Of a stretch of 64,000 bases of DNA, positions 1 through 64,000 are shown piece after piece (the stretch's first letter is position 1; each line of letters opens with the position of its first letter). This stretch comes from an uncultured Gemmatimonadales bacterium (GTDB taxonomy: Bacteria > Gemmatimonadota > Gemmatimonadetes > Longimicrobiales > RSA9). The stretch is from contig OY970192.1 of the NCBI GenBank assembly GCA_963708135.1, forward strand, positions 3,424,001 to 3,488,000, in the 5' to 3' direction. Under the pieces are notes generated by a model. The model saw only the letters and a list, made by a program, of their open reading frames with translations. It ran no database searches and was not told the DNA's origin. A program made the position numbers and the translations under genes.

Positions 1-1
1 G

Positions 2-193
2 CTGGACCGGCTGCAGGACGCGCTACGGGGTCGTTACATCGCGGCCGGGCGCGGCTTCATTGCGGCCACGACGCTCGCCGGCCGGCGCACGCTCCGGGTC
101 ACGCTCATCAACCCGCGCACCACGACGGTCAACGTCGACCGCATGCTCGACGGGCTCCGGGCGGAGGCCGCCGCGCTTCTCGCGGAAGGATAG
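2..193 (+). CDS. C-terminal end of a probable group II pyridoxal-dependent decarboxylase (partial, runs off window)
   Basis: Frame 2 reads LDRLQDALRGRYIAAGRGFIAATTLAGRRTLRVTLINPRTT...LLAEG*. LRVTLINPRTT is typical of group II decarboxylase C-termini. Confidence 0.7.
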   Translation: MDRLQDALRGRYIAAGRGFIAATTLAGRRTLRVTLINPRTTTVNVDRMLDGLRAEAAALLAEG

Positions 194-196
194 CGC

Positions 197-1315
197 CTAC
201 GCCGACCGCGGCATCGAATCGCGGTCCTCGGCCGCCAGCGCGAGCGCCTCGCCGGCCTCGCGGAGCTCCGTCTCGAGCCACGCTACCCGCTCCTCCATGC
301 GCGCCAGCTCCGCCTCCGCCTCCCGCCGGTCGCCCAGGTCGTAGAGAACCACCAGCGCGCCGCCGGGGCCGCCGAGCTCCGGCGCGAGCTGTGCGCTCCA
401 TGCCGCCACGTCGATCATGACGCCGTCTCGCCGCTCCAGCCGCACGCGCCGCGCACCCGCACGCACCGGATCGTCCGCGCTGCCCGCCACCTGCCCGAAG
501 AGCAGATAACCGGAAGCGCCCCGCAGGCACGGGACCGTCCGACCGAGCACCTCGTCCGCCTTCCAGCCCAGGATCCGCGCCGCCGCGTCGTTCCAGAGCG
601 ACACGTAGCCATCGCCATCCACGGCGGCCACGCCCAGCGGCAGCGTTCCCACGAGCGCCTCCAGCACGGATTCCGCGCTCCGCTGCGCGCGCGCGCACCG
701 CTGCTCCGCGGTCGCGTCGGTCAGCACGCCCCGGAGACGGGAGCGCCCGTCGGCGCAATCCGTCACCACACGCACGCTCTCGTGCACCCACAGGGGGTCG
801 CCGTCGGAGTTCCGCGCGCGGAACGCGTGCCGCACCGCTTCCGTGCCGCCGGCCGCGTGCGCGCGCGCCTCGTGGACGCGGCGGAGGTCGTAGGGATCGA
901 CCAGCCACTCCCACGGGTCAACGGCCGCGTCCCAGTCCTTCAGCGGATAGCCGAAGAGCGTGGCCGCCTCGGGCGAAACGTACAGGATCGTGCCGCTCTC
1001 CGCGTCGGCCTCCCAGAGAACCGCTCCCGTCACCGCCAGCGCCTCGCGCCACGCCTCCGCGCCCGGCTCTGCCAGCGCGCCCGACACATACTCCACCAGC
1101 GGCCCCGGGCCGCTCGCCGCGATCGCCAGTCCCGCCATCCCGACGGAGCCCAGCACCGTCAGCACCGTTCGGGGCTCGGCCACCGGACTGCCCAGGACCA
1201 GCTGCATGCCGATCAGGATCAGCGCACCCGCGCCGGCGCCCGCCAGGAAGCCCAGCACACACGTCTTCAGGATTCCGGGGTGGACCGTTCCGTCCCCCCG
1301 TCTGTCGTCAGTCAT
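197..1315 (-). CDS. Membrane-anchored PAS/PAC domain protein without an output domain
   Basis: Two hydrophobic segments, then PAS (ILYVSPEAATLFGY...WEWLVDPYD), PAC (RLRGVLTDAT), a second PAS (VSLWNDAAARILGW..EVLG) and a coiled-coil tail. Start ATG is inferred. Confidence 0.75.
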   Translation of the reverse strand: MTDDRRGDGTVHPGILKTCVLGFLAGAGAGALILIGMQLVLGSPVAEPRTVLTVLGSVGMAGLAIAASGPGPLVEYVSGALAEPGAEAWREALAVTGAVLWEADAESGTILYVSPEAATLFGYPLKDWDAAVDPWEWLVDPYDLRRVHEARAHAAGGTEAVRHAFRARNSDGDPLWVHESVRVVTDCADGRSRLRGVLTDATAEQRCARAQRSAESVLEALVGTLPLGVAAVDGDGYVSLWNDAAARILGWKADEVLGRTVPCLRGASGYLLFGQVAGSADDPVRAGARRVRLERRDGVMIDVAAWSAQLAPELGGPGGALVVLYDLGDRREAEAELARMEERVAWLETELREAGEALALAAEDRDSMPRSA

Positions 1316-1656
1316 GGATCCGTCTCGGACCGGCGCGCGTCCGGGATCGTGTCCGGGCCTTCGCCGCGCCCCGACTGCGGGCGCCGCGCCACCCCAGGCT
1401 CGCGCGTTTCGTCGAATTCGCACCAGACGCGGGAGCAACTTCCGAACCCCATCCGCCCGCGCCGCCATCCGCACCCAACTGCTCCCGTATCTGATTTTAT
1501 GACAACTAATTACAACCGCTACCGCCACGTCGGCCGACGCCGGCATGGCGCCGGCGAGGCGAGCGTGGACGGCAATTGTTTCGGGAGGACAGACCTTTTT
1601 GCGCCGGGATCCGGGCGCCCGGCCGGGCGGCAGGAAACGTCTGAGGAGAAGCCGGC

Positions 1657-2130
1657 TCAGGGGCCGGATTCGCCCGCTGGAGGAGCCGGCACGCTGTCCG
1701 GAACGGCCATCCCGCCCGGGGCTCCGGCTTCGAACTCGAGGAGTCGTGAGCGCAGCTCCCCCGGCACCGGCTTCGAGCCGCCGAGCGCGTAGTCGAACAT
1801 CACCTGGACGGTGCGGCCCGAGCTGACCAGCGTGCCGTCGGCGCGCCTCGCCTCGTATTCCATGGTGAAGCTGCGCCCGCTCACGTGGGCTGTGCGCACG
1901 CCGACCCGCAGGCGGCCCGGGAAGAGGGTGCGCGCGTGGTAGCGCACCAGCACCTCGCCAAGAACGAAGTCGATCGACTCGGCGACGCCGCCCGCCACCT
2001 CGCGCCAGTAGGCCGTCCGTGCCTCCTCGAAGTAGATCAGGGCGAGGGAATGGTGCGCGTGACCCATCGGATCCAGGTCCCGGAAGCGGACCTCCACGTC
2101 ATGGTGGAAGCGGAACGTCTCGCCGCTCAT
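1657..2130 (-). CDS. Acyl-CoA thioesterase (4HBT/YbgC-like hotdog fold)
   Basis: VEVRFRDLDPMGHAHH...YFEEAR motif. Confidence 0.85.
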   Translation of the reverse strand: MSGETFRFHHDVEVRFRDLDPMGHAHHSLALIYFEEARTAYWREVAGGVAESIDFVLGEVLVRYHARTLFPGRLRVGVRTAHVSGRSFTMEYEARRADGTLVSSGRTVQVMFDYALGGSKPVPGELRSRLLEFEAGAPGGMAVPDSVPAPPAGESGP

Positions 2131-2351
2131 TGGCCCTCCTCCGCCTCGACCGCCTCGTCCGCGGCCGGCACGAACGCCAGGGCGACCCCCGCCGCCGCGA
2201 GCACCACGAGCGAGAACGCCGCAAGATAGATCCCCGCCAGCAGCACCCCCGGAACCAGCACCCCGAGGATCCAGAGCGCCATTCCGACCACGAGCAGGAG
2301 CACCCCCACCCGGAGCGCCACGCGCGCGCCCGAGCTCGCGTTCCACGACAT
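2127..2351 (-). CDS. Small two-TM membrane protein
   Basis: MSWNASSGARVALRVGVLLLVVGM...; hydrophobic; start and stop overlap both neighbours. Confidence 0.65.
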   Translation of the reverse strand: MSWNASSGARVALRVGVLLLVVGMALWILGVLVPGVLLAGIYLAAFSLVVLAAAGVALAFVPAADEAVEAEEGQ

Positions 2352-3373
2352 CACGCCTCCTCCTCGTCGAGTCCCGGATGGAGCGGGTCGCTCCGCCGCT
2401 CGGAGAGCCGCGCCGGCGGCGGCATCTCGCCCACCGCCCGCAGCACCGCTGCGTGCAGGTCGCCGTTCGTGGCCAGGATCCCGTAAACCCGGGGATCGCG
2501 CTGGTTGTAGCGGAGCGGCTCGCCCCGCAGGTCCGTTGCGCGGCCGCCCGCCTCCGCGACGATCAGCCCGCCCGCGCACACATCCCACTCGCTCTTCGGT
2601 CCGCGGCTCACGAACGCGTCGCCCTCCCCCGCCCCCACCAGGGCCAGCTTGTAGGCCGTGCTCCCCAGCGGCACCAGCCGCCACCCCTCCCGGAACGGAT
2701 CGAACTCCCCCGCCCCGATCTCGCTCCGCGACGCCAGCATGACCCTCCCCTCGCCGGCCGTCACCCTCACCCGCCGCACGCCCCCCAACCCCGCCGCCAC
2801 CCCCGCCTTCCCCCCCGGGCTCGAGACCTCACCCTCACCCGGACCCTCACCCTCACCCTCACCCTGACCCTCACCCGGACCCTCACCCTCACCCTCACCC
2901 TTTGCCTGTCCCATACCCTTACCCTTACCCCCACCCTGTTTCTGCACCACCGCCCTCCCCGCCCACGCTCCTTCCCCGGCCAGTGCCCAGTAGACCTCCC
3001 CCGTCGCCGGGTTGTAGACCACCCCCAGCACCGCCGCCCCGTCCTCCACCAGCCCGACCGAGACGCTGAACTCCGGCTCCCCCGCGATAAACGACTTCGT
3101 CCCGTCCACCGGGTCCACGATCCACACGCGCCGGCGGTCCAGCCGCTCGGGCGCGTCCGCGGTTTCCTCGGACAGCCAGCCGTACTCCGGCCGCGCCCCC
3201 ACGAGCCTCGTGCGTAGGACCCGGTTCGCCTCCAGGTCCGCCTCCGTGAGCGGCTGGTCGGGGCCCTTGTGCCGGACCTCGAGCGCGCCGCCGAACCACG
3301 CGGCCGCCGCGCGCCCCGCGGCCAGCGCCGCCTCGAGCGCCAGCTCCAGGTCGTCGTACAGATCTTCGTGCAT
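2351..3373 (-). CDS. cysQ: 3'(2'),5'-bisphosphate nucleotidase CysQ / inositol monophosphatase family
   Basis: PLTEAD, WLSEE, WIVDPVDGTKSF, EWDVCAG and DLRGEPLRYN motifs. Carries a Gly-Glu low-complexity insertion. Confidence 0.85.
   Translation of the reverse strand: MHEDLYDDLELALEAALAAGRAAAAWFGGALEVRHKGPDQPLTEADLEANRVLRTRLVGARPEYGWLSEETADAPERLDRRRVWIVDPVDGTKSFIAGEPEFSVSVGLVEDGAAVLGVVYNPATGEVYWALAGEGAWAGRAVVQKQGGGKGKGMGQAKGEGEGEGPGEGQGEGEGEGPGEGEVSSPGGKAGVAAGLGGVRRVRVTAGEGRVMLASRSEIGAGEFDPFREGWRLVPLGSTAYKLALVGAGEGDAFVSRGPKSEWDVCAGGLIVAEAGGRATDLRGEPLRYNQRDPRVYGILATNGDLHAAVLRAVGEMPPPARLSERRSDPLHPGLDEEEA
2821..2935. repeat. In-frame hexanucleotide tandem repeat, (CCCTCA)n-like, encoding GE/GK/GP dipeptides in cysQ
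   Basis: accctc/accctt/acccgg units are directly visible. Confidence 0.9.
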
Positions 3374-3477
3374 TCCCGCTCCCGTTCCGTGTCCGTTCGC
3401 CGGCGCTCCCTGCCGCGCCGCGCCACCGCCCGCGCCCACGGCACCGCGCCGCGGCGCTCAGCTTCACTCCCGCCTCC

Positions 3478-5187
3478 TCAGCCGGCCAGCGCCTCGATCT
3501 TCGCCGCCGCCGCGCGCAGCGGCAGCACCACCACGAGTGCCGAGACGGCGAGGGCGAGCGCGAGAGCCGTGCCGAGCGCGGCCCATTCGTGGGACGGCGG
3601 GGCTCGGCCGACGGCGCGTGCGCGCAGCACGGCGTGGACCGGCCACGCCTCGAGCACCACCACCATCGCGAGATAGCCGGTCGCCACCATCATGAACAGC
3701 AGCCCGCCGAATCCCGTCGAGATCTCGGCCGCGTTGTCGCTCTCGAGGCGGGGGAAGAGCGCTCCGAAGCCGAGCGCGAGGGACGCGATCGCGAACGTCA
3801 TGAGCGCCACCGTCGCCAGCGAGAGGATCATCATGAAGGCGCCGACCCCGAGGATGGCGTTGGTGGCGGCGGTCAGCGCGAGCGCGAGCACCAGCAGGGG
3901 CGTGACGCCCACCCAGAACTTCGTCCACAGCAGCGTGCGCAGCTCCAGCGGCGAGGAGCGAAGCAGCCATAGCGTTCGGCCCTCCAGGCTGACGGCCGGG
4001 AACAGGAAGCGTGCGGCGATCGCCGCGAGCACGAAGCCCACCAGCCCCAGGTTCAGGAACGACACCAGGTTCACGAGAAGGAAGCCCACGGCGACGCCCG
4101 TCCTGAGCGGCAGCACCCTCACGTTGTAGACGTAGATCGCGACCAGCACCGCCAGCAGGATGAGCTGCGACCACTGCGTGGTGTCGCGGAAGAACGTGCG
4201 GATGTCCTTGGCCACGAGCGAGCGGGCGGACGGGCCGAGCCCGATCAGCATCCGCTCGAGCCGCGGCCCCCTGCCGCCCGCTCGCTGGCGCAGCACGGCG
4301 CCCTCCTGCGCCCGGCTGAACCCCTCAAGGTAGAGCCGCTGGTGCAGCCACGCGCCCAGGACGAGGACGGCGGCGGCCGTCGAAGCGAGCAGCAGCAGCG
4401 GGAAGAGATCGCCCGCGGCCGCGCCCACGCCGAGCGGCGCGAGGATCGCGTCCGCCGCCCACTGGCTGGGCAGCCACACCGAGCGCGGCGTCTGCATTGC
4501 CGCGATGAAGTCGACCAGGTTTCGGAAGCCCTCCGGCCGCGCGAGCTGCTCCGGCCGCACCAGCCGCACCAGCAGCACCGCGGCTGCGGCGCCGAACAGC
4601 CCCAGCAGCGCGAGCAGATCGCGCGCCCGCCGCGCCGGGAAGACGTTCACGAGAACGAGCGTCACCGCCGCGCCGAGCACCGCCGGGATCAGGAAGAAGG
4701 CCGCGAGGACCGCCGCGCACACCGCGACGTAGGCCGCGCCACCGTGGTAGCTGCGCCCGTACGCGGCCAGGATCGGCACCAGCACGAGCGCGACCATCCA
4801 GGACGAGTGGACGGCCGATTCGGCGAGCCGCGAGAGGTAGACCCGGACGCCGTCCAGCGGCGCGGCCGCGATCAGCTCCAGGTCGCGCGCCAGAAAGAAC
4901 GAGGACAGCGCGCTGATCACGTTCGAGATCACCAGGATCGAAAGGAAGCCGAGCAGGATCAGCCCGAGCAGCTTCGCCGCCAGCACCTCACCCAGCCCCG
5001 CGGCGCCGCGGAAGTACTGGAGCAGGCGGAACACCAGCGCGAAGAGCAGCGTCCAGAAGAGGAAGCCGACGGTGCCCAGCACGAGCACGCGCGCGAGCGT
5101 CGCCGACTCGCGGATGCGCCGCCTGGCCTCCCGCACCTTCGGCGCGACCAGCCCGAGCGTGCCCATGCCCACCGCGCCGCCGCTCAC
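3478..5187 (-). CDS. Putative ABC exporter permease (large, multi-TM)
   Basis: About 12 TM segments; motifs FFLARDLELI..AP and LVAKDIRTFFRD; GTGA overlap with the ATPase gene. Confidence 0.8.
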   Translation of the reverse strand: MSGGAVGMGTLGLVAPKVREARRRIRESATLARVLVLGTVGFLFWTLLFALVFRLLQYFRGAAGLGEVLAAKLLGLILLGFLSILVISNVISALSSFFLARDLELIAAAPLDGVRVYLSRLAESAVHSSWMVALVLVPILAAYGRSYHGGAAYVAVCAAVLAAFFLIPAVLGAAVTLVLVNVFPARRARDLLALLGLFGAAAAVLLVRLVRPEQLARPEGFRNLVDFIAAMQTPRSVWLPSQWAADAILAPLGVGAAAGDLFPLLLLASTAAAVLVLGAWLHQRLYLEGFSRAQEGAVLRQRAGGRGPRLERMLIGLGPSARSLVAKDIRTFFRDTTQWSQLILLAVLVAIYVYNVRVLPLRTGVAVGFLLVNLVSFLNLGLVGFVLAAIAARFLFPAVSLEGRTLWLLRSSPLELRTLLWTKFWVGVTPLLVLALALTAATNAILGVGAFMMILSLATVALMTFAIASLALGFGALFPRLESDNAAEISTGFGGLLFMMVATGYLAMVVVLEAWPVHAVLRARAVGRAPPSHEWAALGTALALALAVSALVVVLPLRAAAAKIEALAG

Positions 5188-5957
5188 GCTCCGCCCGCCG
5201 CGGCCCGGAGCGATGCCACCAGCGCCTCCACGCCGTCGCTTTCCGTCAACCTGAGGAAGACCTCCTCGAGCCCCACCGCCCCGGCCGCCGCCTCCGCGCG
5301 CAGCTCGGGCATGCCGCCGATCGCCCGGATGCGGCCCTGGTACAGGATGGCGATCCGGCTGCACAGCGCCTCCGCCACCTCCAGCGTGTGCGTGGACAGG
5401 AACACCGTGCCGCCCTGCTCCGTGAACGCGCGCAGCAGCTCCTTGATCAGCCGCGCCCCGCGCGGATCCAGCCCGACCATCGGCTCATCCACGACGATCA
5501 CGTCCGGCGAGTGCACGAGCGCCGAGCTGATCAGCAGCTTCTGCCGCATGCCGTGGCTGTAGCTCTCGATCGGCGTGTCCCGCCACTCCACCAGCTCGAA
5601 CATGTCGAGCAGCTCCCCCGCCCGCCGCTCCACCGCCGCCCCCGTCCGTCCCCACAGCCCGCTCACGAAGCGCAGGAACTCCAGCCCGGTCAGCTTCTCG
5701 TACAGGAACGGCCGGTCGGGGATGTAGCCGACGTGTTGCCGGGCCGCGATCGGCTCCCTGGCCACATCCCTCCCCGCCACGAGCACGCGCCCCGCCGTGG
5801 GCCGGAGCACGCCCGCGATCATCCGGATCGTCGTCGTCTTCCCCGCACCGTTCGGCCCCAGGAAGGCGAACATCTCGCCGCGCGGCACGTGCAGGTCCAG
5901 CGGATGCACGGCCGTGAAGCCGCCGTAGCGCTTGGTGAGCCCCTCGAGCCGGATCAT
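5184..5957 (-). CDS. ABC transporter ATP-binding protein
   Basis: Walker A GPNGAGKTT, signature YSHGMRQK, Walker B VVDEP, H-loop STH. Confidence 0.95.
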   Translation of the reverse strand: MIRLEGLTKRYGGFTAVHPLDLHVPRGEMFAFLGPNGAGKTTTIRMIAGVLRPTAGRVLVAGRDVAREPIAARQHVGYIPDRPFLYEKLTGLEFLRFVSGLWGRTGAAVERRAGELLDMFELVEWRDTPIESYSHGMRQKLLISSALVHSPDVIVVDEPMVGLDPRGARLIKELLRAFTEQGGTVFLSTHTLEVAEALCSRIAILYQGRIRAIGGMPELRAEAAAGAVGLEEVFLRLTESDGVEALVASLRAAAGGA

Positions 5958-7501
5958 CCGACCACCTCCAGGTGCAGCCGGCCGAGCAGCCGGATCAGCT
6001 CCATCTGTCGCGCCAGCCCCCCCACCAGGAAGCGCAGGTGCGCCGCGTCCGCCGGTGCCTCGCCCAGCGTGGGGTCCATGGCCACCCAGCGGCCCAGCCA
6101 CACCTCCGGCCAGGCGTGGTAGTAGAACCGGCCACGCAGGTACACGAGCCCCACGGCCGTCCGCGCCGGCAGCCCCAGCGAGCGCGCCAGCGCCACGTAC
6201 AGCACCGTGTGCTCGTTGCAGTCGCCGCGGCGCTCCCGGAGCACCTGCACGGCGCTCGGCACGCTCGGCGTGATCTGCTTCGCCAGTGAGCCGTACACCC
6301 AGTGATTCAGCTTCAATGCGACGTCGGCCGGGTCCGCCGAGCCGCGCGCGATCCTCCTCGCCCGCGCGACGATCTCCGGATCCGCCGACTGGATCAGCGG
6401 CGTGGACTCGAGCGCCGCGCCGGGCACGCCCCCGCCGTGGTACGGCAGCGTGTAGCCGGCCCGCAGCTCCGCCGCCGACTCCTGCACCACGAACAGCGTG
6501 TCGCCGTGCAGCCGCTGGCGCCCGCCCGACAGGTCGAAGCCGGTCGGGTCGACGCCCGTGAGCCGGACCGCCAGCCGGCTCGTCGCTCCCGGCGCCCCCA
6601 GGTCCACGTTGCTCGCGATCGCAGTGGACTCGATCAGCGGGCCGTACCCCGCCGCGATCGTGCGGTCCGCCTCCGCCTCGCGCCACTCCTGCCGCGCCAG
6701 CTCGTACGCGGTCCGCTCGATCGTGAAGCCCAGCGGGCTCTCCGCCCGCACGACCCGCCCATCCACGTCCACCCAGCTCGAGACGGACACGCCGCCCATC
6801 TCCTCCTCCACCCGCCACACCGGAACCGTGTCCCACCCCGCGGCGCGCCAGCGCGCCCCCGCGAGCGCCGCGCTGTCCGGCACGACAATGGTGTCCGCCG
6901 CCGTCACGCGCACCGTCGCCTCCCGCACCGCCAGCACGGACGGATCGAAGATGCGCGCCCGGTAGCGGCCGCCGACCGCGAGCCGCCCCGCCGTCGCGAG
7001 GCGCATCGGCAACGCGGCGTCCAGCGTCACCGAGGGATCCAGCCGCAGCACCGAGCGCTGCGGCACCCCCCCGCCGCTGACCGTGACGCTCAGCACGGAA
7101 TCGCGGCGCGTCTCCCCGACGACCGAGAAGCGGCCCATCCCGGAGGTCAGCTCGAAGCCGAAGGCGCGCAAGCGCAGCGAGTGGTCGAGGTCCACGCGCG
7201 TGCGCGCCACCGCGCGCGCGAGCGTGTCGAGGGCGGGCACGTCCAGCGCCAGCAGGTCGTCGAAGCGGAACCCCGTCGCCACCGTGTCCAGCCTCGAGCT
7301 GGCGTAGCCGATCGCGTGCCCGTTCATCCGCACGACGTAGAACTGCGCCCCCGGCGCGAGCGCGCGCGCGCCCTGCGCCAGCACCACGTCCATCGGCCTG
7401 AAGTACTCGCGCCGGATGTGAAAGCCGACGACGGCGCCCCAGGCGAGGAGCACGCCGATGCCGAGCGCCTGACGTCGCGTCGGAGGGGCCATCATCGCCA
7501 T
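5954..7501 (-). CDS. Transglutaminase-like domain protein with N-terminal membrane anchor
   Basis: Triad motifs GDCNEH, YHAWPEV and MDPT; N-terminal TM segment. Confidence 0.85.
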   Translation of the reverse strand: MAMMAPPTRRQALGIGVLLAWGAVVGFHIRREYFRPMDVVLAQGARALAPGAQFYVVRMNGHAIGYASSRLDTVATGFRFDDLLALDVPALDTLARAVARTRVDLDHSLRLRAFGFELTSGMGRFSVVGETRRDSVLSVTVSGGGVPQRSVLRLDPSVTLDAALPMRLATAGRLAVGGRYRARIFDPSVLAVREATVRVTAADTIVVPDSAALAGARWRAAGWDTVPVWRVEEEMGGVSVSSWVDVDGRVVRAESPLGFTIERTAYELARQEWREAEADRTIAAGYGPLIESTAIASNVDLGAPGATSRLAVRLTGVDPTGFDLSGGRQRLHGDTLFVVQESAAELRAGYTLPYHGGGVPGAALESTPLIQSADPEIVARARRIARGSADPADVALKLNHWVYGSLAKQITPSVPSAVQVLRERRGDCNEHTVLYVALARSLGLPARTAVGLVYLRGRFYYHAWPEVWLGRWVAMDPTLGEAPADAAHLRFLVGGLARQMELIRLLGRLHLEVVG

Positions 7502-7520
7502 CCCGGAATGTGGGTGAGGC

Positions 7521-8114
7521 TCAGGAAAGGGTCGAATCCACGTCCGAGGGGTCCGGGCGCACGGGAGCCGCCGCGCCCTCCAGGTCGCCCGACGGCCCGC
7601 CCGCCTGCCCGCCCCCCACTACCCGCCGCAGCTCCCGCTCGAACGCCTGCCGCTCGTACTCCGTCTCCACCACGATCACCACCCGCGCCGGCGAGCCCGA
7701 CGCCGCCGCGTGCTCCACCAGGACCGGGACCATTGCCGCGGCGGACTCCTCCGCATCCAGGTTCCCCGCACCGGTCCCGAGCGGCGGCATCGCCACCTCC
7801 GCGATCGCCCACTCCGCGAGCCGCCGGAGCCCGTTGCGCAGCGCCCGCCGCACGCCGGAGACGGTCACCGCCTCCTCCGGGGACCGGATGACCGCGTGCA
7901 CCATGAACTCCGCCGCGAGGCCGCCCGCCGGCGTGATCACCGCCGACCCCACCGGCAGCTCGCCGAGCCGCGCGCATTGCGCCTCCAGCCCCGGCCCCGC
8001 CACCTGCTCCAGCCGCCGCATCGCCGGCGTGGGCGCCGACCAGTCCGCCGACACCGGACGGAGCATCGCCATCGCCTCCGTGGAGGCCAGCTCTCCCAGC
8101 CGGATCTCGATCAC
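7521..8114 (-). CDS. Macro domain protein (ADP-ribose-binding fold)
   Basis: GELPVGSAVITPAGGL..MVHAV and AMPPLGTGAG motifs; GTG start overlaps the upstream stop. Confidence 0.8.
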   Translation of the reverse strand: MIEIRLGELASTEAMAMLRPVSADWSAPTPAMRRLEQVAGPGLEAQCARLGELPVGSAVITPAGGLAAEFMVHAVIRSPEEAVTVSGVRRALRNGLRRLAEWAIAEVAMPPLGTGAGNLDAEESAAAMVPVLVEHAAASGSPARVVIVVETEYERQAFERELRRVVGGGQAGGPSGDLEGAAAPVRPDPSDVDSTLS

Positions 8115-9061
8115 GCCGCCGTGATCTCCCGCGCCTTCCGGTACATCGCCGCCGCCTGCTGCGGCAGGTGCTTGCGATCGAACAGGATCCCCATCGTGAA
8201 GTACGCCCGCGGGTTGTGCGGGTGGAGCTGTACCGAGCGCTCCAGCATGCGCAGCGCCTCGTCCACCCGCCCGAGCTGGTTCAGGCACTCGCCGCGGTAG
8301 AAGTACGCCGTAGCGTGGCCGGGATCCAGGTCCAGCGCCCGCTTCAGCTCCAGCTCCGCCTGGCCGTACAGCCCCCGCCGGAAGCTCAGGATCCCCATGC
8401 TCGCGTGTACGTCCGCGCGGCCCGGCTCCAGCCGATGCGCCCGCCGCAGCTCCTTCTCCGCCGGGTCGTAGCGCCGCAGCGCCGCCAGTGCCGCGGCAAC
8501 GTTCAGCAGCACGTCCACGTTGTCGGCATCGATGTCCCGCGCCGCCTCGAACTGCTCCAGCGCCAGCGTGTGGTCCCCACGCCGGTCGTAGATGACGCCG
8601 AGATTGTTGCGCGCCTTCAGGTTGCGAGGATCGTCGAAAAGCAGCTCCCGGTACAGCGCGATCGCCGCCCCGAGATCCCCCTCCGATTCCAGCTCGCGCG
8701 CCCGCACGAAGCGCGGATCCTCCGCGGCGAGCCCCACCTCCACCTCCTCGCCGGCCCCGCGCGGCTCCGCGTCCCGGACCCGCTCCCTGCCCCCGGGAGC
8801 CGCGTCCGCCGGCTGCGCCGGCTCCTCCACCGGCGCATCAGCCTCATCCGGATCGTCACCGCCGCGGCCCGTTTCCGCCGTATCGGCGCCCTCCCGGTCA
8901 CGCGACTCGCTGCCGCCGGCAAGCGCATCGAGCTGCTCCGCCGGCACCTCGTTGTGGGCCATTGCCACCTCCGCGTCTCCGTCGCCGGCCCCTTCCGCCG
9001 TCGGCTCGACCACTCCGGCCTTCTCGCGCGCGCTCATCCTCCGCAGCCTCTTCCTCGTCAT
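8111..9061 (-). CDS. Tetratricopeptide repeat protein with acidic disordered N-terminus
   Basis: Repeated TPR patterns (ARNNLGVIY, AYFYRGECL, AYFTMGILF). Confidence 0.85.
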   Translation of the reverse strand: MTRKRLRRMSAREKAGVVEPTAEGAGDGDAEVAMAHNEVPAEQLDALAGGSESRDREGADTAETGRGGDDPDEADAPVEEPAQPADAAPGGRERVRDAEPRGAGEEVEVGLAAEDPRFVRARELESEGDLGAAIALYRELLFDDPRNLKARNNLGVIYDRRGDHTLALEQFEAARDIDADNVDVLLNVAAALAALRRYDPAEKELRRAHRLEPGRADVHASMGILSFRRGLYGQAELELKRALDLDPGHATAYFYRGECLNQLGRVDEALRMLERSVQLHPHNPRAYFTMGILFDRKHLPQQAAAMYRKAREITAA

Positions 9062-9417
9062 TCCTCGGTGTTCCTTCCGATTTCGGGCCCCACGCTCTCG
9101 GCCACCCAGTCCAGGTACGGGGCGTGCCCGGCCGGCACCGGAAGAACCAGCAGCTCCGGCACCTCGTACGGGTGGAGCGCCGCGGCGCGCTCGAGCAGCC
9201 GCACCACCCGTGCCTCGGTCGTCTTCAGCAGGACGAGGACCTCTGCCGCGCGCTCGACCGCACCGCGCCATCGATAGATCGAGAGCACGCCCGGCAGGAT
9301 GTTGCCGCAGGCGACGATACCCTCCTCCACCAGCGCGCGCACCATACCCTCCGCGGTGTCCGCGTCCGGCACCGTCATGAGCGCCAGGCGGACGTTCGTG
9401 CCGGCCGCACCGCTCAC
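9058..9417 (-). CDS. cutA: Divalent-cation tolerance protein CutA
   Basis: ACGNILPG.SIYRWRG, LLKT, LHPYEVPELL, YLDWV. Confidence 0.92.
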   Translation of the reverse strand: MSGAAGTNVRLALMTVPDADTAEGMVRALVEEGIVACGNILPGVLSIYRWRGAVERAAEVLVLLKTTEARVVRLLERAAALHPYEVPELLVLPVPAGHAPYLDWVAESVGPEIGRNTEE

Positions 9418-11258
9418 TCCGTCACCACCGCGGACGCCTGCTCGTAGATCCGCTCGATCAGTGCCGAGAGGTGCTCCTCCACCACTCGCCGCTTCACCTT
9501 CAGCGTCGGCGTCAGCTCGCCCTGCTCGATGCTGAGCTCGTGCTCCAGGATCGCGATCTTCTTCGGCGTCTCGTAGCGCGCCAGCTCGCCGAACCGCTTG
9601 AACACATCCTGCTCGATCAGCGTCTGCACCCGCGGATCCTCCAGCAGCTCGCGATCGGTCCGCGCGCGCACCCCGTTCTGCCTGGCCCACAGGCGGACCG
9701 GGTCCAGCGCCGGAAGCACCAGCAGCACGGGATAGGGGCGGCGGTCCCCGATCATCACCGCCTCGGAGACGTAACGGCTCGCCCTGGCCAGATTCTCCAC
9801 CGGCTGCGGCGCAATGTTCTTGCCGCCCGCGGTGACGATGATCTCCTTCTTGCGGTCGGTGATCCGGAGATAGCCGTCCGCGTCGATCTCGCCAATGTCG
9901 CCCGTGTGGAGCCAGCCCTCCGGATCGATCGCCTCCGCCGTCGCCTCCGGACTCCCGTAGTAGCCCTTCATCACCTGCCGCCCTCGCACCAGGATCTCGC
10001 CATCCTCCGCGATCATGATCTCCGTCCCCGCCACCGGCTTCCCCACCGTGCCGATCCGCAGCGAGTCCGGCGTGTTCACGTTCGTTACCGGCGAGGTCTC
10101 CGTCAGGCCGTAGCCCTCGAGGATCAGCACGCCCGCGGAGTAGAAGAACTTCGCGATCTGCGGCGAGAGCGGCGCCCCGCCGGAGATGAAGTAGCGCAGC
10201 CGTCCGCCGATCCGCTCCCGCAGCTTCGAGAACACCAGCCGGTCCGCCACCGCGTGCCTCAGCCGCGTGGACAGCGAGGGCTTCCGCCCCGACAGCACCG
10301 CCGTGGCCCAGGCATCGCCCACCCGCCGCGCCCAGAGCACCAGCCGTCGGCGGATCCCCGTCGCCGCGAAGACCCGCGCGTAGAACTTCTCGTACACCCG
10401 CGGCGTCGAGACCACGATCGTCGGCCCCACCTCCACGAGCGCCTGCGGCACCAGGTCGAAAGAGCCCACGTACGCGATCGCGCAGCCATGATAGAACAGG
10501 AGATAGTCCACCATCCGCTGCAGCACGTGCGAGAGCGGCAGAAAGCTCAGCGCCACATCCGTCGAACCGATGTCAACCACCGATCCGGTCGCTTCGACGT
10601 TCGAGAACAGGTTGTCGTGCGTCAGCATGACGCCCTTCGGCTCACCGGTCGTGCCCGACGTGTAAATCAGCGTGCAGACCTCGTCCGGGTCCGCCGCCAG
10701 GGCACGCGCCCGGAACTCGGCCGCGGCCGCGCCCCCCTCCCGGCCCTCCGCCTCCAGCGCCGCCAGCGTGAGCACGCCCGGCTCCGCCGTCTCGAGCGCG
10801 TCGAACACGACGATTCGCTCCAGCGCCGGCAGGTCCTGGCGAACCTCCAGGATCTTGGCCAGCTGCGCCCGGCTCGAGACGAACACCAGTCGGGCGCCCG
10901 AGTCCTCGAGGATGTAGGCGATCTGGTGCGGCGGCAGCGTCGCGTAGATCGGCACGTCCAGCGCCCCAATGCACAGGGCGGCGTAGTCCGCCAGCGCCCA
11001 CTCGGGCCGGTTCTCCGAGAGAAGTGCGACACGGTCGCCGCGCTTGATCCCCAGCCCTTCCAGCCCCGCGCCGATCGCCTGCACCCGCGCGAGCACCTCG
11101 GCGTGCGAGATCGCCCGCCATTCCTCGCCCGCGCGCTCGCGGAGCGCATCCGCCCCGTCCCAGGTCTCGACCGCGTGGAAGAACAGCTCTGTCAGTGTGC
11201 CGCGCGGGACCTCCGCGGGATTCGCCGCGTAGCTGCGGCCCGCCGTGCGCGTCGCCAT
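9414..11258 (-). CDS. Long-chain fatty acid--CoA ligase
   Basis: YTSGTTGEPKG, EGYGLTE, GWLHTGD, DRKKEIIVTAGGKNIAPQ. Confidence 0.93.
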   Translation of the reverse strand: MATRTAGRSYAANPAEVPRGTLTELFFHAVETWDGADALRERAGEEWRAISHAEVLARVQAIGAGLEGLGIKRGDRVALLSENRPEWALADYAALCIGALDVPIYATLPPHQIAYILEDSGARLVFVSSRAQLAKILEVRQDLPALERIVVFDALETAEPGVLTLAALEAEGREGGAAAAEFRARALAADPDEVCTLIYTSGTTGEPKGVMLTHDNLFSNVEATGSVVDIGSTDVALSFLPLSHVLQRMVDYLLFYHGCAIAYVGSFDLVPQALVEVGPTIVVSTPRVYEKFYARVFAATGIRRRLVLWARRVGDAWATAVLSGRKPSLSTRLRHAVADRLVFSKLRERIGGRLRYFISGGAPLSPQIAKFFYSAGVLILEGYGLTETSPVTNVNTPDSLRIGTVGKPVAGTEIMIAEDGEILVRGRQVMKGYYGSPEATAEAIDPEGWLHTGDIGEIDADGYLRITDRKKEIIVTAGGKNIAPQPVENLARASRYVSEAVMIGDRRPYPVLLVLPALDPVRLWARQNGVRARTDRELLEDPRVQTLIEQDVFKRFGELARYETPKKIAILEHELSIEQGELTPTLKVKRRVVEEHLSALIERIYEQASAVVTE

Positions 11259-11291
11259 GCATCCTCCCGGCTGCCGGTTCGCCCCGCGGAG

Positions 11292-11711
11292 CTACCGCCG
11301 CACGACCTCGATCGTGATCCCGATGTCCGCCCGCAGGGAATGCAGCGCGCTGCAGTACGTCTCGTGGGATAGCGCCACCGCCCGCCGCAGCTTCTCCTCG
11401 TCCGCCGCTGGCAGGCCGCGCGCCTCGTACACGAAACGCAACGCCGTGAAGCGGCGCGGCGGCTCCGCCGCACGGTCCCCCTCCAGCCGCACCGCCAGCC
11501 CCTCGAGCGGCACGCGCATCTTCGTCAGGATCTCCACCGTGTCGGCCGCCGTGCACCCCGCCACCCCGAGCAGGAGCGTCTGCATCGGCGACGGCCCCAG
11601 CCGGGCGCCCCCGCCATCCACCGTGACCACCGGCCCACCCGGCGCTCCGCCCTCGAACGCCAGCCCCGCCCCCGTCCACGTCAGCGCCACGGCCGTGTCC
11701 GCCACCTTCAC
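11292..11711 (-). CDS. OsmC family protein
   Basis: GPSPMQTLLLGVAGCT ... ALSHETYCSALHSL, with two conserved Cys. Confidence 0.88.
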   Translation of the reverse strand: MKVADTAVALTWTGAGLAFEGGAPGGPVVTVDGGGARLGPSPMQTLLLGVAGCTAADTVEILTKMRVPLEGLAVRLEGDRAAEPPRRFTALRFVYEARGLPAADEEKLRRAVALSHETYCSALHSLRADIGITIEVVRR

Positions 11712-12151
11712 CCGCCGTCCGGTTCGGTCGATGCCTCCGCCGGCCCGCTCGTCAGCTTCTCCAGCGTCTCACGTGCGTGCTCGATGTGGCGCTCCGCGTC
11801 CCCCCCGGCCGGCGCGTTCTCCAGGAACGCGCGCAGATGGTCCACCGCCTCCTCCGGCCGGCCCTCCCGCAGCATCAGGAACGCCAGCCCGTAGTGCGCG
11901 CCAGGGGCGTTCGGCTTCCGGTCCAGCACGCCCCGGTACGTCTTCATCGCCTCGTCCGTCATGCCGATGCGCGTGTACGTGATCGCGATCTGCTGCGCGA
12001 TCGCGTCGTCGCCCGGGGCGTCGCGCTGCGCCAGCCGGAACGACGTCAACGCCTCGTGGTACTTCGACACCTTCAGGAGCTCCATCCCCTCGCGGTAATA
12101 GTCGACGTCTTCCGGGTCACGACCGCCGAAGAGCTTTTTCAGGAAGGCCAT
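11708..12151 (-). CDS. Small TPR protein
   Basis: MAFLKKLFGG...YYREGMELL...AHYGLAFL TPR patterns. Confidence 0.75.
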   Translation of the reverse strand: MAFLKKLFGGRDPEDVDYYREGMELLKVSKYHEALTSFRLAQRDAPGDDAIAQQIAITYTRIGMTDEAMKTYRGVLDRKPNAPGAHYGLAFLMLREGRPEEAVDHLRAFLENAPAGGDAERHIEHARETLEKLTSGPAEASTEPDGG

Positions 12152-12265
12152 GGGCAAGTCTGGGGAGGCGGGATGAACGTCGTCCGGGCACGGCCCCGGG
12201 AGCACGCCCCAAGATAGAGCCGTCACCGGCGCGGATGCAACGCGCCGGAAGCCGCCCCGGACCCG

Positions 12266-12901
12266 CTACCGACCACCACCACCGCGCCCCGCCACCACCG
12301 TCTCCCCCTCCCGCGCCAGCACCCCGAGCCCCACCGCTCCGAGCCGCCGCTCCGCGTCCGCCGGCGCACCCGTGAGCACCAGCCGCCCGAGCGGGCCGAG
12401 CACCCGCGCCCCTTCCTCCAGGAGCGTATCCGCCGCCCCCCCTGTCAGTGCCACCCCCGGCAGGCTGCGATCGTGGAACGGGAGCTCCCCGCCCGCCGCG
12501 ATCCGGCTCACCCCCGCCTCCTCCGGCCAGCCCGCAAGCGCCGCGTCCGTGGCCACCACCTCGACCCCCTCCACCAGCGCCGCCACCGCCGGCGCGTGCC
12601 GCGTGCCCTCCCCGGCCAGCAGCCAGAACCCCTTCCCTTCCCGGAGGCCCAGCAGCGCGCCCAGCCGCACCGCCGCCTCGCCGCCCTCCGCCACCGGCGC
12701 CACCACCTCCGACAGCGACGGCGCCGGCGGAGGCCGCAGGTCCGCGAAGCCGCCCCGGATAGGGTACCGCTCCCGGCAGTTCGCGCAGCCGAGCGCCCCC
12801 TCCAGAACCCGGCGCTCGATCACCCGATCCGCCAGCAGAATCAGACCGAACCGCGGCCCGCACCGGGGGCACGTCAGGACATCCGTCAGCACCAGATGCA
12901 T
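12266..12901 (-). CDS. Trm112-like zinc-ribbon domain fused to a degenerate methyltransferase-like domain
   Basis: LTCPRCG...LGCANCRERYPIRGG..DL, then LPFHDRSL...GARVLGPLGRLV. Confidence 0.65.
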   Translation of the reverse strand: MHLVLTDVLTCPRCGPRFGLILLADRVIERRVLEGALGCANCRERYPIRGGFADLRPPPAPSLSEVVAPVAEGGEAAVRLGALLGLREGKGFWLLAGEGTRHAPAVAALVEGVEVVATDAALAGWPEEAGVSRIAAGGELPFHDRSLPGVALTGGAADTLLEEGARVLGPLGRLVLTGAPADAERRLGAVGLGVLAREGETVVAGRGGGGR

Positions 12902-13222
12902 GGCCGCGAACGTAGGCTCGCGCCGCCGGACGGACCAGCCCCGGCGGGACCGGCGCCCGCGTCCGCGCAGGGGCGACCGACGGACTTCGGACGGAAATTT
13001 ATGAATGCCGGTGAAGAAAATGTTGCCGGGTCTCCGCGTCATGCGCCGGCGGCGACAACCAACTAAGAGATGGCCGTACAGTTGGTTAGCGCATTGAGTC
13101 GCCTTTGGACCGTCGTCTGCATTGTGCGCCGTGCCAAAGTCGAACCGAAAACGCAGAATCGGGGCGATTCGCCCCAGGCGGCGTCGCTGCCGCACCCCCC
13201 TCGTGCCCAGGAGACCAGGACA

Positions 13223-13714
13223 ATGTCCAAGCGGGTCACCACCTTCCTCGCGGCGCTCGTGCTGTTCGGCGCCGGCGCCGCGGCGGCGCAGACGACGGCG
13301 ACCGCCACGTCGAGCATCACCATCGGCCAGGTGCTCTACATCGGGCTCGCCACCGGGAACCCGACGTTCTCCTCGCCGACGGCCGCGGACTTCAACGCGG
13401 GCGAGATCACGTCGAGCACCAGCGCGACGGTGACGCACGCCGGGAACGTCACTCATACGGTCACGATCAAGGCGGACGCCGCGAACATGACGGCATCCGT
13501 GGACCCGGTGAACGACATCAAGCCGGCCAGCGACCTCCAGTGGGATGCGGGAAGCGGCTGGGGGAGCGTGAGCACGTCGGGGGCGGACGTGGTGACGAGC
13601 GCGCCGAAGGGCGTCGGCACGGCCACGGTCAACTACAAGATGCTGCTCGACTACTCGACGGATGCGCCGGATACCTACACCCTGGGCATCACGTACACGG
13701 TCGTGGCAGGCTGA
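13223..13714 (+). CDS. Secreted pilin-like protein (probable major subunit)
   Basis: Sec signal ending AAAA|Q; about 140-aa Thr/Ser/Ala-rich beta-strand mature chain ending TYTLGITYTVVAG; AGGA RBS. Confidence 0.7.
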   Translation: MSKRVTTFLAALVLFGAGAAAAQTTATATSSITIGQVLYIGLATGNPTFSSPTAADFNAGEITSSTSATVTHAGNVTHTVTIKADAANMTASVDPVNDIKPASDLQWDAGSGWGSVSTSGADVVTSAPKGVGTATVNYKMLLDYSTDAPDTYTLGITYTVVAG

Positions 13715-13715
13715 C

Positions 13716-13761
13716 CGCCGGGGCGGCGTCTCCCCCCGGGGGACTCCGCCGCCTCCGGCGC
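13716..13761 (+). terminator. GC-rich stem-loop after the pilin-like gene (mRNA stabiliser or partial terminator)
   Basis: cgccggggcggcg...cgccgcctccggcg imperfect inverted repeat; no U-tract. Confidence 0.5.
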
Positions 13762-13819
13762 CGGCGGAGCCCGGTGCCGGGCCGACGGAATCGGACTCTC
13801 TCCCCGAACCCACGAGCTG

Positions 13820-14620
13820 ATGATGGCTGCGAAGCGGTATTGCCACGGGACCCGCGGTACCCACCCGGGCCCGGGTGCGGGTGGAGTGCTGACGAGCGTG
13901 CTGGCGCTGTTGCTGCTGGCCGCGCCGGTGCGGGCCCAGTTCTCGGTGGACCCGGTCATCCTGGAGTTCGCGAGCGACACCGCGTCCACGGCGACGGTGC
14001 ACGTGAAGAACCAGGGCAGCGGCGAGATGCAGCTCCGCTTCTACACGGCGGACTTCGACCAGACCCTCTCCGGCGACCACGATTTCCTCCCGATCGGCAG
14101 GCACCCGCGCACGTGCGCGGCCCGGCTGTCGGTCTATCCGGACGGGGCCACGCTGCGGCCCGGAGAGCAGCAGGACATCCGGGTGAGCATGGCCCCGGGG
14201 ACGCGGACCTGCTGGTCGCTCGTGTTCGTGGAGAGCCGTACGCGCGCCCCCACGGGGATGAGCGTCGGCCAGCGGATCGGCGTGAAAGTCTACGGCGTTC
14301 CGCCCACGGCGATGCTGGATGGACAGGTGGACACCGTCTCCGTGGTGCCGGGCGGCAGCGCCCTCACGGTGCATGTGCGGTTCACGAACCGCGGCGAGGC
14401 GCCGCTCCGGCCACAGGGCAGGGTGGAGATCCGGAGCTTTGCCGGAAAGGTTCTCGAGTCCGTGGACGTGGACGCGTTCAGCGTCCTCCCGGAGCACAGC
14501 CGTGAGCTCGCGCTGCCGGTCGGCGGCAGGCTGCCCCCTGGCCAGTACCTGGCTGTCCCGATCCTCGATTTCGGCGCCGACTACCTCGCGGGCGGGCAGG
14601 CGGTCTTCAGGATCCCGTGA
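13820..14620 (+). CDS. Periplasmic two-Ig-domain fimbrial chaperone-like protein
   Basis: Signal peptide (likely start GTG 13886); mature chain FSVDPVILEF..VHVKNQG..LRPGEQQDIRV; second domain FTNRGEAPLRPQGRVEI..VLPEHSREL. Confidence 0.7.
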   Translation: MMAAKRYCHGTRGTHPGPGAGGVLTSVLALLLLAAPVRAQFSVDPVILEFASDTASTATVHVKNQGSGEMQLRFYTADFDQTLSGDHDFLPIGRHPRTCAARLSVYPDGATLRPGEQQDIRVSMAPGTRTCWSLVFVESRTRAPTGMSVGQRIGVKVYGVPPTAMLDGQVDTVSVVPGGSALTVHVRFTNRGEAPLRPQGRVEIRSFAGKVLESVDVDAFSVLPEHSRELALPVGGRLPPGQYLAVPILDFGADYLAGGQAVFRIP

Positions 14621-15093
14621 TGCGACGCCGCGCGTCCACCCCGCTCGCCGCGGTCCTGCTGCTCCTCGCCGCGACCACGACGCCCGCCGCCGCCCAGTGC
14701 GGCAGCGGCGCCGGGAACGGCGGCTCGTTCGGGGTATCCATCGCGCCGGCGGCGGTCACCTTCCCCTCTCCGACCGCCGCGGACTTCAACCTCGGGTATG
14801 TCGACCAGTCGGGCGTCTCGGTCACCGTTACGCCGCCCAACGGCGGCCGCACCTGGTATCTCTGCGTCCGTGCGGGCACCCCCGACCTGGGCGGCTACGG
14901 GAAGCCCCTCTCGACCCTGCTCTGGCGTCCGAGCACCTCCGCGAGCTGGACGCCGATCACCACGACGGATCAGCTCGTCACCAGTCAGAAGAGCTCGGCG
15001 AGCGTCGTGATCTACTTCCGTGTCGCGCTCGCCTGGGCCGCCGACGTGCCGGGAAGCTACGGCACTCCCGTCCTGTTCACCGCCTCCTTCTGA
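14620..15093 (+). CDS. Secreted pilin-like protein (minor subunit), paralogue of 13223..13714
   Basis: Signal peptide; shared motifs TFPSPTAADFNLG, KPLSTLLW and LAWAADVPGSY; TGATG coupling to the chaperone gene. Confidence 0.7.
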   Translation: MRRRASTPLAAVLLLLAATTTPAAAQCGSGAGNGGSFGVSIAPAAVTFPSPTAADFNLGYVDQSGVSVTVTPPNGGRTWYLCVRAGTPDLGGYGKPLSTLLWRPSTSASWTPITTTDQLVTSQKSSASVVIYFRVALAWAADVPGSYGTPVLFTASF

Positions 15094-15100
15094 GCGGCCC

Positions 15101-17752
15101 GTGCCCCGCCGACGCGCCCTGCCGATGTTGCTCCTCCCGCTGCTGGCAGGCACGCCGATCCGCGCCCAGGAACCGCACGTCGTCCAGCCCGGCTCGATCG
15201 CCACCGGCGCGGTCGCGTTCACTACGGCCGGGGCCGCCGGACGCATCCATTATCACATCGAGCCCGCCGCCGGCGTTCGCCTGGTCGGGCCGGCGGACGG
15301 CGCGCTCGAGGGCGGGACGGATACGCTGCTCGTGCCGATCACGTTCGGCCTGCCGCGCGACCAGCGCGCCGGAGCGCTGCGCGCGGCCCGAGTGTTCCTG
15401 ACCCTGCCGGACGGCGCGGCGGATTCCGCCGACCTCGTCGTGCGCGTGGCCGTGCGCCGCCGGATCGCGGCCGCGCTCGCGGCGGAGCCCGCCGCCACCA
15501 GCCCGGGTGGGCAGATCCGGCTCCGGTACCGCATCCGCAATCTCGGCAACGCGACCGATACTGTCCTGCTGGCCGGGCTTAGCGCGGGCGACTGGGACCC
15601 CCCGCACCTCTCCCCGACCCCGATCGCCATCGCGCCGGGAGAGGAGGCCGAGGGCACCATCGGGCTGCGCGTCCCGCGTCGCGCCACTCCAGGCGATGCC
15701 CGCAACGCCTCCCTCTCCATCCGCACCGGCGGCGCCGAGAGCCACGCCAGCGCGCTCGTGCGCGTGGTCCACCCCGCTGGGCTCCTGCCGGGCTTCGCGC
15801 AGCTCCCGGCTACCCTCTTCGTCGGCTCCGCGCTGGATGGCCGCTCGCCGCTCGCCGGCGGTGCGGCGTTCTCGCTCAGCGGCACGGGGCAGGTCGTGCC
15901 CGGCACCCGCCTGAGCCTCGATCTCCGCCACCTCCCGGAGGAGGGCCAGCCGGCCGCGTTCCGGCAGGTGCTCGCGGGACCGCGCATGCGGCTCGCCGTC
16001 CAGCACGCAGGCTGGGATGCCGCGCTCGGCGACGTCTACGTCCGCGACCGCGTGCTCACCGGAACCTATGCGCAAGGCCGGGGGCTCGACCTGCACCTGG
16101 CAGAAGGCGCCCACACCGCCTCCGTCCTGCTGGCCCGCCCCCTCCTGTTCCAGAGCCCGGCCGGGGGACATCTGGCCGGCCTCTCCGTGGGCACGACCAC
16201 CCCCCTCGGCGGCCTCGACCTGTCCCTCGCCGACATGGCGCGTCCGACCGCCGGGGCGGGGACGGACCGCACCCGCAGCGTCGGCGTCAAGCTCCGGGTG
16301 CCGGAGTCCCCGACCGGGCACCTGACCGCGGAGCTGGCGCTGCAGCGCCTCTCGGATGATCGGGACCACGTCGCCACCGGCCCCGCGCTGAATCTCGACT
16401 ACGCGCTCCGCCGCGACGGCTACGGCCTCACGGCGCGCCTGCGCCATACACCCGCCGCCCTGCCCGGCGCGGGCGGCCTCGGCAACGAGGCCTACCTCTC
16501 CGGCATGGCGAGCGTGGACGGGCCCCTCGCCGTGCAGGGCTGGGTCTTCTCGAGCTCCACGCCCCTGCTCGGCATCCCGCAGGACCCGCGCTCCCGCGGC
16601 GGCTCGCTCGGGCTGCGCGTGAACGGCAGCGACGGACAGCTCGACCTGCTCGGCAACTACCGGCGCACGCAGGGTCTCGGACTCTTCCGCGCCACCGACA
16701 GGCGCACCCTGAGCGCCTTCGCCTCTCGCGGCCTCGGCGCATTCCGCCTCGACGGCACCGCCGAGGTCGGACAGCTCATCGCGGACGGCGCCCCGCGTCC
16801 GCTCCAGAACTACCGGGCCGACGCCTACCTCTACACGTCTCGCGCGTGGGGCTGGCTGGCCCTGACCCACAACGACGAGTTCGGCGCGCCCCTCACCCGC
16901 CTGGACGTGGGCGGCTCCCTCACGCTCGCCCACCTCGACCTCGAGGCCGGAACCGGGACACGGCTCGACATGCCCGTGAGTCGGTCCTTCAGCTTCTGGA
17001 GCGGCACCACCATTCACGTCGCGGAGGGCACGGGCATCGTCGTCGGCGCCGAGTACCAGCCCTGGCAGCCCGCCGGCTCGCGCTGGCGCACCTCGATCGG
17101 CATCCGCCGCGCACTCCCGCTCCCGCTGCCCGTCCCCGTGGCGCCGCTCGTCGCCGGCAGCGTCTTCGAGGACCGCGACGGCAACGGCCGCCGCGACCCC
17201 GGAGAGCCGACCGTCCCCGGCGTGACGCTCCAGCTCGGGCCCGTCCGCCAGACCACCAATGCCGCCGGCCGTTTCGCCTTTTCCACCGACGTCGGCCGCG
17301 GCCACACACTCGAGATCGATGCCGGCTCGCTGCCCCCCGGCACCATTGTACCGCCCGCGGCCGCGCTCCGTGGCCACGGTCACATCGACATCCCCATCGT
17401 CCCGACCGGCGGGCTCCGCCTCACGCTGTTCCTCGACGAGAACGGCAATGCCGCCCGCGACCCCGCCGAGCCCGCCGCGACCGGGGCGCTCGTCTCGCTG
17501 ATCGACGCCGCCGGCCGCCGCCGTGACGCCGTATCCGACGACGACGGCACGATCGAATTCCGCGCCCTCCCCGTCGGCGTCTACGACGTCCGCATCTCCG
17601 CCCGCCCGAACGGAGGGCGCCCACTCCCGCCGGTGACGCTACACCTGCGGATCGAGACCGGACGGACCCTCCAGCACGAGGTCGCCGCCCCCACCCGCCG
17701 CATCGACATCCGCATGCGGCCGCCGGCGCCGGGCGAAGCCGCCATCCCCTGA
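15101..17752 (+). CDS. Large secreted/outer-membrane protein with N-terminal Ig-like domains, a central amphipathic beta region and C-terminal SdrD-B-like repeats (usher-like)
   Basis: Signal peptide; IRNLGNATDT..IAPGEEAEGTIGLRVP; many alternating beta-strands; GSVFEDRDGNGRRDPGEP and LFLDENGNAARDPAEP. Confidence 0.65.
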   Translation: MPRRRALPMLLLPLLAGTPIRAQEPHVVQPGSIATGAVAFTTAGAAGRIHYHIEPAAGVRLVGPADGALEGGTDTLLVPITFGLPRDQRAGALRAARVFLTLPDGAADSADLVVRVAVRRRIAAALAAEPAATSPGGQIRLRYRIRNLGNATDTVLLAGLSAGDWDPPHLSPTPIAIAPGEEAEGTIGLRVPRRATPGDARNASLSIRTGGAESHASALVRVVHPAGLLPGFAQLPATLFVGSALDGRSPLAGGAAFSLSGTGQVVPGTRLSLDLRHLPEEGQPAAFRQVLAGPRMRLAVQHAGWDAALGDVYVRDRVLTGTYAQGRGLDLHLAEGAHTASVLLARPLLFQSPAGGHLAGLSVGTTTPLGGLDLSLADMARPTAGAGTDRTRSVGVKLRVPESPTGHLTAELALQRLSDDRDHVATGPALNLDYALRRDGYGLTARLRHTPAALPGAGGLGNEAYLSGMASVDGPLAVQGWVFSSSTPLLGIPQDPRSRGGSLGLRVNGSDGQLDLLGNYRRTQGLGLFRATDRRTLSAFASRGLGAFRLDGTAEVGQLIADGAPRPLQNYRADAYLYTSRAWGWLALTHNDEFGAPLTRLDVGGSLTLAHLDLEAGTGTRLDMPVSRSFSFWSGTTIHVAEGTGIVVGAEYQPWQPAGSRWRTSIGIRRALPLPLPVPVAPLVAGSVFEDRDGNGRRDPGEPTVPGVTLQLGPVRQTTNAAGRFAFSTDVGRGHTLEIDAGSLPPGTIVPPAAALRGHGHIDIPIVPTGGLRLTLFLDENGNAARDPAEPAATGALVSLIDAAGRRRDAVSDDDGTIEFRALPVGVYDVRISARPNGGRPLPPVTLHLRIETGRTLQHEVAAPTRRIDIRMRPPAPGEAAIP

Positions 17753-17822
17753 CCCGAACGCACAACGGCCCCGCATCTCCACGGAGATCCAGGGCCGGGG
17801 CGACGAGACGCGCCGCTCGGCG

Positions 17823-18314
17823 TCAGTTGGGAAGCAGGGTGTAGGTCAGGCCCACCCCCCGCGGCGCCGCGCCGGCCGGATCGATCACGCGGCGCTCGTC
17901 GATCAGCAGCACGATGTCACGCCCCCGCCGCCCCCGCGCCGCCTCCAGCGGAGCGGGACCCGCCCGCCTGAAGCCCTCCACCACCTCGCTCACCTCACCC
18001 GGAGCCTCGGCCCGCGCCCGCCACGACAGCGAGGCCGCCGCCTCGTCCGGCGATCCCTCCGAAGCCGCGCCCGCGGCCGTCACCATCAGCTTCCAGCGCC
18101 GGTTCGCGCTCACCCGCAGCTCCGTGGCGCCCGCGACCTCCTCGACCCGCGCGCCGCCCGCCACGCTCGTGGTGGGCACTCCCGTACCCGGCAGGACCTG
18201 CAGCCGCAGCACCGGCGGGACCACGATCGTCGCCCTCGCCCGCGCCTCCGTCTGCGCCCCGGCCGGAATTACGCACGCGGCCGAGAGCGCCACCGCCAGT
18301 CCCCAGCTCCGCAT
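17823..18314 (-). CDS. Secreted pilin-like protein (third, divergent subunit)
   Basis: Signal peptide AGA|Q; N-terminal strand ARARATIVVPPVLRL; VSANRRWKLMV; C-terminal LTYTLL; GGAGG RBS. Confidence 0.6.
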   Translation of the reverse strand: MRSWGLAVALSAACVIPAGAQTEARARATIVVPPVLRLQVLPGTGVPTTSVAGGARVEEVAGATELRVSANRRWKLMVTAAGAASEGSPDEAAASLSWRARAEAPGEVSEVVEGFRRAGPAPLEAARGRRGRDIVLLIDERRVIDPAGAAPRGVGLTYTLLPN

Positions 18315-18368
18315 CGACTCACCTCCGGCAAGACCGCACTTGCGGGTCGCTCGATCGGCCTCCCTCCA

Positions 18369-18384
18369 TGCGAGCCGCGTGCCT
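18369..18384 (-). promoter_or_regulatory. Putative sigma54 -24/-12 promoter
   Basis: Minus strand AGGCACGCGGCTCGCA (GG-N10-GC), about 55 nt upstream of the ATG at 18314. Confidence 0.5.
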
Positions 18385-18632
18385 GTCCGGACGTGTGGCG
18401 GAACTCCATGTCGTTCCGGAGCTTACGCTCCGCTCCCGGCAACCGGGCCGGAGACCGAGATGTACGGATTCCGGACGGGTGCGGCGCCGATACGCCGCAA
18501 GCCGCTTGGCTACAATGATTTAGGTGGAGTTGTCCGGGATCCGGACATGCCTCGGCGACGGGCCGGACCTCCGACAGGCGGAGGCGTGGAGGCGGAGCGG
18601 CACCTGCGGGGGCGACCTGCGGCCGCCGCGCC

Positions 18633-20570
18633 TCAGGAGGCGGGCGGGCGCAGCTCGACCCAGGTCACCTTCCCGGCGGCCACCGTGACGGTGCGCCAGA
18701 CGATGGCGCCGGCGACCTCGACACCGAGCAGGTAGTTGCCGGCGGGGACGTCGCCGACGGCGAAGTTCTCGTCGTAGGCGGGGTCGGGGTGGGCCTTGTC
18801 CTGGTAGGTCTCGGCGAAGGAGAAGGGCGTCTCCGCGGGCTCGCCGAGGACGAGGCCGTGGACATGCGCCCCCGGTACCGGCCTTCCGGCGGCATCCACC
18901 ACGCGGCCGGCGACGGTGCCGGTGCCGGGCATCGGGTGGATCCAGAGTTGCGGGTTCACGGTGTGGGGCGGGAAGCGCTGCTCCGGGTCGACGACGAGGG
19001 CCGAGTCGGCCGAGGGCGAGACGTGGACCTCGAGGTGCAGGTGGTCGTTGGTGGCGCGCCCGGTGTTGCCGACGTGCGAGACCACCTGCCCGGCCGTGAC
19101 GTGCTGGCCGACGCTGACGTCGAGGCTGGTGTTGTGGTAGTAGACGCTGAAGACGTACTGCCCCTCCCAGCGGCGGTCGTGGCGGATCGCGACGGTGTTG
19201 GCGCCCGCCTCGGCCTTGCCCGCATAGATCACGACGCCGTCGCCGATGGCGTGCACGGGGGTCCCAGCGGGGTTGTTGAACTCGACGCCCTGGTGCTGCT
19301 GAAAGTTGCCGCCCATGGTCGAGCCGTAGCGGTAGGTCTGGTCGATGTAGGGGTTTCCCTCCGCGGGCTCGATGGGCCGGTCGAACCAGTCGTGGCGCGG
19401 CGGGGTGGGCGGCGCGCCTGCCGGTGGCTGGAGCAGGTCCCACGGGCGCGGCCGGATCGGCAGCATCGCGGCGAGGCCGATGTGGGTGGCGCTGATCGGC
19501 AGCAGGTTCCCCTCGAGCCAGACCCCGGCCCAGACGTCGGCCGCGGGGTGGTAGAGGTCGCCGGAGCCCAGGTAGAGATGGTAGGTGCTATCCGGCTGGG
19601 CCACGGCGAGCCCGCGTGATGTGGCCAGCGCCGGCGGGCCGCCGTACGGGTTCTGCGTGAGCGCGCGCACGGCCCCGGGCAGAGCGTCGTAGCCGGGGAC
19701 CTGGAACGGGCTCGGCTCGAACTTCGGCTTGGACATGTCGGCCGCGTAATAGACCTGGTGGGCGCTCGCGGCCCAGACGCTCGAGTCGCGCGCCACGCGC
19801 ACGGCGCGGATCCTCTGCTCCGGCAGCCCTTCGGCGCTCGTGAACGTGTGCCAGCTGCGGCCGCCATCGCGCGACACCGAGAGCCCGCGCAGACTGCCGA
19901 CCCAGAGGGCTCCGTCCGGCCCGACATCGAGCGCGAGCAGGTACTCGGTGGGCAGCGTCGTGAGGCGCTCCGTGCAGCCGTCCTTCGCCGCCGCCTGGCC
20001 GGGGACGGGCGGGCCGGTGATGCAGCGCCAGGTCCGGCCCGCGTCCGAGGTGAGCCTGAGCCCGTCGGCCGTGGCGATGTAGACCGTGTCGCCCGTGGCC
20101 CGCATCCCGTCGGGCGCCACGTACTGCCACTGCGGCCCGAGCTGGTCGAGGGACCAGTTGCGCCAGGTCTTGCCGCCATCCGTGGAGCGGCCCCAGCCGT
20201 TGCCGACCGTGCCGTACCAGACCGCCCCGCCGGCCGGGAAAGCGAAGGAGTTGACGAAGTCCCACGACAGGCTGGTCGAGTCCTTCGCGCGTGCCGTGAT
20301 CTGTTGCCACTGCGTCGCGCCCTTCGGCAGCTCGTAGATCCCCTTGCCGTAGGTGCCGGCCCAGATCGCGGAGTCGCGGCCGCGCCGGACCTCCAGCACC
20401 TGCACCCCCCAGACCGTGGTGTCCGGCAGCGGTGGGAGCTCGGCCGGCGCGGCCCGCTGCGCCGCCCCGGGGCGGCCCGGACCTGGACGCTGCGGGGGAG
20501 GCGAGCCGCCGCAGGCGGCGAGCAGGGCGGCGGCGAGGAGGGGGAGCGCGGCACTCGGGCGCTTTGACAT
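18633..20570 (-). CDS. Lipoprotein with BNR/beta-propeller repeats, an M23 peptidase domain and a carboxypeptidase-regulatory-like domain
   Basis: Lipobox LAAC; STDGGKTW, TSDAGRTW and SRDGGRSW repeats; HQGVEF, YYH and HLHLEV M23 motifs. Confidence 0.85.
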   Translation of the reverse strand: MSKRPSAALPLLAAALLAACGGSPPPQRPGPGRPGAAQRAAPAELPPLPDTTVWGVQVLEVRRGRDSAIWAGTYGKGIYELPKGATQWQQITARAKDSTSLSWDFVNSFAFPAGGAVWYGTVGNGWGRSTDGGKTWRNWSLDQLGPQWQYVAPDGMRATGDTVYIATADGLRLTSDAGRTWRCITGPPVPGQAAAKDGCTERLTTLPTEYLLALDVGPDGALWVGSLRGLSVSRDGGRSWHTFTSAEGLPEQRIRAVRVARDSSVWAASAHQVYYAADMSKPKFEPSPFQVPGYDALPGAVRALTQNPYGGPPALATSRGLAVAQPDSTYHLYLGSGDLYHPAADVWAGVWLEGNLLPISATHIGLAAMLPIRPRPWDLLQPPAGAPPTPPRHDWFDRPIEPAEGNPYIDQTYRYGSTMGGNFQQHQGVEFNNPAGTPVHAIGDGVVIYAGKAEAGANTVAIRHDRRWEGQYVFSVYYHNTSLDVSVGQHVTAGQVVSHVGNTGRATNDHLHLEVHVSPSADSALVVDPEQRFPPHTVNPQLWIHPMPGTGTVAGRVVDAAGRPVPGAHVHGLVLGEPAETPFSFAETYQDKAHPDPAYDENFAVGDVPAGNYLLGVEVAGAIVWRTVTVAAGKVTWVELRPPAS

Positions 20571-20956
20571 CAGAGGAACAGGGTCCGGTCGGAGTACTGG
20601 GCCCACTGTGTGGGCGTTTCCCACACCCGGGCGTACACCAGCGCGCCGGCCATCGGCTCGGGCAGCCGCCGGCGGAGCTCGTCGAAGAAGTAGCGGGCCT
20701 GGTTCTCCGCCGACGGCTCGAGGTCCGTAAAGGGCTCGAGTTCGTTCAGGTTCTCGTGGTCCAGCCGCTCCGCGAGCGCGCGCAGGTGCTTCTTCACGTC
20801 CACGAAGTCGAAGGCGATCCCCGCCTCGTTGAGCTCCGTCGTGGCGAGCGCCACCTCGACGACGTAGTGGTGCCCGTGCAGCCGCTCGCACTTGCCCTTG
20901 TACTTCCTCAGGAAGTGCGCGCTGTCGTAGCTGGCTTCCACGCTCACGATGAACAT
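20570..20956 (-). CDS. queD: 6-carboxytetrahydropterin synthase (QueD; CExxHGH type)
   Basis: DSAHFL, KCERLHGHHY, PSAEN, VWETP. Confidence 0.9.
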   Translation of the reverse strand: MFIVSVEASYDSAHFLRKYKGKCERLHGHHYVVEVALATTELNEAGIAFDFVDVKKHLRALAERLDHENLNELEPFTDLEPSAENQARYFFDELRRRLPEPMAGALVYARVWETPTQWAQYSDRTLFL

Positions 20957-20965
20957 GTCGGATCC

Positions 20966-21691
20966 TCAGGTGCGCTCGACGACGATCACGCGCAGGTCCA
21001 CCTCCGCCGGCCGGGTCAGCGCGAACAGCACGGCGTCGGCCACGCTCTCCGGACGCAACATCGCCTCCCGCGGCGGCAGGCCCGGGTGCACCCCGGCCTC
21101 CACTCCATCCCATAGCGGCGTGTCGGTGGCCGCCGGCTCCACCAGCGTCGCCCGGACGCCGGTGCCCCGAAGCTCGGCGTCCAGCACCGCATGCAAGCCT
21201 CGAACCCCGAACTTGCTCGCGGCGTACGCGCCATTGTGGGGGAAGCCCTGTCGGCCCGCAACGGAGCCCACGGTCAGCAGGTGCCCGGAGCCGCGCACGA
21301 GCATCGCCGGCAGGAAGGCCCGCGCCAGCAGGAACGGCGCCCGCAGGTTCACGCCGACCTGGCGATCGAAGCTCTCGACGGTCGCCTCGGCCACGGCGGC
21401 GAGCTCGAACGCGCCCGCCGCGTTCACCACGAAGTCCGGCGTGCCTCCGAGCGCCCGCTCGACGAGCCCGGCCAGACGCGCCACGGCACCGGCATCCGCC
21501 ACGTCGGCCGCCGCGGCCGCGGCCCCCAGCCTCGCCGCCTCCGCCTCCAGCCGCGCCCTGCCTCGCGCCACCAGCACCAGACGCGCACCGGCCCCGGCCA
21601 GCACCCGCGCCGCCGCCAGGCCGATCCCGCTCGATCCGCCCGTGATGAGCCCGCCGCGGCCGGCGAGCGGCCCCTCAGCCGACGATGCCAT
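20966..21691 (-). CDS. SDR oxidoreductase (candidate sepiapterin reductase-like)
   Basis: [17 protein letters not shown]; lies inside the pterin operon. Confidence 0.85.
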
Positions 21692-22268
21692 TGGCCAGGC
21701 ACAGCCGCAGGAACTCCTCGCGCGTCCGCAGATCCTCCCGGAACACCCCGCGCACGGCGCTCGTCAGCGTCTTCGAGTTCTGCTTCTCCACGCCGCGCAT
21801 CATCATGCACAGGTGGTACGCCTCCGCGATGACCCCCACCCCCTCCGGCTGCAGCACCTCCCAGAGCGCCTGCGCGATCTGCTCCGTCATCCGCTCCTGC
21901 ACCTGCAGCCGGCGCGCGAACACGTCCACGATCCGCGCCACCTTCGACAGCCCCACGATGCGCCCGTTCGGGATATACGCCACGTGCACCTTGCCGAAGA
22001 ACGGCAGCATGTGGTGCTCGCACAGCGAGTACATCTCGATGTCCTTCACGAGCACCATGTTCTGGTGCTCCTCGCGGAAGATCGCGTCCCCCACCACGTC
22101 CTCCACCTTCAGGCCGTGGCCCCGCGTCAGCCACGCCAGGCTCTTCGCCACCCGCTCCGGCGTCCTGCGCAGCCCCTCCCGCCCGGGATCCTCCCCCAGC
22201 CGGCGCAGCATCTCCGCCACCAGCGCCTCGAACGACGCCCCCGAAAGATCCGGCTCGGACTCAGGCAC
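21675..22268 (-). CDS. folE: GTP cyclohydrolase I
   Basis: [50 protein letters not shown]. Confidence 0.97.
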
Positions 22269-22677
22269 CCTCGTACTCCACGTAGTTGCGCGGCGTCTCC
22301 CACAGCACCAGCCGTGCGAGCCGCGCCCGCCCCGGCATCGCTCCCGCCAGCCGACCCCAGATCGCCACCACCAGATTCTCCGTCGTCGGGTTCACGTCCT
22401 CCAGCCAAGGCACGTCCACGTTCAGGTTCCGGTGGTCCAGCGCCTCGATCACCCGCGCTTCCACCAGCTCGCGCACCGCCTTCAGGTCCAGGACGAAGCC
22501 GGTCTCCGGATCGATCTCACCCTCCACCGTCACGTCGAGCTCGTAGTTGTGGCCGTGCCAGTTCGGGCTCGCGCACAGCCCGAACACCTCCCGGTTCCGC
22601 TCCGCCGGCCAGTCCTCGCGACCCAGCCGGTGCGCGGCGCTGAAGTGCAGCCGCCGCGTGATCCGTACACGTGCCAT
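22261..22677 (-). CDS. 6-pyruvoyl-tetrahydropterin synthase (PTPS-II, CX5HGH type)
   Basis: [36 protein letters not shown]. Confidence 0.9.
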
Positions 22678-22844
22678 GCACACCTCTCCCTCGCTTCAAC
22701 GGCACCGGAAGGTGAGTGCCCGCCGGGGGGGCCGCAAGGTGCCGCCCGCCGCGCCAGGCCGGCGTTTCCAGCCTCGGCGCCGGCACTCGCAGCCGGCGCG
22801 GCAGGAGCGGAAAGCGGGGCACCGTGAACCATCTGCGGTGCCAC

Positions 22845-22886
22845 AAAACAAGAAGCTGGCCCGGGGGGTTCCCGCGAGCCAGCTCC
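22845..22886 (-). terminator. Intrinsic terminator of the 6S-like RNA
   Basis: Minus strand gagctggctcg...cgggccagctt followed by cttgtttt. Confidence 0.7.
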
Positions 22887-22887
22887 C

Positions 22888-23052
22888 TTTGACGTACCGG
22901 AGGGTATTTTTTGGAGCCCAGTCGTCACACGACTGGTAACCTCCCCGAGCGTTCCGCCTTCCCCTGACGGGGCATGACGTCCGGCACGGGAGTCGGCTCC
23001 ATCTTTCCTTGCTGTCGGCCCAAAAATGAGCCCTCCAAGCACGTCCAACCTC
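22888..23052 (-). ncRNA. 6S RNA-like structured RNA
   Basis: Has its own promoter and terminator. 5' and 3' ends pair (gacgtgcttggaggg / ccctccggtacgtc; tttttggg / tccaaaaa); purine-rich central bubble; apical stem. Confidence 0.6.
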
Positions 23053-23058
23053 GCGTCC

Positions 23059-23087
23059 AACCTAGCGGAGCCGGGGCCCGGAGTCAA
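23059..23087 (-). promoter_or_regulatory. sigma70-type promoter TTGACT-N17-TAGGTT
   Basis: Exact 17-nt spacing, directly upstream of the 6S-like RNA. Confidence 0.65.
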
Positions 23088-23123
23088 TGGCGGAACCGGC
23101 CATCCCCGCCCCCTCCGCCGGCC

Positions 23124-23849
23124 TCACGGCACGATGTCGGGAGGGGTGTGGTAGAGGATCTCCACGCTCGCCCGATCCACCGTCGACGGCGCGTCCACGA
23201 CGGGGTTCCCGTACATGAGGTCCGTCGCATCGGGCGAATGGCGGAGCAGGCCGAGCGCGTGGCCCATCTCGTGGGCGAGCGTGCGGCGGGTGCGCGCCGC
23301 GTCCCCGCGCATCGCGGCGGACAGCGTGATGACCATCTCCGTGTGGCCTCCGCCGCCCGCCTTCTGCGGCAGCACGACCAGGTGCGCGCCGTCCGCCGTC
23401 AGGCAGAAGGTCGTTACGCCTTCGCCGCGCAGGTTCGGCGCGCAGTCGCTCACGTCCACGGGCAGCGTCGCATCGGACCACGCCACCACCACGTCCGCCT
23501 GCGCGGCCGATCCCACCTCCGTCCACCGGAACTCCCCATAGAGCGCGGCCGGGTTCCAGAGCTCGATCGCCCCGCCCAGCGCGGCCTCCAAGCCGCCCTC
23601 CCCGGCCTCACCGCCCGAGCTCGTCGCGTATACCCGGATCGTCCGACCCACGGGCCAGTGCAGCACGCGCGGCGGCGGCGACTCCGTCGTGAAGCCGTAG
23701 GCCCGCGTCCGGCCGGGCACCCCCGGCGCATCGCATCCGGCCGCCAGCAGGACGCCGGCCGCCAGCAACACCCCGCCCCGACCGCGCCACGCCCGGGTGC
23801 GCCGCGGGCCAGCCGGCCGCTTCCGCCACCGCCGTCCCCGCCCGCTCAC
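23124..23849 (-). CDS. Matrixin (M10-like) metallopeptidase lipoprotein
   Basis: HEMGHALGLLRH zinc motif, DLMY Met-turn, lipobox-like AAGC. Confidence 0.85.
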   Translation of the reverse strand: MSGRGRRWRKRPAGPRRTRAWRGRGGVLLAAGVLLAAGCDAPGVPGRTRAYGFTTESPPPRVLHWPVGRTIRVYATSSGGEAGEGGLEAALGGAIELWNPAALYGEFRWTEVGSAAQADVVVAWSDATLPVDVSDCAPNLRGEGVTTFCLTADGAHLVVLPQKAGGGGHTEMVITLSAAMRGDAARTRRTLAHEMGHALGLLRHSPDATDLMYGNPVVDAPSTVDRASVEILYHTPPDIVP

Positions 23850-24475
23850 CGCCCACCTCCGAGGAGAATGCCCGCCTGGAGGAGACCCCGGAGAACGCCG
23901 CCGCTGCGCTCACCCGCATCCGCGAGCGCCGCCGTATGGAACGGATGCCCCTGGACCGTCAGCTCGAGCGTCAACCGGGAGTCCCCCGCCGGCAGGCGCA
24001 GCCCCGCGCCGGCCTCGAGCATCGGCTCGTAGCTCGGCGCTCCCCTGAACACTCCGCGACTCCAGCCCCGATAGGAGAGAACGCCAGCCCCCGCGCTTGC
24101 GTGCACGCGCGCGCGAGCCTGCCAGCGCGCCGCGACCGCTGCCTGGGCGACGCCCACCGTGCCGAGGCTGTACCCGCCCGCGCCCCCTCCAGCGCGCACC
24201 CGCCCGAAGGTCCACCCCAGCTCCGCCTCGAGCACCACCGGGCGGCGCCTCTCCTGGCGGAACACCAGCGTCACCACGGGCGACGGCACCACCGCGACGC
24301 TCGCGGCCGCAACCTCCCTTCCCGGCGGCAGAAGCGAGTCCACGAGCACGCTGCTCGCGATCGCGTCCCGCACGAGCGGTGTCAACGCCGCCACCCCCAC
24401 GCGCGCCTCCACCGCCACGCCCTGGGCGCGCAGCGGCCCGGCCCACGCCAGGAGCAGCAGCCCCGCCGCCCACAC
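23846..24475 (-). CDS. Hypothetical secreted/outer-membrane beta-strand protein
   Basis: Signal-like segment ending LRA|Q; amphipathic strands; start uncertain. Confidence 0.55.
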   Translation of the reverse strand: MWAAGLLLLAWAGPLRAQGVAVEARVGVAALTPLVRDAIASSVLVDSLLPPGREVAAASVAVVPSPVVTLVFRQERRRPVVLEAELGWTFGRVRAGGGAGGYSLGTVGVAQAAVAARWQARARVHASAGAGVLSYRGWSRGVFRGAPSYEPMLEAGAGLRLPAGDSRLTLELTVQGHPFHTAALADAGERSGGVLRGLLQAGILLGGGR

Positions 24476-24741
24476 CGGCGCACGACGACCGGGATACAAA
24501 AAAAGACGGGACGGCCATCGACTTCGATGACCGCCCGCCTTTGCCGCGGCGCTCTCCCCGGAGTTCCCGCTCGCCGCGGCGACCGTGTTGTGCCGGGGCG
24601 TAGAAGCAGGACCGGGGCCAGACCGGCCCGTCTCAGGCAAGTCATTCGACAGCACAGACTTACGATTTTCCACAATTCTCCGGAATGGCGCGCGGGCAGG
24701 AAAATAGTTCGCACTTTCGCGTCTTTGTAGCGAGGCGCGGC

Positions 24742-25599
24742 TCATGGGGCGCGGTACCGGCGCAGGCGGGCGAGGTTGCGCCGGTCAGCGGCCACGGGAT
24801 CGTCGCCTTTCGGGGTCTCGAGCAGCTTCGGCACGTGCAGGAAGCGGACATCGGTCACCAGCCGGCGGAACGGGGTCTCGCCCAGCGCGCCCTCGGCGAT
24901 GCCCGCGTGCCGGTCGCGCCGGCTACCGAGGGCGCCGACGGAGTCGTTGAGGTGGAACAGGCGCAGCGTTTCGAGGCCGAGGACGTCGTCGAACCGGGCG
25001 ACCACGCCGTCGTAGTCGCCGGCCAGGTCATAGCCGGCGGCCCAGACGTGGCAGGTGTCGAGGCAGATCCCGACGCGGTCTCGCAGCTCGGGGCGGATGC
25101 GGTCACGCAGCGCGGCGAGCTCCTCGAAGCTGGCGCCGAGCACGCTGCCGGCGCCGGCGGTCGTCTCGAGGAGGACCTGCGTGCCGCCGCCCACCTCCTC
25201 GAGGGCGCTCTCGATGGCCTCGGCGTTGCGGGCCAGGGCGGCCTGGCGGTCCCCGTCCGTGGCGTTTCCCGGGTGGGTCACGAGATGCTCGATCCCGAGG
25301 GCGACGCAGCGCCGCAGCTCCGAGAGGAAGGAGGTCAGGGAGCGGGCGCGCAGCGCCGCATCGGGGCTGGCAAGGTTGATGAGGTACGAGTCGTGGGCCG
25401 CCACCGCCGCAATGGCGTGGCGTCGGCGCTCCTCCCGGAAGGCGGCCGCGGCATCCTCGTCGAGCTCGGGCTCTGCCCAGCGGTTCGGCTGCTTGGTGAA
25501 GACCTGCATGCGCGCGGCGTCCAGCTCCGCCGCGCGCGCCGGCGCACGCGGCACGCCGCCCGCCGTGGACACGTGCGCCCCCAGCTCGTCGGTGGACAT
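24742..25599 (-). CDS. nfo: Endonuclease IV
   Basis: LGAHVS, HDSYLINLAS, VTHPG, LLETTAG, CLDTCH, HLNDS, RDRHA, LETP. Confidence 0.95.
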   Translation of the reverse strand: MSTDELGAHVSTAGGVPRAPARAAELDAARMQVFTKQPNRWAEPELDEDAAAAFREERRRHAIAAVAAHDSYLINLASPDAALRARSLTSFLSELRRCVALGIEHLVTHPGNATDGDRQAALARNAEAIESALEEVGGGTQVLLETTAGAGSVLGASFEELAALRDRIRPELRDRVGICLDTCHVWAAGYDLAGDYDGVVARFDDVLGLETLRLFHLNDSVGALGSRRDRHAGIAEGALGETPFRRLVTDVRFLHVPKLLETPKGDDPVAADRRNLARLRRYRAP

Positions 25600-25714
25600 C
25601 CTGAACCTGGATCTCGTGGCGTGGACCGTGAAGGCGTAGAATACCCGGCCGGCCGGTGCGCCGGCAACGGGCTGCGCCGCACGTCGCGGCCAGCCGGAAT
25701 AACGAGGAGGCGGC

Positions 25715-26278
25715 ATGGCATTCAACCCATGGCACGACCTGCCCGCCGGCACCTCGGTGCCGGACGAGGTCAACGTGATCATCGAGATCCCCCGCGGCAG
25801 CCGCAACAAGTACGAGCTCGACAAGGCCACCGGCCTGTTCCGCTTCGACAGGCTGCTCTACAGCGCCGTCCATTACCCGGGCGACTACGGCTTCATTCCC
25901 CGCTCACTCGCCGACGACGGTGACCCGCTCGACGTCCTCGTGATGACCACCGAGCCCACGTTCACCGGGTGCCTCATCGTCGTCCGCCCGCTCGGCGCCT
26001 TCGAGATGAGCGACGAGAAGGGCCTCGACGAGAAGATCCTCGCCGTTCCCGTGCAGGACCCCCTCTACGGCGAGTATCACGAGCTCGATGACGTCGCCTC
26101 CCACTACCTGCGCGAGGTCGAGCACTTCTTCGCCATCTACAAGGAGCTCGAGGGCGTCCGCACCCGCGCCCTCGGCTGGCGCAGCCGCGAGCGCGCCCAG
26201 GAGTTCGTCGCCGCGTCCTGCGCCCGCTACGACCGCGAGCACCCGACCGACTCCGCCACCACCCCTCCCGTGACGTGA
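25715..26278 (+). CDS. ppa: Inorganic pyrophosphatase
   Basis: IEIPRGSRNKYELDK, YPGDYGFIP, DGDPLDVLV, DEKILAVP, HFFAIYK. Confidence 0.96.
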   Translation: MAFNPWHDLPAGTSVPDEVNVIIEIPRGSRNKYELDKATGLFRFDRLLYSAVHYPGDYGFIPRSLADDGDPLDVLVMTTEPTFTGCLIVVRPLGAFEMSDEKGLDEKILAVPVQDPLYGEYHELDDVASHYLREVEHFFAIYKELEGVRTRALGWRSRERAQEFVAASCARYDREHPTDSATTPPVT

Positions 26279-26314
26279 AAAAAGGACGCGGCGCCCGACC
26301 GCGCGCCGCGTCCT
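26278..26314 (-). terminator. Intrinsic terminator between ppa and the small lipoprotein gene
   Basis: aggacgcggcgc...gcgccgcgtcct stem; the A6 on the left is a U-tract on the minus strand. Confidence 0.75.
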
Positions 26315-26338
26315 CCAACTGCCGCGCCGTAGCGCCGA

Positions 26339-26527
26339 CTACATGCTGCTCGTCGTGCTGCTCATGTTCATCGTGTCATGCGCCATCGTGTCCATCGGCG
26401 CGGGCGCCGGCGCCGGGGCCGGAGTCGTCTCCACGGCAGGACTCGTCTCCTCCGTGTTCTCCGCCTTCTTCTGGCAGGCCGCAAACGCCAGGGACGCCGC
26501 GACCACGAACAGCAACGAGCGCTTCAT
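26339..26527 (-). CDS. Small lipoprotein with a Pro/Ala linker and Met-rich tail
   Basis: MKRSLLFVVAASLAFAAC lipobox; GAGAGG RBS; own terminator. Confidence 0.8.
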   Translation of the reverse strand: MKRSLLFVVAASLAFAACQKKAENTEETSPAVETTPAPAPAPAPMDTMAHDTMNMSSTTSSM

Positions 26528-26935
26528 ACCCACCTCTCCGATGAAGGTCGCACAGGAGCCGCAGCGCCTTCGTACTGCGCGCTCCGTGAACCGGCGGCGC
26601 GCCCGCCGATCCAGCTCCCGCCCAGCGGGAGCGACAACAGCCGCGAATGATGTACTTTCCCGCGATGCGTGTCAAGCAATTCCCGCCGGCTACCAGCCGG
26701 AGCCGGGCCGGGAACGGCCAGCGCAGATCATGTCTTTCCCCGATCGCGGCGGAAAACGTAATGAGAAAGACCGGCTTCCACAATACATCGGAAAACTGGC
26801 GCTTTCGCTCCCCGTGCCCACGCCGTTCCGGCGGCCCCGCGCGGGGCGTCGGGGGGCGCGAGCGAGGGCCGGTGGAGGGTATGCTTCTTGCCCCCCTCGA
26901 AGCGTACAACGCTGGCTCTGGAGAGAGTGTAACCG

Positions 26936-27490
26936 GTGTCATTCCTCGCTGCTTATATCGCCCTCGTGGTGCTCGCCCCGATCCTGGTCAGCCTGGTCGT
27001 CAGCTACCGCGGGCTGCCGAATGGCAGACGCTGCCCGGGCTGCTCGGAGGATACGTTTCAACTGCTGTTCCGACCGCTGCGCTGGATTCCGGTCGGGCGC
27101 AGGCGGCAGCTCCAGCGGCGCTGGTGCCCGGGTTGCGGGTGGACGGGGCTGGTGCGCGTGCGCGAGGCACCCGACGCCGGCGCGGGCGTGGCGGGGCGGA
27201 CTCCGGATGTGGCCGTACGCGCGGCGGCGGAAGCGAGAGGCAGCCGCGCGAAGCTGCTGGACGTGTGTGAGCTGGAGCTGGACGGCACCTGCTGGCGGGT
27301 GCTGCTGCAGGCGTGGTGCGTAGCCAATGGTTGGCGTGGCCGGCTGCTCTTCGTCGGCCCGCACGGCCACCTGCGCAACGACGTGGTGCCGCCGTTCAGC
27401 GGGGGCTTCTACACGGACGTGCTCGGCCAGGCCATGGCGCTGTCGCACCACGCCCTGGCGTGGCGGCTGCGGGAGGTGATCTCGGACTAG
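26936..27490 (+). CDS. Hypothetical membrane protein with a CxxC...CxxC zinc ribbon
   Basis: N-terminal TM segment; CPGC ... WCPGCGW. Confidence 0.65.
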   Translation: MSFLAAYIALVVLAPILVSLVVSYRGLPNGRRCPGCSEDTFQLLFRPLRWIPVGRRRQLQRRWCPGCGWTGLVRVREAPDAGAGVAGRTPDVAVRAAAEARGSRAKLLDVCELELDGTCWRVLLQAWCVANGWRGRLLFVGPHGHLRNDVVPPFSGGFYTDVLGQAMALSHHALAWRLREVISD

Positions 27491-27513
27491 AGTGGTCGCA
27501 CGGGAGTGCGACG

Positions 27514-27975
27514 CTAGCGCGTCCTCGTGCAGGCGGCCGCCGCGGCGGCGCGATCGAGCATCTCGCGTCGCTCGCGGTAGCGCACGCGGCGGCGGGCTTC
27601 CTGTAGGGGCAGCCAGGCGTGCTCGGAGGTTTCGGCCGCGGAGAGGCGCACCTCGCGGCGGGAGGCCTCCGCCAGGAAGTACACCACGCGCTTGCGGATC
27701 AGCACGCGGTCTCCGCGCTCCTCCACGCTGAAGCGGTAGTTCTCCTTCCCCTCGAAGCCGGGCACGAGCCGAACGTCGGCGGCGGCGAGGCCCGTTTCCT
27801 CCTCTAGCTCGCGCATGGCCGCCTCGAAGACCGTTTCGCCGTCAGCGACGCCGCCCTTCGGGAACTCCCACAGGCGGCGCTTGGTGAGGCGGGAGAGCAG
27901 GAGCAGGAACTCGCAGGCGCCGCGCTCGCGGATGAAGACGATCACCCCGGCCGAGGTGGCGCGCTCGTAGCGCAT
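27514..27975 (-). CDS. NUDIX hydrolase (asymmetric Ap4A hydrolase-like)
   Basis: SAGVIVF, WEFPKGG..GET..AAMRELEEETGL, KRVVYFLAE. Confidence 0.88.
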   Translation of the reverse strand: MRYERATSAGVIVFIRERGACEFLLLLSRLTKRRLWEFPKGGVADGETVFEAAMRELEEETGLAAADVRLVPGFEGKENYRFSVEERGDRVLIRKRVVYFLAEASRREVRLSAAETSEHAWLPLQEARRRVRYRERREMLDRAAAAAACTRTR

Positions 27976-28009
27976 CGCGGCCGCCCCGCTCTCGCCCGGC
28001 GCGCGCGCG

Positions 28010-29188
28010 TCAGGCGTAGACGGGGGCGGTGGACTCCACGACCAGCGCCTCCCAGGGGAAGGTGCCGGCGCCGTTGGGCGCGCGGCCGAAGTGGCCGTAC
28101 GCGGCGGTAACCGCGTAGATCGGGCGCAACAGCTCGAGGCGCTCGATGATGCCGCGCGGGGTGAGGTCGAAGTGGGAGCGGATCCATGCCTGGATCTCCG
28201 GCTCTGCGATTCTCGCCGTGCCGAAGGTCTCCACGCCGATCGCGACCGGCTCCGCCACGCCGATCGCGTACGCGACGCAGATCTCGCAGCGCTCCGCCAG
28301 CCCCGCCGCCACCACGTTCTTGGCCGCCCACCGCGCGGCGTAGGCGGCGGAGCGGTCCACCTTGGAGGGGTCCTTGCCGCTGAAGGCGCCGCCGCCGTGG
28401 CGGGCGGCGCCGCCGTAGGTGTCCACGATGATCTTCCGGCCGGTGAGGCCGGTATCCGTGGCGGGGCCGCCCTCGACGAACGAGCCGGACGGGTTCACGA
28501 GCACGCGGCCCTCCCAGTCCGGGACCTCCAGCAGCCCGGGCACGGCCTGCGGCACGACGCCCGCGAGGATGAAGTCGCGGATCGCCTGCGGCTCGACCTC
28601 GGGCGCGTGCTGCGTGGACACGACGACGCGCGTGACCTCGACCGGCCGGCCATCCACATAACGCACGGAGACCTGGCTCTTGGCGTCCGGGCGGAGCCAG
28701 CCGACCTCGCCGCCCTTTCGCGCCGCGGCCAGCCGCTGCGTGAGCGCGTGCGCCCAGGTGATCGGCGCCGGCATGAGCGAGGGCGTCTCCGCCGTCGCGT
28801 AGCCGAACATCATCCCCTGGTCGCCCGCCCCCTGCGCCCGCCGGTCCGCCTTGTCCACCGCCCGGGCGATCTCGCCCGCCTGCGCGTGCAGCCGCACGTG
28901 CACCTCGACGTCGTCCGCCGAGAAGCGCCCGTCCGCCGCCGTGTAGCCGATGTCGCGGACCGCATCGCGCGCGGCCGCCTCGATCGCCTCCGGCGCGAGC
29001 GGAGCCGCGCTCCCCACCTCGCCCGCCACGCAGATGTAGTTGCGCGTCACGAGGGTCTCGCACGCGACGCGCGCGTCCGCGTCGGCCCGCAGGTGCGCGT
29101 CCAGCACCGCGTCGCTGATGCGGTCGGCGACCTTGTCGGGATGTCCTTCCGAGACCGACTCGCTGGTGAGGACGTACTCTCGCGACAT
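28010..29188 (-). CDS. metK: S-adenosylmethionine synthase
   Basis: [48 protein letters not shown]. Confidence 0.98.
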
Positions 29189-29198
29189 CGAAGCCCCC

Positions 29199-29240
29199 AG
29201 AAAAAGAAAACGCCCGGCGCCGGGAAGCTCGGCAGCGGGC
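29199..29240 (-). terminator. Intrinsic terminator in the metK leader (riboswitch expression platform)
   Basis: Minus strand gcccgctgccg-agcttcc-cggcgccgggc followed by gttttctttttct. Confidence 0.65.
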
Positions 29241-29246
29241 CTCCGG

Positions 29247-29301
29247 CTCTTTAGTGCCTTGATTAACGTGGGGCACAAGCTGCCGAATCAAATCCCACGT
29301 C
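29247..29301 (-). ncRNA. SAM-II-class riboswitch
   Basis: Minus strand ACGTGGG-ATTTG...CTTG-TGC-CCCACGT-TAAT-CAAG-GCA-CTAAAG: a P1 helix plus pseudoknot pairings, upstream of metK. Confidence 0.75.
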
Positions 29302-29363
29302 GGCGCCACGCGCCGAGGTCCTGCGGCGGCGTCTCGCGATGCTCTCGCGCGACGGCGGCCGGC

Positions 29364-29393
29364 AACGTAACGGGCGCCGCCGCGGGCTGTCAA
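29364..29393 (-). promoter_or_regulatory. sigma70-type promoter for metK (TTGACA-N18-TACGTT)
   Basis: Consensus -35 box upstream of the riboswitch. Confidence 0.55.
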
Positions 29394-29440
29394 GGAACGC
29401 GGATTGCACCGCTTCGCGGACTTCACGGAAGGGGTTCGGA

Positions 29441-30304
29441 ATGGAGCTGAACGAGTCGGAGGGGAACGGGCGCGCGAAGGAGCTGCACGCGGTCGCGGAC
29501 CTGGCAGGCACCCCCGTGGCCGATGTGGCGGGCGAGTTCTTCGGCGAGGTCTACGGTGCGCTCTCGGAAGCGGACACGGGGCTGCTGCGCTACCTCGATC
29601 TCGCTCTGCATGGGGCGCCCCGGCACGTGCTCGTGCCGGTGGGGCACACGCGGATCGTGCGCAAGCATAGGGGGGCGGAGGTCCGGTTGCGCGCCGCCAC
29701 GCGCGAGGAGCTGGCGCTGATCCCGCTCTACGACCCGGAGACCTCCTGCGTGGATGAGCGCCTGGCGGAGGGCCTCGAGGAGGCGATCGTGCACGCCCAC
29801 TGCCGGCTCTTCGCGGGGGCGCGCTACTACGCGCACCCGGCCTTCGACCACCGGCGCCTCTACGGCGGCATCGAGCAGCCGATCGTCCAGGCGGCCGAGC
29901 CGCGCGGGACCCGAAGCGGCCTGGCGCCGCTCTCGGAGCTCGAGGAGTTCGCCGTGGCGGATCCGGCGCTCGACGTCCGCGGCTGGCCCGTGCGCGCGGC
30001 CGGCGGAGAGGAGGCGGGCACGGTGCGCGAGCTGATCGCCGATCCCGCCGCACGCGCGGTGCGCTACCTCCGGATCGCGCCGGAGCACGCCGCGCCGTAC
30101 CTGCTGCCGGCGGGGTACCTGCGCCGGGATCCGGATGCGCACGTCCTGCGCACCCCCGAGCTCAGCCGCGCCGACCTGGGCGCGCTTCCACGCCACGGAT
30201 CCGGTGCCCCCACGCGCGCGGAGGAAGACGAGCTGCGCGCCGCGCTCGACCGCCGGTTGGCCGGCGAGCGCCTCTACCACCGGCCTGACTACCGGGCCGG
30301 CTGA
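29441..30304 (+). CDS. Tandem PRC-barrel domain protein
   Basis: GEVYGALSE..LRYLDL..HVLVPVG and DVRGWPV..AGTVRELIADP..VRYL. Confidence 0.75.
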   Translation: MELNESEGNGRAKELHAVADLAGTPVADVAGEFFGEVYGALSEADTGLLRYLDLALHGAPRHVLVPVGHTRIVRKHRGAEVRLRAATREELALIPLYDPETSCVDERLAEGLEEAIVHAHCRLFAGARYYAHPAFDHRRLYGGIEQPIVQAAEPRGTRSGLAPLSELEEFAVADPALDVRGWPVRAAGGEEAGTVRELIADPAARAVRYLRIAPEHAAPYLLPAGYLRRDPDAHVLRTPELSRADLGALPRHGSGAPTRAEEDELRAALDRRLAGERLYHRPDYRAG

Positions 30305-31026
30305 GAGAGCAGCGAGGCGGCCAGCCCGCCGGGCGTCTCCCAGGCCTCGTACTCCTCCGCCGCGGCCACGCCCCAGCGCGCGCCGCACTCCGCCAGTCGC
30401 CGCTCGAGCCATCCCTCCGGCGGCCAACCGACACGACTGCGGTAGAATGCGCCCACCTCGAGCACGACGTCCCGGTGCGCCGAGACATCGACCGCCACCG
30501 GCGTGACCTGCGAGTGCGCGCCGCGCATCGTGAACACGGGCACCGGCGCACGGTGGGGCGGCGTGGGGCTGACGACACGGGCGATGCGCGCGAGCGTGAC
30601 CGCATCCCGAACGATCCGCCCCGTGGCCTGGTGATCGGGGTGGCGCGGCCCGTGCCGCCAGGCGTCGCCCCAGGTCAGCAGCCCGTCCGGCCGGATCTCG
30701 GCCAGCACGTGCGCAAGCTGCCGGGCGGCGTCCCGCGTCGCTTCCACGCGCGTGTCCTCGAAATCGAGGAAGCGGGCCTCGCAGTCCAGCATCTGCGCCA
30801 CCCGGCGCCCCTGCGCCTCGCGGCGGCGCGCGATCTCCTCCGTATCGAGCGGTCCCAGCGCCTCCGTCATCTCCCCGCGCGTGAGCCAGAGAAGCGTGAC
30901 GTCGTGGCCGGCGGCACGCTCCGCGCCGATGGCGCCCGCGGCGCCCACCTCGTCGTCCGGGTGCGAGAAGGCGACGAGGAGCCGCGTCCGGCCACCGTCG
31001 CCCGCGGGTCTCGCCGGCTCAGTCAT
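30289..31026 (-). CDS. PIG-L family deacetylase
   Basis: SHPDDE, LTRGE and HPDH motifs. Confidence 0.9.
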   Translation of the reverse strand: MTEPARPAGDGGRTRLLVAFSHPDDEVGAAGAIGAERAAGHDVTLLWLTRGEMTEALGPLDTEEIARRREAQGRRVAQMLDCEARFLDFEDTRVEATRDAARQLAHVLAEIRPDGLLTWGDAWRHGPRHPDHQATGRIVRDAVTLARIARVVSPTPPHRAPVPVFTMRGAHSQVTPVAVDVSAHRDVVLEVGAFYRSRVGWPPEGWLERRLAECGARWGVAAAEEYEAWETPGGLAASLLSQPAR

Positions 31027-31507
31027 GCCGGACCTGCATTCTCACCTGGACGTCCGCCCCGCCCGAAGTCCCGGCCCCCGGCGCCTGCGGGCTCGCCGCC
31101 TCGAGCAGCAGATCGCCTCCCAGCAGGCCGGTCAGCTCGAACGCCGTGAGAGGCAGGGCCGGGCATGCCGCCGCGGGCAGGAACTGAATCGTGGATCCTC
31201 GCGTCGAGAAGGCGCCGGTGCAGACGCGCGGGCCGTCGGCGGGGAAGCCGGCGCTCGTGAGGCGGAAGCGGCCGTCGGACGAGAGCGACAGCCCGACCGT
31301 GAAGCTGAACCCGCGCCGGTCGGTGGTGGTGCCGTTCCAGGCGAGGTCGCCGACCTGCGAGATCTCCTCCTGGCCCGTCCACGTGCCGACCAGGTCGGCC
31401 GCGCTCGGGGCGAGCGGCCCCACGACGAGGCCGCGGGTGTCCCGGTCGCCGCACGCGGCGCCGGCGCAGAGCGAGAGCATCACGATTCCGGCCAGCAACC
31501 TGGACAT
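31019..31507 (-). CDS. Hypothetical lipoprotein
   Basis: Signal peptide ending AAC; DLVGTWTG lipocalin-like start. Confidence 0.6.
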   Translation of the reverse strand: MSRLLAGIVMLSLCAGAACGDRDTRGLVVGPLAPSAADLVGTWTGQEEISQVGDLAWNGTTTDRRGFSFTVGLSLSSDGRFRLTSAGFPADGPRVCTGAFSTRGSTIQFLPAAACPALPLTAFELTGLLGGDLLLEAASPQAPGAGTSGGADVQVRMQVRHD

Positions 31508-31603
31508 GGGCGCCTTCCGCTTTCTCTCGAGCGAGGTTTCCCGGTCCCACCGTTCCCGGCCCGGTGAGTCCCGGAAGACCCGTGCCCACGGCGCGCGGCC
31601 CGG

Positions 31604-31632
31604 TTGACACTCCATTCCCCGCCGGGCATCTT
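31604..31632 (+). promoter_or_regulatory. sigma70-type promoter TTGACA-N17-CATCTT (near-leaderless transcript)
   Basis: The -10 box ends 9 nt before the ATG at 31642. Confidence 0.6.
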
Positions 31633-31641
31633 CCCGCCCCC

Positions 31642-32043
31642 ATGGAGCTGATCCTTTCGCTGGCCGCCGATGAGGTGAAGGAACGCGACGACGGCAAGCT
31701 CGACGTGACCGGCGTCTTCAACGAGCTGAGCGCGGCCGGGTTCCCGGCGCTGCAGGAGAGGATGATGGTCGTCTTCCTCATCGGCTGGGACGCCGACGAG
31801 GCGGGCGAGCAGCCGTTGCGGGCCGACCTGCTGGACGAGGCGGGCGAGAAGGTGCTCACGATCCAGGGCCACACCGACGTCGCGCACCGTGAGCCGGGCG
31901 CGGCGCCGGCACAGACTCGCCTGGTGCTGGCGCTGGAGAAGGTGGTCTTCCCGCACGCGGGGCAGTACCACTTCGAGTTGCTCGCGGGCGAGCAAGTGCG
32001 GCGGACTCTGCCGCTGTTCGTCGCCGGGCATCCGGAGGCGTGA
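31642..32043 (+). CDS. Conserved hypothetical protein (DUF6941-like)
   Basis: LAADEV..DGKLDVTGVFNEL..FPA, FPHAGQYHFEL. Confidence 0.7.
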   Translation: MELILSLAADEVKERDDGKLDVTGVFNELSAAGFPALQERMMVVFLIGWDADEAGEQPLRADLLDEAGEKVLTIQGHTDVAHREPGAAPAQTRLVLALEKVVFPHAGQYHFELLAGEQVRRTLPLFVAGHPEA

Positions 32044-32441
32044 AGACGCCGGACCCCTCGAACGGACCGCGGGTATACACGCCCGTCACCCGCTCGAACG
32101 AAGCCGGGACGTGGGGGTCTGGAGGAGACGTGGACGCAGCGGAACGCAGCCTGACGCCGAAGGACGTGGTGCGTGTCCTCTCGGCGCTCTCGGACGAGAA
32201 CCGCTTTCGCATCGTGGAGCTGCTCTCGGTCGAGCACGCGGAGCTGCCGTGCGGGAAGATCGGTGAGGCGCTCGGGCTTTCGCCCTCCCTCATCTCCCAC
32301 CACCTCGGCGTCCTGGAAGGCGCCGGAGTGATCGAGCGGAGAAAGAACGGACTCTGGACCCTGAACCGTCTGCGGCGCGAGGAGCTGTCCCGGCACATCG
32401 CCACCCTCGAGCGGCTCCTCTGCCCGGCGCGCCTGGTCTGA
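32040..32441 (+). CDS. ArsR/SmtB family transcriptional regulator
   Basis: ALSDENRFRIVELL..PCGKI..LSPSLISHHLGVLEGAGVI. Confidence 0.88.
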   Translation: MKTPDPSNGPRVYTPVTRSNEAGTWGSGGDVDAAERSLTPKDVVRVLSALSDENRFRIVELLSVEHAELPCGKIGEALGLSPSLISHHLGVLEGAGVIERRKNGLWTLNRLRREELSRHIATLERLLCPARLV

Positions 32442-32554
32442 CCCTCCCGCCGTTCCGTTCTCTCCCGCTCCGGCGCGCCTGCGCCGGGTCATCCGACATT
32501 CGTTGAACCCCGGTCCGGCTCCGCACGAGCCGCACCCTGTCGCGGAGTGATTCG

Positions 32555-33923
32555 ATGGAGTCCGAGCCCCGCAAGCGGCGCGTTCCGCTGCACACGAAGA
32601 TCCTCTTCGGCCTGATCGGCGGCGCGGCCGCCGGCGTGGCCGCCAACATCTTCTGGGGAGACTCGCCCCGCCTGCTCTGGACCGTCGATCACGTGGCACA
32701 GCCGGTCGGGCAGATCTTCCTGCGGATGCTCTTCATGGTCGTCGTGCCGCTGGTCTTCACGTCCCTCGCCCTGGGCGTGGCGAACCTCGGCGACCTGCGC
32801 CGCATCGGCCGCGTCGGCGGCAAGACCATCGGCTTCTTCGTGCTCACGACCGGCTTCGCCGTCGTGCTCGGCCTCACCGCCGTGAACGTCTTCAAGCCCG
32901 GCGCCTCTCTCGATCCGGGCGTCCGCGCGGGGCTGCTCCAGACCTATGCCAGCCAGGCCGCCGCCCGCGTCGGCGCCGCCTCGACCAACGGGTTCGGCGT
33001 CGGGACCTTCGTCAACATCGTGCCGAAGAACCCGATCGAGGCCATGGCGAGCGGGGATCTCCTCGGGCTGATCTTCTTCACGCTCGTCTTCGGCATCGCG
33101 CTCACCCGACTGCCGCGCGAGAAGGCGGAGCCCGTGCTGCGCGTGCTCGAGGGCGTCGGCGACGCGGTCATCCGAGATGATCGACATGGCCATGCGTCTC
33201 GCGCCGCTGGGCGTGGCCGGCCTCATCTTCTCCGTCACCGCGCGCTTCGGCTTCGACGTGCTCCGCTCGCTCGGGCTCTACGTGGTCGTGGTCCTCGGCG
33301 CCCTGGCCATCCACCAGTTCGTCACCATCGGCCTGCTCGCCCGTTTCCTCACCGGCATCAGCTGGCGCCGGTTCTTCGGCCGCGCCAGGGCGCTCATGAT
33401 CACCGCCTTCTCCACTTCGAGCTCCAGCGCGACGCTGCCCACCACCATCCAGACCGCGGAGGAGGAGTTCGGCGTGCCGCCGGAGATCGCCGGCTTCGTC
33501 CTGCCCCTCGGCGCCACCATGAACATGAACGGCACCGCCCTCTTCGAGGGCGTGACCGTCCTTTTCCTGGCGCAGGTCTTCGGGATCCACCTCAGCCTGC
33601 CGATGCAGCTCGTCGTGGTGAGCATGTCCATCCTCACCGCCATCGGCGCCGCCGGCGTCCCCGGCGGCTCGATCCCGCTGCTGGTGATGGTCCTGGAGAT
33701 GGTCGGCATCCCGGGCGGCGGCATCGCCCTCATCCTGGGCGTGGACCGCCTCCTCGACATGTCGCGCACCGTGCCCAACGTCACCGGCGACCTGCTCACC
33801 TCGCTCGTGGTCGCGCGCAGCGAGGGGATGTCCTTCACCGTCGACGACGAGGGCAAGCGCGTGCTCGTCTCCGACTCCGTTCCCGCCCCCGAGGCCGGCC
33901 TGGGGGGTGCGCTCGCCGACTGA
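32555..33923 (+). pseudogene. Dicarboxylate/amino acid:cation symporter (GltP/DctA family), split by a one-base frameshift near 33172
   Basis: The N-half (GQIFLRMLFMVVVPLVF) and C-half (FSTSSSSATLP, GATMNMNGT, DRLLDMSRTVPNVTGD) lie in different frames. This could be a sequencing error. Confidence 0.85.
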
Positions 33924-33933
33924 TGCTCGCGCT

Positions 33934-35328
33934 TCAGGAGCCGGGGATCCCCGGCTCCGTCATGGCCCGCGTGTCGAGGACGGCGTCGAGCTCTTCCGGC
34001 GGGAGCACGGCCTTCTCGGTGGCGAGGGCGCGCACGGTCGTGCCCTTCCTGAACGCCTCCTTGGCGAGCGAGGCGGCCGCGTCGTAGCCGATGCTCGGCG
34101 CGAGCGCCGTGGCCAGCGAGAGGTTCCCCTCGAGCAGCTCCTTCAGCCGTGCCTCGTTGGCGGTGATGCCGTCGATGCACTTCTCGGCGAAGACGGCGGC
34201 GGCGCGCGAGCAGAGCGCGATCGACTGCAGCAGCGCGTGCGCCATCACGGGCATCATGACGTTCAGCTCGAAGTAGGAGCCAAGCCCGCCCACGGTGATC
34301 GTCGTGTGGTTCCCCATCACCTGGGCCGAGACCATGGTCACGGCCTCCGGGATCACGGGGTTGACCTTGCCCGGCATGATGCTCGAGCCGGGCTGGATGG
34401 CCGGCAGCGTGATCTCGGCCAGCCCCGCGCGCGGCCCGCTGGCCAGCAGCCGCAGATCGTTGGCGATCTTGCTGAGCGAGACCGCCAGCGCGTTCAGCGC
34501 GCCGTGTGCGTAGACGACGACATCGCGCGTGGCCTGCCGCTCGAAGTGGTTCGCCGCCTCGCGGAACTCGAGGCCGGTGGCGCTCGACAGCCGCGCAATG
34601 GTGCGGCCGGCGAACTCCTCGTGCGTGTTGATGCCGGTGCCGACCGCCGTCCCGCCGAGCGGCAGCTCGACGAGGTCGTCGAGCGCGTGCTCCAGGCGGC
34701 GCACTGCATGGGACACCTGGCTTGCGAAGCCGCCGAACTCCTGGCCCAGCCGGACCGGCGTAGCGTCCATCAGGTGGGTGCGCCCGGACTTCACGTAGCC
34801 GTCGAGCTCCTTCGCCTTGGCGGTCAGCGAGTCGCGCAGCGTGCCGAGCGCCGGGATCAGGTCCTGCGTGATCGCCGTGGCCGCGGCGACCTGCATCGCG
34901 GTGGGGATCGCATCGTTTGAGGATTGCCCGAGGTTGACGTGGTCGTTCGGATGGATGCGCTCGCCATCGAGGAGCTTGGCCGCGCGGTGGGCGATGACCT
35001 CGTTTGCGTTCATGTTCGTCGAGGTCCCGCTCCCCGTCTGGAAGATGTCCAGCACGAACTGGGCGTCGTGGGCGCCATCCACCACCTCCTGCGCCGCGCG
35101 CACGATGGCGCCGCCGATTCGCTCGTCCAGCAGCCCGAGCTCCATGTTGGTCTCGGCCGCGGCCAGCTTGATCAGTCCCATGGCCGCGATGAAGCTGCGG
35201 GGGAAGCGGAGGTCGCTGATCGGGAAGTTCTCGACCGCGCGCTGGGTCTGCGCGCCCCACAGCGCGTCCTGGGGCACCTGCATCTCTCCGAGCGAGTCGC
35301 GCTCGACCCGGTAGGCTCTATCGCTCAT
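33934..35328 (-). CDS. fumC: Class II fumarate hydratase
   Basis: WGAQTQRA, QTGSGTSTNMNANE, GRTHLMDA, GSSIMPGKVNP. Confidence 0.95.
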   Translation of the reverse strand: MSDRAYRVERDSLGEMQVPQDALWGAQTQRAVENFPISDLRFPRSFIAAMGLIKLAAAETNMELGLLDERIGGAIVRAAQEVVDGAHDAQFVLDIFQTGSGTSTNMNANEVIAHRAAKLLDGERIHPNDHVNLGQSSNDAIPTAMQVAAATAITQDLIPALGTLRDSLTAKAKELDGYVKSGRTHLMDATPVRLGQEFGGFASQVSHAVRRLEHALDDLVELPLGGTAVGTGINTHEEFAGRTIARLSSATGLEFREAANHFERQATRDVVVYAHGALNALAVSLSKIANDLRLLASGPRAGLAEITLPAIQPGSSIMPGKVNPVIPEAVTMVSAQVMGNHTTITVGGLGSYFELNVMMPVMAHALLQSIALCSRAAAVFAEKCIDGITANEARLKELLEGNLSLATALAPSIGYDAAASLAKEAFRKGTTVRALATEKAVLPPEELDAVLDTRAMTEPGIPGS

Positions 35329-35412
35329 CCCGCCTCCTCGCGCCTGGCGTTTCGAGTCACCGGCGGCGGGCGGCACGCCGCGCCGGCGGCCGTGCCCCGT
35401 CGCCTGGATCCG

Positions 35413-36138
35413 TCATTTCCTGGGCGGCCGCGACGGCCGCACCTCGATCCGGCTGGGCAGCGTCCGCCCGGGGAAGGCGACGAGGTCCATCACGATCCGC
35501 GCGATGTCCTCCGGCTGCACCTTCCAGTCGTCCGTGCCCGCCGTGGGATGGCTGAAGTCCGTCGCTACGCTGCCCGGCATGATGTAGCTCACGCGCACCC
35601 CGTCGTGGCGGACCTCCTGCATCAGCGCCTCGCTGAAGCCGATCAGCCCGAACTTGCTGGCGTTGTACGCGGCCCCGCCCGGGAAGGCGTTCTTCCCGGC
35701 CAGGCTGCCAATGTTCACGATCCAGGCATCGCCGGCGCGGCGCAGGTGCGGCAGGGCGGCACGGCAGCAGTAGAAGAGCCCGTCCAGGTTGGTCGAGAGG
35801 CAGCGGTCCCAGTCCTCGATGCTCATCTCGGCGACCGGCGCGAACACGCCGACCCCCGCGTTGTTCACGAGGATGTCCAGCCGCCCGAATGCGTCCACGG
35901 CGGAGGAGACCAGCCGCTCGCAGTCGGCCGGGGAGCGCACATCGCAGGCGACGCCGAGCGCCGCATCCGGCCGGCCCGTCCGCTCGCCCACCTCCGCCGC
36001 CGCCTTCGCCACGTCGGCGGCGGTGCGTGCCCCGAGCGCGACGCGTGCGCCCGCACCGGCCAGCGCCTCCACGATGGCACGCCCGATCCCCTTCGTGCCG
36101 CCCGTCACCACGGCGGCCCTGCCGCCCAGGTCCCCCAT
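35413..36138 (-). CDS. SDR oxidoreductase
   Basis: TGGTKGIG, NNAG, YNASK. Confidence 0.9.
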   Translation of the reverse strand: MGDLGGRAAVVTGGTKGIGRAIVEALAGAGARVALGARTAADVAKAAAEVGERTGRPDAALGVACDVRSPADCERLVSSAVDAFGRLDILVNNAGVGVFAPVAEMSIEDWDRCLSTNLDGLFYCCRAALPHLRRAGDAWIVNIGSLAGKNAFPGGAAYNASKFGLIGFSEALMQEVRHDGVRVSYIMPGSVATDFSHPTAGTDDWKVQPEDIARIVMDLVAFPGRTLPSRIEVRPSRPPRK

Positions 36139-36208
36139 CCGCTCCTCCTTGCCCACGGCAGGGCTGAGTTTAATTGCTCACTCCCTGCCCCGCCACTAGG
36201 TTTCGCGC

Positions 36209-36937
36209 ATGGATCTCGAGGGCAGGGTGGCACTGGTGACGGGCGGCGCGAGACGCCTCGGAAGGGCGCTCTCGCTGGGGCTGGCGCGTGCCGGCGCGGA
36301 CGTGGTCGTGAACCACCACGCCTCCCCGCAGGAGGCCGCCGAGACGGCGGATGCCATCCGCTCGCTGGGGCGCCGTGCCCTGGCTGTGCGGGCGGACGTG
36401 GGGCGGGGCGAGGAGGTGGACCGGCTGGTGCGGGAGGCGCGCGCCGCGATGGGCCGCCTCGATGTGCTCGTCAACAACGCCTCCACCTTCCACGAGGCGC
36501 CGCTCGAGGCGCTCCCCGAGGAGGCCTGGGACCGCACGATGGCCGTCAACCTGAAGGGGCCGTTCCTTCTGGCCCGCGCGGCGGCGCCGCTCCTGCGCGA
36601 GCACGGCGGCGCGATCGTGAACCTGGCGGACCTGTCCGCCTTCCAGCCCTGGCCGTCCTTCGCGGCCCACTCGGTCTCCAAGGCCGGCCTCGTCCATCTC
36701 ACCCGCGTGCTGGCGCGCGCCCTCGCCCCCGCCGTGCGCGTCAACTGCATCGCGCCGGGAACCGTGTTGCCGCCGGATGACTGCACGCCCGAGCAGCTGC
36801 GCGAGAGCTGGGAGGGCACGCCGCTGAAGCGCATCGGCTCGCCGGAGGAAGTCGTCCGGGCGCTGCTCTTCCTGCTGGGCAGCGACTTCGCTACGGGAGA
36901 GGTGCTCGTGCTCGACGGCGGACGGCTCCTGGTCTAG
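36209..36937 (+). CDS. SDR of the pteridine reductase (FolM/PTR1-like) type
   Basis: TGGARRLG, NNAS, VRVNCIAPG; catalytic motif reads HSVSK. Confidence 0.8.
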   Translation: MDLEGRVALVTGGARRLGRALSLGLARAGADVVVNHHASPQEAAETADAIRSLGRRALAVRADVGRGEEVDRLVREARAAMGRLDVLVNNASTFHEAPLEALPEEAWDRTMAVNLKGPFLLARAAAPLLREHGGAIVNLADLSAFQPWPSFAAHSVSKAGLVHLTRVLARALAPAVRVNCIAPGTVLPPDDCTPEQLRESWEGTPLKRIGSPEEVVRALLFLLGSDFATGEVLVLDGGRLLV

Positions 36938-36952
36938 CGGCTCGACCGACCC

Positions 36953-39019
36953 GTGAAGCGGACTCTCCTGCTCGGCGGCGCGGCCGGCGCGGCGCTCCTG
37001 GCGCTCCTCGCGGCGTTCGTCGCGCCGCGCGCCCTCGGCTGCCCGTCCCCCGGGACGCTCCGCACCTACCGCCCGCCGGAGGCATCGCGCGTCTACGCCG
37101 CGGACGGCTCCATCGTGGCCGAGCTCTCGCCCGCGCGGCGCGTCGCGGTGGAGCTCGGCGAGATCCCGGCCGTGCTCCGCGACGGCTTCGTGGCCGTCGA
37201 AGACCGCCGCTTCTTCCGGCACCGCGGCATCGATGTCCGGGGGATCGGCCGCGCCGCCGCGCACGACCTCGCCCACCTCTCCCTGCGCGAGGGATTCAGC
37301 ACGATCACCATGCAGCTCGCGCGGCAGCTCTTCCCGGACGAGCTGCCGATGTCGGCGCGCTTTCGCCGCAAGACCTGCGAGCTGGCCATGGCCGTCAGCA
37401 TCGAGAGGGAGTTCCCGAAGCGCCAGATCCTGAACCTGTACCTGAACCAGATCTACCTCGGCAACGGGCTCTACGGCGTCGAGCGGGCGGCGGAGGGGTA
37501 CTTCGGCAAGCCCGCGCGCGAGCTCACGCTGCCGGAGGCCGCGCTGCTCATCGGGCTCAACAAGAACCCCGAGGGCTACAACCCGCGGAAGCACCTGGCC
37601 CGTGCCGTGGAGCGCCGCAACACCGTGCTGGACGTGCTGGCGCGCGAGGGCGTCATCGGCGAGGTCGCCGCCTCACGGGCCAGGCTCGCGCCGCTGCGGC
37701 TCGCCGCGCCGCCGGAGGCGGCCGGTCCCGCGCCGTACTTCGTCGCCGGGATCCGGCACGAGCTGAGGGAGCGGTTCGGGCCAGAGGCGGATGTGAGCGG
37801 GCTGCGCGTCTACACGGGGCTCGATCCGGCGCTCCAGCGCGCTGCGCGCCGGGCGCTGGTCGACCAGATCGCCTCCATCGAGGCCGGCCGCTACGGCCGC
37901 TACCGGCACCCGGTCATGCCCCCGGACGCGGATCCCGACCCGTCCGCGGACGGGTCACCCTACCTCCAGGGGCTGGTCGTCGCCCTCGACCCCGCCACCG
38001 GCGCGGTCCGGGCGCTCGTCGGCGGGCGCGACTTCACGCACTCGCAGTTCGACCGCGTCTACGAGGCGCGCCGCCAACCCGGCTCCGCGTTCAAGCCGAT
38101 CGTCTACGAGACTGCCATCGAGAGCGGCCTCACGGCGACGACCCGCATCGAGACCACGCCCGTTGCGCTCGCCGGCGCGGGCTCCGCCCCCTGGCGCCCG
38201 GACGACGAGGTGCCGGACTCCGTGACCTCGCTCTCCGCGCGCGATGCGCTCGCGCGCTCCTCCAACTTCGCGGCCGTGCGCGTCGGCGAGTCCGTCGGCA
38301 CGACCAGGGTCATCGACACGGCGCGCGCGCTCGGGCTCACCACGCCGATCCCCGCCTACCCGGCGATCTTCCTCGGCGCCGCGGAAGTCCGCCCGATCGA
38401 GCTCGTGGCCGCCTACGCCGCGTTCGGCAACGGCGGCTGGCGCGTAGCGCCGCACCTCATCGAGCGCGTAGAGGACAAGCACGGCAGGGTGCTCTGGCGC
38501 GCCGCCCCACCGCGGGCTCGCGCCCTCGACGAGGGAGCCGCGTTCATCACCCTCGGCCTGTTGCGGGATGTGGTGGATCGCGGAACGGGTACCGCCGTGC
38601 GGCAACAGGGCTTCTGGTTGCCGGCCGCGGGAAAGACCGGCACTACCAACGCGGGGCGGGACACCTGGTTCATCGGCATGACGCCCGACCTCGTGGCCGG
38701 CGTCTGGCTCGGCTTCGACCGGCCCCGGCCGATCGTCGCCGGCGGCAGCGGCGGCCGCCTCGCCGCGCCCGTCTGGGGCCGCATGATGCGCGAGGCCTAC
38801 CGCACCCGCCCCAACCCCGCGCCCTGGCTCCCACCGACGGATCTCGTCGCGCTGCCCGTGGACACCACCAGCGGCCTCCTGGCCACCTCCCACTGCCCCG
38901 CGAACGTGGTGCGGGTCGAGTACTACCTGCCCGGCACGGAACCCCGCGAGTCCTGCCACCTGCACCACGCCGGCAGCCTGCCCGGCCGCATCTGGAAGGG
39001 CATCAGGAAGGCGTTCTGA
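36953..39019 (+). CDS. Penicillin-binding protein 1A (transglycosylase/transpeptidase)
   Basis: EDRRFF.HRG, STITMQL, YLNQIYLG, RQPGSAFK, SSN, KTGT. Confidence 0.95.
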   Translation: MKRTLLLGGAAGAALLALLAAFVAPRALGCPSPGTLRTYRPPEASRVYAADGSIVAELSPARRVAVELGEIPAVLRDGFVAVEDRRFFRHRGIDVRGIGRAAAHDLAHLSLREGFSTITMQLARQLFPDELPMSARFRRKTCELAMAVSIEREFPKRQILNLYLNQIYLGNGLYGVERAAEGYFGKPARELTLPEAALLIGLNKNPEGYNPRKHLARAVERRNTVLDVLAREGVIGEVAASRARLAPLRLAAPPEAAGPAPYFVAGIRHELRERFGPEADVSGLRVYTGLDPALQRAARRALVDQIASIEAGRYGRYRHPVMPPDADPDPSADGSPYLQGLVVALDPATGAVRALVGGRDFTHSQFDRVYEARRQPGSAFKPIVYETAIESGLTATTRIETTPVALAGAGSAPWRPDDEVPDSVTSLSARDALARSSNFAAVRVGESVGTTRVIDTARALGLTTPIPAYPAIFLGAAEVRPIELVAAYAAFGNGGWRVAPHLIERVEDKHGRVLWRAAPPRARALDEGAAFITLGLLRDVVDRGTGTAVRQQGFWLPAAGKTGTTNAGRDTWFIGMTPDLVAGVWLGFDRPRPIVAGGSGGRLAAPVWGRMMREAYRTRPNPAPWLPPTDLVALPVDTTSGLLATSHCPANVVRVEYYLPGTEPRESCHLHHAGSLPGRIWKGIRKAF

Positions 39020-39095
39020 GGCGCCCGCCCCGGCACCCCGCCCGCACCCTACAGCGAGGGGCCGGAGGGGGACCAAACTCCCGGATCACCCATGG

Positions 39096-39210
39096 GCGGC
39101 GGACCGCCCCTGCGGAAACGGGCGCCGTGCGCACCAAAGTCCCGCCGCGTCAATGCGGCGGACCGCCCTTGCGGAAAGGGCCGCCGTGGTCCCGCCGCGT
39201 CGATGCGGCG
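39096..39210. repeat. Imperfect 50-59 bp tandem repeat (two full copies plus a partial) with internal hairpins
   Basis: gcggcggaccgccc(c/t)tgcggaaa...gtcccgccgcgtc(a/g)at starts at 39096 and 39155. Confidence 0.8.
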
Positions 39211-39753
39211 CCGAACCGTCGGGGACTATGCTCCGCACGGCGACTCGAAGTGTCAGGGCATCCGGGAACGCCGGCACGGTCGTGCAGAAATGTCCGGCCG
39301 CCCCATCCTCGGCCCCCTGCTCGGCCGCCGAAGGCGGAACGGCGGGTGAGGGGAGCCCGGTCGAGCCGCGCCGATCCCCGGCACGCGCATCGCGTAGGGT
39401 CCCGGCGGCGTCCTCGAGTGCCGGCACTCCTGGCCGCTCCTGCACGAACGGCGCGATCTGCGCAACCCGCCACTCGCCGGCGTTCCGCAAACGAGAGTCC
39501 GATTGCGCACCCAGGGCCGTCCCAATCCGCCACTGATGAAACCGGCGAGAACGAGCGGCGAGTTCTGCCGGTCTGGCCAGTACGAGCCGCCACGCGCGCG
39601 CCGGAGGACGGCGAGCGGCGGGTTATGCTCCCGAGTGACCCGCCGCTCGGGGCGGGGAAGCCGCCCGATCCGGGAAGCCGCGAACCTCCGGCGCCCCCGC
39701 GCGGCGCCGCCCGCACGACCCCCTCCCCCACCCGCAGTTCGCAGCTCGCCGTC

Positions 39754-40758
39754 TCAGGGCGCCTCCGCGGTCTCCAGCACCGGCGACTCGCCGAGCCCCT
39801 CGTGTGCGAGCCAGCGCTCCGCCTCCAGCGCGGCCATGCAGCCGGTGCCGGCGGCGGTGATCGCCTGGCGATAGTAGCTGTCCATCGCATCCCCGGCGGC
39901 GAACACGCCGGGGACGCTGGTAGCCGTGCGCCACGGCTGGGGAGTCTTGATGTAGCCGGACGGGTGCAGCTCCAGCTGTCCGTCGAGGAAGCCGGTGTTG
40001 GGCGTGTGGCCGATCGCCACGAACAGCCCGCCTACCTCCACGTCACGGCACTCGCCGGTCTTCGTGTCCTCCAGCTTGAGCCCGGTAATGTGGTCGTAGC
40101 CGAGGACCTCCATCACGCGCGTGTTCCACACCATCGTGATCTTCGGGTTCTCGAGCGCCCGCTGCGCCATGATCGGCGAGGCGCGCAGCTGGTCGCGCCG
40201 GTGGATCACCAGCACCTCGCGGGCGAACTTCGTGAGGTAGAGCGACTCCTCCATGGCCGAGTCGCCGCCGCCCACGACGGCGAGCACGCGGTCCCGGAAG
40301 AGCGGCAGCGCGCCGTCGCAAACCGCGCACGCCGAAACGCCGCCGCCGCTCTGCGCCAGCCGCTCCTCGTTCGGCACGTCGAGCCAGTTGGCCCGGGCGC
40401 CGGTGGCGATGATCGCGGCGACCGCATCCACGGGCTCGCTGTAGCTCGGGTGGAGCGTGAACGGGTGCTTGCCGAACTCCACGCGCGCGATGTCCTCCGC
40501 TACCACTCGGGTGCCGAAGCGCAGCGCCTGCTCGCGCAGCTTCTCCATGAGCTCCGGCCCGGTGATGCCCTCCGGAAAGCCGGGGTAGTTCTCCACCTCC
40601 GTGGTGAACATGAGCTGACCGCCCGGCAGCAGCGTCCGCGACGGCTCGCCCTCGAAGACGATGGGGGCCAGGTTGGCGCGCGCCGCATAGATGGCGGCGG
40701 TCCAGGCGGCGGGCCCGGACCCGATGATCGCAATGGTCTCGCGCTTTCGCTCCGACAT
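39754..40758 (-). CDS. trxB: Thioredoxin-disulfide reductase
   Basis: GSGPA, GGQL..TTEVENYPGF, SACAVCDG, GGGDSAMEE, YRQAITAAG. Confidence 0.95.
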   Translation of the reverse strand: MSERKRETIAIIGSGPAAWTAAIYAARANLAPIVFEGEPSRTLLPGGQLMFTTEVENYPGFPEGITGPELMEKLREQALRFGTRVVAEDIARVEFGKHPFTLHPSYSEPVDAVAAIIATGARANWLDVPNEERLAQSGGGVSACAVCDGALPLFRDRVLAVVGGGDSAMEESLYLTKFAREVLVIHRRDQLRASPIMAQRALENPKITMVWNTRVMEVLGYDHITGLKLEDTKTGECRDVEVGGLFVAIGHTPNTGFLDGQLELHPSGYIKTPQPWRTATSVPGVFAAGDAMDSYYRQAITAAGTGCMAALEAERWLAHEGLGESPVLETAEAP

Positions 40759-40968
40759 GTGTCTTCCCGCGTGGAGGATTCCCGGGCGAGCGCCGGCAGC
40801 GGCGTCGCCGACTCCGTATGATAAGCCCCGTGGCTCGGGGGGAGCAACGCGGGCCCCACCCCCCAATTCCCGGCGGTTCCCGGCCCCGCGGCGGTAACGC
40901 CCGCGGCGAGGCCGATCTGGCGTTGCGGGGGTGCCAATGCTAGGTTCCAAGCGACTGGAACCGGAGTC

Positions 40969-41658
40969 ATGACGGTAACTTCCCCATCTCCATTCGAGCA
41001 CCGCGTGGAGCGGTTCCTGTCCTCCCTCGCCGGGGTGGTCTCGGTTCGTGTCCTGGCCGGCGGGGAGGGACGGGTGCAGGAGATCCACGTGCTGTCGACG
41101 CCGCGCCTGCACCCGAAGCAGGTGGTGCGGAACGTGGAATCGGCGCTTTCAGCAGGGATGGGAATGGAGATCGACCGCCGCATCGTGAGCGTCGCGCAGG
41201 TGCGCTCCGACGCGGAGCCGGGCGCGCTGGAAGAGACTCCGGCCGACGCTCCGGACCGCGCGGAGGAGCCGGCCCCGGAGCGGCTCGTCTTCGTGCGCTA
41301 CGACGCCCGGTCGCAGGTGCTGCACGATGCGCACTGCCGCGTGGTGCTGCGGGGGCCGGACGACGAGTTCACCGGCAGTGGCGAGGGTCCGAACACCGTG
41401 CAAGGGCGCTCGCAGGCCGCCGCTCGTGCGCTCTTCTCGGCGCTCGCCGCCGCGCGCGGACTTGACGATGCGGCACTTGAGGGCACAGCCGTCGTGGAGA
41501 CCCACGGCCATAGCTACGTGCTCATTGCCGCGAGAGGCATCGACGGCCGCCAGACCGTTCCCCTCACGGGCTGCGCTCCGCTCTCCCGCTCTCCCGAAGA
41601 GGCCGCGATCCTCGCGTCGCTGCAGGCGACGAACCGCTGGGCGGAGCTGCCGACCTGA
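40969..41658 (+). CDS. Conserved hypothetical two-domain protein
   Basis: VQEIHVL..PKQVVRNVESAL..IDRRIVSVAQ; C-terminal EEAAILASLQATNR. Confidence 0.75.
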   Translation: MTVTSPSPFEHRVERFLSSLAGVVSVRVLAGGEGRVQEIHVLSTPRLHPKQVVRNVESALSAGMGMEIDRRIVSVAQVRSDAEPGALEETPADAPDRAEEPAPERLVFVRYDARSQVLHDAHCRVVLRGPDDEFTGSGEGPNTVQGRSQAAARALFSALAAARGLDDAALEGTAVVETHGHSYVLIAARGIDGRQTVPLTGCAPLSRSPEEAAILASLQATNRWAELPT

Positions 41659-41700
41659 TCCCAGCCGGCGCACCTCTCGCTTCTTGCAGAGAACCGGGTG

Positions 41701-43122
41701 ATGGCTTCCGACGCTGGTCCCAAGAACCTCTCTTCGCCCGAGGCGCACGCCCCGGCGGCGGAGCTGCGGCGCCTGACGTCGCGGCTCGGCGCACAGCTGC
41801 GCGCAGAGGTCCAGCGTTCGCTCGAGGCGCTGCTCGCGGAGGCCGCCCGGCTGCGCGAGCGCGCCGGCGGCGACCCCTCGCTGCGGGCGAGCGCCGAGGC
41901 GGTGGAGCGCGCGGCCCGCGAGATCGCCGGGCGCCTCTCGCGCTTCGAGGGCTCCGCGGCCGCCCTCCTGGGGGAGGAGGACGCCGCCGTCCCGGCGGCC
42001 ACCTCCGGCCCGCCGGCGACGTCCAGCCTCACGCGCGCCCTCGCGGGCGAGCTCAGCCACCTTGCCCACCATGCCGATGCCGGCATCGACGGCCAGGACC
42101 TCGACCGGCTGCGGCCGAGGCTCCGCCGCGCCGCCCGCCTGGCCAGCCTGTGGTTGACCACATCCGTCTCCTTCGGCGACGACGCTTCGGGACCCACTCC
42201 CCGGGGCACGAGCGCCACAAGCGGAGCGGCGACCACCACGATCGGCCTGCCCCACGCGATCGCGCCGGAAGCGGCGCCGCCCCGGGAGCGGCCCCCTCGC
42301 GCGGCCGCCGGACCGTCGATGCCGCCGCCGCACTCCGCCGGGGTGCCGCAGGTGGAGGATGGCGCGCGCACCGCCGCGCTCGCGCTCCAGGATCGGCTGC
42401 GGCGGTCGGAGGCCGCGCACGCGGCGTTCCGCGAGCGAATGGAGCGTCGCGAGCGGTACTGGCGCTACGCGATTCACGAGTTGCGCAACGCGGCGCACGC
42501 GTTTCTCTCCTGGGGCTTCGTGCTGCGCCGCTCGGAGCTGCGCAAGGCGCCGTGGTTCGCGCCGCTCATGAAGGCCGCGGATGCCGTGATGCTTCGCGCG
42601 GAGGAGGCGCTCGAGCCGGGCCGGGTCGAGAACGAGGCGGGGTTGCAGCTGCGCCCGGAGCCGACGGACGTGTCGGCGGTCGTGGCCGAGGCCGTGGAGG
42701 CCGTGCGCCCCTTCGCCGACATGCACGGCCTGTCCCTGGCGATCGCCGCGCCGGCCCGGTGCGAGGGCGCGGCCGCCCTCGCCAATGCCGGCAGGGTCCA
42801 CCAGATCCTGCACAACCTGCTGCGCAACGCGATCGAGGCCACGCCGGCCGGTGGCGCCATCACGGCGACGGTCCGGCACGAGGAGAGCGCGGTGGTGGTG
42901 GTCATCGAGGACACCGGGCCCGGCGTGCCGCCGAACCTGCTCGACACGCTGGAGGGCGACACCTTGCCGCTTCCGGGTGATCCGGGACCGCGCGGCTTCG
43001 GGCTGGGGCTGCGGCTCTGCCGGGACCTGGCCAGCCGGATGGGAGGAGCGCTCGCCATCGAGGCGCCGGAGGCCGGCGTCGGCGCCTGCTTCGTCCTGCG
43101 CCTGCCCCGGGTGTGCGCGTGA
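41701..43122 (+). CDS. Cytoplasmic sensor histidine kinase
   Basis: HELRN H-box, QILHNLLRNA, DTGPGV, GFGLGL; no TM segments. Confidence 0.9.
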   Translation: MASDAGPKNLSSPEAHAPAAELRRLTSRLGAQLRAEVQRSLEALLAEAARLRERAGGDPSLRASAEAVERAAREIAGRLSRFEGSAAALLGEEDAAVPAATSGPPATSSLTRALAGELSHLAHHADAGIDGQDLDRLRPRLRRAARLASLWLTTSVSFGDDASGPTPRGTSATSGAATTTIGLPHAIAPEAAPPRERPPRAAAGPSMPPPHSAGVPQVEDGARTAALALQDRLRRSEAAHAAFRERMERRERYWRYAIHELRNAAHAFLSWGFVLRRSELRKAPWFAPLMKAADAVMLRAEEALEPGRVENEAGLQLRPEPTDVSAVVAEAVEAVRPFADMHGLSLAIAAPARCEGAAALANAGRVHQILHNLLRNAIEATPAGGAITATVRHEESAVVVVIEDTGPGVPPNLLDTLEGDTLPLPGDPGPRGFGLGLRLCRDLASRMGGALAIEAPEAGVGACFVLRLPRVCA

Positions 43123-43793
43123 CGGAGCCCACGGGCCGCCCGCCGGAGCCGCCGCCCGGCGTCGAGGGCCGCATCGCGGAGGAGCTCGAGCAGCTCGCCG
43201 GCGTGGTGGCCGCGGCGGTCTGGCTGAGGAGTGGCGCGGAGGCGCGCGAGATCTACATCGCCGCTACCCCGGGCGCATCCGTCCTCGCCATTCAGCGGGC
43301 CGCGGCCGAGGTGCTCCGACGGAACGGCATCCAGGCCGAGGAGGACCACATCCGCATCGGCCGCCTCGATGAGGCCCTGGCCCCCGCCCCCGCTGAAGAG
43401 GACTCCGGCTGGCAGGCCCGATTCCTCATCCTGGACGGCGTCAGCGTGGAGCGGGCGGACAGCCACGTGACCTGCCGCGTGCGGCTGCTCCGTCTGGGCG
43501 AGCGCTTCGAGGGCGAGGCCCGCGAGCTGGATACGGAGACCGGCCGCGCCCGCGCCGCCGCACGCGCGACCCTCGCCGCGGTGGAGAAAGCCAGCCCCGC
43601 GAGCCTCGGGCTCGAGGGCGTCATCATCGCCGAGCTCTTCTCCCGGCGCTACGTCGTCGTCTCGATCGAGGCGAGCTCCGCCCGCCGCGTGCTCTTCCTC
43701 TCCGGCATCCTTTCCGTCGAGCCCACGCGCTCCGTCGAGGAGGCCGCCACCCTCGCCACCTTCCGCGCGGTCGAGCGTTTCACCGCCTGGTAG
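43119..43793 (+). CDS. Conserved hypothetical protein, paralogue of 40969..41658
   Basis: LAGVVAAAV..AREIYI; FEGEA..RARAAARATLAA..LEGV; EEAATLATFRAVER. Confidence 0.75.
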   Translation: MTEPTGRPPEPPPGVEGRIAEELEQLAGVVAAAVWLRSGAEAREIYIAATPGASVLAIQRAAAEVLRRNGIQAEEDHIRIGRLDEALAPAPAEEDSGWQARFLILDGVSVERADSHVTCRVRLLRLGERFEGEARELDTETGRARAAARATLAAVEKASPASLGLEGVIIAELFSRRYVVVSIEASSARRVLFLSGILSVEPTRSVEEAATLATFRAVERFTAW

Positions 43794-43838
43794 GGCCGCC
43801 GGCGCACTCGCGTCGGCCTCGCCTCGCCGCCCGATGAG

Positions 43839-43874
43839 CGAGACCCGCCGGGCGAGAAAGCCCGGCGGGTCTCG
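43839..43874. terminator. Perfect 15-bp hairpin between convergent genes
   Basis: cgagacccgccgggc-gagaaa-gcccggcgggtctcg. Confidence 0.7.
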
Positions 43875-43898
43875 GCCTTCACCCCGCTGGCGCCGCTC

Positions 43899-44288
43899 TC
43901 AGCCGCCGGGCGGCCCCACGAAGCGCTCCACCTCCTGCACGACCCGCCGTGGCTCGACCGGCTTGGCCAGGTAGCCGTCGCACCCCGCCTGCAGCGCCTT
44001 CTGCCGATCCTCCTCGAGCGCGTGCGCCGTGAGCGCGATGATCGGGATCGCCTGGGTGGCCGGATCCGCCTTGAGGCGCTGCGTGGCCTCCCAGCCGTCG
44101 AGCTTCGGGATCGAGATGTCCATCAGGATCAGATCCGGCAATCCCTCCCGCGCGCGGGCCATCCCTTCCTCCCCGTCCCGCGCCTCCACGACCCGGTAGC
44201 CGACGTGCTCGAGGATGGTCCGGTAGACGACGAGGTTGTCCTCGTTGTCCTCCACGAGGAGCACCGTCTTCTTCGCGTTTTCGCTCAT
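43899..44288 (-). CDS. Single-domain response regulator (DivK/CheY-like)
   Basis: VEDNEDN, ILMDISIP, IIALTAHA, GCDGYLAKP. Confidence 0.93.
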   Translation of the reverse strand: MSENAKKTVLLVEDNEDNLVVYRTILEHVGYRVVEARDGEEGMARAREGLPDLILMDISIPKLDGWEATQRLKADPATQAIPIIALTAHALEEDRQKALQAGCDGYLAKPVEPRRVVQEVERFVGPPGG

Positions 44289-45094
44289 GGGGCGGATTCC
44301 GCCGAGAGGGGGTCATCCGGAATGCCCGCTTCGAGGGCCTCAGGATCGGATACAGGAACCGTGCCACCTGTGGCCACGACCAGGTGCAGCGCGCCGTGGC
44401 AGTGGGAAACCGTGCCCACGAGGAATCGGAGCGGGCGCGGCGCGGGCGCCGCGAGAGCGTCCACGGCCGAGAGGATCCGCGCGCGGGCCTCGAGCAGCGT
44501 CGCGGCACGGTAGGCGCCCACGCCCCAGGCGATGTGATGGCAGTGGAAGAGGTGCACCTGCTCAACCCGCTGCCCGACCCCGGCGAGCTCGCGCGCGAAC
44601 CCGCGCACGGTCCGGTCGAGGTCCCAGAAGCGGGGGCCGCCGGTGTGAGGGCAGGTGGCGGGCTCGATGCAGTGGACGGGGCAGATCCAGTCCGCGTGGG
44701 ACACCAGGAGCGGCCCGTCCGCGGACTGCTGCTGAAAGGGAGTGCCGGGCATGGCCTGGAAGGGGACGGTCCGCCAGCGCCAGGCGGGCCGCTCCTCGCC
44801 CACGCGGCGGAGCAGCCAGCGGACGGCCAGATGCGGCGTGAACGGCGGCGTGACGAGCTGGTCGTCGCCTTCGGGGTCGAGCGTCCCGAGCAGCCGGTCG
44901 AGGTAGTCGTCCCAGCCGGCCCGCTCGATGGAGAGGCCCGCCTCCGAGCCGAGCTCGGCCGCGGCCCGCGGCCGGCGGCCGTGGTCCACGAGCACGATCC
45001 CGTCCACGTCCAGGGTTCCGGCGGCACGGGCCCGCAGCAGTTGCGTGCCGTAAAAGGTGCCGTAGCACCCCGCGCCGAAGACATGGAAGCGCAT
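44285..45094 (-). CDS. Hypothetical protein with a Rossmann-like N-terminus and Cys/His-rich C-terminus
   Basis: VFGAGCYG; CPVHCIEPATCPH; CHH; SHCHG. Confidence 0.7.
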   Translation of the reverse strand: MRFHVFGAGCYGTFYGTQLLRARAAGTLDVDGIVLVDHGRRPRAAAELGSEAGLSIERAGWDDYLDRLLGTLDPEGDDQLVTPPFTPHLAVRWLLRRVGEERPAWRWRTVPFQAMPGTPFQQQSADGPLLVSHADWICPVHCIEPATCPHTGGPRFWDLDRTVRGFARELAGVGQRVEQVHLFHCHHIAWGVGAYRAATLLEARARILSAVDALAAPAPRPLRFLVGTVSHCHGALHLVVATGGTVPVSDPEALEAGIPDDPLSAESAP

Positions 45095-45106
45095 GCCGCC
45101 GGGCCG

Positions 45107-46156
45107 CTACTCCGAGGCGGCCGCCTCGGCGGCCTCCTCCCGATCCTTGAAGATCTTCAGGTTGGTGGAGTGGCCGGGGTTCACGCGCGCCTTGGGGTCG
45201 ATGTGGTGCACGGCATAGTTCACCGCGATGCAGGCCTCGGAGAACCCGGTCGCTATGAGCTCGAGCTTGCCCTCGTAGGCGGCGATGTCGCCTGCCGCGA
45301 AGATGCCGGGAATGCTGGTCTCCATGTGCGGATCCACGCGGATCGAGTTGCGCTCGAGCTCGAGCCCCCAGCGCGAGATCGGCCCCAGGTCGGGCTTGAA
45401 GCCGATCAGCGCGAGCACGGCGTCGATCTCCAGCGTCTCGTCCTCATCGCTCCGGTTGTCGAAGATCGTAACGCGCGTGATCCGGTCCTCGCCGTGCAGC
45501 TCGCGCACCTCCCGATGCGTGAGCAGCTCCATCTGCCCGCCCTCGACGGCGCGGCGCATCTGCTCCATCGAGTGCGCGTGGGCGCGGAAGCCCTCCCGGC
45601 GGTGGATCAGCACGAGCCGCCTCGTCCGATCCTTCAGGTTCAGCGCCCAGTCCACCGCGGAGTCCCCGCCACCCACGATCAGCACGCGCTGCCCCGCGTA
45701 GACGGCGGGGTCCCGGACGTGGTGCAGGACCCCGCGCCCGAGCAGGCGGTCGTAGCCGGGGCACTCCAGCACGCGCGGCGCGAAAGCGCCCTTCCCGGCG
45801 GCGATCACCACGGCCCTCGACGGGTAGCGCCCGCGGTCCGTGGTCAGCACGAAGCCGCCGTCGTCCTGGCGGATCAGCTCCGCGACCTGCTCCTCGAGGC
45901 GCACGTCCGCCCCGAACTGGAGCCCCTGCTCGACCATGCGCGCGGCCAGGTCGCGCGCCAGGATCTGCGGCAGCCCGCCCACATCGTAGATGTACTTCTC
46001 CGGGTAGAGGGCCGCGAGCTGGCCGCCGAGCTCCGGCATGGAATCGACGATCCGCGCGCTGACCCCGCGCATCCCGGCGTAGAAGGCCGCGAAGAGCCCC
46101 GTCGGTCCACCCCCGATGATGGTGATGTCGCGCGGCTCGGCCGTGTTGGGTTCCAT
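45107..46156 (-). CDS. Ferredoxin--NADP reductase, TrxB-like type
   Basis: GGGPTGLFAAFYAGMR, LYPEKYIYDVGG, GGGDSAVDWA, PGHST; no CxxC. Confidence 0.9.
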   Translation of the reverse strand: MEPNTAEPRDITIIGGGPTGLFAAFYAGMRGVSARIVDSMPELGGQLAALYPEKYIYDVGGLPQILARDLAARMVEQGLQFGADVRLEEQVAELIRQDDGGFVLTTDRGRYPSRAVVIAAGKGAFAPRVLECPGYDRLLGRGVLHHVRDPAVYAGQRVLIVGGGDSAVDWALNLKDRTRRLVLIHRREGFRAHAHSMEQMRRAVEGGQMELLTHREVRELHGEDRITRVTIFDNRSDEDETLEIDAVLALIGFKPDLGPISRWGLELERNSIRVDPHMETSIPGIFAAGDIAAYEGKLELIATGFSEACIAVNYAVHHIDPKARVNPGHSTNLKIFKDREEAAEAAASE

Positions 46157-46192
46157 GGGTCCGCCGGATCTCCGGCTGCGGTGTGGGAGGCG

Positions 46193-46702
46193 TCAGGCGG
46201 CGTCGTCGCCGGCCTCGGCCGTGCGAATGTACGTGGCGGCCGCGCGCAGCACCTCGCGCGCGTTGGCGTACGTCACGGTGCAGACCGCCTCGTCGAGCGG
46301 CAGCCAGACGCAGGCGGTGATCCCCTCCGCCACCTGCGGGCGGGGCTCGCCGGAAGCCGACTCCATGAGGAAGAAATGACAGAACTTGTGCACGAGCTGG
46401 CCACTCGCGCGGAAGTACCAGTCGATGGTCGGCAGCTCCGCGCGCAGCTCCACGTCGGAGAGGCCGGTCTCCTCCGCCACCTCGCGCGCCGCCGCCTGCC
46501 CGGGTGTCTCGTCCTCCTCGACGTGCCCCTTCGGCAAGCCCCAGTTCTCGTACGGATCGCGGATCAGCAGGAAGGCGAGCGCCGCATCGCCGCGCCGGTA
46601 CACCACGCCGCCCGCGCTCGTCTCGACGCGGGCGCGCCGGGTCCCGCCGCGCCCGTTCCGGCCTCCGCGGCCGCGGCGCTGCGAACTCGAAGATTCAGAC
46701 AC
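46193..46702 (-). CDS. NUDIX hydrolase
   Basis: SAGGVV, WGLPKGHVE..AAAREVAEETGL. Confidence 0.9.
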   Translation of the reverse strand: MSESSSSQRRGRGGRNGRGGTRRARVETSAGGVVYRRGDAALAFLLIRDPYENWGLPKGHVEEDETPGQAAAREVAEETGLSDVELRAELPTIDWYFRASGQLVHKFCHFFLMESASGEPRPQVAEGITACVWLPLDEAVCTVTYANAREVLRAAATYIRTAEAGDDAA

Positions 46703-47672
46703 GAAGCAGTCTTTCGGCGATCTGCACTGCGTTGGTTGCCGCCCCTTTCCGCAGGTTATCCGCGACGACCCAGAAGTGCAATACCTCGGGAATGTCGGGG
46801 TCCGCGCGTAGCCGGCCGACCCGCACGAGGTCGCGGCCGGCGACGTCCCGCGGGAGCGGATCCATGTCCCCCTCGGCCAGCTCGATCCCCGCCATGCCGG
46901 CCAGGCACTCGCGGACGCGCTCGAGCGGGACCGGCCTCTCCAGCTCCGCCGTGACCGCCACCGCGTGCCCGACCTCGACCGGCACGCGCACGCACGTCGC
47001 GGCCACCGGCAGCCCCGGCAGATCCATGATCTTCCGCGTCTCGCCGCGCATCTTCTCCTCCTCCTCGTTCCACCCCAATGCGCGGCGCGGCCCGATCGAC
47101 GGGATCACGTTGCCGGCGATCCGTGCGGGGAACGGCGACGCCTCCGGCACCCGTCCCGCGAGCTCGGCGCGCAGCGTGTCGATCCCCTTCTGCCCCGCGC
47201 CGGACACCGACTGGAAGGTCGTGGCCACGACCCGCCGCAGCGGCGCCGCACGGCGCACCCCCTCCAGCGCCACCACCACCTGGATCGTCGAGCAGTTCGG
47301 GTTCGCAATGATCCCGCGCGGCCGGCGCACGACGGCATCCGCGTTCACCTCCGGCACCACGAGCGGCACTTCCGGGTCCATCCGCCACGCCGAGGAGTTG
47401 TCGATCACGATCGCGCCCTCCTCCGCCGCGCGCGGCGCCCACTCCCGGCTCCGCTGCGCGCCCGCCGAGAAGAGCGCGATGTCGCAGCCGGCAAAGACCC
47501 CCGGGGCCGGCACCCCCACCTCCCACTCACGACCGCCGAACGAGAGCCGGCTGCCGCGCGAGCGCTCCGAGGCGAGCGGCACGATCTGGTCCACCGGGAA
47601 GCCCCGCTCCTCCAGGACCCGCAGCATCGTCCGCCCAACGGCGCCGGTGGCGCCCAGCACGGCGAGCCTCAC
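46695..47672 (-). CDS. asd: Aspartate-semialdehyde dehydrogenase
   Basis: [37 protein letters not shown]. Confidence 0.97.
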
Positions 47673-48916
47673 CGCGCCTCGCCCAGGTCGAAGGTGTCGT
47701 GCAGAACGCGGAGGGCGTCGGCCTCCTTCTCCTCCTCGACGAGCACGGCAATGGAGATCGAGGAGCTGGAGAGCGCGAACACCTCGATCCCCGCCTTCTG
47801 CAGCGCGCGGTACTCCTGCGCGTACACGCCCACGCGCTCGTTCATCCCGCTGCCGACGAGAGCGATGCGGGAGAGGCCGGTCCGGACCCCGAAGCCCTGG
47901 CCGCCGAGCTCCTCGACGAAGCGCTCGCAGATCTGGCGCGCGGCGGCGAGCTGATCGCCCTTGACCGACATCTGGAGCTGCCGTCGTCCATCGACCTGGT
48001 CGAGCTGCGAGAGCATGTCCAGGCTGACGCCGGCCTCCGCCAGCCGGCTGAGGATCGTGCCGGTCGCGGCCATGTCGGCCGGCAGCCCCCAGAGCGAGAG
48101 GCGCGCGTAGTCGCTCTCCGAGGCGAGCCCCGTCAGGACCATCCCTTCCATCATCTGCGTGCCCATGTGCTCCTCACCGGCGATGAGCGTTCCTCCATCC
48201 CCGTCGTGGCGAAACGACGAGAGCACCCGCAACGGCACCCGGAAGCGCGCCGCGATCTCGACCGCGCGCGGATGCATCACCTGCGCCCCGGCGCTGGCAA
48301 GCTCCACCATCTCGGCGTACTCGATCCGCGGCAGGCGCGCCGAGGCCGGGACGCGCCGCGGGTCGGCCGTGTAGATCCCGTCCACGTCCGTGTAAATGTC
48401 GCAGCGGTCGGCGCCGAGCGCCGCCGCGAGCGCGACCGCCGTCGTGTCGGAGCCGCCGCGGCCGAGCGTCGTGACCTCCCGGCTCCGGCTGACGCCCTGA
48501 AAGCCGGCGACGATCACCACCTTCCCGGCCCCGAGCTCCTCGCGCACGCGTGTCGCACGCACCTCCTCGATGCGGGCGCCCGTATGCGCGTCGTCGGTGA
48601 TGATGGCCGCCTGCGAGCCGGTCATGCTGATCGCCTCGACGCCGGCGTCGCGCACGGCCATCGCGACCAGCGCCATGGCGATCCGCTCGCCCGCGGTGAG
48701 CAGCATGTCCAGCTCGCGCGGATGCCGCCGGCGCGGCTCGCTGGTCACCTGAGCGGCGAGCGCGACGAGGTCGTCCGTGGTGTCGCCCATCGCGGAGACG
48801 ACGACCACCAGCTCGTGGCCCGCCTGCCGCTCACCCGCGATCCGGCGCGCCACCGCGCGGATCCGGTCGGGCGAGCCGACCGAGGTGCCCCCGAACTTCT
48901 GCACGATGAGGCTCAT
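47669..48916 (-). CDS. lysC: Aspartate kinase
   Basis: [25 protein letters not shown], and C-terminal ACT domains. Confidence 0.96.
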
Positions 48917-48969
48917 CGCCCGAATCCCATGCAAGACCCGGGCAGCCAGCTGGCGCGGAGGGCCATCGC

Positions 48970-49959
48970 TCAGAAGATGTGCAGATTGATGTACTTGCGC
49001 GGGTTCTTCTGGAGGTCGGCGAGCAGGACCTGCAGCTGCTCGTTGGTCTGGACCAGCTGCCGGTAGAGCGTGCTGTCGCGCAGCAGCAGCCCGAGCGTGC
49101 CTTCGCCGCGCTGCATGGCGCCGGCCACGCCGGCCATCGCGGTGAAGGCGGTGTCCGCCTTGCTCATGGTGGACTTGAGCTCCTGGCTGGCCGTGAGCAG
49201 CGAGCGCGAGATGGAGTCGAGGTGCATGCTCGTCGCGTGCGCGCTGGCGAGGGTGGAGCGCAGCTGTCCCTGGGCGACCGCGGTGTCGATCTGCGCGAAC
49301 AGGTCGCGCGCGGTCGTGGCCGCCTCGCCCAGCGACCTGCTCGTGGTCTGCAGGTTCGAGGCGACCTCGTCGAGCGTCTTCTGCTGCGCATCCACGAGCG
49401 CGGTGAGCTTGCCGCTGACCTCCTGGATGTTGTCGATCGCGTCCCGGATGTTGGTGGCCGTCTCCTCCGTGAACGCCATGCCGAAGCGGTTCGTCAGCAC
49501 GGCCAGGTTGCGCGCGATCTCGTCCGCCACCGCCGTAAGGCGCGTGATGTCGGGAAGCGTGGCCCCCGGCAGCACGCTCCTGTCCGGCGACTCCGCGTAC
49601 TGGTACTGCGGGAACGCGGAGCGAGGGAAGATCTCGGCCTGCCAGTCGCCGAACATCGACTTGGGCGAGAGCAGCACGACCGGGTCCTTCGGCAGCGGCA
49701 GGTTGGCCTTCACCGACATCTCGACCATGACGCCGTCGCCACCGGGCTCGAGCTCGATGCTCTCCACCTTGCCGACCGGCACGCCGCGCATCATGACCGC
49801 GTTGCCCTTCGAGAGCAGGCCCACCTCGCGGAACCGGGCGCGCAGGGTCTCCTCCTCGCTGCCGAGCCGCTTCCCCTTCATGAACAGCGTGCCGAAGACG
49901 ATCACCGCGATCCCCAGCACGATCACGAGTCCCACCGTTACCTCGTTGCGACGGCTCAC
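48970..49959 (-). CDS. mlaD: MlaD/MCE family protein
   Basis: N-terminal TM segment, [19 protein letters not shown], helical tail GEGTLG..NPRKY. Confidence 0.9.
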
Positions 49960-50708
49960 GGCACCGCCTCCTGCGCCAGGTCCGGGCGCCCCTCGATGAA
50001 GCCGCGCACCACCGGATCCCCGGCGCGCTGGATTTCCTCGGGCGTACCGACGAAACGGATGCGCCCCTCGAACAGCATCGCGATACGGTTCGCGACGCGG
50101 TACGCGCTCTTCATGTCGTGCGTCACCACCATGCTGGTCACTCCCAGCTCCGCGGCCATCTTCAGCACCAGCGAATCGATCACCGCGGTGGTCACCGGAT
50201 CGAGCCCCGTCGTCGGCTCATCGTAGAGGAGGTACTTGGGCCGCGTCGCGATCGCGCGCGCCAGCCCCACGCGCTTGCGCTGCCCGCCGGACAGCTCGGC
50301 CGGCATGCGGCCGCCGTATCCCTCGAGCTCCACCAGCGCGAGCGAGGCGGCGACCCGGCGCTGGATCTCCGCCTCCGCGAGCCCCGGGATCCGCCGCAGC
50401 CCCATGGCCACGTTGTCCGCCACCGACATGGAGTCGAAGAGGGCGGCGAACTGGAACACGTAGCCGACGTCGCGCCGCAGCGCGTACAGCTCCGAACGGG
50501 TGAGCGAGGCGACCTGCCGGCCATCCACCTCCGCGGTGCCCGCATCGGGGACGAGCAGCCCGACGATCGTCTTGAGCAGCACCGACTTGCCGGAGCCCGA
50601 CGCGCCGATGACCGCCAGCGTCTCGCCATCCCGCACCTCCAGAGAGACGCCGTCGAGCACGACCTTCGGCCCGAACGCCTTGCGGATCCCCTCCAGCCGG
50701 ATGCTCAC
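49956..50708 (-). CDS. mlaF: MlaF-like ABC ATPase
   Basis: [36 protein letters not shown]. Confidence 0.92.
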
Positions 50709-51487
50709 AGGAGGGTGGCCGCCCAGAAGGCGTCCAGCACCAGGATCATCATGCTGCTCGCCACCACCGCGCGCGTGGTGGAGCGGCCCACCGCCTCGGC
50801 GCCGCCCTTGGTGGCGAAGCCGAAGAAGCAGCCCAGCGCGGTGACGACCAGCCCGAAGGACGCGGCCTTGATCAGCGAGTAGCGCACGTCGTACGTCGAG
50901 AAGAAGAGCCGCAGCCCGCGCAGGAACTCGGGCGTGGACAGGTCGAGCAGGTTGATCGCCGTGAGCCAGCCCGCGGCGATCCCGACGGCATCGGCGAAGA
51001 TCACGATGACCGGAAACATCAACAGCCCGGCCAGCACGCGCGGCACCACGAGGTAGGAGATCGGGTCGTAGGCCAGGGTCTCGAGCGCGTCGATCTGCTC
51101 GGTCACCTGCATGGTGCCGATCTCCGCCGCGATGTTGGCTCCCACCCGTCCCGCCAGCGCGAGCCCGGTGAGCACGGGCCCCAGCTCCAGGATCATCGTC
51201 TTGCCGACCAGCACCCCGACGAAGTACAGCGGCACCATGCCGGTGAACGTGTAGGAGGCCTGCAGCGCGAGGACGATCCCGGTGAACGCAGCGATGAAGA
51301 CCGCGATGGGGAGGGAATCCACTCCGAGCCGGGCCATCTGCACCACCAGCAGCGGGCCCCACGTGGCCACGTCGGCCACCCCCTTGCCGGAGATGGCGAC
51401 GAAGTGCCCGAACCGGCCGAAGCCGGCGGCCATGTTCGTCGCGGATCGCCCGACCCACGCCAGAGGAGCGGTCCAGTCCCGGCCCAT
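50705..51487 (-). CDS. mlaE: MlaE ABC permease
   Basis: ELGPVLT, GRVGA..AAEIGTM.VTEQIDAL, GGAEAVGRSTT. Confidence 0.93.
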   Translation of the reverse strand: MGRDWTAPLAWVGRSATNMAAGFGRFGHFVAISGKGVADVATWGPLLVVQMARLGVDSLPIAVFIAAFTGIVLALQASYTFTGMVPLYFVGVLVGKTMILELGPVLTGLALAGRVGANIAAEIGTMQVTEQIDALETLAYDPISYLVVPRVLAGLLMFPVIVIFADAVGIAAGWLTAINLLDLSTPEFLRGLRLFFSTYDVRYSLIKAASFGLVVTALGCFFGFATKGGAEAVGRSTTRAVVASSMMILVLDAFWAATLL

Positions 51488-51595
51488 GGCGCTAATGATA
51501 CCGAACGGGCGGGGGCGCCACCACCCCGATCCCGGCCCGTGGCTTGCATTCCGAAGGGCCGACGTCACATGCAAACGATGGCAAGGAGGGCCCGG

Positions 51596-52027
51596 ATGGC
51601 CGGCGATGAGGGGCAGGAGCGGCGGCTCCGCTACGAGGAGATCGACCCCCGGTTCCAGCGGCGCTGGAGCGAGGCGCGGCAGCTCCCGGAGGAGCAGGTG
51701 GAGCGGGCGTTCCGGCACGGCTTCGAGGCGCGCGACCGCTTCGCGCAGCGCCCCTTCGAGGAGGTGGCCGGGTGGCTGCGGGAGAGCTGGAGCGGCCTCG
51801 CGCCGGCAACGCCGTGGGACGACGTCGCCGACATCGTGCGCAGCGGCTACGAGCGCTATCAGGGAGCCGGCGGCGGAGTGACCGACCCGGCGACGGAGGC
51901 CTTGGAGCGCTTCAGCCGGCACACGGCGGGCGGCTCGGGGATGGGCGGCCGCGACCTCGGGGAGCGGCCGAACCTCGGCGATGCGGCGCCCCGCCCCGGC
52001 GACGGCGACGTCAGCGGGGAGCGGTGA
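51596..52027 (+). CDS. Hypothetical protein
   Basis: GGAGG RBS; Trp-rich helical motif FEEVAGWLRESW..WDDVADIVRSGY. Confidence 0.6.
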   Translation: MAGDEGQERRLRYEEIDPRFQRRWSEARQLPEEQVERAFRHGFEARDRFAQRPFEEVAGWLRESWSGLAPATPWDDVADIVRSGYERYQGAGGGVTDPATEALERFSRHTAGGSGMGGRDLGERPNLGDAAPRPGDGDVSGER

Positions 52028-52835
52028 TCCAGCGCAGCGGGGGCGCCGCCGGCGCCTCGCCCAGCTCCGCGGCGAGCTCGTAGAAGCGGTGCAGCCCCGC
52101 GCGCATGGCGGCATCCAGCGTGTAGGTCAGGGAGCGCCAGTACGCGAGCAGCGTGGGCGCCTCGATGCGGAAGCGCGCGGCCCAGCGGGAGGCGAGCTCC
52201 GCGTCGTGGGCGGCGAACCAGGCCCGGGACTCGAGCAGCGCCTCGTGGAGCGCCGAGAGCTCGGCGTCGGCGGAAGCGCGGGCGGAGGTCTGCCAGAGCG
52301 CGAACGCGAACGGCAGGCCCGTCCACTCCGTCCACGCCGCGCCGAGATCCACCACGCGGCGCCCCGCCGGAAAGCGGGCGCGCAGCGCGACGTCTCCGAT
52401 CCGCAGCGCGGCGGCCGCGCCGCCCGCGATCGGATCGGGCTCGGCCGCCTGATCGAACCAGCGGTAGCGTGGTGTGACGCCGTGCCCGCGCTCGAGCAGC
52501 GCCCGCAACAGTACGACCGAGGTGGCCGATGCGCTCGGGAGCGCCACCTCGGCGCCGTGGAGCTCGTCGAGCGCTCGGTCGCTCTCGAGGAGGATGCTCT
52601 GGACCGGGCCGTTGGAGCCGATCACGAGGTCGGGGAAGAGGCGATACGCGGTCGCGTGGCGAGGGTACTCGATGCTCGAGGACGGCGCGACGTCGATGTC
52701 GCCGCCGGCCAGCAGGGTGTTGAGGCGGGAGGGGATCCCCTCGACGATCTGGATTCCCGGCGGTGCGCCGCGGTCGAGGAGCGCCGCGTGCACGGGGAAG
52801 CAGTTGCTGAACTCTATATGACCCAGTCGCAGCAT
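52011..52835 (-). CDS. mqnA: Chorismate dehydratase (futalosine menaquinone pathway)
   Basis: LGHIEFSNCFP, GPVQSI, SATSV.LL, IGDVAL, DLG..W..WTGLPFAFALW. Confidence 0.9.
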   Translation of the reverse strand: MLRLGHIEFSNCFPVHAALLDRGAPPGIQIVEGIPSRLNTLLAGGDIDVAPSSSIEYPRHATAYRLFPDLVIGSNGPVQSILLESDRALDELHGAEVALPSASATSVVLLRALLERGHGVTPRYRWFDQAAEPDPIAGGAAAALRIGDVALRARFPAGRRVVDLGAAWTEWTGLPFAFALWQTSARASADAELSALHEALLESRAWFAAHDAELASRWAARFRIEAPTLLAYWRSLTYTLDAAMRAGLHRFYELAAELGEAPAAPPLRWITAPR

Positions 52836-52875
52836 CCGACCCGAGCGCTCCCGTGCGAGGAGGCGGTAAGATAGT

Positions 52876-53811
52876 ATGGCCACTCAGCGACGCCAGGGCC
52901 GCCGCACGCTCGTCGGCTGGCTGCTCATCCTCGGGCTCGCCGCGCTGGCCACGGCCGTGCTCTTCCTCGACCAGCTCACCGCCGCGCTGCGCGATACCTA
53001 CGAGCTCGTCGTGGTCCTGCCCAGCGGCTCCGGGCTGCGCCCGGGCGATGACGTATGGGTGGCAGGCGTGAATGCCGGCACCATCGGCTCCATCGCCGTG
53101 CTTGCGCCGGGACGCGACACGACGCCGCGCGTGGCCGCCGTAGTAGCCGTGCGGACCGGGGTCCGCTCGCAGATCCGCCGCGACTCGAAGGTCCGCCTGA
53201 CCTCCGAGAAGCTGGTCGGGCCGGCTCTCATCGAGATCGTTCCGGGCTCGCCCGGCTCGCCCGTCCTGCAGCCGGGCGACACGCTCCGGCTGCAGCAGAA
53301 CCTCGCGCCGGCGGAGCTCATGAAGCGCGCCGCGGCGGTCCGCAGCTCGCTGGATTCGCTGCTCGCCGAGGCCGCTCCGCTTCGGGGCAGGCTGGCGCGC
53401 TCGCTGGGACGGTACGCGCGAGTGGCGGGACGGGCGGGCGCCGCGCGCCGCGACATGGCCGCCCTCATGGGAGGGTTGCGCGGCGGTCCGCTTCAGCGCT
53501 TCCTCGCCGACACCACGCGCGCGGAGCTGGGCAGGACGCTCCGGGCGGTGGAGCGGAAGGTGAGCGAGGCCCAGGCACGCGCCACCCGGTTCGAGACCAG
53601 CTCCGCGCCCGAGCGGCGCCGGCTCCGACAGGACCTCGCCCGCGTGTCGGTCCGGCTCGATTCCGTGCGCGCGATGCTCGGTGACTCGCTCGGAACCCTG
53701 CACCGGCTGCGCGCGGACTCCGCGCTCATCCACGCGATGGCCACCACGCGGGCGAGCCTCGATTCGCTGATCACCGAGTCGAAGAAGAATCCTCTGCGCT
53801 ATTTCTTCTAG
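52876..53811 (+). CDS. Second MlaD/MCE family protein
   Basis: TM segment, GLRPGDDVWVAGVNAG, IEIVPG, KKNPLRYFF. Confidence 0.85.
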   Translation: MATQRRQGRRTLVGWLLILGLAALATAVLFLDQLTAALRDTYELVVVLPSGSGLRPGDDVWVAGVNAGTIGSIAVLAPGRDTTPRVAAVVAVRTGVRSQIRRDSKVRLTSEKLVGPALIEIVPGSPGSPVLQPGDTLRLQQNLAPAELMKRAAAVRSSLDSLLAEAAPLRGRLARSLGRYARVAGRAGAARRDMAALMGGLRGGPLQRFLADTTRAELGRTLRAVERKVSEAQARATRFETSSAPERRRLRQDLARVSVRLDSVRAMLGDSLGTLHRLRADSALIHAMATTRASLDSLITESKKNPLRYFF

Positions 53812-53851
53812 CGGAGCGGATCCGGAGTACGGCGAGCACCGAACGCCAGCG

Positions 53852-54718
53852 CTACTTCGGATGCGGTCCACCAGCCAGAACGGCGCGGAGCGGGAGCGCG
53901 AGCGCGACCGTCGTCCCCTTCCCGACGCTCGAGCGCATCTCGACGCGCCCGCCGTGCGCCTCCAGGATCTCGCGGCAGATCGGCAGCCCGAGTCCCATCC
54001 CCTTCGGCTTGCTGGTGACGAACGGCTCGAAGATCGCGGCGATCCGCTGGGGCTCGATCCCGGGACCCGTGTCGCGTACCTCCACGACCGCCTCATCCCC
54101 GCGTCGCCTGAGCGTCACCTCGATCCGGCGCGGGTCCGCGCTGGGCGCCTCGCGGAGCGCATCGCAGGCGTTGCGCAGCACGTTCTCCAGCGCCTGCGGC
54201 AGGAAGTAGGCGTCCGCATCCGCAACGAGCGAGTCCGGCGCGGCGACCCCGAGCGTGATGCCGGCCTGCTCGGCCGTCGGGCGGATGTCCTCCGCCACCC
54301 GGCCCACCAGCTCCCTCAGCTCGATCGGCGAAAGGTGCAGGCGGCGCGTGGTGCCGGACGCGTACGCCGAGAGCTCGCTCAGGAGCTCCACCATCCGGGT
54401 GGCCTGCCCCACGATGGTCTCGGTGGCCTCGCGCTGCGACTCCGCATCCTGCAGCGCATGGCCCGCCTGCAGCATCTCCGCATTCAGCAGCAGCGTCTGC
54501 AGCGGGTTCTTGACCTGGTGCAGGATGCGCGCGGTGGCGGTGCCCATCGCCGCGAGGCGCTCCGCCTCCACGCGCTGGCGCACGCTGCGCCGCACCAGCA
54601 CGACCGCCACTCCGGCCGAGAAGCCGGTGATGAGCAGCACGAGCAGGATGTTGACCAGGAAGAGTAGCTGCGCGTCCCCACCGAGGGGAGGGCTCAGGAA
54701 CAGCTCGATCGCGTCCAC
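53852..54718 (-). CDS. Histidine kinase with a single TM segment and no sensor domain
   Basis: HQVKNPL, NVLRNA, DTGPG, FEPFVTSK, GMGLGL. Confidence 0.92.
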   Translation of the reverse strand: MDAIELFLSPPLGGDAQLLFLVNILLVLLITGFSAGVAVVLVRRSVRQRVEAERLAAMGTATARILHQVKNPLQTLLLNAEMLQAGHALQDAESQREATETIVGQATRMVELLSELSAYASGTTRRLHLSPIELRELVGRVAEDIRPTAEQAGITLGVAAPDSLVADADAYFLPQALENVLRNACDALREAPSADPRRIEVTLRRRGDEAVVEVRDTGPGIEPQRIAAIFEPFVTSKPKGMGLGLPICREILEAHGGRVEMRSSVGKGTTVALALPLRAVLAGGPHPK

Positions 54719-54779
54719 GGCCGGTCCGGGTCCGGGAATGAGATTGTGTCCACGACGCGGCGGCGCGGACGCGCCGGGA

Positions 54780-55517
54780 TCAGCCCACCGGTGCGGGCGT
54801 GCCCACGGCCGGCACCGCGGTGCCGCGGGCCAGGCTGGCGAGCAGCGCGGCGACGATCACCGCCTGCGCGGCCCCCGTCGCCAGCTGGAGGAACTCGGAG
54901 AGATCCCAGAAGTACGCCGCCGGCGCCTGGCCGATGATCTGGAAGAACGCCTCCTGGACGGGCAGCAGCAGGACGAAGACGGTGCGCACCGCCAGGAACC
55001 CGGCGAAGTAGACGTCCAGCCCGTGCAGCCGCCCGAGCGCCGCCATGGCCCAGAAGCCCAGGTATCCGGCCACTCCGACGAACGAGAGGATGCGGGTCCA
55101 GCCGAGCAGCACGCTTCGCTGCCCGAGCACGCCGGTGGCGATCCCCACGACGGCCAGCGCCGCAACGGCGGGCAGCAGGAGCTGCAGCCCCGTGCGCGGC
55201 CTCCCCCGGTACACGGCCAGGAGCGAGAGGGGAAGGCCCGCGCTCAGCAGCGCGTTCACCAGATACGCGCCGTTGTAGAAGTGGTCCTGCAGCGCCCGGA
55301 ATGCGGATGCGGCGTCGCGCACGGCGAGCGCGGAGAAGGCTTCGACCATGGCGTTGTCCAGCGCGAGCGCCACATAGACGATGGCGCTCACGGACCACGC
55401 CGCGCGCGCGGCCGCCGTCATCTTCCGCGCGCGCCCGAACACCAGGAGCAGGAGCCCGCCCGCAAGCGCGCAGCGGACCGCAAGCGTGACGATCCGCAGG
55501 AAGAGGAGCAGGCTCAC
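54780..55517 (-). CDS. Hypothetical ~7-TM membrane protein
   Basis: About seven hydrophobic segments; GGAGG RBS before the GTG start. Confidence 0.7.
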   Translation of the reverse strand: MSLLLFLRIVTLAVRCALAGGLLLLVFGRARKMTAAARAAWSVSAIVYVALALDNAMVEAFSALAVRDAASAFRALQDHFYNGAYLVNALLSAGLPLSLLAVYRGRPRTGLQLLLPAVAALAVVGIATGVLGQRSVLLGWTRILSFVGVAGYLGFWAMAALGRLHGLDVYFAGFLAVRTVFVLLLPVQEAFFQIIGQAPAAYFWDLSEFLQLATGAAQAVIVAALLASLARGTAVPAVGTPAPVG

Positions 55518-55529
55518 GCGTGCCTCCGC

Positions 55530-55898
55530 TTATCCGCCGGGCGGCGGCGGCGGCGGTGGTGGGAGCTCGTCGTCGATCGAGAACGTCAGTGTGCCCTCTT
55601 CGGCCGAGCTCCCGGGCGGAAGCGTCTCCACGATGATGCGCTTCACGATCCCGCGCGGATCGTTGATCACGATCTCCACGTCCACCTGCTGCTCCGCCGA
55701 TACCACGCGGGTCCGGACCTTCGACCCCGGCGACTGCTCCCGCCCGCCGGGATTGCGGAACAGCGTCTTCGTCGACTGCCGGCCGCTCTCGAGGTTGCGC
55801 GTCACCTTCACGTGCTGGAGCCAGTCCGGCTGGTAGCTGATCTCGTAATCGAACCCCCGCTGGTCCGAACCGCGCCCTTCCCGATTGTGTCGCGCCAT
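55530..55898 (-). CDS. Hypothetical small cytoplasmic protein with a poly-Pro tail
   Basis: MARHNREGRGSDQRGFDYEISYQPDW...[18 protein letters not shown]. Confidence 0.75.
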   Translation of the reverse strand: MARHNREGRGSDQRGFDYEISYQPDWLQHVKVTRNLESGRQSTKTLFRNPGGREQSPGSKVRTRVVSAEQQVDVEIVINDPRGIVKRIIVETLPPGSSAEEGTLTFSIDDELPPPPPPPPGG

Positions 55899-55945
55899 CC
55901 GCGCCTCCGCCAAACCTTTTGAAATGCACTCACCTCAGAATCCGG

Positions 55946-55974
55946 AAAATTCGCCGCTGTCACGCCGCTGTCAA
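55946..55974 (-). promoter_or_regulatory. sigma70-like promoter overlapped by an 11-bp direct repeat
   Basis: Minus strand TTGACA-N17-AATTTT; cgccgctgtca twice at 55952-55973. Confidence 0.5.
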
Positions 55975-56267
55975 GCACACCTTTTCTTTCGGGCGGCGGG
56001 AGCGCCCGCGCACCGGCCTAACTCACCCGGCCGCACCGCGCTCGCCTCTCGCCGCGGCCGGGGCGCCGCGGGCGATTCCCCAAACAATCGTAACGGGCCC
56101 GCCCCGAAAAAATCACGGTTCCCGACAGGGCCGCCGTGCCCGCGTCGAGTACGAAACTTGCGAATGGCGCCCGCGATCCCACTTCAGCATCGCTCCGCGG
56201 GTGCCGGGCGGCCGACCCCGGACCCCGCGACCAGCGCCGCACCCGGCGGCGGAGCCGCACAGTGCTC

Positions 56268-56296
56268 TTGACCCGAACCGGCCGCAGTGATACAGT
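56268..56296 (+). promoter_or_regulatory. sigma70-type promoter of rho (TTGACC-N17-TACAGT)
   Basis: Exact spacing; leaves a leader of about 160 nt. Confidence 0.6.
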
Positions 56297-56461
56297 GTCT
56301 CCATTATCCACGATACGGAGCCTCCCGCTGCTGGAGGAACGGGCGCACCGCGCCCCGTCCCGGCCTATCGTTTCGTTTCCCAGATGTAAGCCAATGACCC
56401 TTGGACGGCGCTGGCAGCTCTGCCGGTCCCACCGTCCAGCGTACGTACGGAGTGGCACTAC

Positions 56462-57712
56462 GTGGACATCACGGAACTGAAGAGCAAATCGATCGCAGAG
56501 CTGCACGAGATGGCGGAGGAGCTCAACATCTCCAACTACTCCGGCCTGCGAAAGCAAGACCTGATCTTCCGGATCGAGCAGAACCTCCTGGACAGCGATG
56601 TGGTGCTTCGGGGCGAGGGCGTCCTCGAGATCCTGCCCGAGGGCTACGGCTTCCTGCGCTCGCAGGACTGGAACTACCTGTACGGCCCGGATGACATCTA
56701 CGTCAGCCCGTCCCAGATCAAGCGCTTCGACCTGCGCACGGGCGATACCGTGCTGGGACAGGTGCGGCCGCCCAAGGAGGGCGAGCGCTACCTCGCGCTG
56801 CTGAAGGTCGAGCAGGTGAACGGCGACGACCCGGACCGCGCGAAGCACCGCATCGCCTTCGACAACCTGCGGCCGCGCTACCCGGAGGACCGGCTCCTGC
56901 TCGAGAACGAGGCGGGTGACCTGTCGATGCGGCTCATGGACCTGATGTCGCCGCTGGGCAAGGGGCAGCGCGGCCTGATCGTCTCGCCGCCGAAGGCGGG
57001 CAAGACGATCCTCATGCAGAAGATCGCCAACTCCATCATCGAGAACCATTCCGAAGTCCACCTGATCGTGCTCCTCATCGACGAGCGTCCCGAGGAGGTC
57101 ACGGACATGGAGGAGCACGTCCCGGCGGAGGTGATCTCCTCCACCTTCGACGAGCCGGCGGACCGCCACACGCAGGTGGCCGAGATGGTGATCGAGAAGG
57201 CGAAGCGCCTGGTCGAGCACGGCCGCGACGTGGTCATCCTGCTGGACTCTATCACCCGCCTGGCGCGCGCCTACAACGTGACCGTGCCGCACTCCGGAAA
57301 GATTCTCTCCGGCGGCGTCGATGCCAACGCGCTGCACAAGCCGAAGCGCTTCTTCGGCGCCGCGCGCAACATCGACGGCGGCGGCTCGCTGACGATCATC
57401 GCGACGGCCCTCATCGAGACCGGCTCGCGCATGGACGAGGTGATCTTCGAGGAGTTCAAGGGCACGGGCAACATGGAGGTCGTGCTCGACCGCCACATCG
57501 CGGACAAGCGGATCTTCCCGGCCGTCGATATCAACCGGTCCAGCACCCGCAAGGAGGACCTGCTGCTCGACGAGACCGAGCTCAACCGGGTCTACCTGCT
57601 GCGCAACTTCCTGGCGGACATGCCGCCGGCCGAGGCGCTCGAGTTCCTGCTCGACCGGATCCGGCGCACCAAGACGAACAAGGACTTCCTGGACAGCATG
57701 GCCAAGGGCTGA
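56462..57712 (+). CDS. rho: Transcription termination factor Rho
   Basis: [52 protein letters not shown]. Confidence 0.98.
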
Positions 57713-57782
57713 GCGGCGCGGGCGACTCGTGCGGGCCCGGCGCCCGGGGTACCGGCTCGCCCGGTGCTCCGGGCGCCGTTCG

Positions 57783-58217
57783 CTAGATCTCGCGCCGCCC
57801 CTCGACGAGCAGCTTGATGGTGGCGGCCTGCGGGGCGGCGGGCTCGGCTGGGCGCGAGAGCACGGAGGCCGCGCCGCGCTCGGGCAGGTGCAGCACGACG
57901 TGGCCGGCGGGATCGCCCGCGTAGGGGGCGGCGCGCCCGGTCGCATCGATCTGGTAGACGGCTCCGGGGCCCTCCAGCCGCTCGGCGAGGGCGCGGCCGT
58001 ACTCGATCCACTCGGCCACGGGATCCGACTCGCCCGACGCCAGGCGGGGGAGCAGGACCTCCTCGTAGTGACGGCTGGCGGCCGCGAACGCCTCCGCGTC
58101 GGCGGCCCTGAGCCGCTTCAGCCGCGCGCGGCACTCCGGGCGCGGATCCTCCAGGCCGGCGGAGGCGAGCGCCCCGTCCAGAGCGCGGTCGGCGCGCATC
58201 TGCGCTTGATCGGGCAT
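57783..58217 (-). CDS. Hypothetical protein
   Basis: Coherent ORF filling the gap between rho and the PRTase gene; no recognisable motif. Confidence 0.6.
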   Translation of the reverse strand: MPDQAQMRADRALDGALASAGLEDPRPECRARLKRLRAADAEAFAAASRHYEEVLLPRLASGESDPVAEWIEYGRALAERLEGPGAVYQIDATGRAAPYAGDPAGHVVLHLPERGAASVLSRPAEPAAPQAATIKLLVEGRREI

Positions 58218-58365
58218 GGCTCAGGATGGGCCGCCCGCAGCCGCGGCGTCAAGCGGTGCGGCCCGGGTCTTGAAAGGCAGCCCGGCCGCCGGAGCGGCTT
58301 TCATCGCGGCTGCGGTCGCGCTATCTTCGGAACATCATCCCGGACCCGCGCCAGGACGGTTGCCG

Positions 58366-58905
58366 ATGCCTCTCCCCAACGTCGCGCCCAAGCGTATGCA
58401 GGAGCCGCAGGACCGCGTCCTCGAGCTCAACTGGGACGTTTTCGGCGAGCTCTGCCGGGGCCTCGCGCTGAAGGTGGCGCAGAGCGGCTACGACCCGCAG
58501 ATCGTGGTGGGCATCGCCAAGGCGGGGGTCATCCCCGGCGCGGTGATCGCCTCGATCCTGCAGTGTGACTTCTTCTCGATGAAGATCAGCCGGCGCGCGG
58601 GCGCGGACCAGGTGCGGGAGCGGCCGGCGATCCTCTCGGCCGCGCCCGCGCAGGCGGCCGGCAAGCGGGTGCTGGTCGTGGATGAGATCTGCACGACCGG
58701 CACGACGCTGCGCATGGCGGTAAACGCGATGCGGAACGTCCGCGCTGCGGAGATCCGCACGGCCACGAACTTCGCGAAGGCGGGCAAGTACCGCCCGGAC
58801 TACTACGCCATGGAGACCGCCGCCAAGGTGATCTTCCCGTGGGACCGGGTCATCGTGGATCACGGCGAGGTGGTCACGAACCCCATGTACGAGGGGCTGA
58901 TCTGA
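58366..58905 (+). CDS. Type I phosphoribosyltransferase (purine PRTase-like)
   Basis: VVGIAKAGVIPG, VLVVDEICTTGTTL, PDYY..IFPW. Confidence 0.88.
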   Translation: MPLPNVAPKRMQEPQDRVLELNWDVFGELCRGLALKVAQSGYDPQIVVGIAKAGVIPGAVIASILQCDFFSMKISRRAGADQVRERPAILSAAPAQAAGKRVLVVDEICTTGTTLRMAVNAMRNVRAAEIRTATNFAKAGKYRPDYYAMETAAKVIFPWDRVIVDHGEVVTNPMYEGLI

Positions 58906-58970
58906 GCTGTCCGCGGCGGCCGGGAGCTCCCGGCCGCCGCTCCGCGCGACCCGACACACCCTCCCTCCCG

Positions 58971-60410
58971 CTACTCGGCCACCACGCTGGGATCCTCCAG
59001 CTCCTGCGCCCGCGCGGCGGTTGGCCGCCCGAGCACCGCGCGCACGAGCGCATCCCACCACGCGGCGCTCTGTTCCTCCCGGTCGCGGTAGCCGTCGAGC
59101 GCCACCCAGGTGCGCGCGTGGATGGCGGCCGCGCGCTCGGCGGCCTCGGCCGGCGAGATGCCGGCGTCGCGAAGCCAGCGCCGGCCGATCTGCGTGTGCA
59201 GCACCTCGTCGGCCCAGTCGTAGTCGTGGAAATGGGCGGACAGGGCATCGCCGGCGGCTTCCGCCGTGTCCCGCTCCGAGCGCTTGCCGGTCTCGGCCGG
59301 CATGAGGCTCTGCTCGATGGCGAAGAGGAGGATCTCGCGCTCGAGCGGGTCCGCGTGAAGGTTCAAGCGCAGCGAGAAGCCGACATTGAGCGGGATGCGC
59401 CTCCAATCCACGCCCCGCGCCTCGAGGGCGACCTCGCCCATCATCGAGTGCCGGGCTTCATCCCAGAGCTGGCGCGCGTAGTCGAGCTGGAACTGCCATG
59501 GCCGGTCCCTCTCCTCGGACAGGAAGGATGCCATCATCTCCGGCACGTCCATCTCGAGGAGCCGCTTGCAGAGGAGCGCCAGGTTCCGCTCGTCGGCGGG
59601 GATATGGGCCATGCGGGCGAGGGCGTGCGGCGGAAAGACGAAGTTGTAGCTCCCGCGGAAACGGGCGTCCCGACGGGGCTGGAAGCTCGGCGCGGGCGCA
59701 GCGGCCACGCGCGAGACCGGCGGCGCCGGCGACGTCGCCACGCGGTTCTCCGGGGGCGGGTCCGCCCCCCGGGCCCGGTCCCGTCCGTCCGGGGGCAGGC
59801 CGTCGACCCCGCCGGCCGCCTGCAGCCAGCCCTGCACGTGGCGCTCCCAGTCCGCCGCGCGCGCCGCCGTCTGCGCGCCCCGGGCCGCGAGCGCGGCGAG
59901 CGCGGCGCGGCCCCACGAAATGGCCTCCTCTTCCTCGAGCAGGGCGAAGCGCAGGATGCGGCGGGTCGGGTGGTCCACGAGCGGGTTGGTCTCCGCCATG
60001 TGGCGGCGGTACGCGGTCGCCAGCGCGGGCCGGAGCGCGCCGTAGATGGCCGCCAGCAGCTCCACCGTGCCGGGCGCGGCCTCGAGCTCGGCGAGGGCCG
60101 CCTCGAGCGCGGGGTCCGGCGCCACATCCAGGCGCGGCACGGGGTGGCGCATCTCGTGGATGCGCCGGCGCAGCGCCTCCGTGTGCTCGGCGTCCTGCCA
60201 CTGGTGCAGCGAGAAGGCGCCCTTCACCTCCCACTCCGGCGTACCGGCCAGCCGGGCCAGCGCGATTCCCATCAGGCGCCGCTCCACCCAGTGGTAGCGC
60301 AGCAGGCGGCGGACATTCTCCTCGACGGAGAGGCCGACGCGCGCTGCGGCCGCGTGGGTGGTCACGCCGGCCAGGGGTGGGATAGCGTCGAGAGGCTCGG
60401 ATCGGTTCAT
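58971..60410 (-). CDS. Tandem ferritin-like (DUF455-like) putative diiron protein
   Basis: QDAEH in the N-half; LEM, WDEARH, IEQ and ADEVLH in the C-half. Confidence 0.7.
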   Translation of the reverse strand: MNRSEPLDAIPPLAGVTTHAAAARVGLSVEENVRRLLRYHWVERRLMGIALARLAGTPEWEVKGAFSLHQWQDAEHTEALRRRIHEMRHPVPRLDVAPDPALEAALAELEAAPGTVELLAAIYGALRPALATAYRRHMAETNPLVDHPTRRILRFALLEEEEAISWGRAALAALAARGAQTAARAADWERHVQGWLQAAGGVDGLPPDGRDRARGADPPPENRVATSPAPPVSRVAAAPAPSFQPRRDARFRGSYNFVFPPHALARMAHIPADERNLALLCKRLLEMDVPEMMASFLSEERDRPWQFQLDYARQLWDEARHSMMGEVALEARGVDWRRIPLNVGFSLRLNLHADPLEREILLFAIEQSLMPAETGKRSERDTAEAAGDALSAHFHDYDWADEVLHTQIGRRWLRDAGISPAEAAERAAAIHARTWVALDGYRDREEQSAAWWDALVRAVLGRPTAARAQELEDPSVVAE

Positions 60411-60679
60411 TCGCGAAGCTCCTGGGGTGGGTCGGCGCCGCTGTCGTGGACGTAGTCCATCGGGCCGGAACGGTCGAAGAGGGAGCCGAGGCGGTCGTCG
60501 CCGAGCGAGCCCAGCCCCTCCTCGTCCGGCACGTCCCGCTCAGACACCTCGACCACGTGGTAGGCGCGCTGCGGGTTGCTGACACAGCTGAAGACCACGG
60601 CGCGCACGCCCGGATGCGGATCGTGCCTGTCCATCCGCGCCTCCCACGTCTCTCCGTCCCGCTCGATTCTCGGTCTCAT
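60407..60679 (-). CDS. Hypothetical small protein
   Basis: MRPRIERDGETWEA..VVFSCVSNPQRAY; ATGA overlap with the ferritin-like gene. Confidence 0.65.
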   Translation of the reverse strand: MRPRIERDGETWEARMDRHDPHPGVRAVVFSCVSNPQRAYHVVEVSERDVPDEEGLGSLGDDRLGSLFDRSGPMDYVHDSGADPPQELRE

Positions 60680-60838
60680 GCCCTCGCTCCGGCTGAAGGA
60701 TCCCACCAGCCGGTCGGGTGCACCCCCCGTACCAGCGCCGCCGGCGGAGCCCCGCGGACGCGAAGCGCACGGCCGGGCCGGCGCGGCATTCTTCTGGCAC
60801 GCCTGCCCCGGAGGCCCCCCGACGGGAGGGAGGAACCG

Positions 60839-61471
60839 ATGCAGCGGAAGACCGCCGCCCTGGCCCTGACGCTCCTCGCCCTGGCCGGCTGCGGGCGGAC
60901 CGGACCCAACTCCGCCGCCACGCGCCGCGACACGGCAGCGCTGCCGCCGGCTACGCCGGCTCCCCGGGGAACGCGCCCCGCCGTGCTGAACGACAGCCTC
61001 CGAATCGAGGCGATGACGGAGCCGTTCATGTTCCGGCTCCTCCGCTCGCCGCCGGCTTTCCCGCTCCCCTTCAGCGTCTACATCCCCGAGGACATGGTCG
61101 CCTCGGTCGTGGGCGACACGGTCCGCATCTCGGCGCGCTTCGCCGGACGGCTCCGGCCCAGCGCCGGGCTCGCCGTCGTGGCGCTGCCGGCGGGACTCGA
61201 CGCGGCCGAGGCGCGCGCGCGGGCGCGCCAGGCGGCGGACGCCATGGGCGGCGGCCCCTCCCGGCAGGTGAGCCCGCCGGACTACGTCTTGGCGCTCGCC
61301 GAGCTCCGGGCGGCGCAGCCGGCGGGGGCGCCGCGCGCGCTGGGGATCGTCGCGCTCGGCCGCCACGGGGGGCGCTACTTCCTCGTCGCCATCCAGTACC
61401 CGATGGAGATGGCGGACGGGATGGGCCCGCGCCTCGGGCGCATCCTGGACTCGTGGCGCTGGACGGGCTGA
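60839..61471 (+). CDS. Hypothetical lipoprotein
   Basis: LALAGC lipobox; GGAGG RBS; FSVYIPEDM..QYPMEMADG. Confidence 0.75.
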   Translation: MQRKTAALALTLLALAGCGRTGPNSAATRRDTAALPPATPAPRGTRPAVLNDSLRIEAMTEPFMFRLLRSPPAFPLPFSVYIPEDMVASVVGDTVRISARFAGRLRPSAGLAVVALPAGLDAAEARARARQAADAMGGGPSRQVSPPDYVLALAELRAAQPAGAPRALGIVALGRHGGRYFLVAIQYPMEMADGMGPRLGRILDSWRWTG

Positions 61472-61568
61472 CGCCGCCGCTCAGGGCTCCGGCCGGGCAG
61501 AGGGGTTGGCCCGCCGGACGGCGAGCCCACCGCTTTCTCGCGTCCGCGCCGGGCCCTACGTTCAGTCC

Positions 61569-62552
61569 ATGCGATACACGAAGCTCGGCGCCACGGGCGC
61601 CACCGTCTCCCGGATCGGGCTCGGCTGCATGAGCTACGGCAGCGCCCAATGGCGGCCGTGGGTCCTCGACGAGGCCGACGCCCGGCCCTTCTTCCGCCGC
61701 GCCATTGAGGCCGGCGTGAACTTCTTCGACACCTCCGACATGTACTCTCTCGGCGTGAGCGAGGAGGTGACGGGCCGCGCGCTGCGCGAGTTCGGCAACC
61801 TGGACGAGATCGTCCTCGCAACCAAGGTCTTCTTCCCGTTCTCGGACGCGCCGAACATGGGCGGCCTCTCGCGCAAGCACATCGTGCAGGCGTGCGAGGC
61901 GAGCCTGCGCCGGCTCGGGGTCGAGACGATCGACCTCTACCAGATCCACCGCTTCGATCCGACGACCCCGATCGAGGAGACGCTCGCCGCCCTCGACCAC
62001 CTCGTCCGCGCGGGCAAGGTCCGCTACATCGGCGCGAGCTCCGGCTGGGCCTGGCAGTTCGCCCGCGCGCTCGGCCTCTCGGAGCGGAACGGCTGGGCCC
62101 GCTTCGTCTCCATGCAGGACCACTACAACCTGCTCTACCGCGAGGAGGAGCGGGAGATGCTGCCCCTCTGCCGCGCCGAGGGGATCGCCGTGATCCCCTG
62201 GTCGCCGCTCGCGCGCGGGCTGCTGGCCGGCGCGCGCACCTCGCTCCAGGACCGCACCTCCACGACCCGGGCCGCCACGGACGAGTACGGCCACAAGCTC
62301 TACGGCGGCCCGGGCGACGCGGAGATCATCCGCGTGGTCGAGGGCGTGGCGAAGGAACGCGGCGTCTCGCCGGCCGAGGTCTCGCTCGCCTGGCTGCTCT
62401 CGAAGCCCGGTGTCACCGCGCCGATCGTCGGCGCCACCAAGCTGCCCCACCTCGAGGCAGCGATCCGCGCCGTCGAGCTCGAGCTGGAGCCGGAGGAGCT
62501 CGCGCGGCTCGAGGAGCCCTACCAGCCGCACCCGGTGCGCGGGCACGGCTGA
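61569..62552 (+). CDS. Aldo/keto reductase
   Basis: GLGCMSYG, FDTSDMY, ATKV, DLYQIHR, PWSPLARG. Confidence 0.95.
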   Translation: MRYTKLGATGATVSRIGLGCMSYGSAQWRPWVLDEADARPFFRRAIEAGVNFFDTSDMYSLGVSEEVTGRALREFGNLDEIVLATKVFFPFSDAPNMGGLSRKHIVQACEASLRRLGVETIDLYQIHRFDPTTPIEETLAALDHLVRAGKVRYIGASSGWAWQFARALGLSERNGWARFVSMQDHYNLLYREEEREMLPLCRAEGIAVIPWSPLARGLLAGARTSLQDRTSTTRAATDEYGHKLYGGPGDAEIIRVVEGVAKERGVSPAEVSLAWLLSKPGVTAPIVGATKLPHLEAAIRAVELELEPEELARLEEPYQPHPVRGHG

Positions 62553-62559
62553 AGCGCCT

Positions 62560-63894
62560 TCAGGCGGCCCGGGAACCGCCGCCCGCGCCGCGCGCGAGTC
62601 GCACCCGCACCGTCCGCCCTGTCGCCGCGCGGTAGCCCACCTCGATCGCCGCCGCCAGGGCAAGCATGGCGGCCAGCGCCCAGAGCCGCGCCGGCGCCGT
62701 CCGCGCCACCTGCCAGACCAGCGCGGTGAGGGCCGCGAGGCACAGCACGACGCCCAGCGCGGAGAGCGCGCGGCTGCTCGCCGCCTCCCGGTACAGCCGC
62801 CAGCTCGCGCCGCACACCGCCGCGAAGATGAGCAGGAACCCGGCGCTGCCCATGGTCGAGATGCTGGAGAGGTCGAACAGGTTGGCCACGGCGATCGTCA
62901 CGGCGGCGGTCAGCACGAGCCCCTCGAGCGGCTGCCTCCAGATCCGGCGCTCGAGCACCGCCGGCAGCTCCCCGTCCTTCGCGATGATGTAGCTCACGCG
63001 GCTGGCGCCGTAGAGCGTGGCGTTGATCGCCGACGCCGTGGACAGGAGCGCCGCGGCCGCGATGAGCGTGAAGCCGGCCTGCCCCAGCCGCGGCCGCGCC
63101 GCCTCCGCCAGCGCGTAGTCCTGCGCGGCCGCGATCCGGTCGGGCGCCAGGCTGCCGACCGCCACCACCGAGACCAGGATGTAGAGGACGATGACGAAGG
63201 CCACGGACGCGAAGAGGGCGCGGGGCAGCGTCGTCTGCGGCGAGCGCACGTCGGCCGCAGTGTTCGCGATCAGCTCGAACCCCTCGTAGGCGAGGAAGAT
63301 GATCATGCCACCGGCGGCGAGCTGGACCGGCCCGGCCCACGCCGCGGGCGCGAGCCGCGCCCACGACACGCCGCCCATGCCGACCGCCACGAAGAAGAGC
63401 AGGATCGCCAGCTTCACCGCCACGATCACGTTCTCCGCCTCGCCCACGCGCTTCGCGCCGGCGGCGTTCAGCACCGACAGCAGCACGATCACGCCCGTGA
63501 TCAACAGGTGCCTGGCGAGCGGCCGCGCCGCGGCCGAGAAGAAGCTCGCGCCGTAGCTGCCGAACGCGTACGCGTACAGCGCCAGCATCACCGTGTAGCT
63601 GATCCACAGCAGCACGTTCAGCGTTCCGGTGACGCGGCCGGCGCCATACGCGCGGTTGAGGAACGTCACGGTCCCGCCCTCGCTCGGGAAGGCGACGGAG
63701 AGCCGCGCATAGCTGTAGGCGGCGGCCAGCGCCACCGCCCCTGCCAGCGCGAAGGCCGCGGGGGTGCCCCCGCGCGCGAGCCGGACCGCCAGCCCGAGGA
63801 CGGCGAAGATCCCGCCGCCCACCATGCCACCAATGCCGATCGAGGCCGCGGACCAGAAGCCCAGCGCACCTCCGCCGCTCGTTTCCCGTTCCAC
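62560..63894 (-). CDS. APC family amino acid permease
   Basis: GGMVGGGIFAVLG, FPSEGG, FLAYEGFELI; about 12 TM segments; start uncertain. Confidence 0.9.
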   Translation of the reverse strand: MERETSGGGALGFWSAASIGIGGMVGGGIFAVLGLAVRLARGGTPAAFALAGAVALAAAYSYARLSVAFPSEGGTVTFLNRAYGAGRVTGTLNVLLWISYTVMLALYAYAFGSYGASFFSAAARPLARHLLITGVIVLLSVLNAAGAKRVGEAENVIVAVKLAILLFFVAVGMGGVSWARLAPAAWAGPVQLAAGGMIIFLAYEGFELIANTAADVRSPQTTLPRALFASVAFVIVLYILVSVVAVGSLAPDRIAAAQDYALAEAARPRLGQAGFTLIAAAALLSTASAINATLYGASRVSYIIAKDGELPAVLERRIWRQPLEGLVLTAAVTIAVANLFDLSSISTMGSAGFLLIFAAVCGASWRLYREAASSRALSALGVVLCLAALTALVWQVARTAPARLWALAAMLALAAAIEVGYRAATGRTVRVRLARGAGGGSRAA

Positions 63895-64000
63895 GGCGGC
63901 CAATGTAGGTGTCGCGGGCGCGCCTGACGAACGGCGGCAGACCGGGCGCGGAGGGAGCGCTCGACTGGCGCCGGCGACGTTCGGCGCCGAGTATGGCACG

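Follow-up and report, generated by a model that had tools for sequence, protein, structure and literature searches.

A candidate chaperone-usher-type pilus locus in Gemmatimonadota with a predicted 26-strand, plug-less barrel protein

Five adjacent genes and their conserved order

In the window, a stretch of 64,000 nucleotides from an uncultured Gemmatimonadales bacterium, all five open reading frames of the original prediction (genes A to E) are present next to each other (Table 1). The start of B is uncertain, with ATG at 13820/13823 or GTG at 13886 as candidates. In line with the Sec signal peptides that had been proposed, each translation begins with a hydrophobic stretch that closes with an A-x-A or G-A type site and is followed by Gln; these sites were judged by eye from the translations. 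The frames are intact, and the third-codon-position GC is 0.91-0.95 in all five genes, as in a neighbouring gene.

Table 1. Positions in the window of the five genes and of features predicted in their products
Feature	Position	Strand	Description
A	13223..13714	+	Predicted major pilin, 163 aa; the first gene in 67 of the 69 loci with room
A, predicted donor strand	13292..13327	+	Residues 24-35; unpaired in the model of the monomer, pLDDT 82-96
B	13820..14620	+	Predicted two-domain PapD-superfamily periplasmic chaperone
C	14620..15093	+	Pilin paralogue without donor strand; likely tip or initiator
D	15101 or 15125..17752	+	Predicted outer-membrane protein resembling ushers, 875-883 aa
D, two N-terminal Ig domains	15197..15766	+	Predicted; residues 25-108, then a NEW3/Ig_VWA7-like domain at 114-214
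D, beta-barrel	15794..17137	+	Predicted 26-strand amphipathic barrel without inserted plug; residues 224-671
D, two C-terminal sandwiches	17150..17689	+	Predicted; SdrD_B/CarboxypepD_reg, at the place of usher CTD1/CTD2
E	18314..17823	- (convergent)	Putative degenerate pilin paralogue with donor strand; optional minor subunit

A sigma-70 promoter scan of the locus gave no match, the one terminator-like site is at chance level, and the hairpin between A and B is not significant (z -1.5, with 11 of 200 shuffles equally good). An origin of the locus as a mobile island was rejected, because its GC is host-like and the flanking genes are kept in 6-7 of 10 relative loci.

The original prediction staked itself on synteny in other genomes, and the gene order proved to be conserved in more than 90 loci from many Gemmatimonadota genomes. 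Among the 69 loci with room, a pilin gene lies upstream of B in 67 and D lies downstream of B in all; at another locus (L049), B was found with neither a pilin nor D detected nearby. For A, B, C and E, no curated Pfam or NCBIfam family passes its cut-off, which would suit a reading in which the genes encode surface proteins with no relation to one another, or belong to a decaying island, and the pilus is a product of pattern-matching. This very improbable reading conflicts with the intact frames and host-like codon GC, and it is largely refuted by the synteny, which includes a chromosomal neighbourhood conserved within the family.

The profile of B matches 51 of 301 genomes of the phylum, and the Usher family PF00577 matches two, the source genome not among them. 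A more distant D-like protein with a weak PF00577 match (E 0.0019) lies beside a B-like gene at locus L058. Meanwhile, the same layout recurs in Deinococcus plasmids, where a 293-aa subunit gave no TLP match. Two further plasmid searches returned only Deinococcus and two weak matches, with no Bacteroidota locus among the plasmid matches. Our literature searches turned up no description of such a pilus system.

Predicted pilin subunits and chaperone

A and C are 29% identical over 166 columns, with an E of 3e-15 in the pairwise comparison and of 8.5e-6 to 4e-4 by genome-wide tblastn. The comparison of A with E is not significant by BLAST, and by profile it reaches an hhalign probability of 98.4 (E 8e-15). 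The three motifs described as common to A and C were located in the translations, and so were the N-terminal and C-terminal strand patterns said to link A and E. Searching the source genome with a profile of 95 pilins returned exactly A, C and E (E 2.6e-43, 1.4e-21 and 1.5e-7). Judged by sequence, these three are one pilin family, without a common Pfam family. No characterised pilin family matches them by sequence, in line with the earlier failure to place them with FimA, PapA, CfaB or Csu. The SCPU domain is touched by one of the 95 pilins at E 0.025, below the cut-off, compared with 2.9e-28 for a true SCPU locus in the same phylum. WxL is absent from the listed Pfam matches of the 95 pilins, and the WxL domain PF13731 was not found in the source genome.

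In the AlphaFold model of A (pLDDT 89.2), the N-terminal strand stands free of the Ig domain, with residues 24-37 unpaired. This is not a complete monomer fold of the kind that the original prediction had set against itself. Across the 95 pilins, the donor-strand pattern consists of alternating hydrophobic residues at positions 26, 30, 32 and 34, followed by a P/G hinge. The best Foldseek matches to the model are CfaB (E 1.5e-4), CS17 and TLP-1a/b. In VIA, A aligns with TLP-1a over residues 21-163 (Z 10.5, rmsd 2.9, 141 aligned), and other matches are TLP-1b (Z 10.0), FimA/FimG (8.2-8.4) and Csu (7.8). The body of A (residues 35-163) can be superimposed on acceptor pilins with a truncated N-terminus, FimG 13-144 for example. 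A is thus predicted to have an Ig fold that is incomplete and carries a donor strand at its N-terminus.

C has no donor strand of the A type, as was originally suggested from its sequence. The stretch from the signal site to the first motif is 14-24 residues long in C proteins (18 of 20 measured) and mostly 26-47 residues in A proteins (25 of 31 measured, several of them mis-anchored by the crude pattern). The missing strand and the variability of C fit the proposed tip or initiator, a role that C may play. Its Cys pair, however, is no family trait, the same pair being seen by eye in only about 3 of 20 C proteins. E is predicted to be a degenerate paralogue of the pilin, with its donor strand retained, and may act as an optional minor subunit.

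B is predicted to be a two-domain chaperone of the PapD superfamily. PapD_N gives weak matches to 13 of 30 B homologues (E<=0.01, best E 9e-9) and no match to the B of this locus itself, and the fimbrial-chaperone models of NCBIfam match at most 4 of the 30 (best E 3.3e-5). B aligns with EcpB across both domains (E 8e-4), its alignment with FimC is weak (E 0.13), and FaeE is its top PDB sequence match (E 0.028). Invariant residues of the family include P107 (in all 30 sequences, in alignment with EcpB and FaeE) and the Cys pair C99/C131, and the K112 column holds Lys or Arg in all 30. No Arg stands at the R8 columns, the position of the classical Arg8, in the 30 sequences under the weak FimC alignment. 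At the non-classical anchor columns aligned to EcpB, Arg89 is kept in none of the 30, Tyr in 8 and Arg in 5. As aligned, B retains neither the classical nor the non-classical carboxylate anchor in complete form; its R152, K156, R205 and Y243 are near-invariant and are candidates for an anchor. We found no match to DUF916 in the 30 sequences and no C-terminal hydrophobic anchor in B. The identities of B to known chaperones are too low for a tree.

The closer alignment of B to EcpB than to FimC, together with CfaB as the best Foldseek match of the pilin, may point to a strongly diverged alternative (alpha) or archaic (sigma) chaperone-usher class, in which case the barrel count or plug position in our model of D would be wrong. 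The weak PF00577 match at L058 leans the same way, as do the archaic pili reported in Deinococcota. However, the arginine that is singled out as the hallmark of non-classical chaperones (PMC4654587) is missing in all 30 B sequences. The near absence of SCPU from the pilins also speaks against this class, and so does D itself, as described below; we consider such a placement quite unlikely.

The predicted outer-membrane protein D

The model of D was built from 98 sequences with a pLDDT of 92.3. Its ten best Foldseek matches are all FimD/PapC (E 1.9e-14 to 1.3e-11). In VIA, residues 222-856 of D align to FimD 134-833 with a Z of 16.2 and 497 aligned residues, at a high rmsd of 12.7. The sequence comparisons do not reproduce this likeness: hhalign of D with FimD and EcpC gives non-significant probabilities of 3.3 and 0.3, PF00577 matches neither D nor the 34 proteins scanned alongside, and neither PapC_N, in place of which two Ig domains are predicted, nor PapC_C matches D. 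PDB sequence searches with the D profile matched only SdrD-type repeats.

The usher barrel is 24-stranded (PMC8410936). In contrast, D is predicted to form a barrel of 26 strands without an internal plug insertion, followed by two tandem C-terminal domains as in ushers. The model contains no plug domain in the barrel, the longest loop being 18 residues. None of the 98 D sequences carries a barrel insertion of at least 40 residues; the largest is 28, and the barrel spans 425-497 residues. In addition, D aligns with the 26-strand MtrB over the full span, and with 22-strand barrels over a sub-range of 22 strands. These observations, along with the high confidence of the model, count against the diverged-class reading. 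The original prediction placed the novelty in the pilins; these indeed match no characterised pilin family by sequence, but the larger departure lies in D.

We notice that MtrB, a barrel of unrelated function, is also the best VIA match of D (Z 19.4), and therefore an usher role does not follow from the barrel fold by itself. D might instead be a plain export pore or anchor rather than an assembly platform, and the subunits, in place of a long pilus, might make a matrix polymer, a sheet or a short complex at the surface. The missing plug, the lack of a large tip adhesin domain, and the nearest named Atlas cluster for A (score 0.92), in which 20% of members have WxL, would agree with this idea, as would the proposal that tip-less WxL fibres are matrix polymers. 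On the other hand, the two C-terminal sandwiches stand where ushers carry CTD1/2, D follows the chaperone in every locus with room, and WxL subunits themselves have been shown to polymerise by donor-strand exchange. We regard the absence of a long pilus as unlikely.

Proposed assembly and relation to known systems

We favor a chaperone-usher-type pilus, with a probability of about three in four. The proposed donor-strand-polymerised surface filament is largely supported by the predicted fold of A, the synteny and the lack of a known family, with polymerisation and chaperone binding as putative steps. We propose that the Sec-exported subunits are held by chaperone B, which would hand them to the predicted outer-membrane barrel D, where donor-strand exchange would join them into a surface fibre, possibly adhesive. 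Lacking a donor strand, C would be the first to enter and would sit at the tip as a cap, with A building the rod and E as an optional minor subunit that may serve as terminator. D would serve as an usher of another build, with 26 predicted strands, a larger predicted pore, two N-terminal Ig domains and no internal plug. The pore would have to be gated by one of the N-terminal Ig domains or by the loop that links strands 3 and 4 (residues 270-287), which is conserved and bears a helix.

Classical type 1 (FimC/FimD) and P (PapD/PapC) pili share with the locus the pilin-chaperone-barrel order, the pilin fold and its N-terminal extension, the invariant Pro and the Lys at the K112 position of the chaperone, and a barrel followed by two periplasmic sandwiches. 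They differ in their matches to Usher, PapC_N and PapC_C, in the predicted strand number, plug and N-terminal domains of the barrel protein, in Arg8 of the chaperone, and in phylum, here Gemmatimonadota; the tip candidate C is single-domain. Among alternative and archaic pili (EcpB/CfaA; CsuC, SCPU), EcpB aligns with B in both domains, and A has CfaB and CsuA/B among its close structural matches. In contrast, the Arg89/Tyr/Arg anchor is not conserved in B, which has its invariant Cys pair, the pilins do not match SCPU, and D gives no match to EcpC.

The best structural match to A is found in the environmental pond-water fibrils TLP-1a and TLP-1b (PDB 9IKJ, 9IKK; PMC11494351), which use donor-strand exchange and align over the whole mature length, donor strand included. 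In sequence there are weak co-linear hints at both ends, and the link is not significant (E 1.2, and E 0.24 and 1.3 behind an unrelated match). TLP-1 subunits are 16% identical to A and longer (236-237 aa) with long loops, and A need not share their n+4 helical tube with a 15 A tunnel. In Bacillota, the WxL (Elr) pili (bioRxiv 10.64898/2026.10.17.759780) likewise show chaperone-guided donor-strand exchange of small beta-rich subunits outside Proteobacteria. However, they rely on a membrane-anchored DUF916/DUF3324 chaperone and a sortase and lack an outer-membrane barrel, and they are reported to occur in Bacillota alone.

The locus is likely a variant of the chaperone-usher pathway that departs most in D. 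A bolder view, to which we give somewhat less than an even chance, is that it represents a fourth class beside the classical, alternative and archaic ones. Such a class would have a 26-strand plug-less usher with tandem N-terminal Ig domains, concealed in databases under the label 'carboxypeptidase regulatory-like / SdrD B-like', and its own chaperone anchor; it would be spread in Gemmatimonadota, Deinococcota and other non-proteobacterial phyla and be the assembly machine for TLP-1-like fibrils.

Ushers are defined by a 24-strand barrel with an internal plug as gate. If D works without a plug, it would reveal a different mode of gating and activating pilus secretion, and a plug-less usher would offer a comparison point for usher evolution. 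The locus may also give a genetic home to orphan fibrils such as TLP-1, for which the nearest model comes from Flavobacteriales. At four genes, the core is compact enough to be expressed in a heterologous host. The system escapes standard searches for ushers (two genomes with PF00577 against 51 with the chaperone profile), and pili in this abundant soil and freshwater phylum are therefore probably under-counted.

Organisation and conservation of the locus

All five adjacent genes of the original prediction are present as described, the motifs it quoted are found in the translations, and a signal-peptide-like segment, judged by eye, opens all five proteins, in line with the Sec signal peptides it claimed. 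In each of the five window proteins (13223-18314), the residue right after the predicted cleavage site is Gln, near-invariant also across 95 pilins and 30 chaperones; this resembles the Bacteroidota pyroglutamate 'Q-rule'.

Coordinates of the five genes (window positions) and predicted domains of D (residues)
Feature	Position	Strand	Assignment
A	13223-13714	+	pilin
B	13820-14620	+	chaperone (predicted)
C	14620-15093	+	pilin paralogue
D	15101/15125-17752 (two starts)	+	barrel (predicted)
E	18314-17823	-	pilin paralogue
D, Ig domains	residues 25-108 and 114-214		predicted from model
D, barrel of 26 consecutive strands	residues 224-671		predicted from model
D, two sandwiches	residues 676-855		predicted from model

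A and C share 29% identity (pairwise E 3e-15) and are, judging by sequence, paralogues. The proposed likeness of A and E is undetectable by BLAST, but it stands when a 7-sequence E alignment is compared with the 95-sequence pilin alignment (probability 98.4, E 8e-15). In the genome from which the window comes (GCA_963708135.1), the locus occurs in one copy and the pilin profile matches A, C and E only. The labels on homologues put the organism in Gemmatimonadota, with Gemmatimonadaceae in one set and Candidatus Longimicrobiales in another.

B has matches in 15 of 61 related genomes. Its profile has hits at E<=1e-5 in 51 of the 301 genomes of the phylum; 26 matches, from 24 genomes, are below 1e-40. 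In 30 retrieved loci, some interrupted by contig ends, the gene order is pilin(s)-B-C-D, often followed by another pilin or E. The exception, L049, has a close B homologue at 6081-6857 and no pilin or D detected within ~6 kb. A GTDB contig scan confirmed 122 stretches, of which the best 80 were taken and 79 loci retained. Of these loci 76 are titled Gemmatimonadota and 3 are unclassified; they partly overlap the 30 loci, and related loci are non-independent. The original prediction had named synteny across genomes as a check, and the order is kept: where there is room, a pilin lies immediately upstream of B in 67/69 loci and D downstream in 69/69. The profile finds C in only 47 of the 69, and the other 22 show a gap of 479-1153 bp at its place, so C is the most variable subunit; many gaps hold a visibly C-like frame. 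Among the 7 close-relative loci whose sequence extends beyond D, 6 have E (convergent in 5), and in Gemmatimonadales a complete pilin often stands in its place.

Flanking genes are common to 6-7 of 10 close-relative loci, and the locus is therefore a stable chromosomal resident. Both flanks look like housekeeping genes. Upstream (window 8111-13004) are acyl-CoA synthetase-like, OsmC-like, TPR and Trm112-like genes, all but Trm112 named by eye; downstream (18633-22683), an M23 peptidase bearing BNR repeats is joined by queD/folE-like genes, the latter named by eye. Locus L039 is a tandem of two complete clusters and has at least 6 donor-strand-type pilin genes. Many Gemmatimonadales pilins have an N-terminal Cys pair ahead of the donor strand, the strand that would complete the neighbouring subunit's Ig fold.

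Predicted roles of the pilin-family subunits

No Pfam family is common to the pilins in sets of 57 and 95 sequences, and the family remains unmatched to named families, as claimed. The AlphaFold2 model of A (17 sequences) has a pLDDT of 89.2, and residues 24-37 are confident yet unpaired. Across 95 pilins, hydrophobic or small residues occupy positions 26, 30, 32 and 34, Thr/Ser fill the alternate positions, and position 35 is mainly Pro/Gly. This pattern is the predicted donor strand and hinge; the alternating N-terminal strand first proposed for A is unpaired in the model and keeps its alternation across the family.

The best Foldseek matches of A are CfaB (E 1.5e-4), CS17 and TLP-1a/b; next come subunits of the Fim, Pap, Csu and Caf1 systems, TasA and CupE. 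VIA-align ranks TLP-1a first (Z 10.5, rmsd 2.9, 141 aligned, residues 21-163) and TLP-1b second (Z 10.0), with FimA and truncated FimG after them (Z 8.2-8.4, residues 35-163). These superposition ranges, together with the secondary structure, suggest an open groove in A. TLP-1a/b are described as pond-water cryo-EM fibrils of unknown organism, assembled by donor-strand exchange (PMC11494351). TLP-1b is the first of two matches in one sequence search (E 1.2) and second, after an unrelated protein, in another (E 0.24), only a hint of kinship.

C proteins have 14-24 residues between the signal site and the first conserved motif (18/20 measured), against mostly 26-47 in A proteins (25/31 measured, with a crude pattern that mis-anchored several rows, giving outliers of 3, 12, 52, 61 and 71). 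The spacing bears out that C lacks an A-type donor strand; thus it could only accept one. Tip subunits accept a donor strand without giving one. C has no extra lectin domain, and AfaD and SafD are comparable single-domain caps. E keeps the donor strand and has lost the three motifs common to A and C; it may be a donate-only terminator like PapH/FimI.

Predicted chaperone B and predicted barrel D

PapD_N is matched by 13/30 B homologues at E<=0.01 (best 9e-9), and fimbrial-chaperone NCBIfam models by up to 4/30. FaeE is the top PDB match of B by sequence (E 0.028). The B profile aligns 197 columns with E. coli EcpB (E 8e-4), and weakly matches FimC (E 0.13). One proline is reported as invariant across all chaperone classes (PMC4654587) and is present in 30/30 B sequences. 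At columns aligned to EcpB, Arg89 is matched by Arg in 0/30, the partner Tyr is found in 8/30 and the partner Arg in 5/30. The weak FimC alignment places Lys/Arg at the classical Lys112 column in 30/30 and Arg at the Arg8 columns in none. B fits neither the classical nor the non-classical anchor type; the residues that are invariant, or nearly so, among B sequences form a set of their own (D78, C99, C131, R152, E203, R205, Y243).

D matches only SdrD_B and CarboxypepD_reg in Pfam. Its model, from a 98-sequence alignment, has a pLDDT of 92.3; most strands are amphipathic when judged over all aligned sequences, turns of 2-3 residues precede every odd strand, and no loop exceeds 18 residues. The barrel spans 425-497 residues in the 98 sequences, with a largest insertion of 28. 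All ten best Foldseek matches are FimD/PapC. In VIA the top match is the MtrB barrel (Z 19.4, rmsd 4.6, 405 aligned). PapC and FimD come next (Z about 16), and one superposition carries D 222-856 along FimD 134-833 through both C-terminal domains (rmsd 12.7, 497 aligned). By definition, an usher has a barrel of 24 strands with a plug inside it, one NTD and two CTDs (PMC8410936). Of these features D clearly shows only the CTDs: its barrel has 26 predicted strands and no internal plug insertion, and its N-terminal region is predicted as two Ig domains, with no PapC_N match. Profile comparisons of D with FimD and EcpC are not significant. Within the phylum, PF00577 has hits in 2 of 301 genomes, above cut-off in one of them; the window's own genome has no match. 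The usher above cut-off lies in L059 (genome G288), a genuine archaic locus of SCPU pilin, PapD_N chaperone and PF00577 usher. Its place in the cluster and its architecture, with no rival candidate for the role, lead us to infer that D is the usher.

At their C-terminal end, the D homologues P0068, P0085 and L029:5230-8463 carry an additional peptidoglycan-binding domain (OmpA or LysM), consistent with a C-terminus in the periplasm. At L060:2177-6406, a D-like frame stays open into an isocitrate/isopropylmalate dehydrogenase domain, through either a fusion or chance read-through.

Distant relatives and the proposed pathway

A second, distant module type in the phylum (L028:7178-11203, L027, L029, L012, L060, L063-L065) has B-like and D-like genes (E 1e-20 to 1e-48 to the B/D profiles) and a different small subunit; L028 has no C gene. 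In a third group (L058, L066-L069), chaperone-like genes accompany SdrD/CarboxypepD proteins of 860-960 aa. One neighbour in L067 is DUF4402-like (E 9e-5); our literature search returned no paper on this domain. The large L058 protein has a weak match to PF00577 (E 0.0019) and may link the group to true ushers. Look-alikes of D in the Atlas (scores 0.91-0.96), from Acidobacteriota, Pseudomonadota, Omnitrophota, Bacteroidota and Gemmatimonadota, fall in clusters unnamed or named SdrD/CarboxypepD, none named usher; we treat them as leads only.

Deinococcus plasmids show the same layout with unrelated subunits: L056:5396-9244 and L057:4845-10530 encode a subunit, a chaperone-like protein, an optional donor-less subunit and a carboxypeptidase-regulatory-like barrel. 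In D. deserti, the annotation of the chaperone-like gene, 'FimB/Mfa2 family fimbrial subunit', is probably wrong. Since Deinococcota are reported to have archaic pili (PMC10104325), there is some chance that similar loci there have already been binned as archaic.

The literature search, which covered a set of openly accessible papers, found no published description of the A-E system. The system departs from features that define ushers and from both anchor types of known chaperones, and no named family takes in its pilins. The WxL pili of Bacillota differ from it in lacking an outer-membrane barrel. From the genes and predicted folds, we propose that it works like a chaperone-usher pilus, to which we give a probability of roughly three in four. 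Subunits would be exported by Sec, and B would complete the fold of each in the periplasm. The periplasmic Ig domains of D would recruit and hold B-subunit pairs, with C loaded first. A would then polymerise through the barrel by donor-strand exchange, with E as an optional minor or terminating subunit, and the end product would be an adhesive or biofilm fibre.
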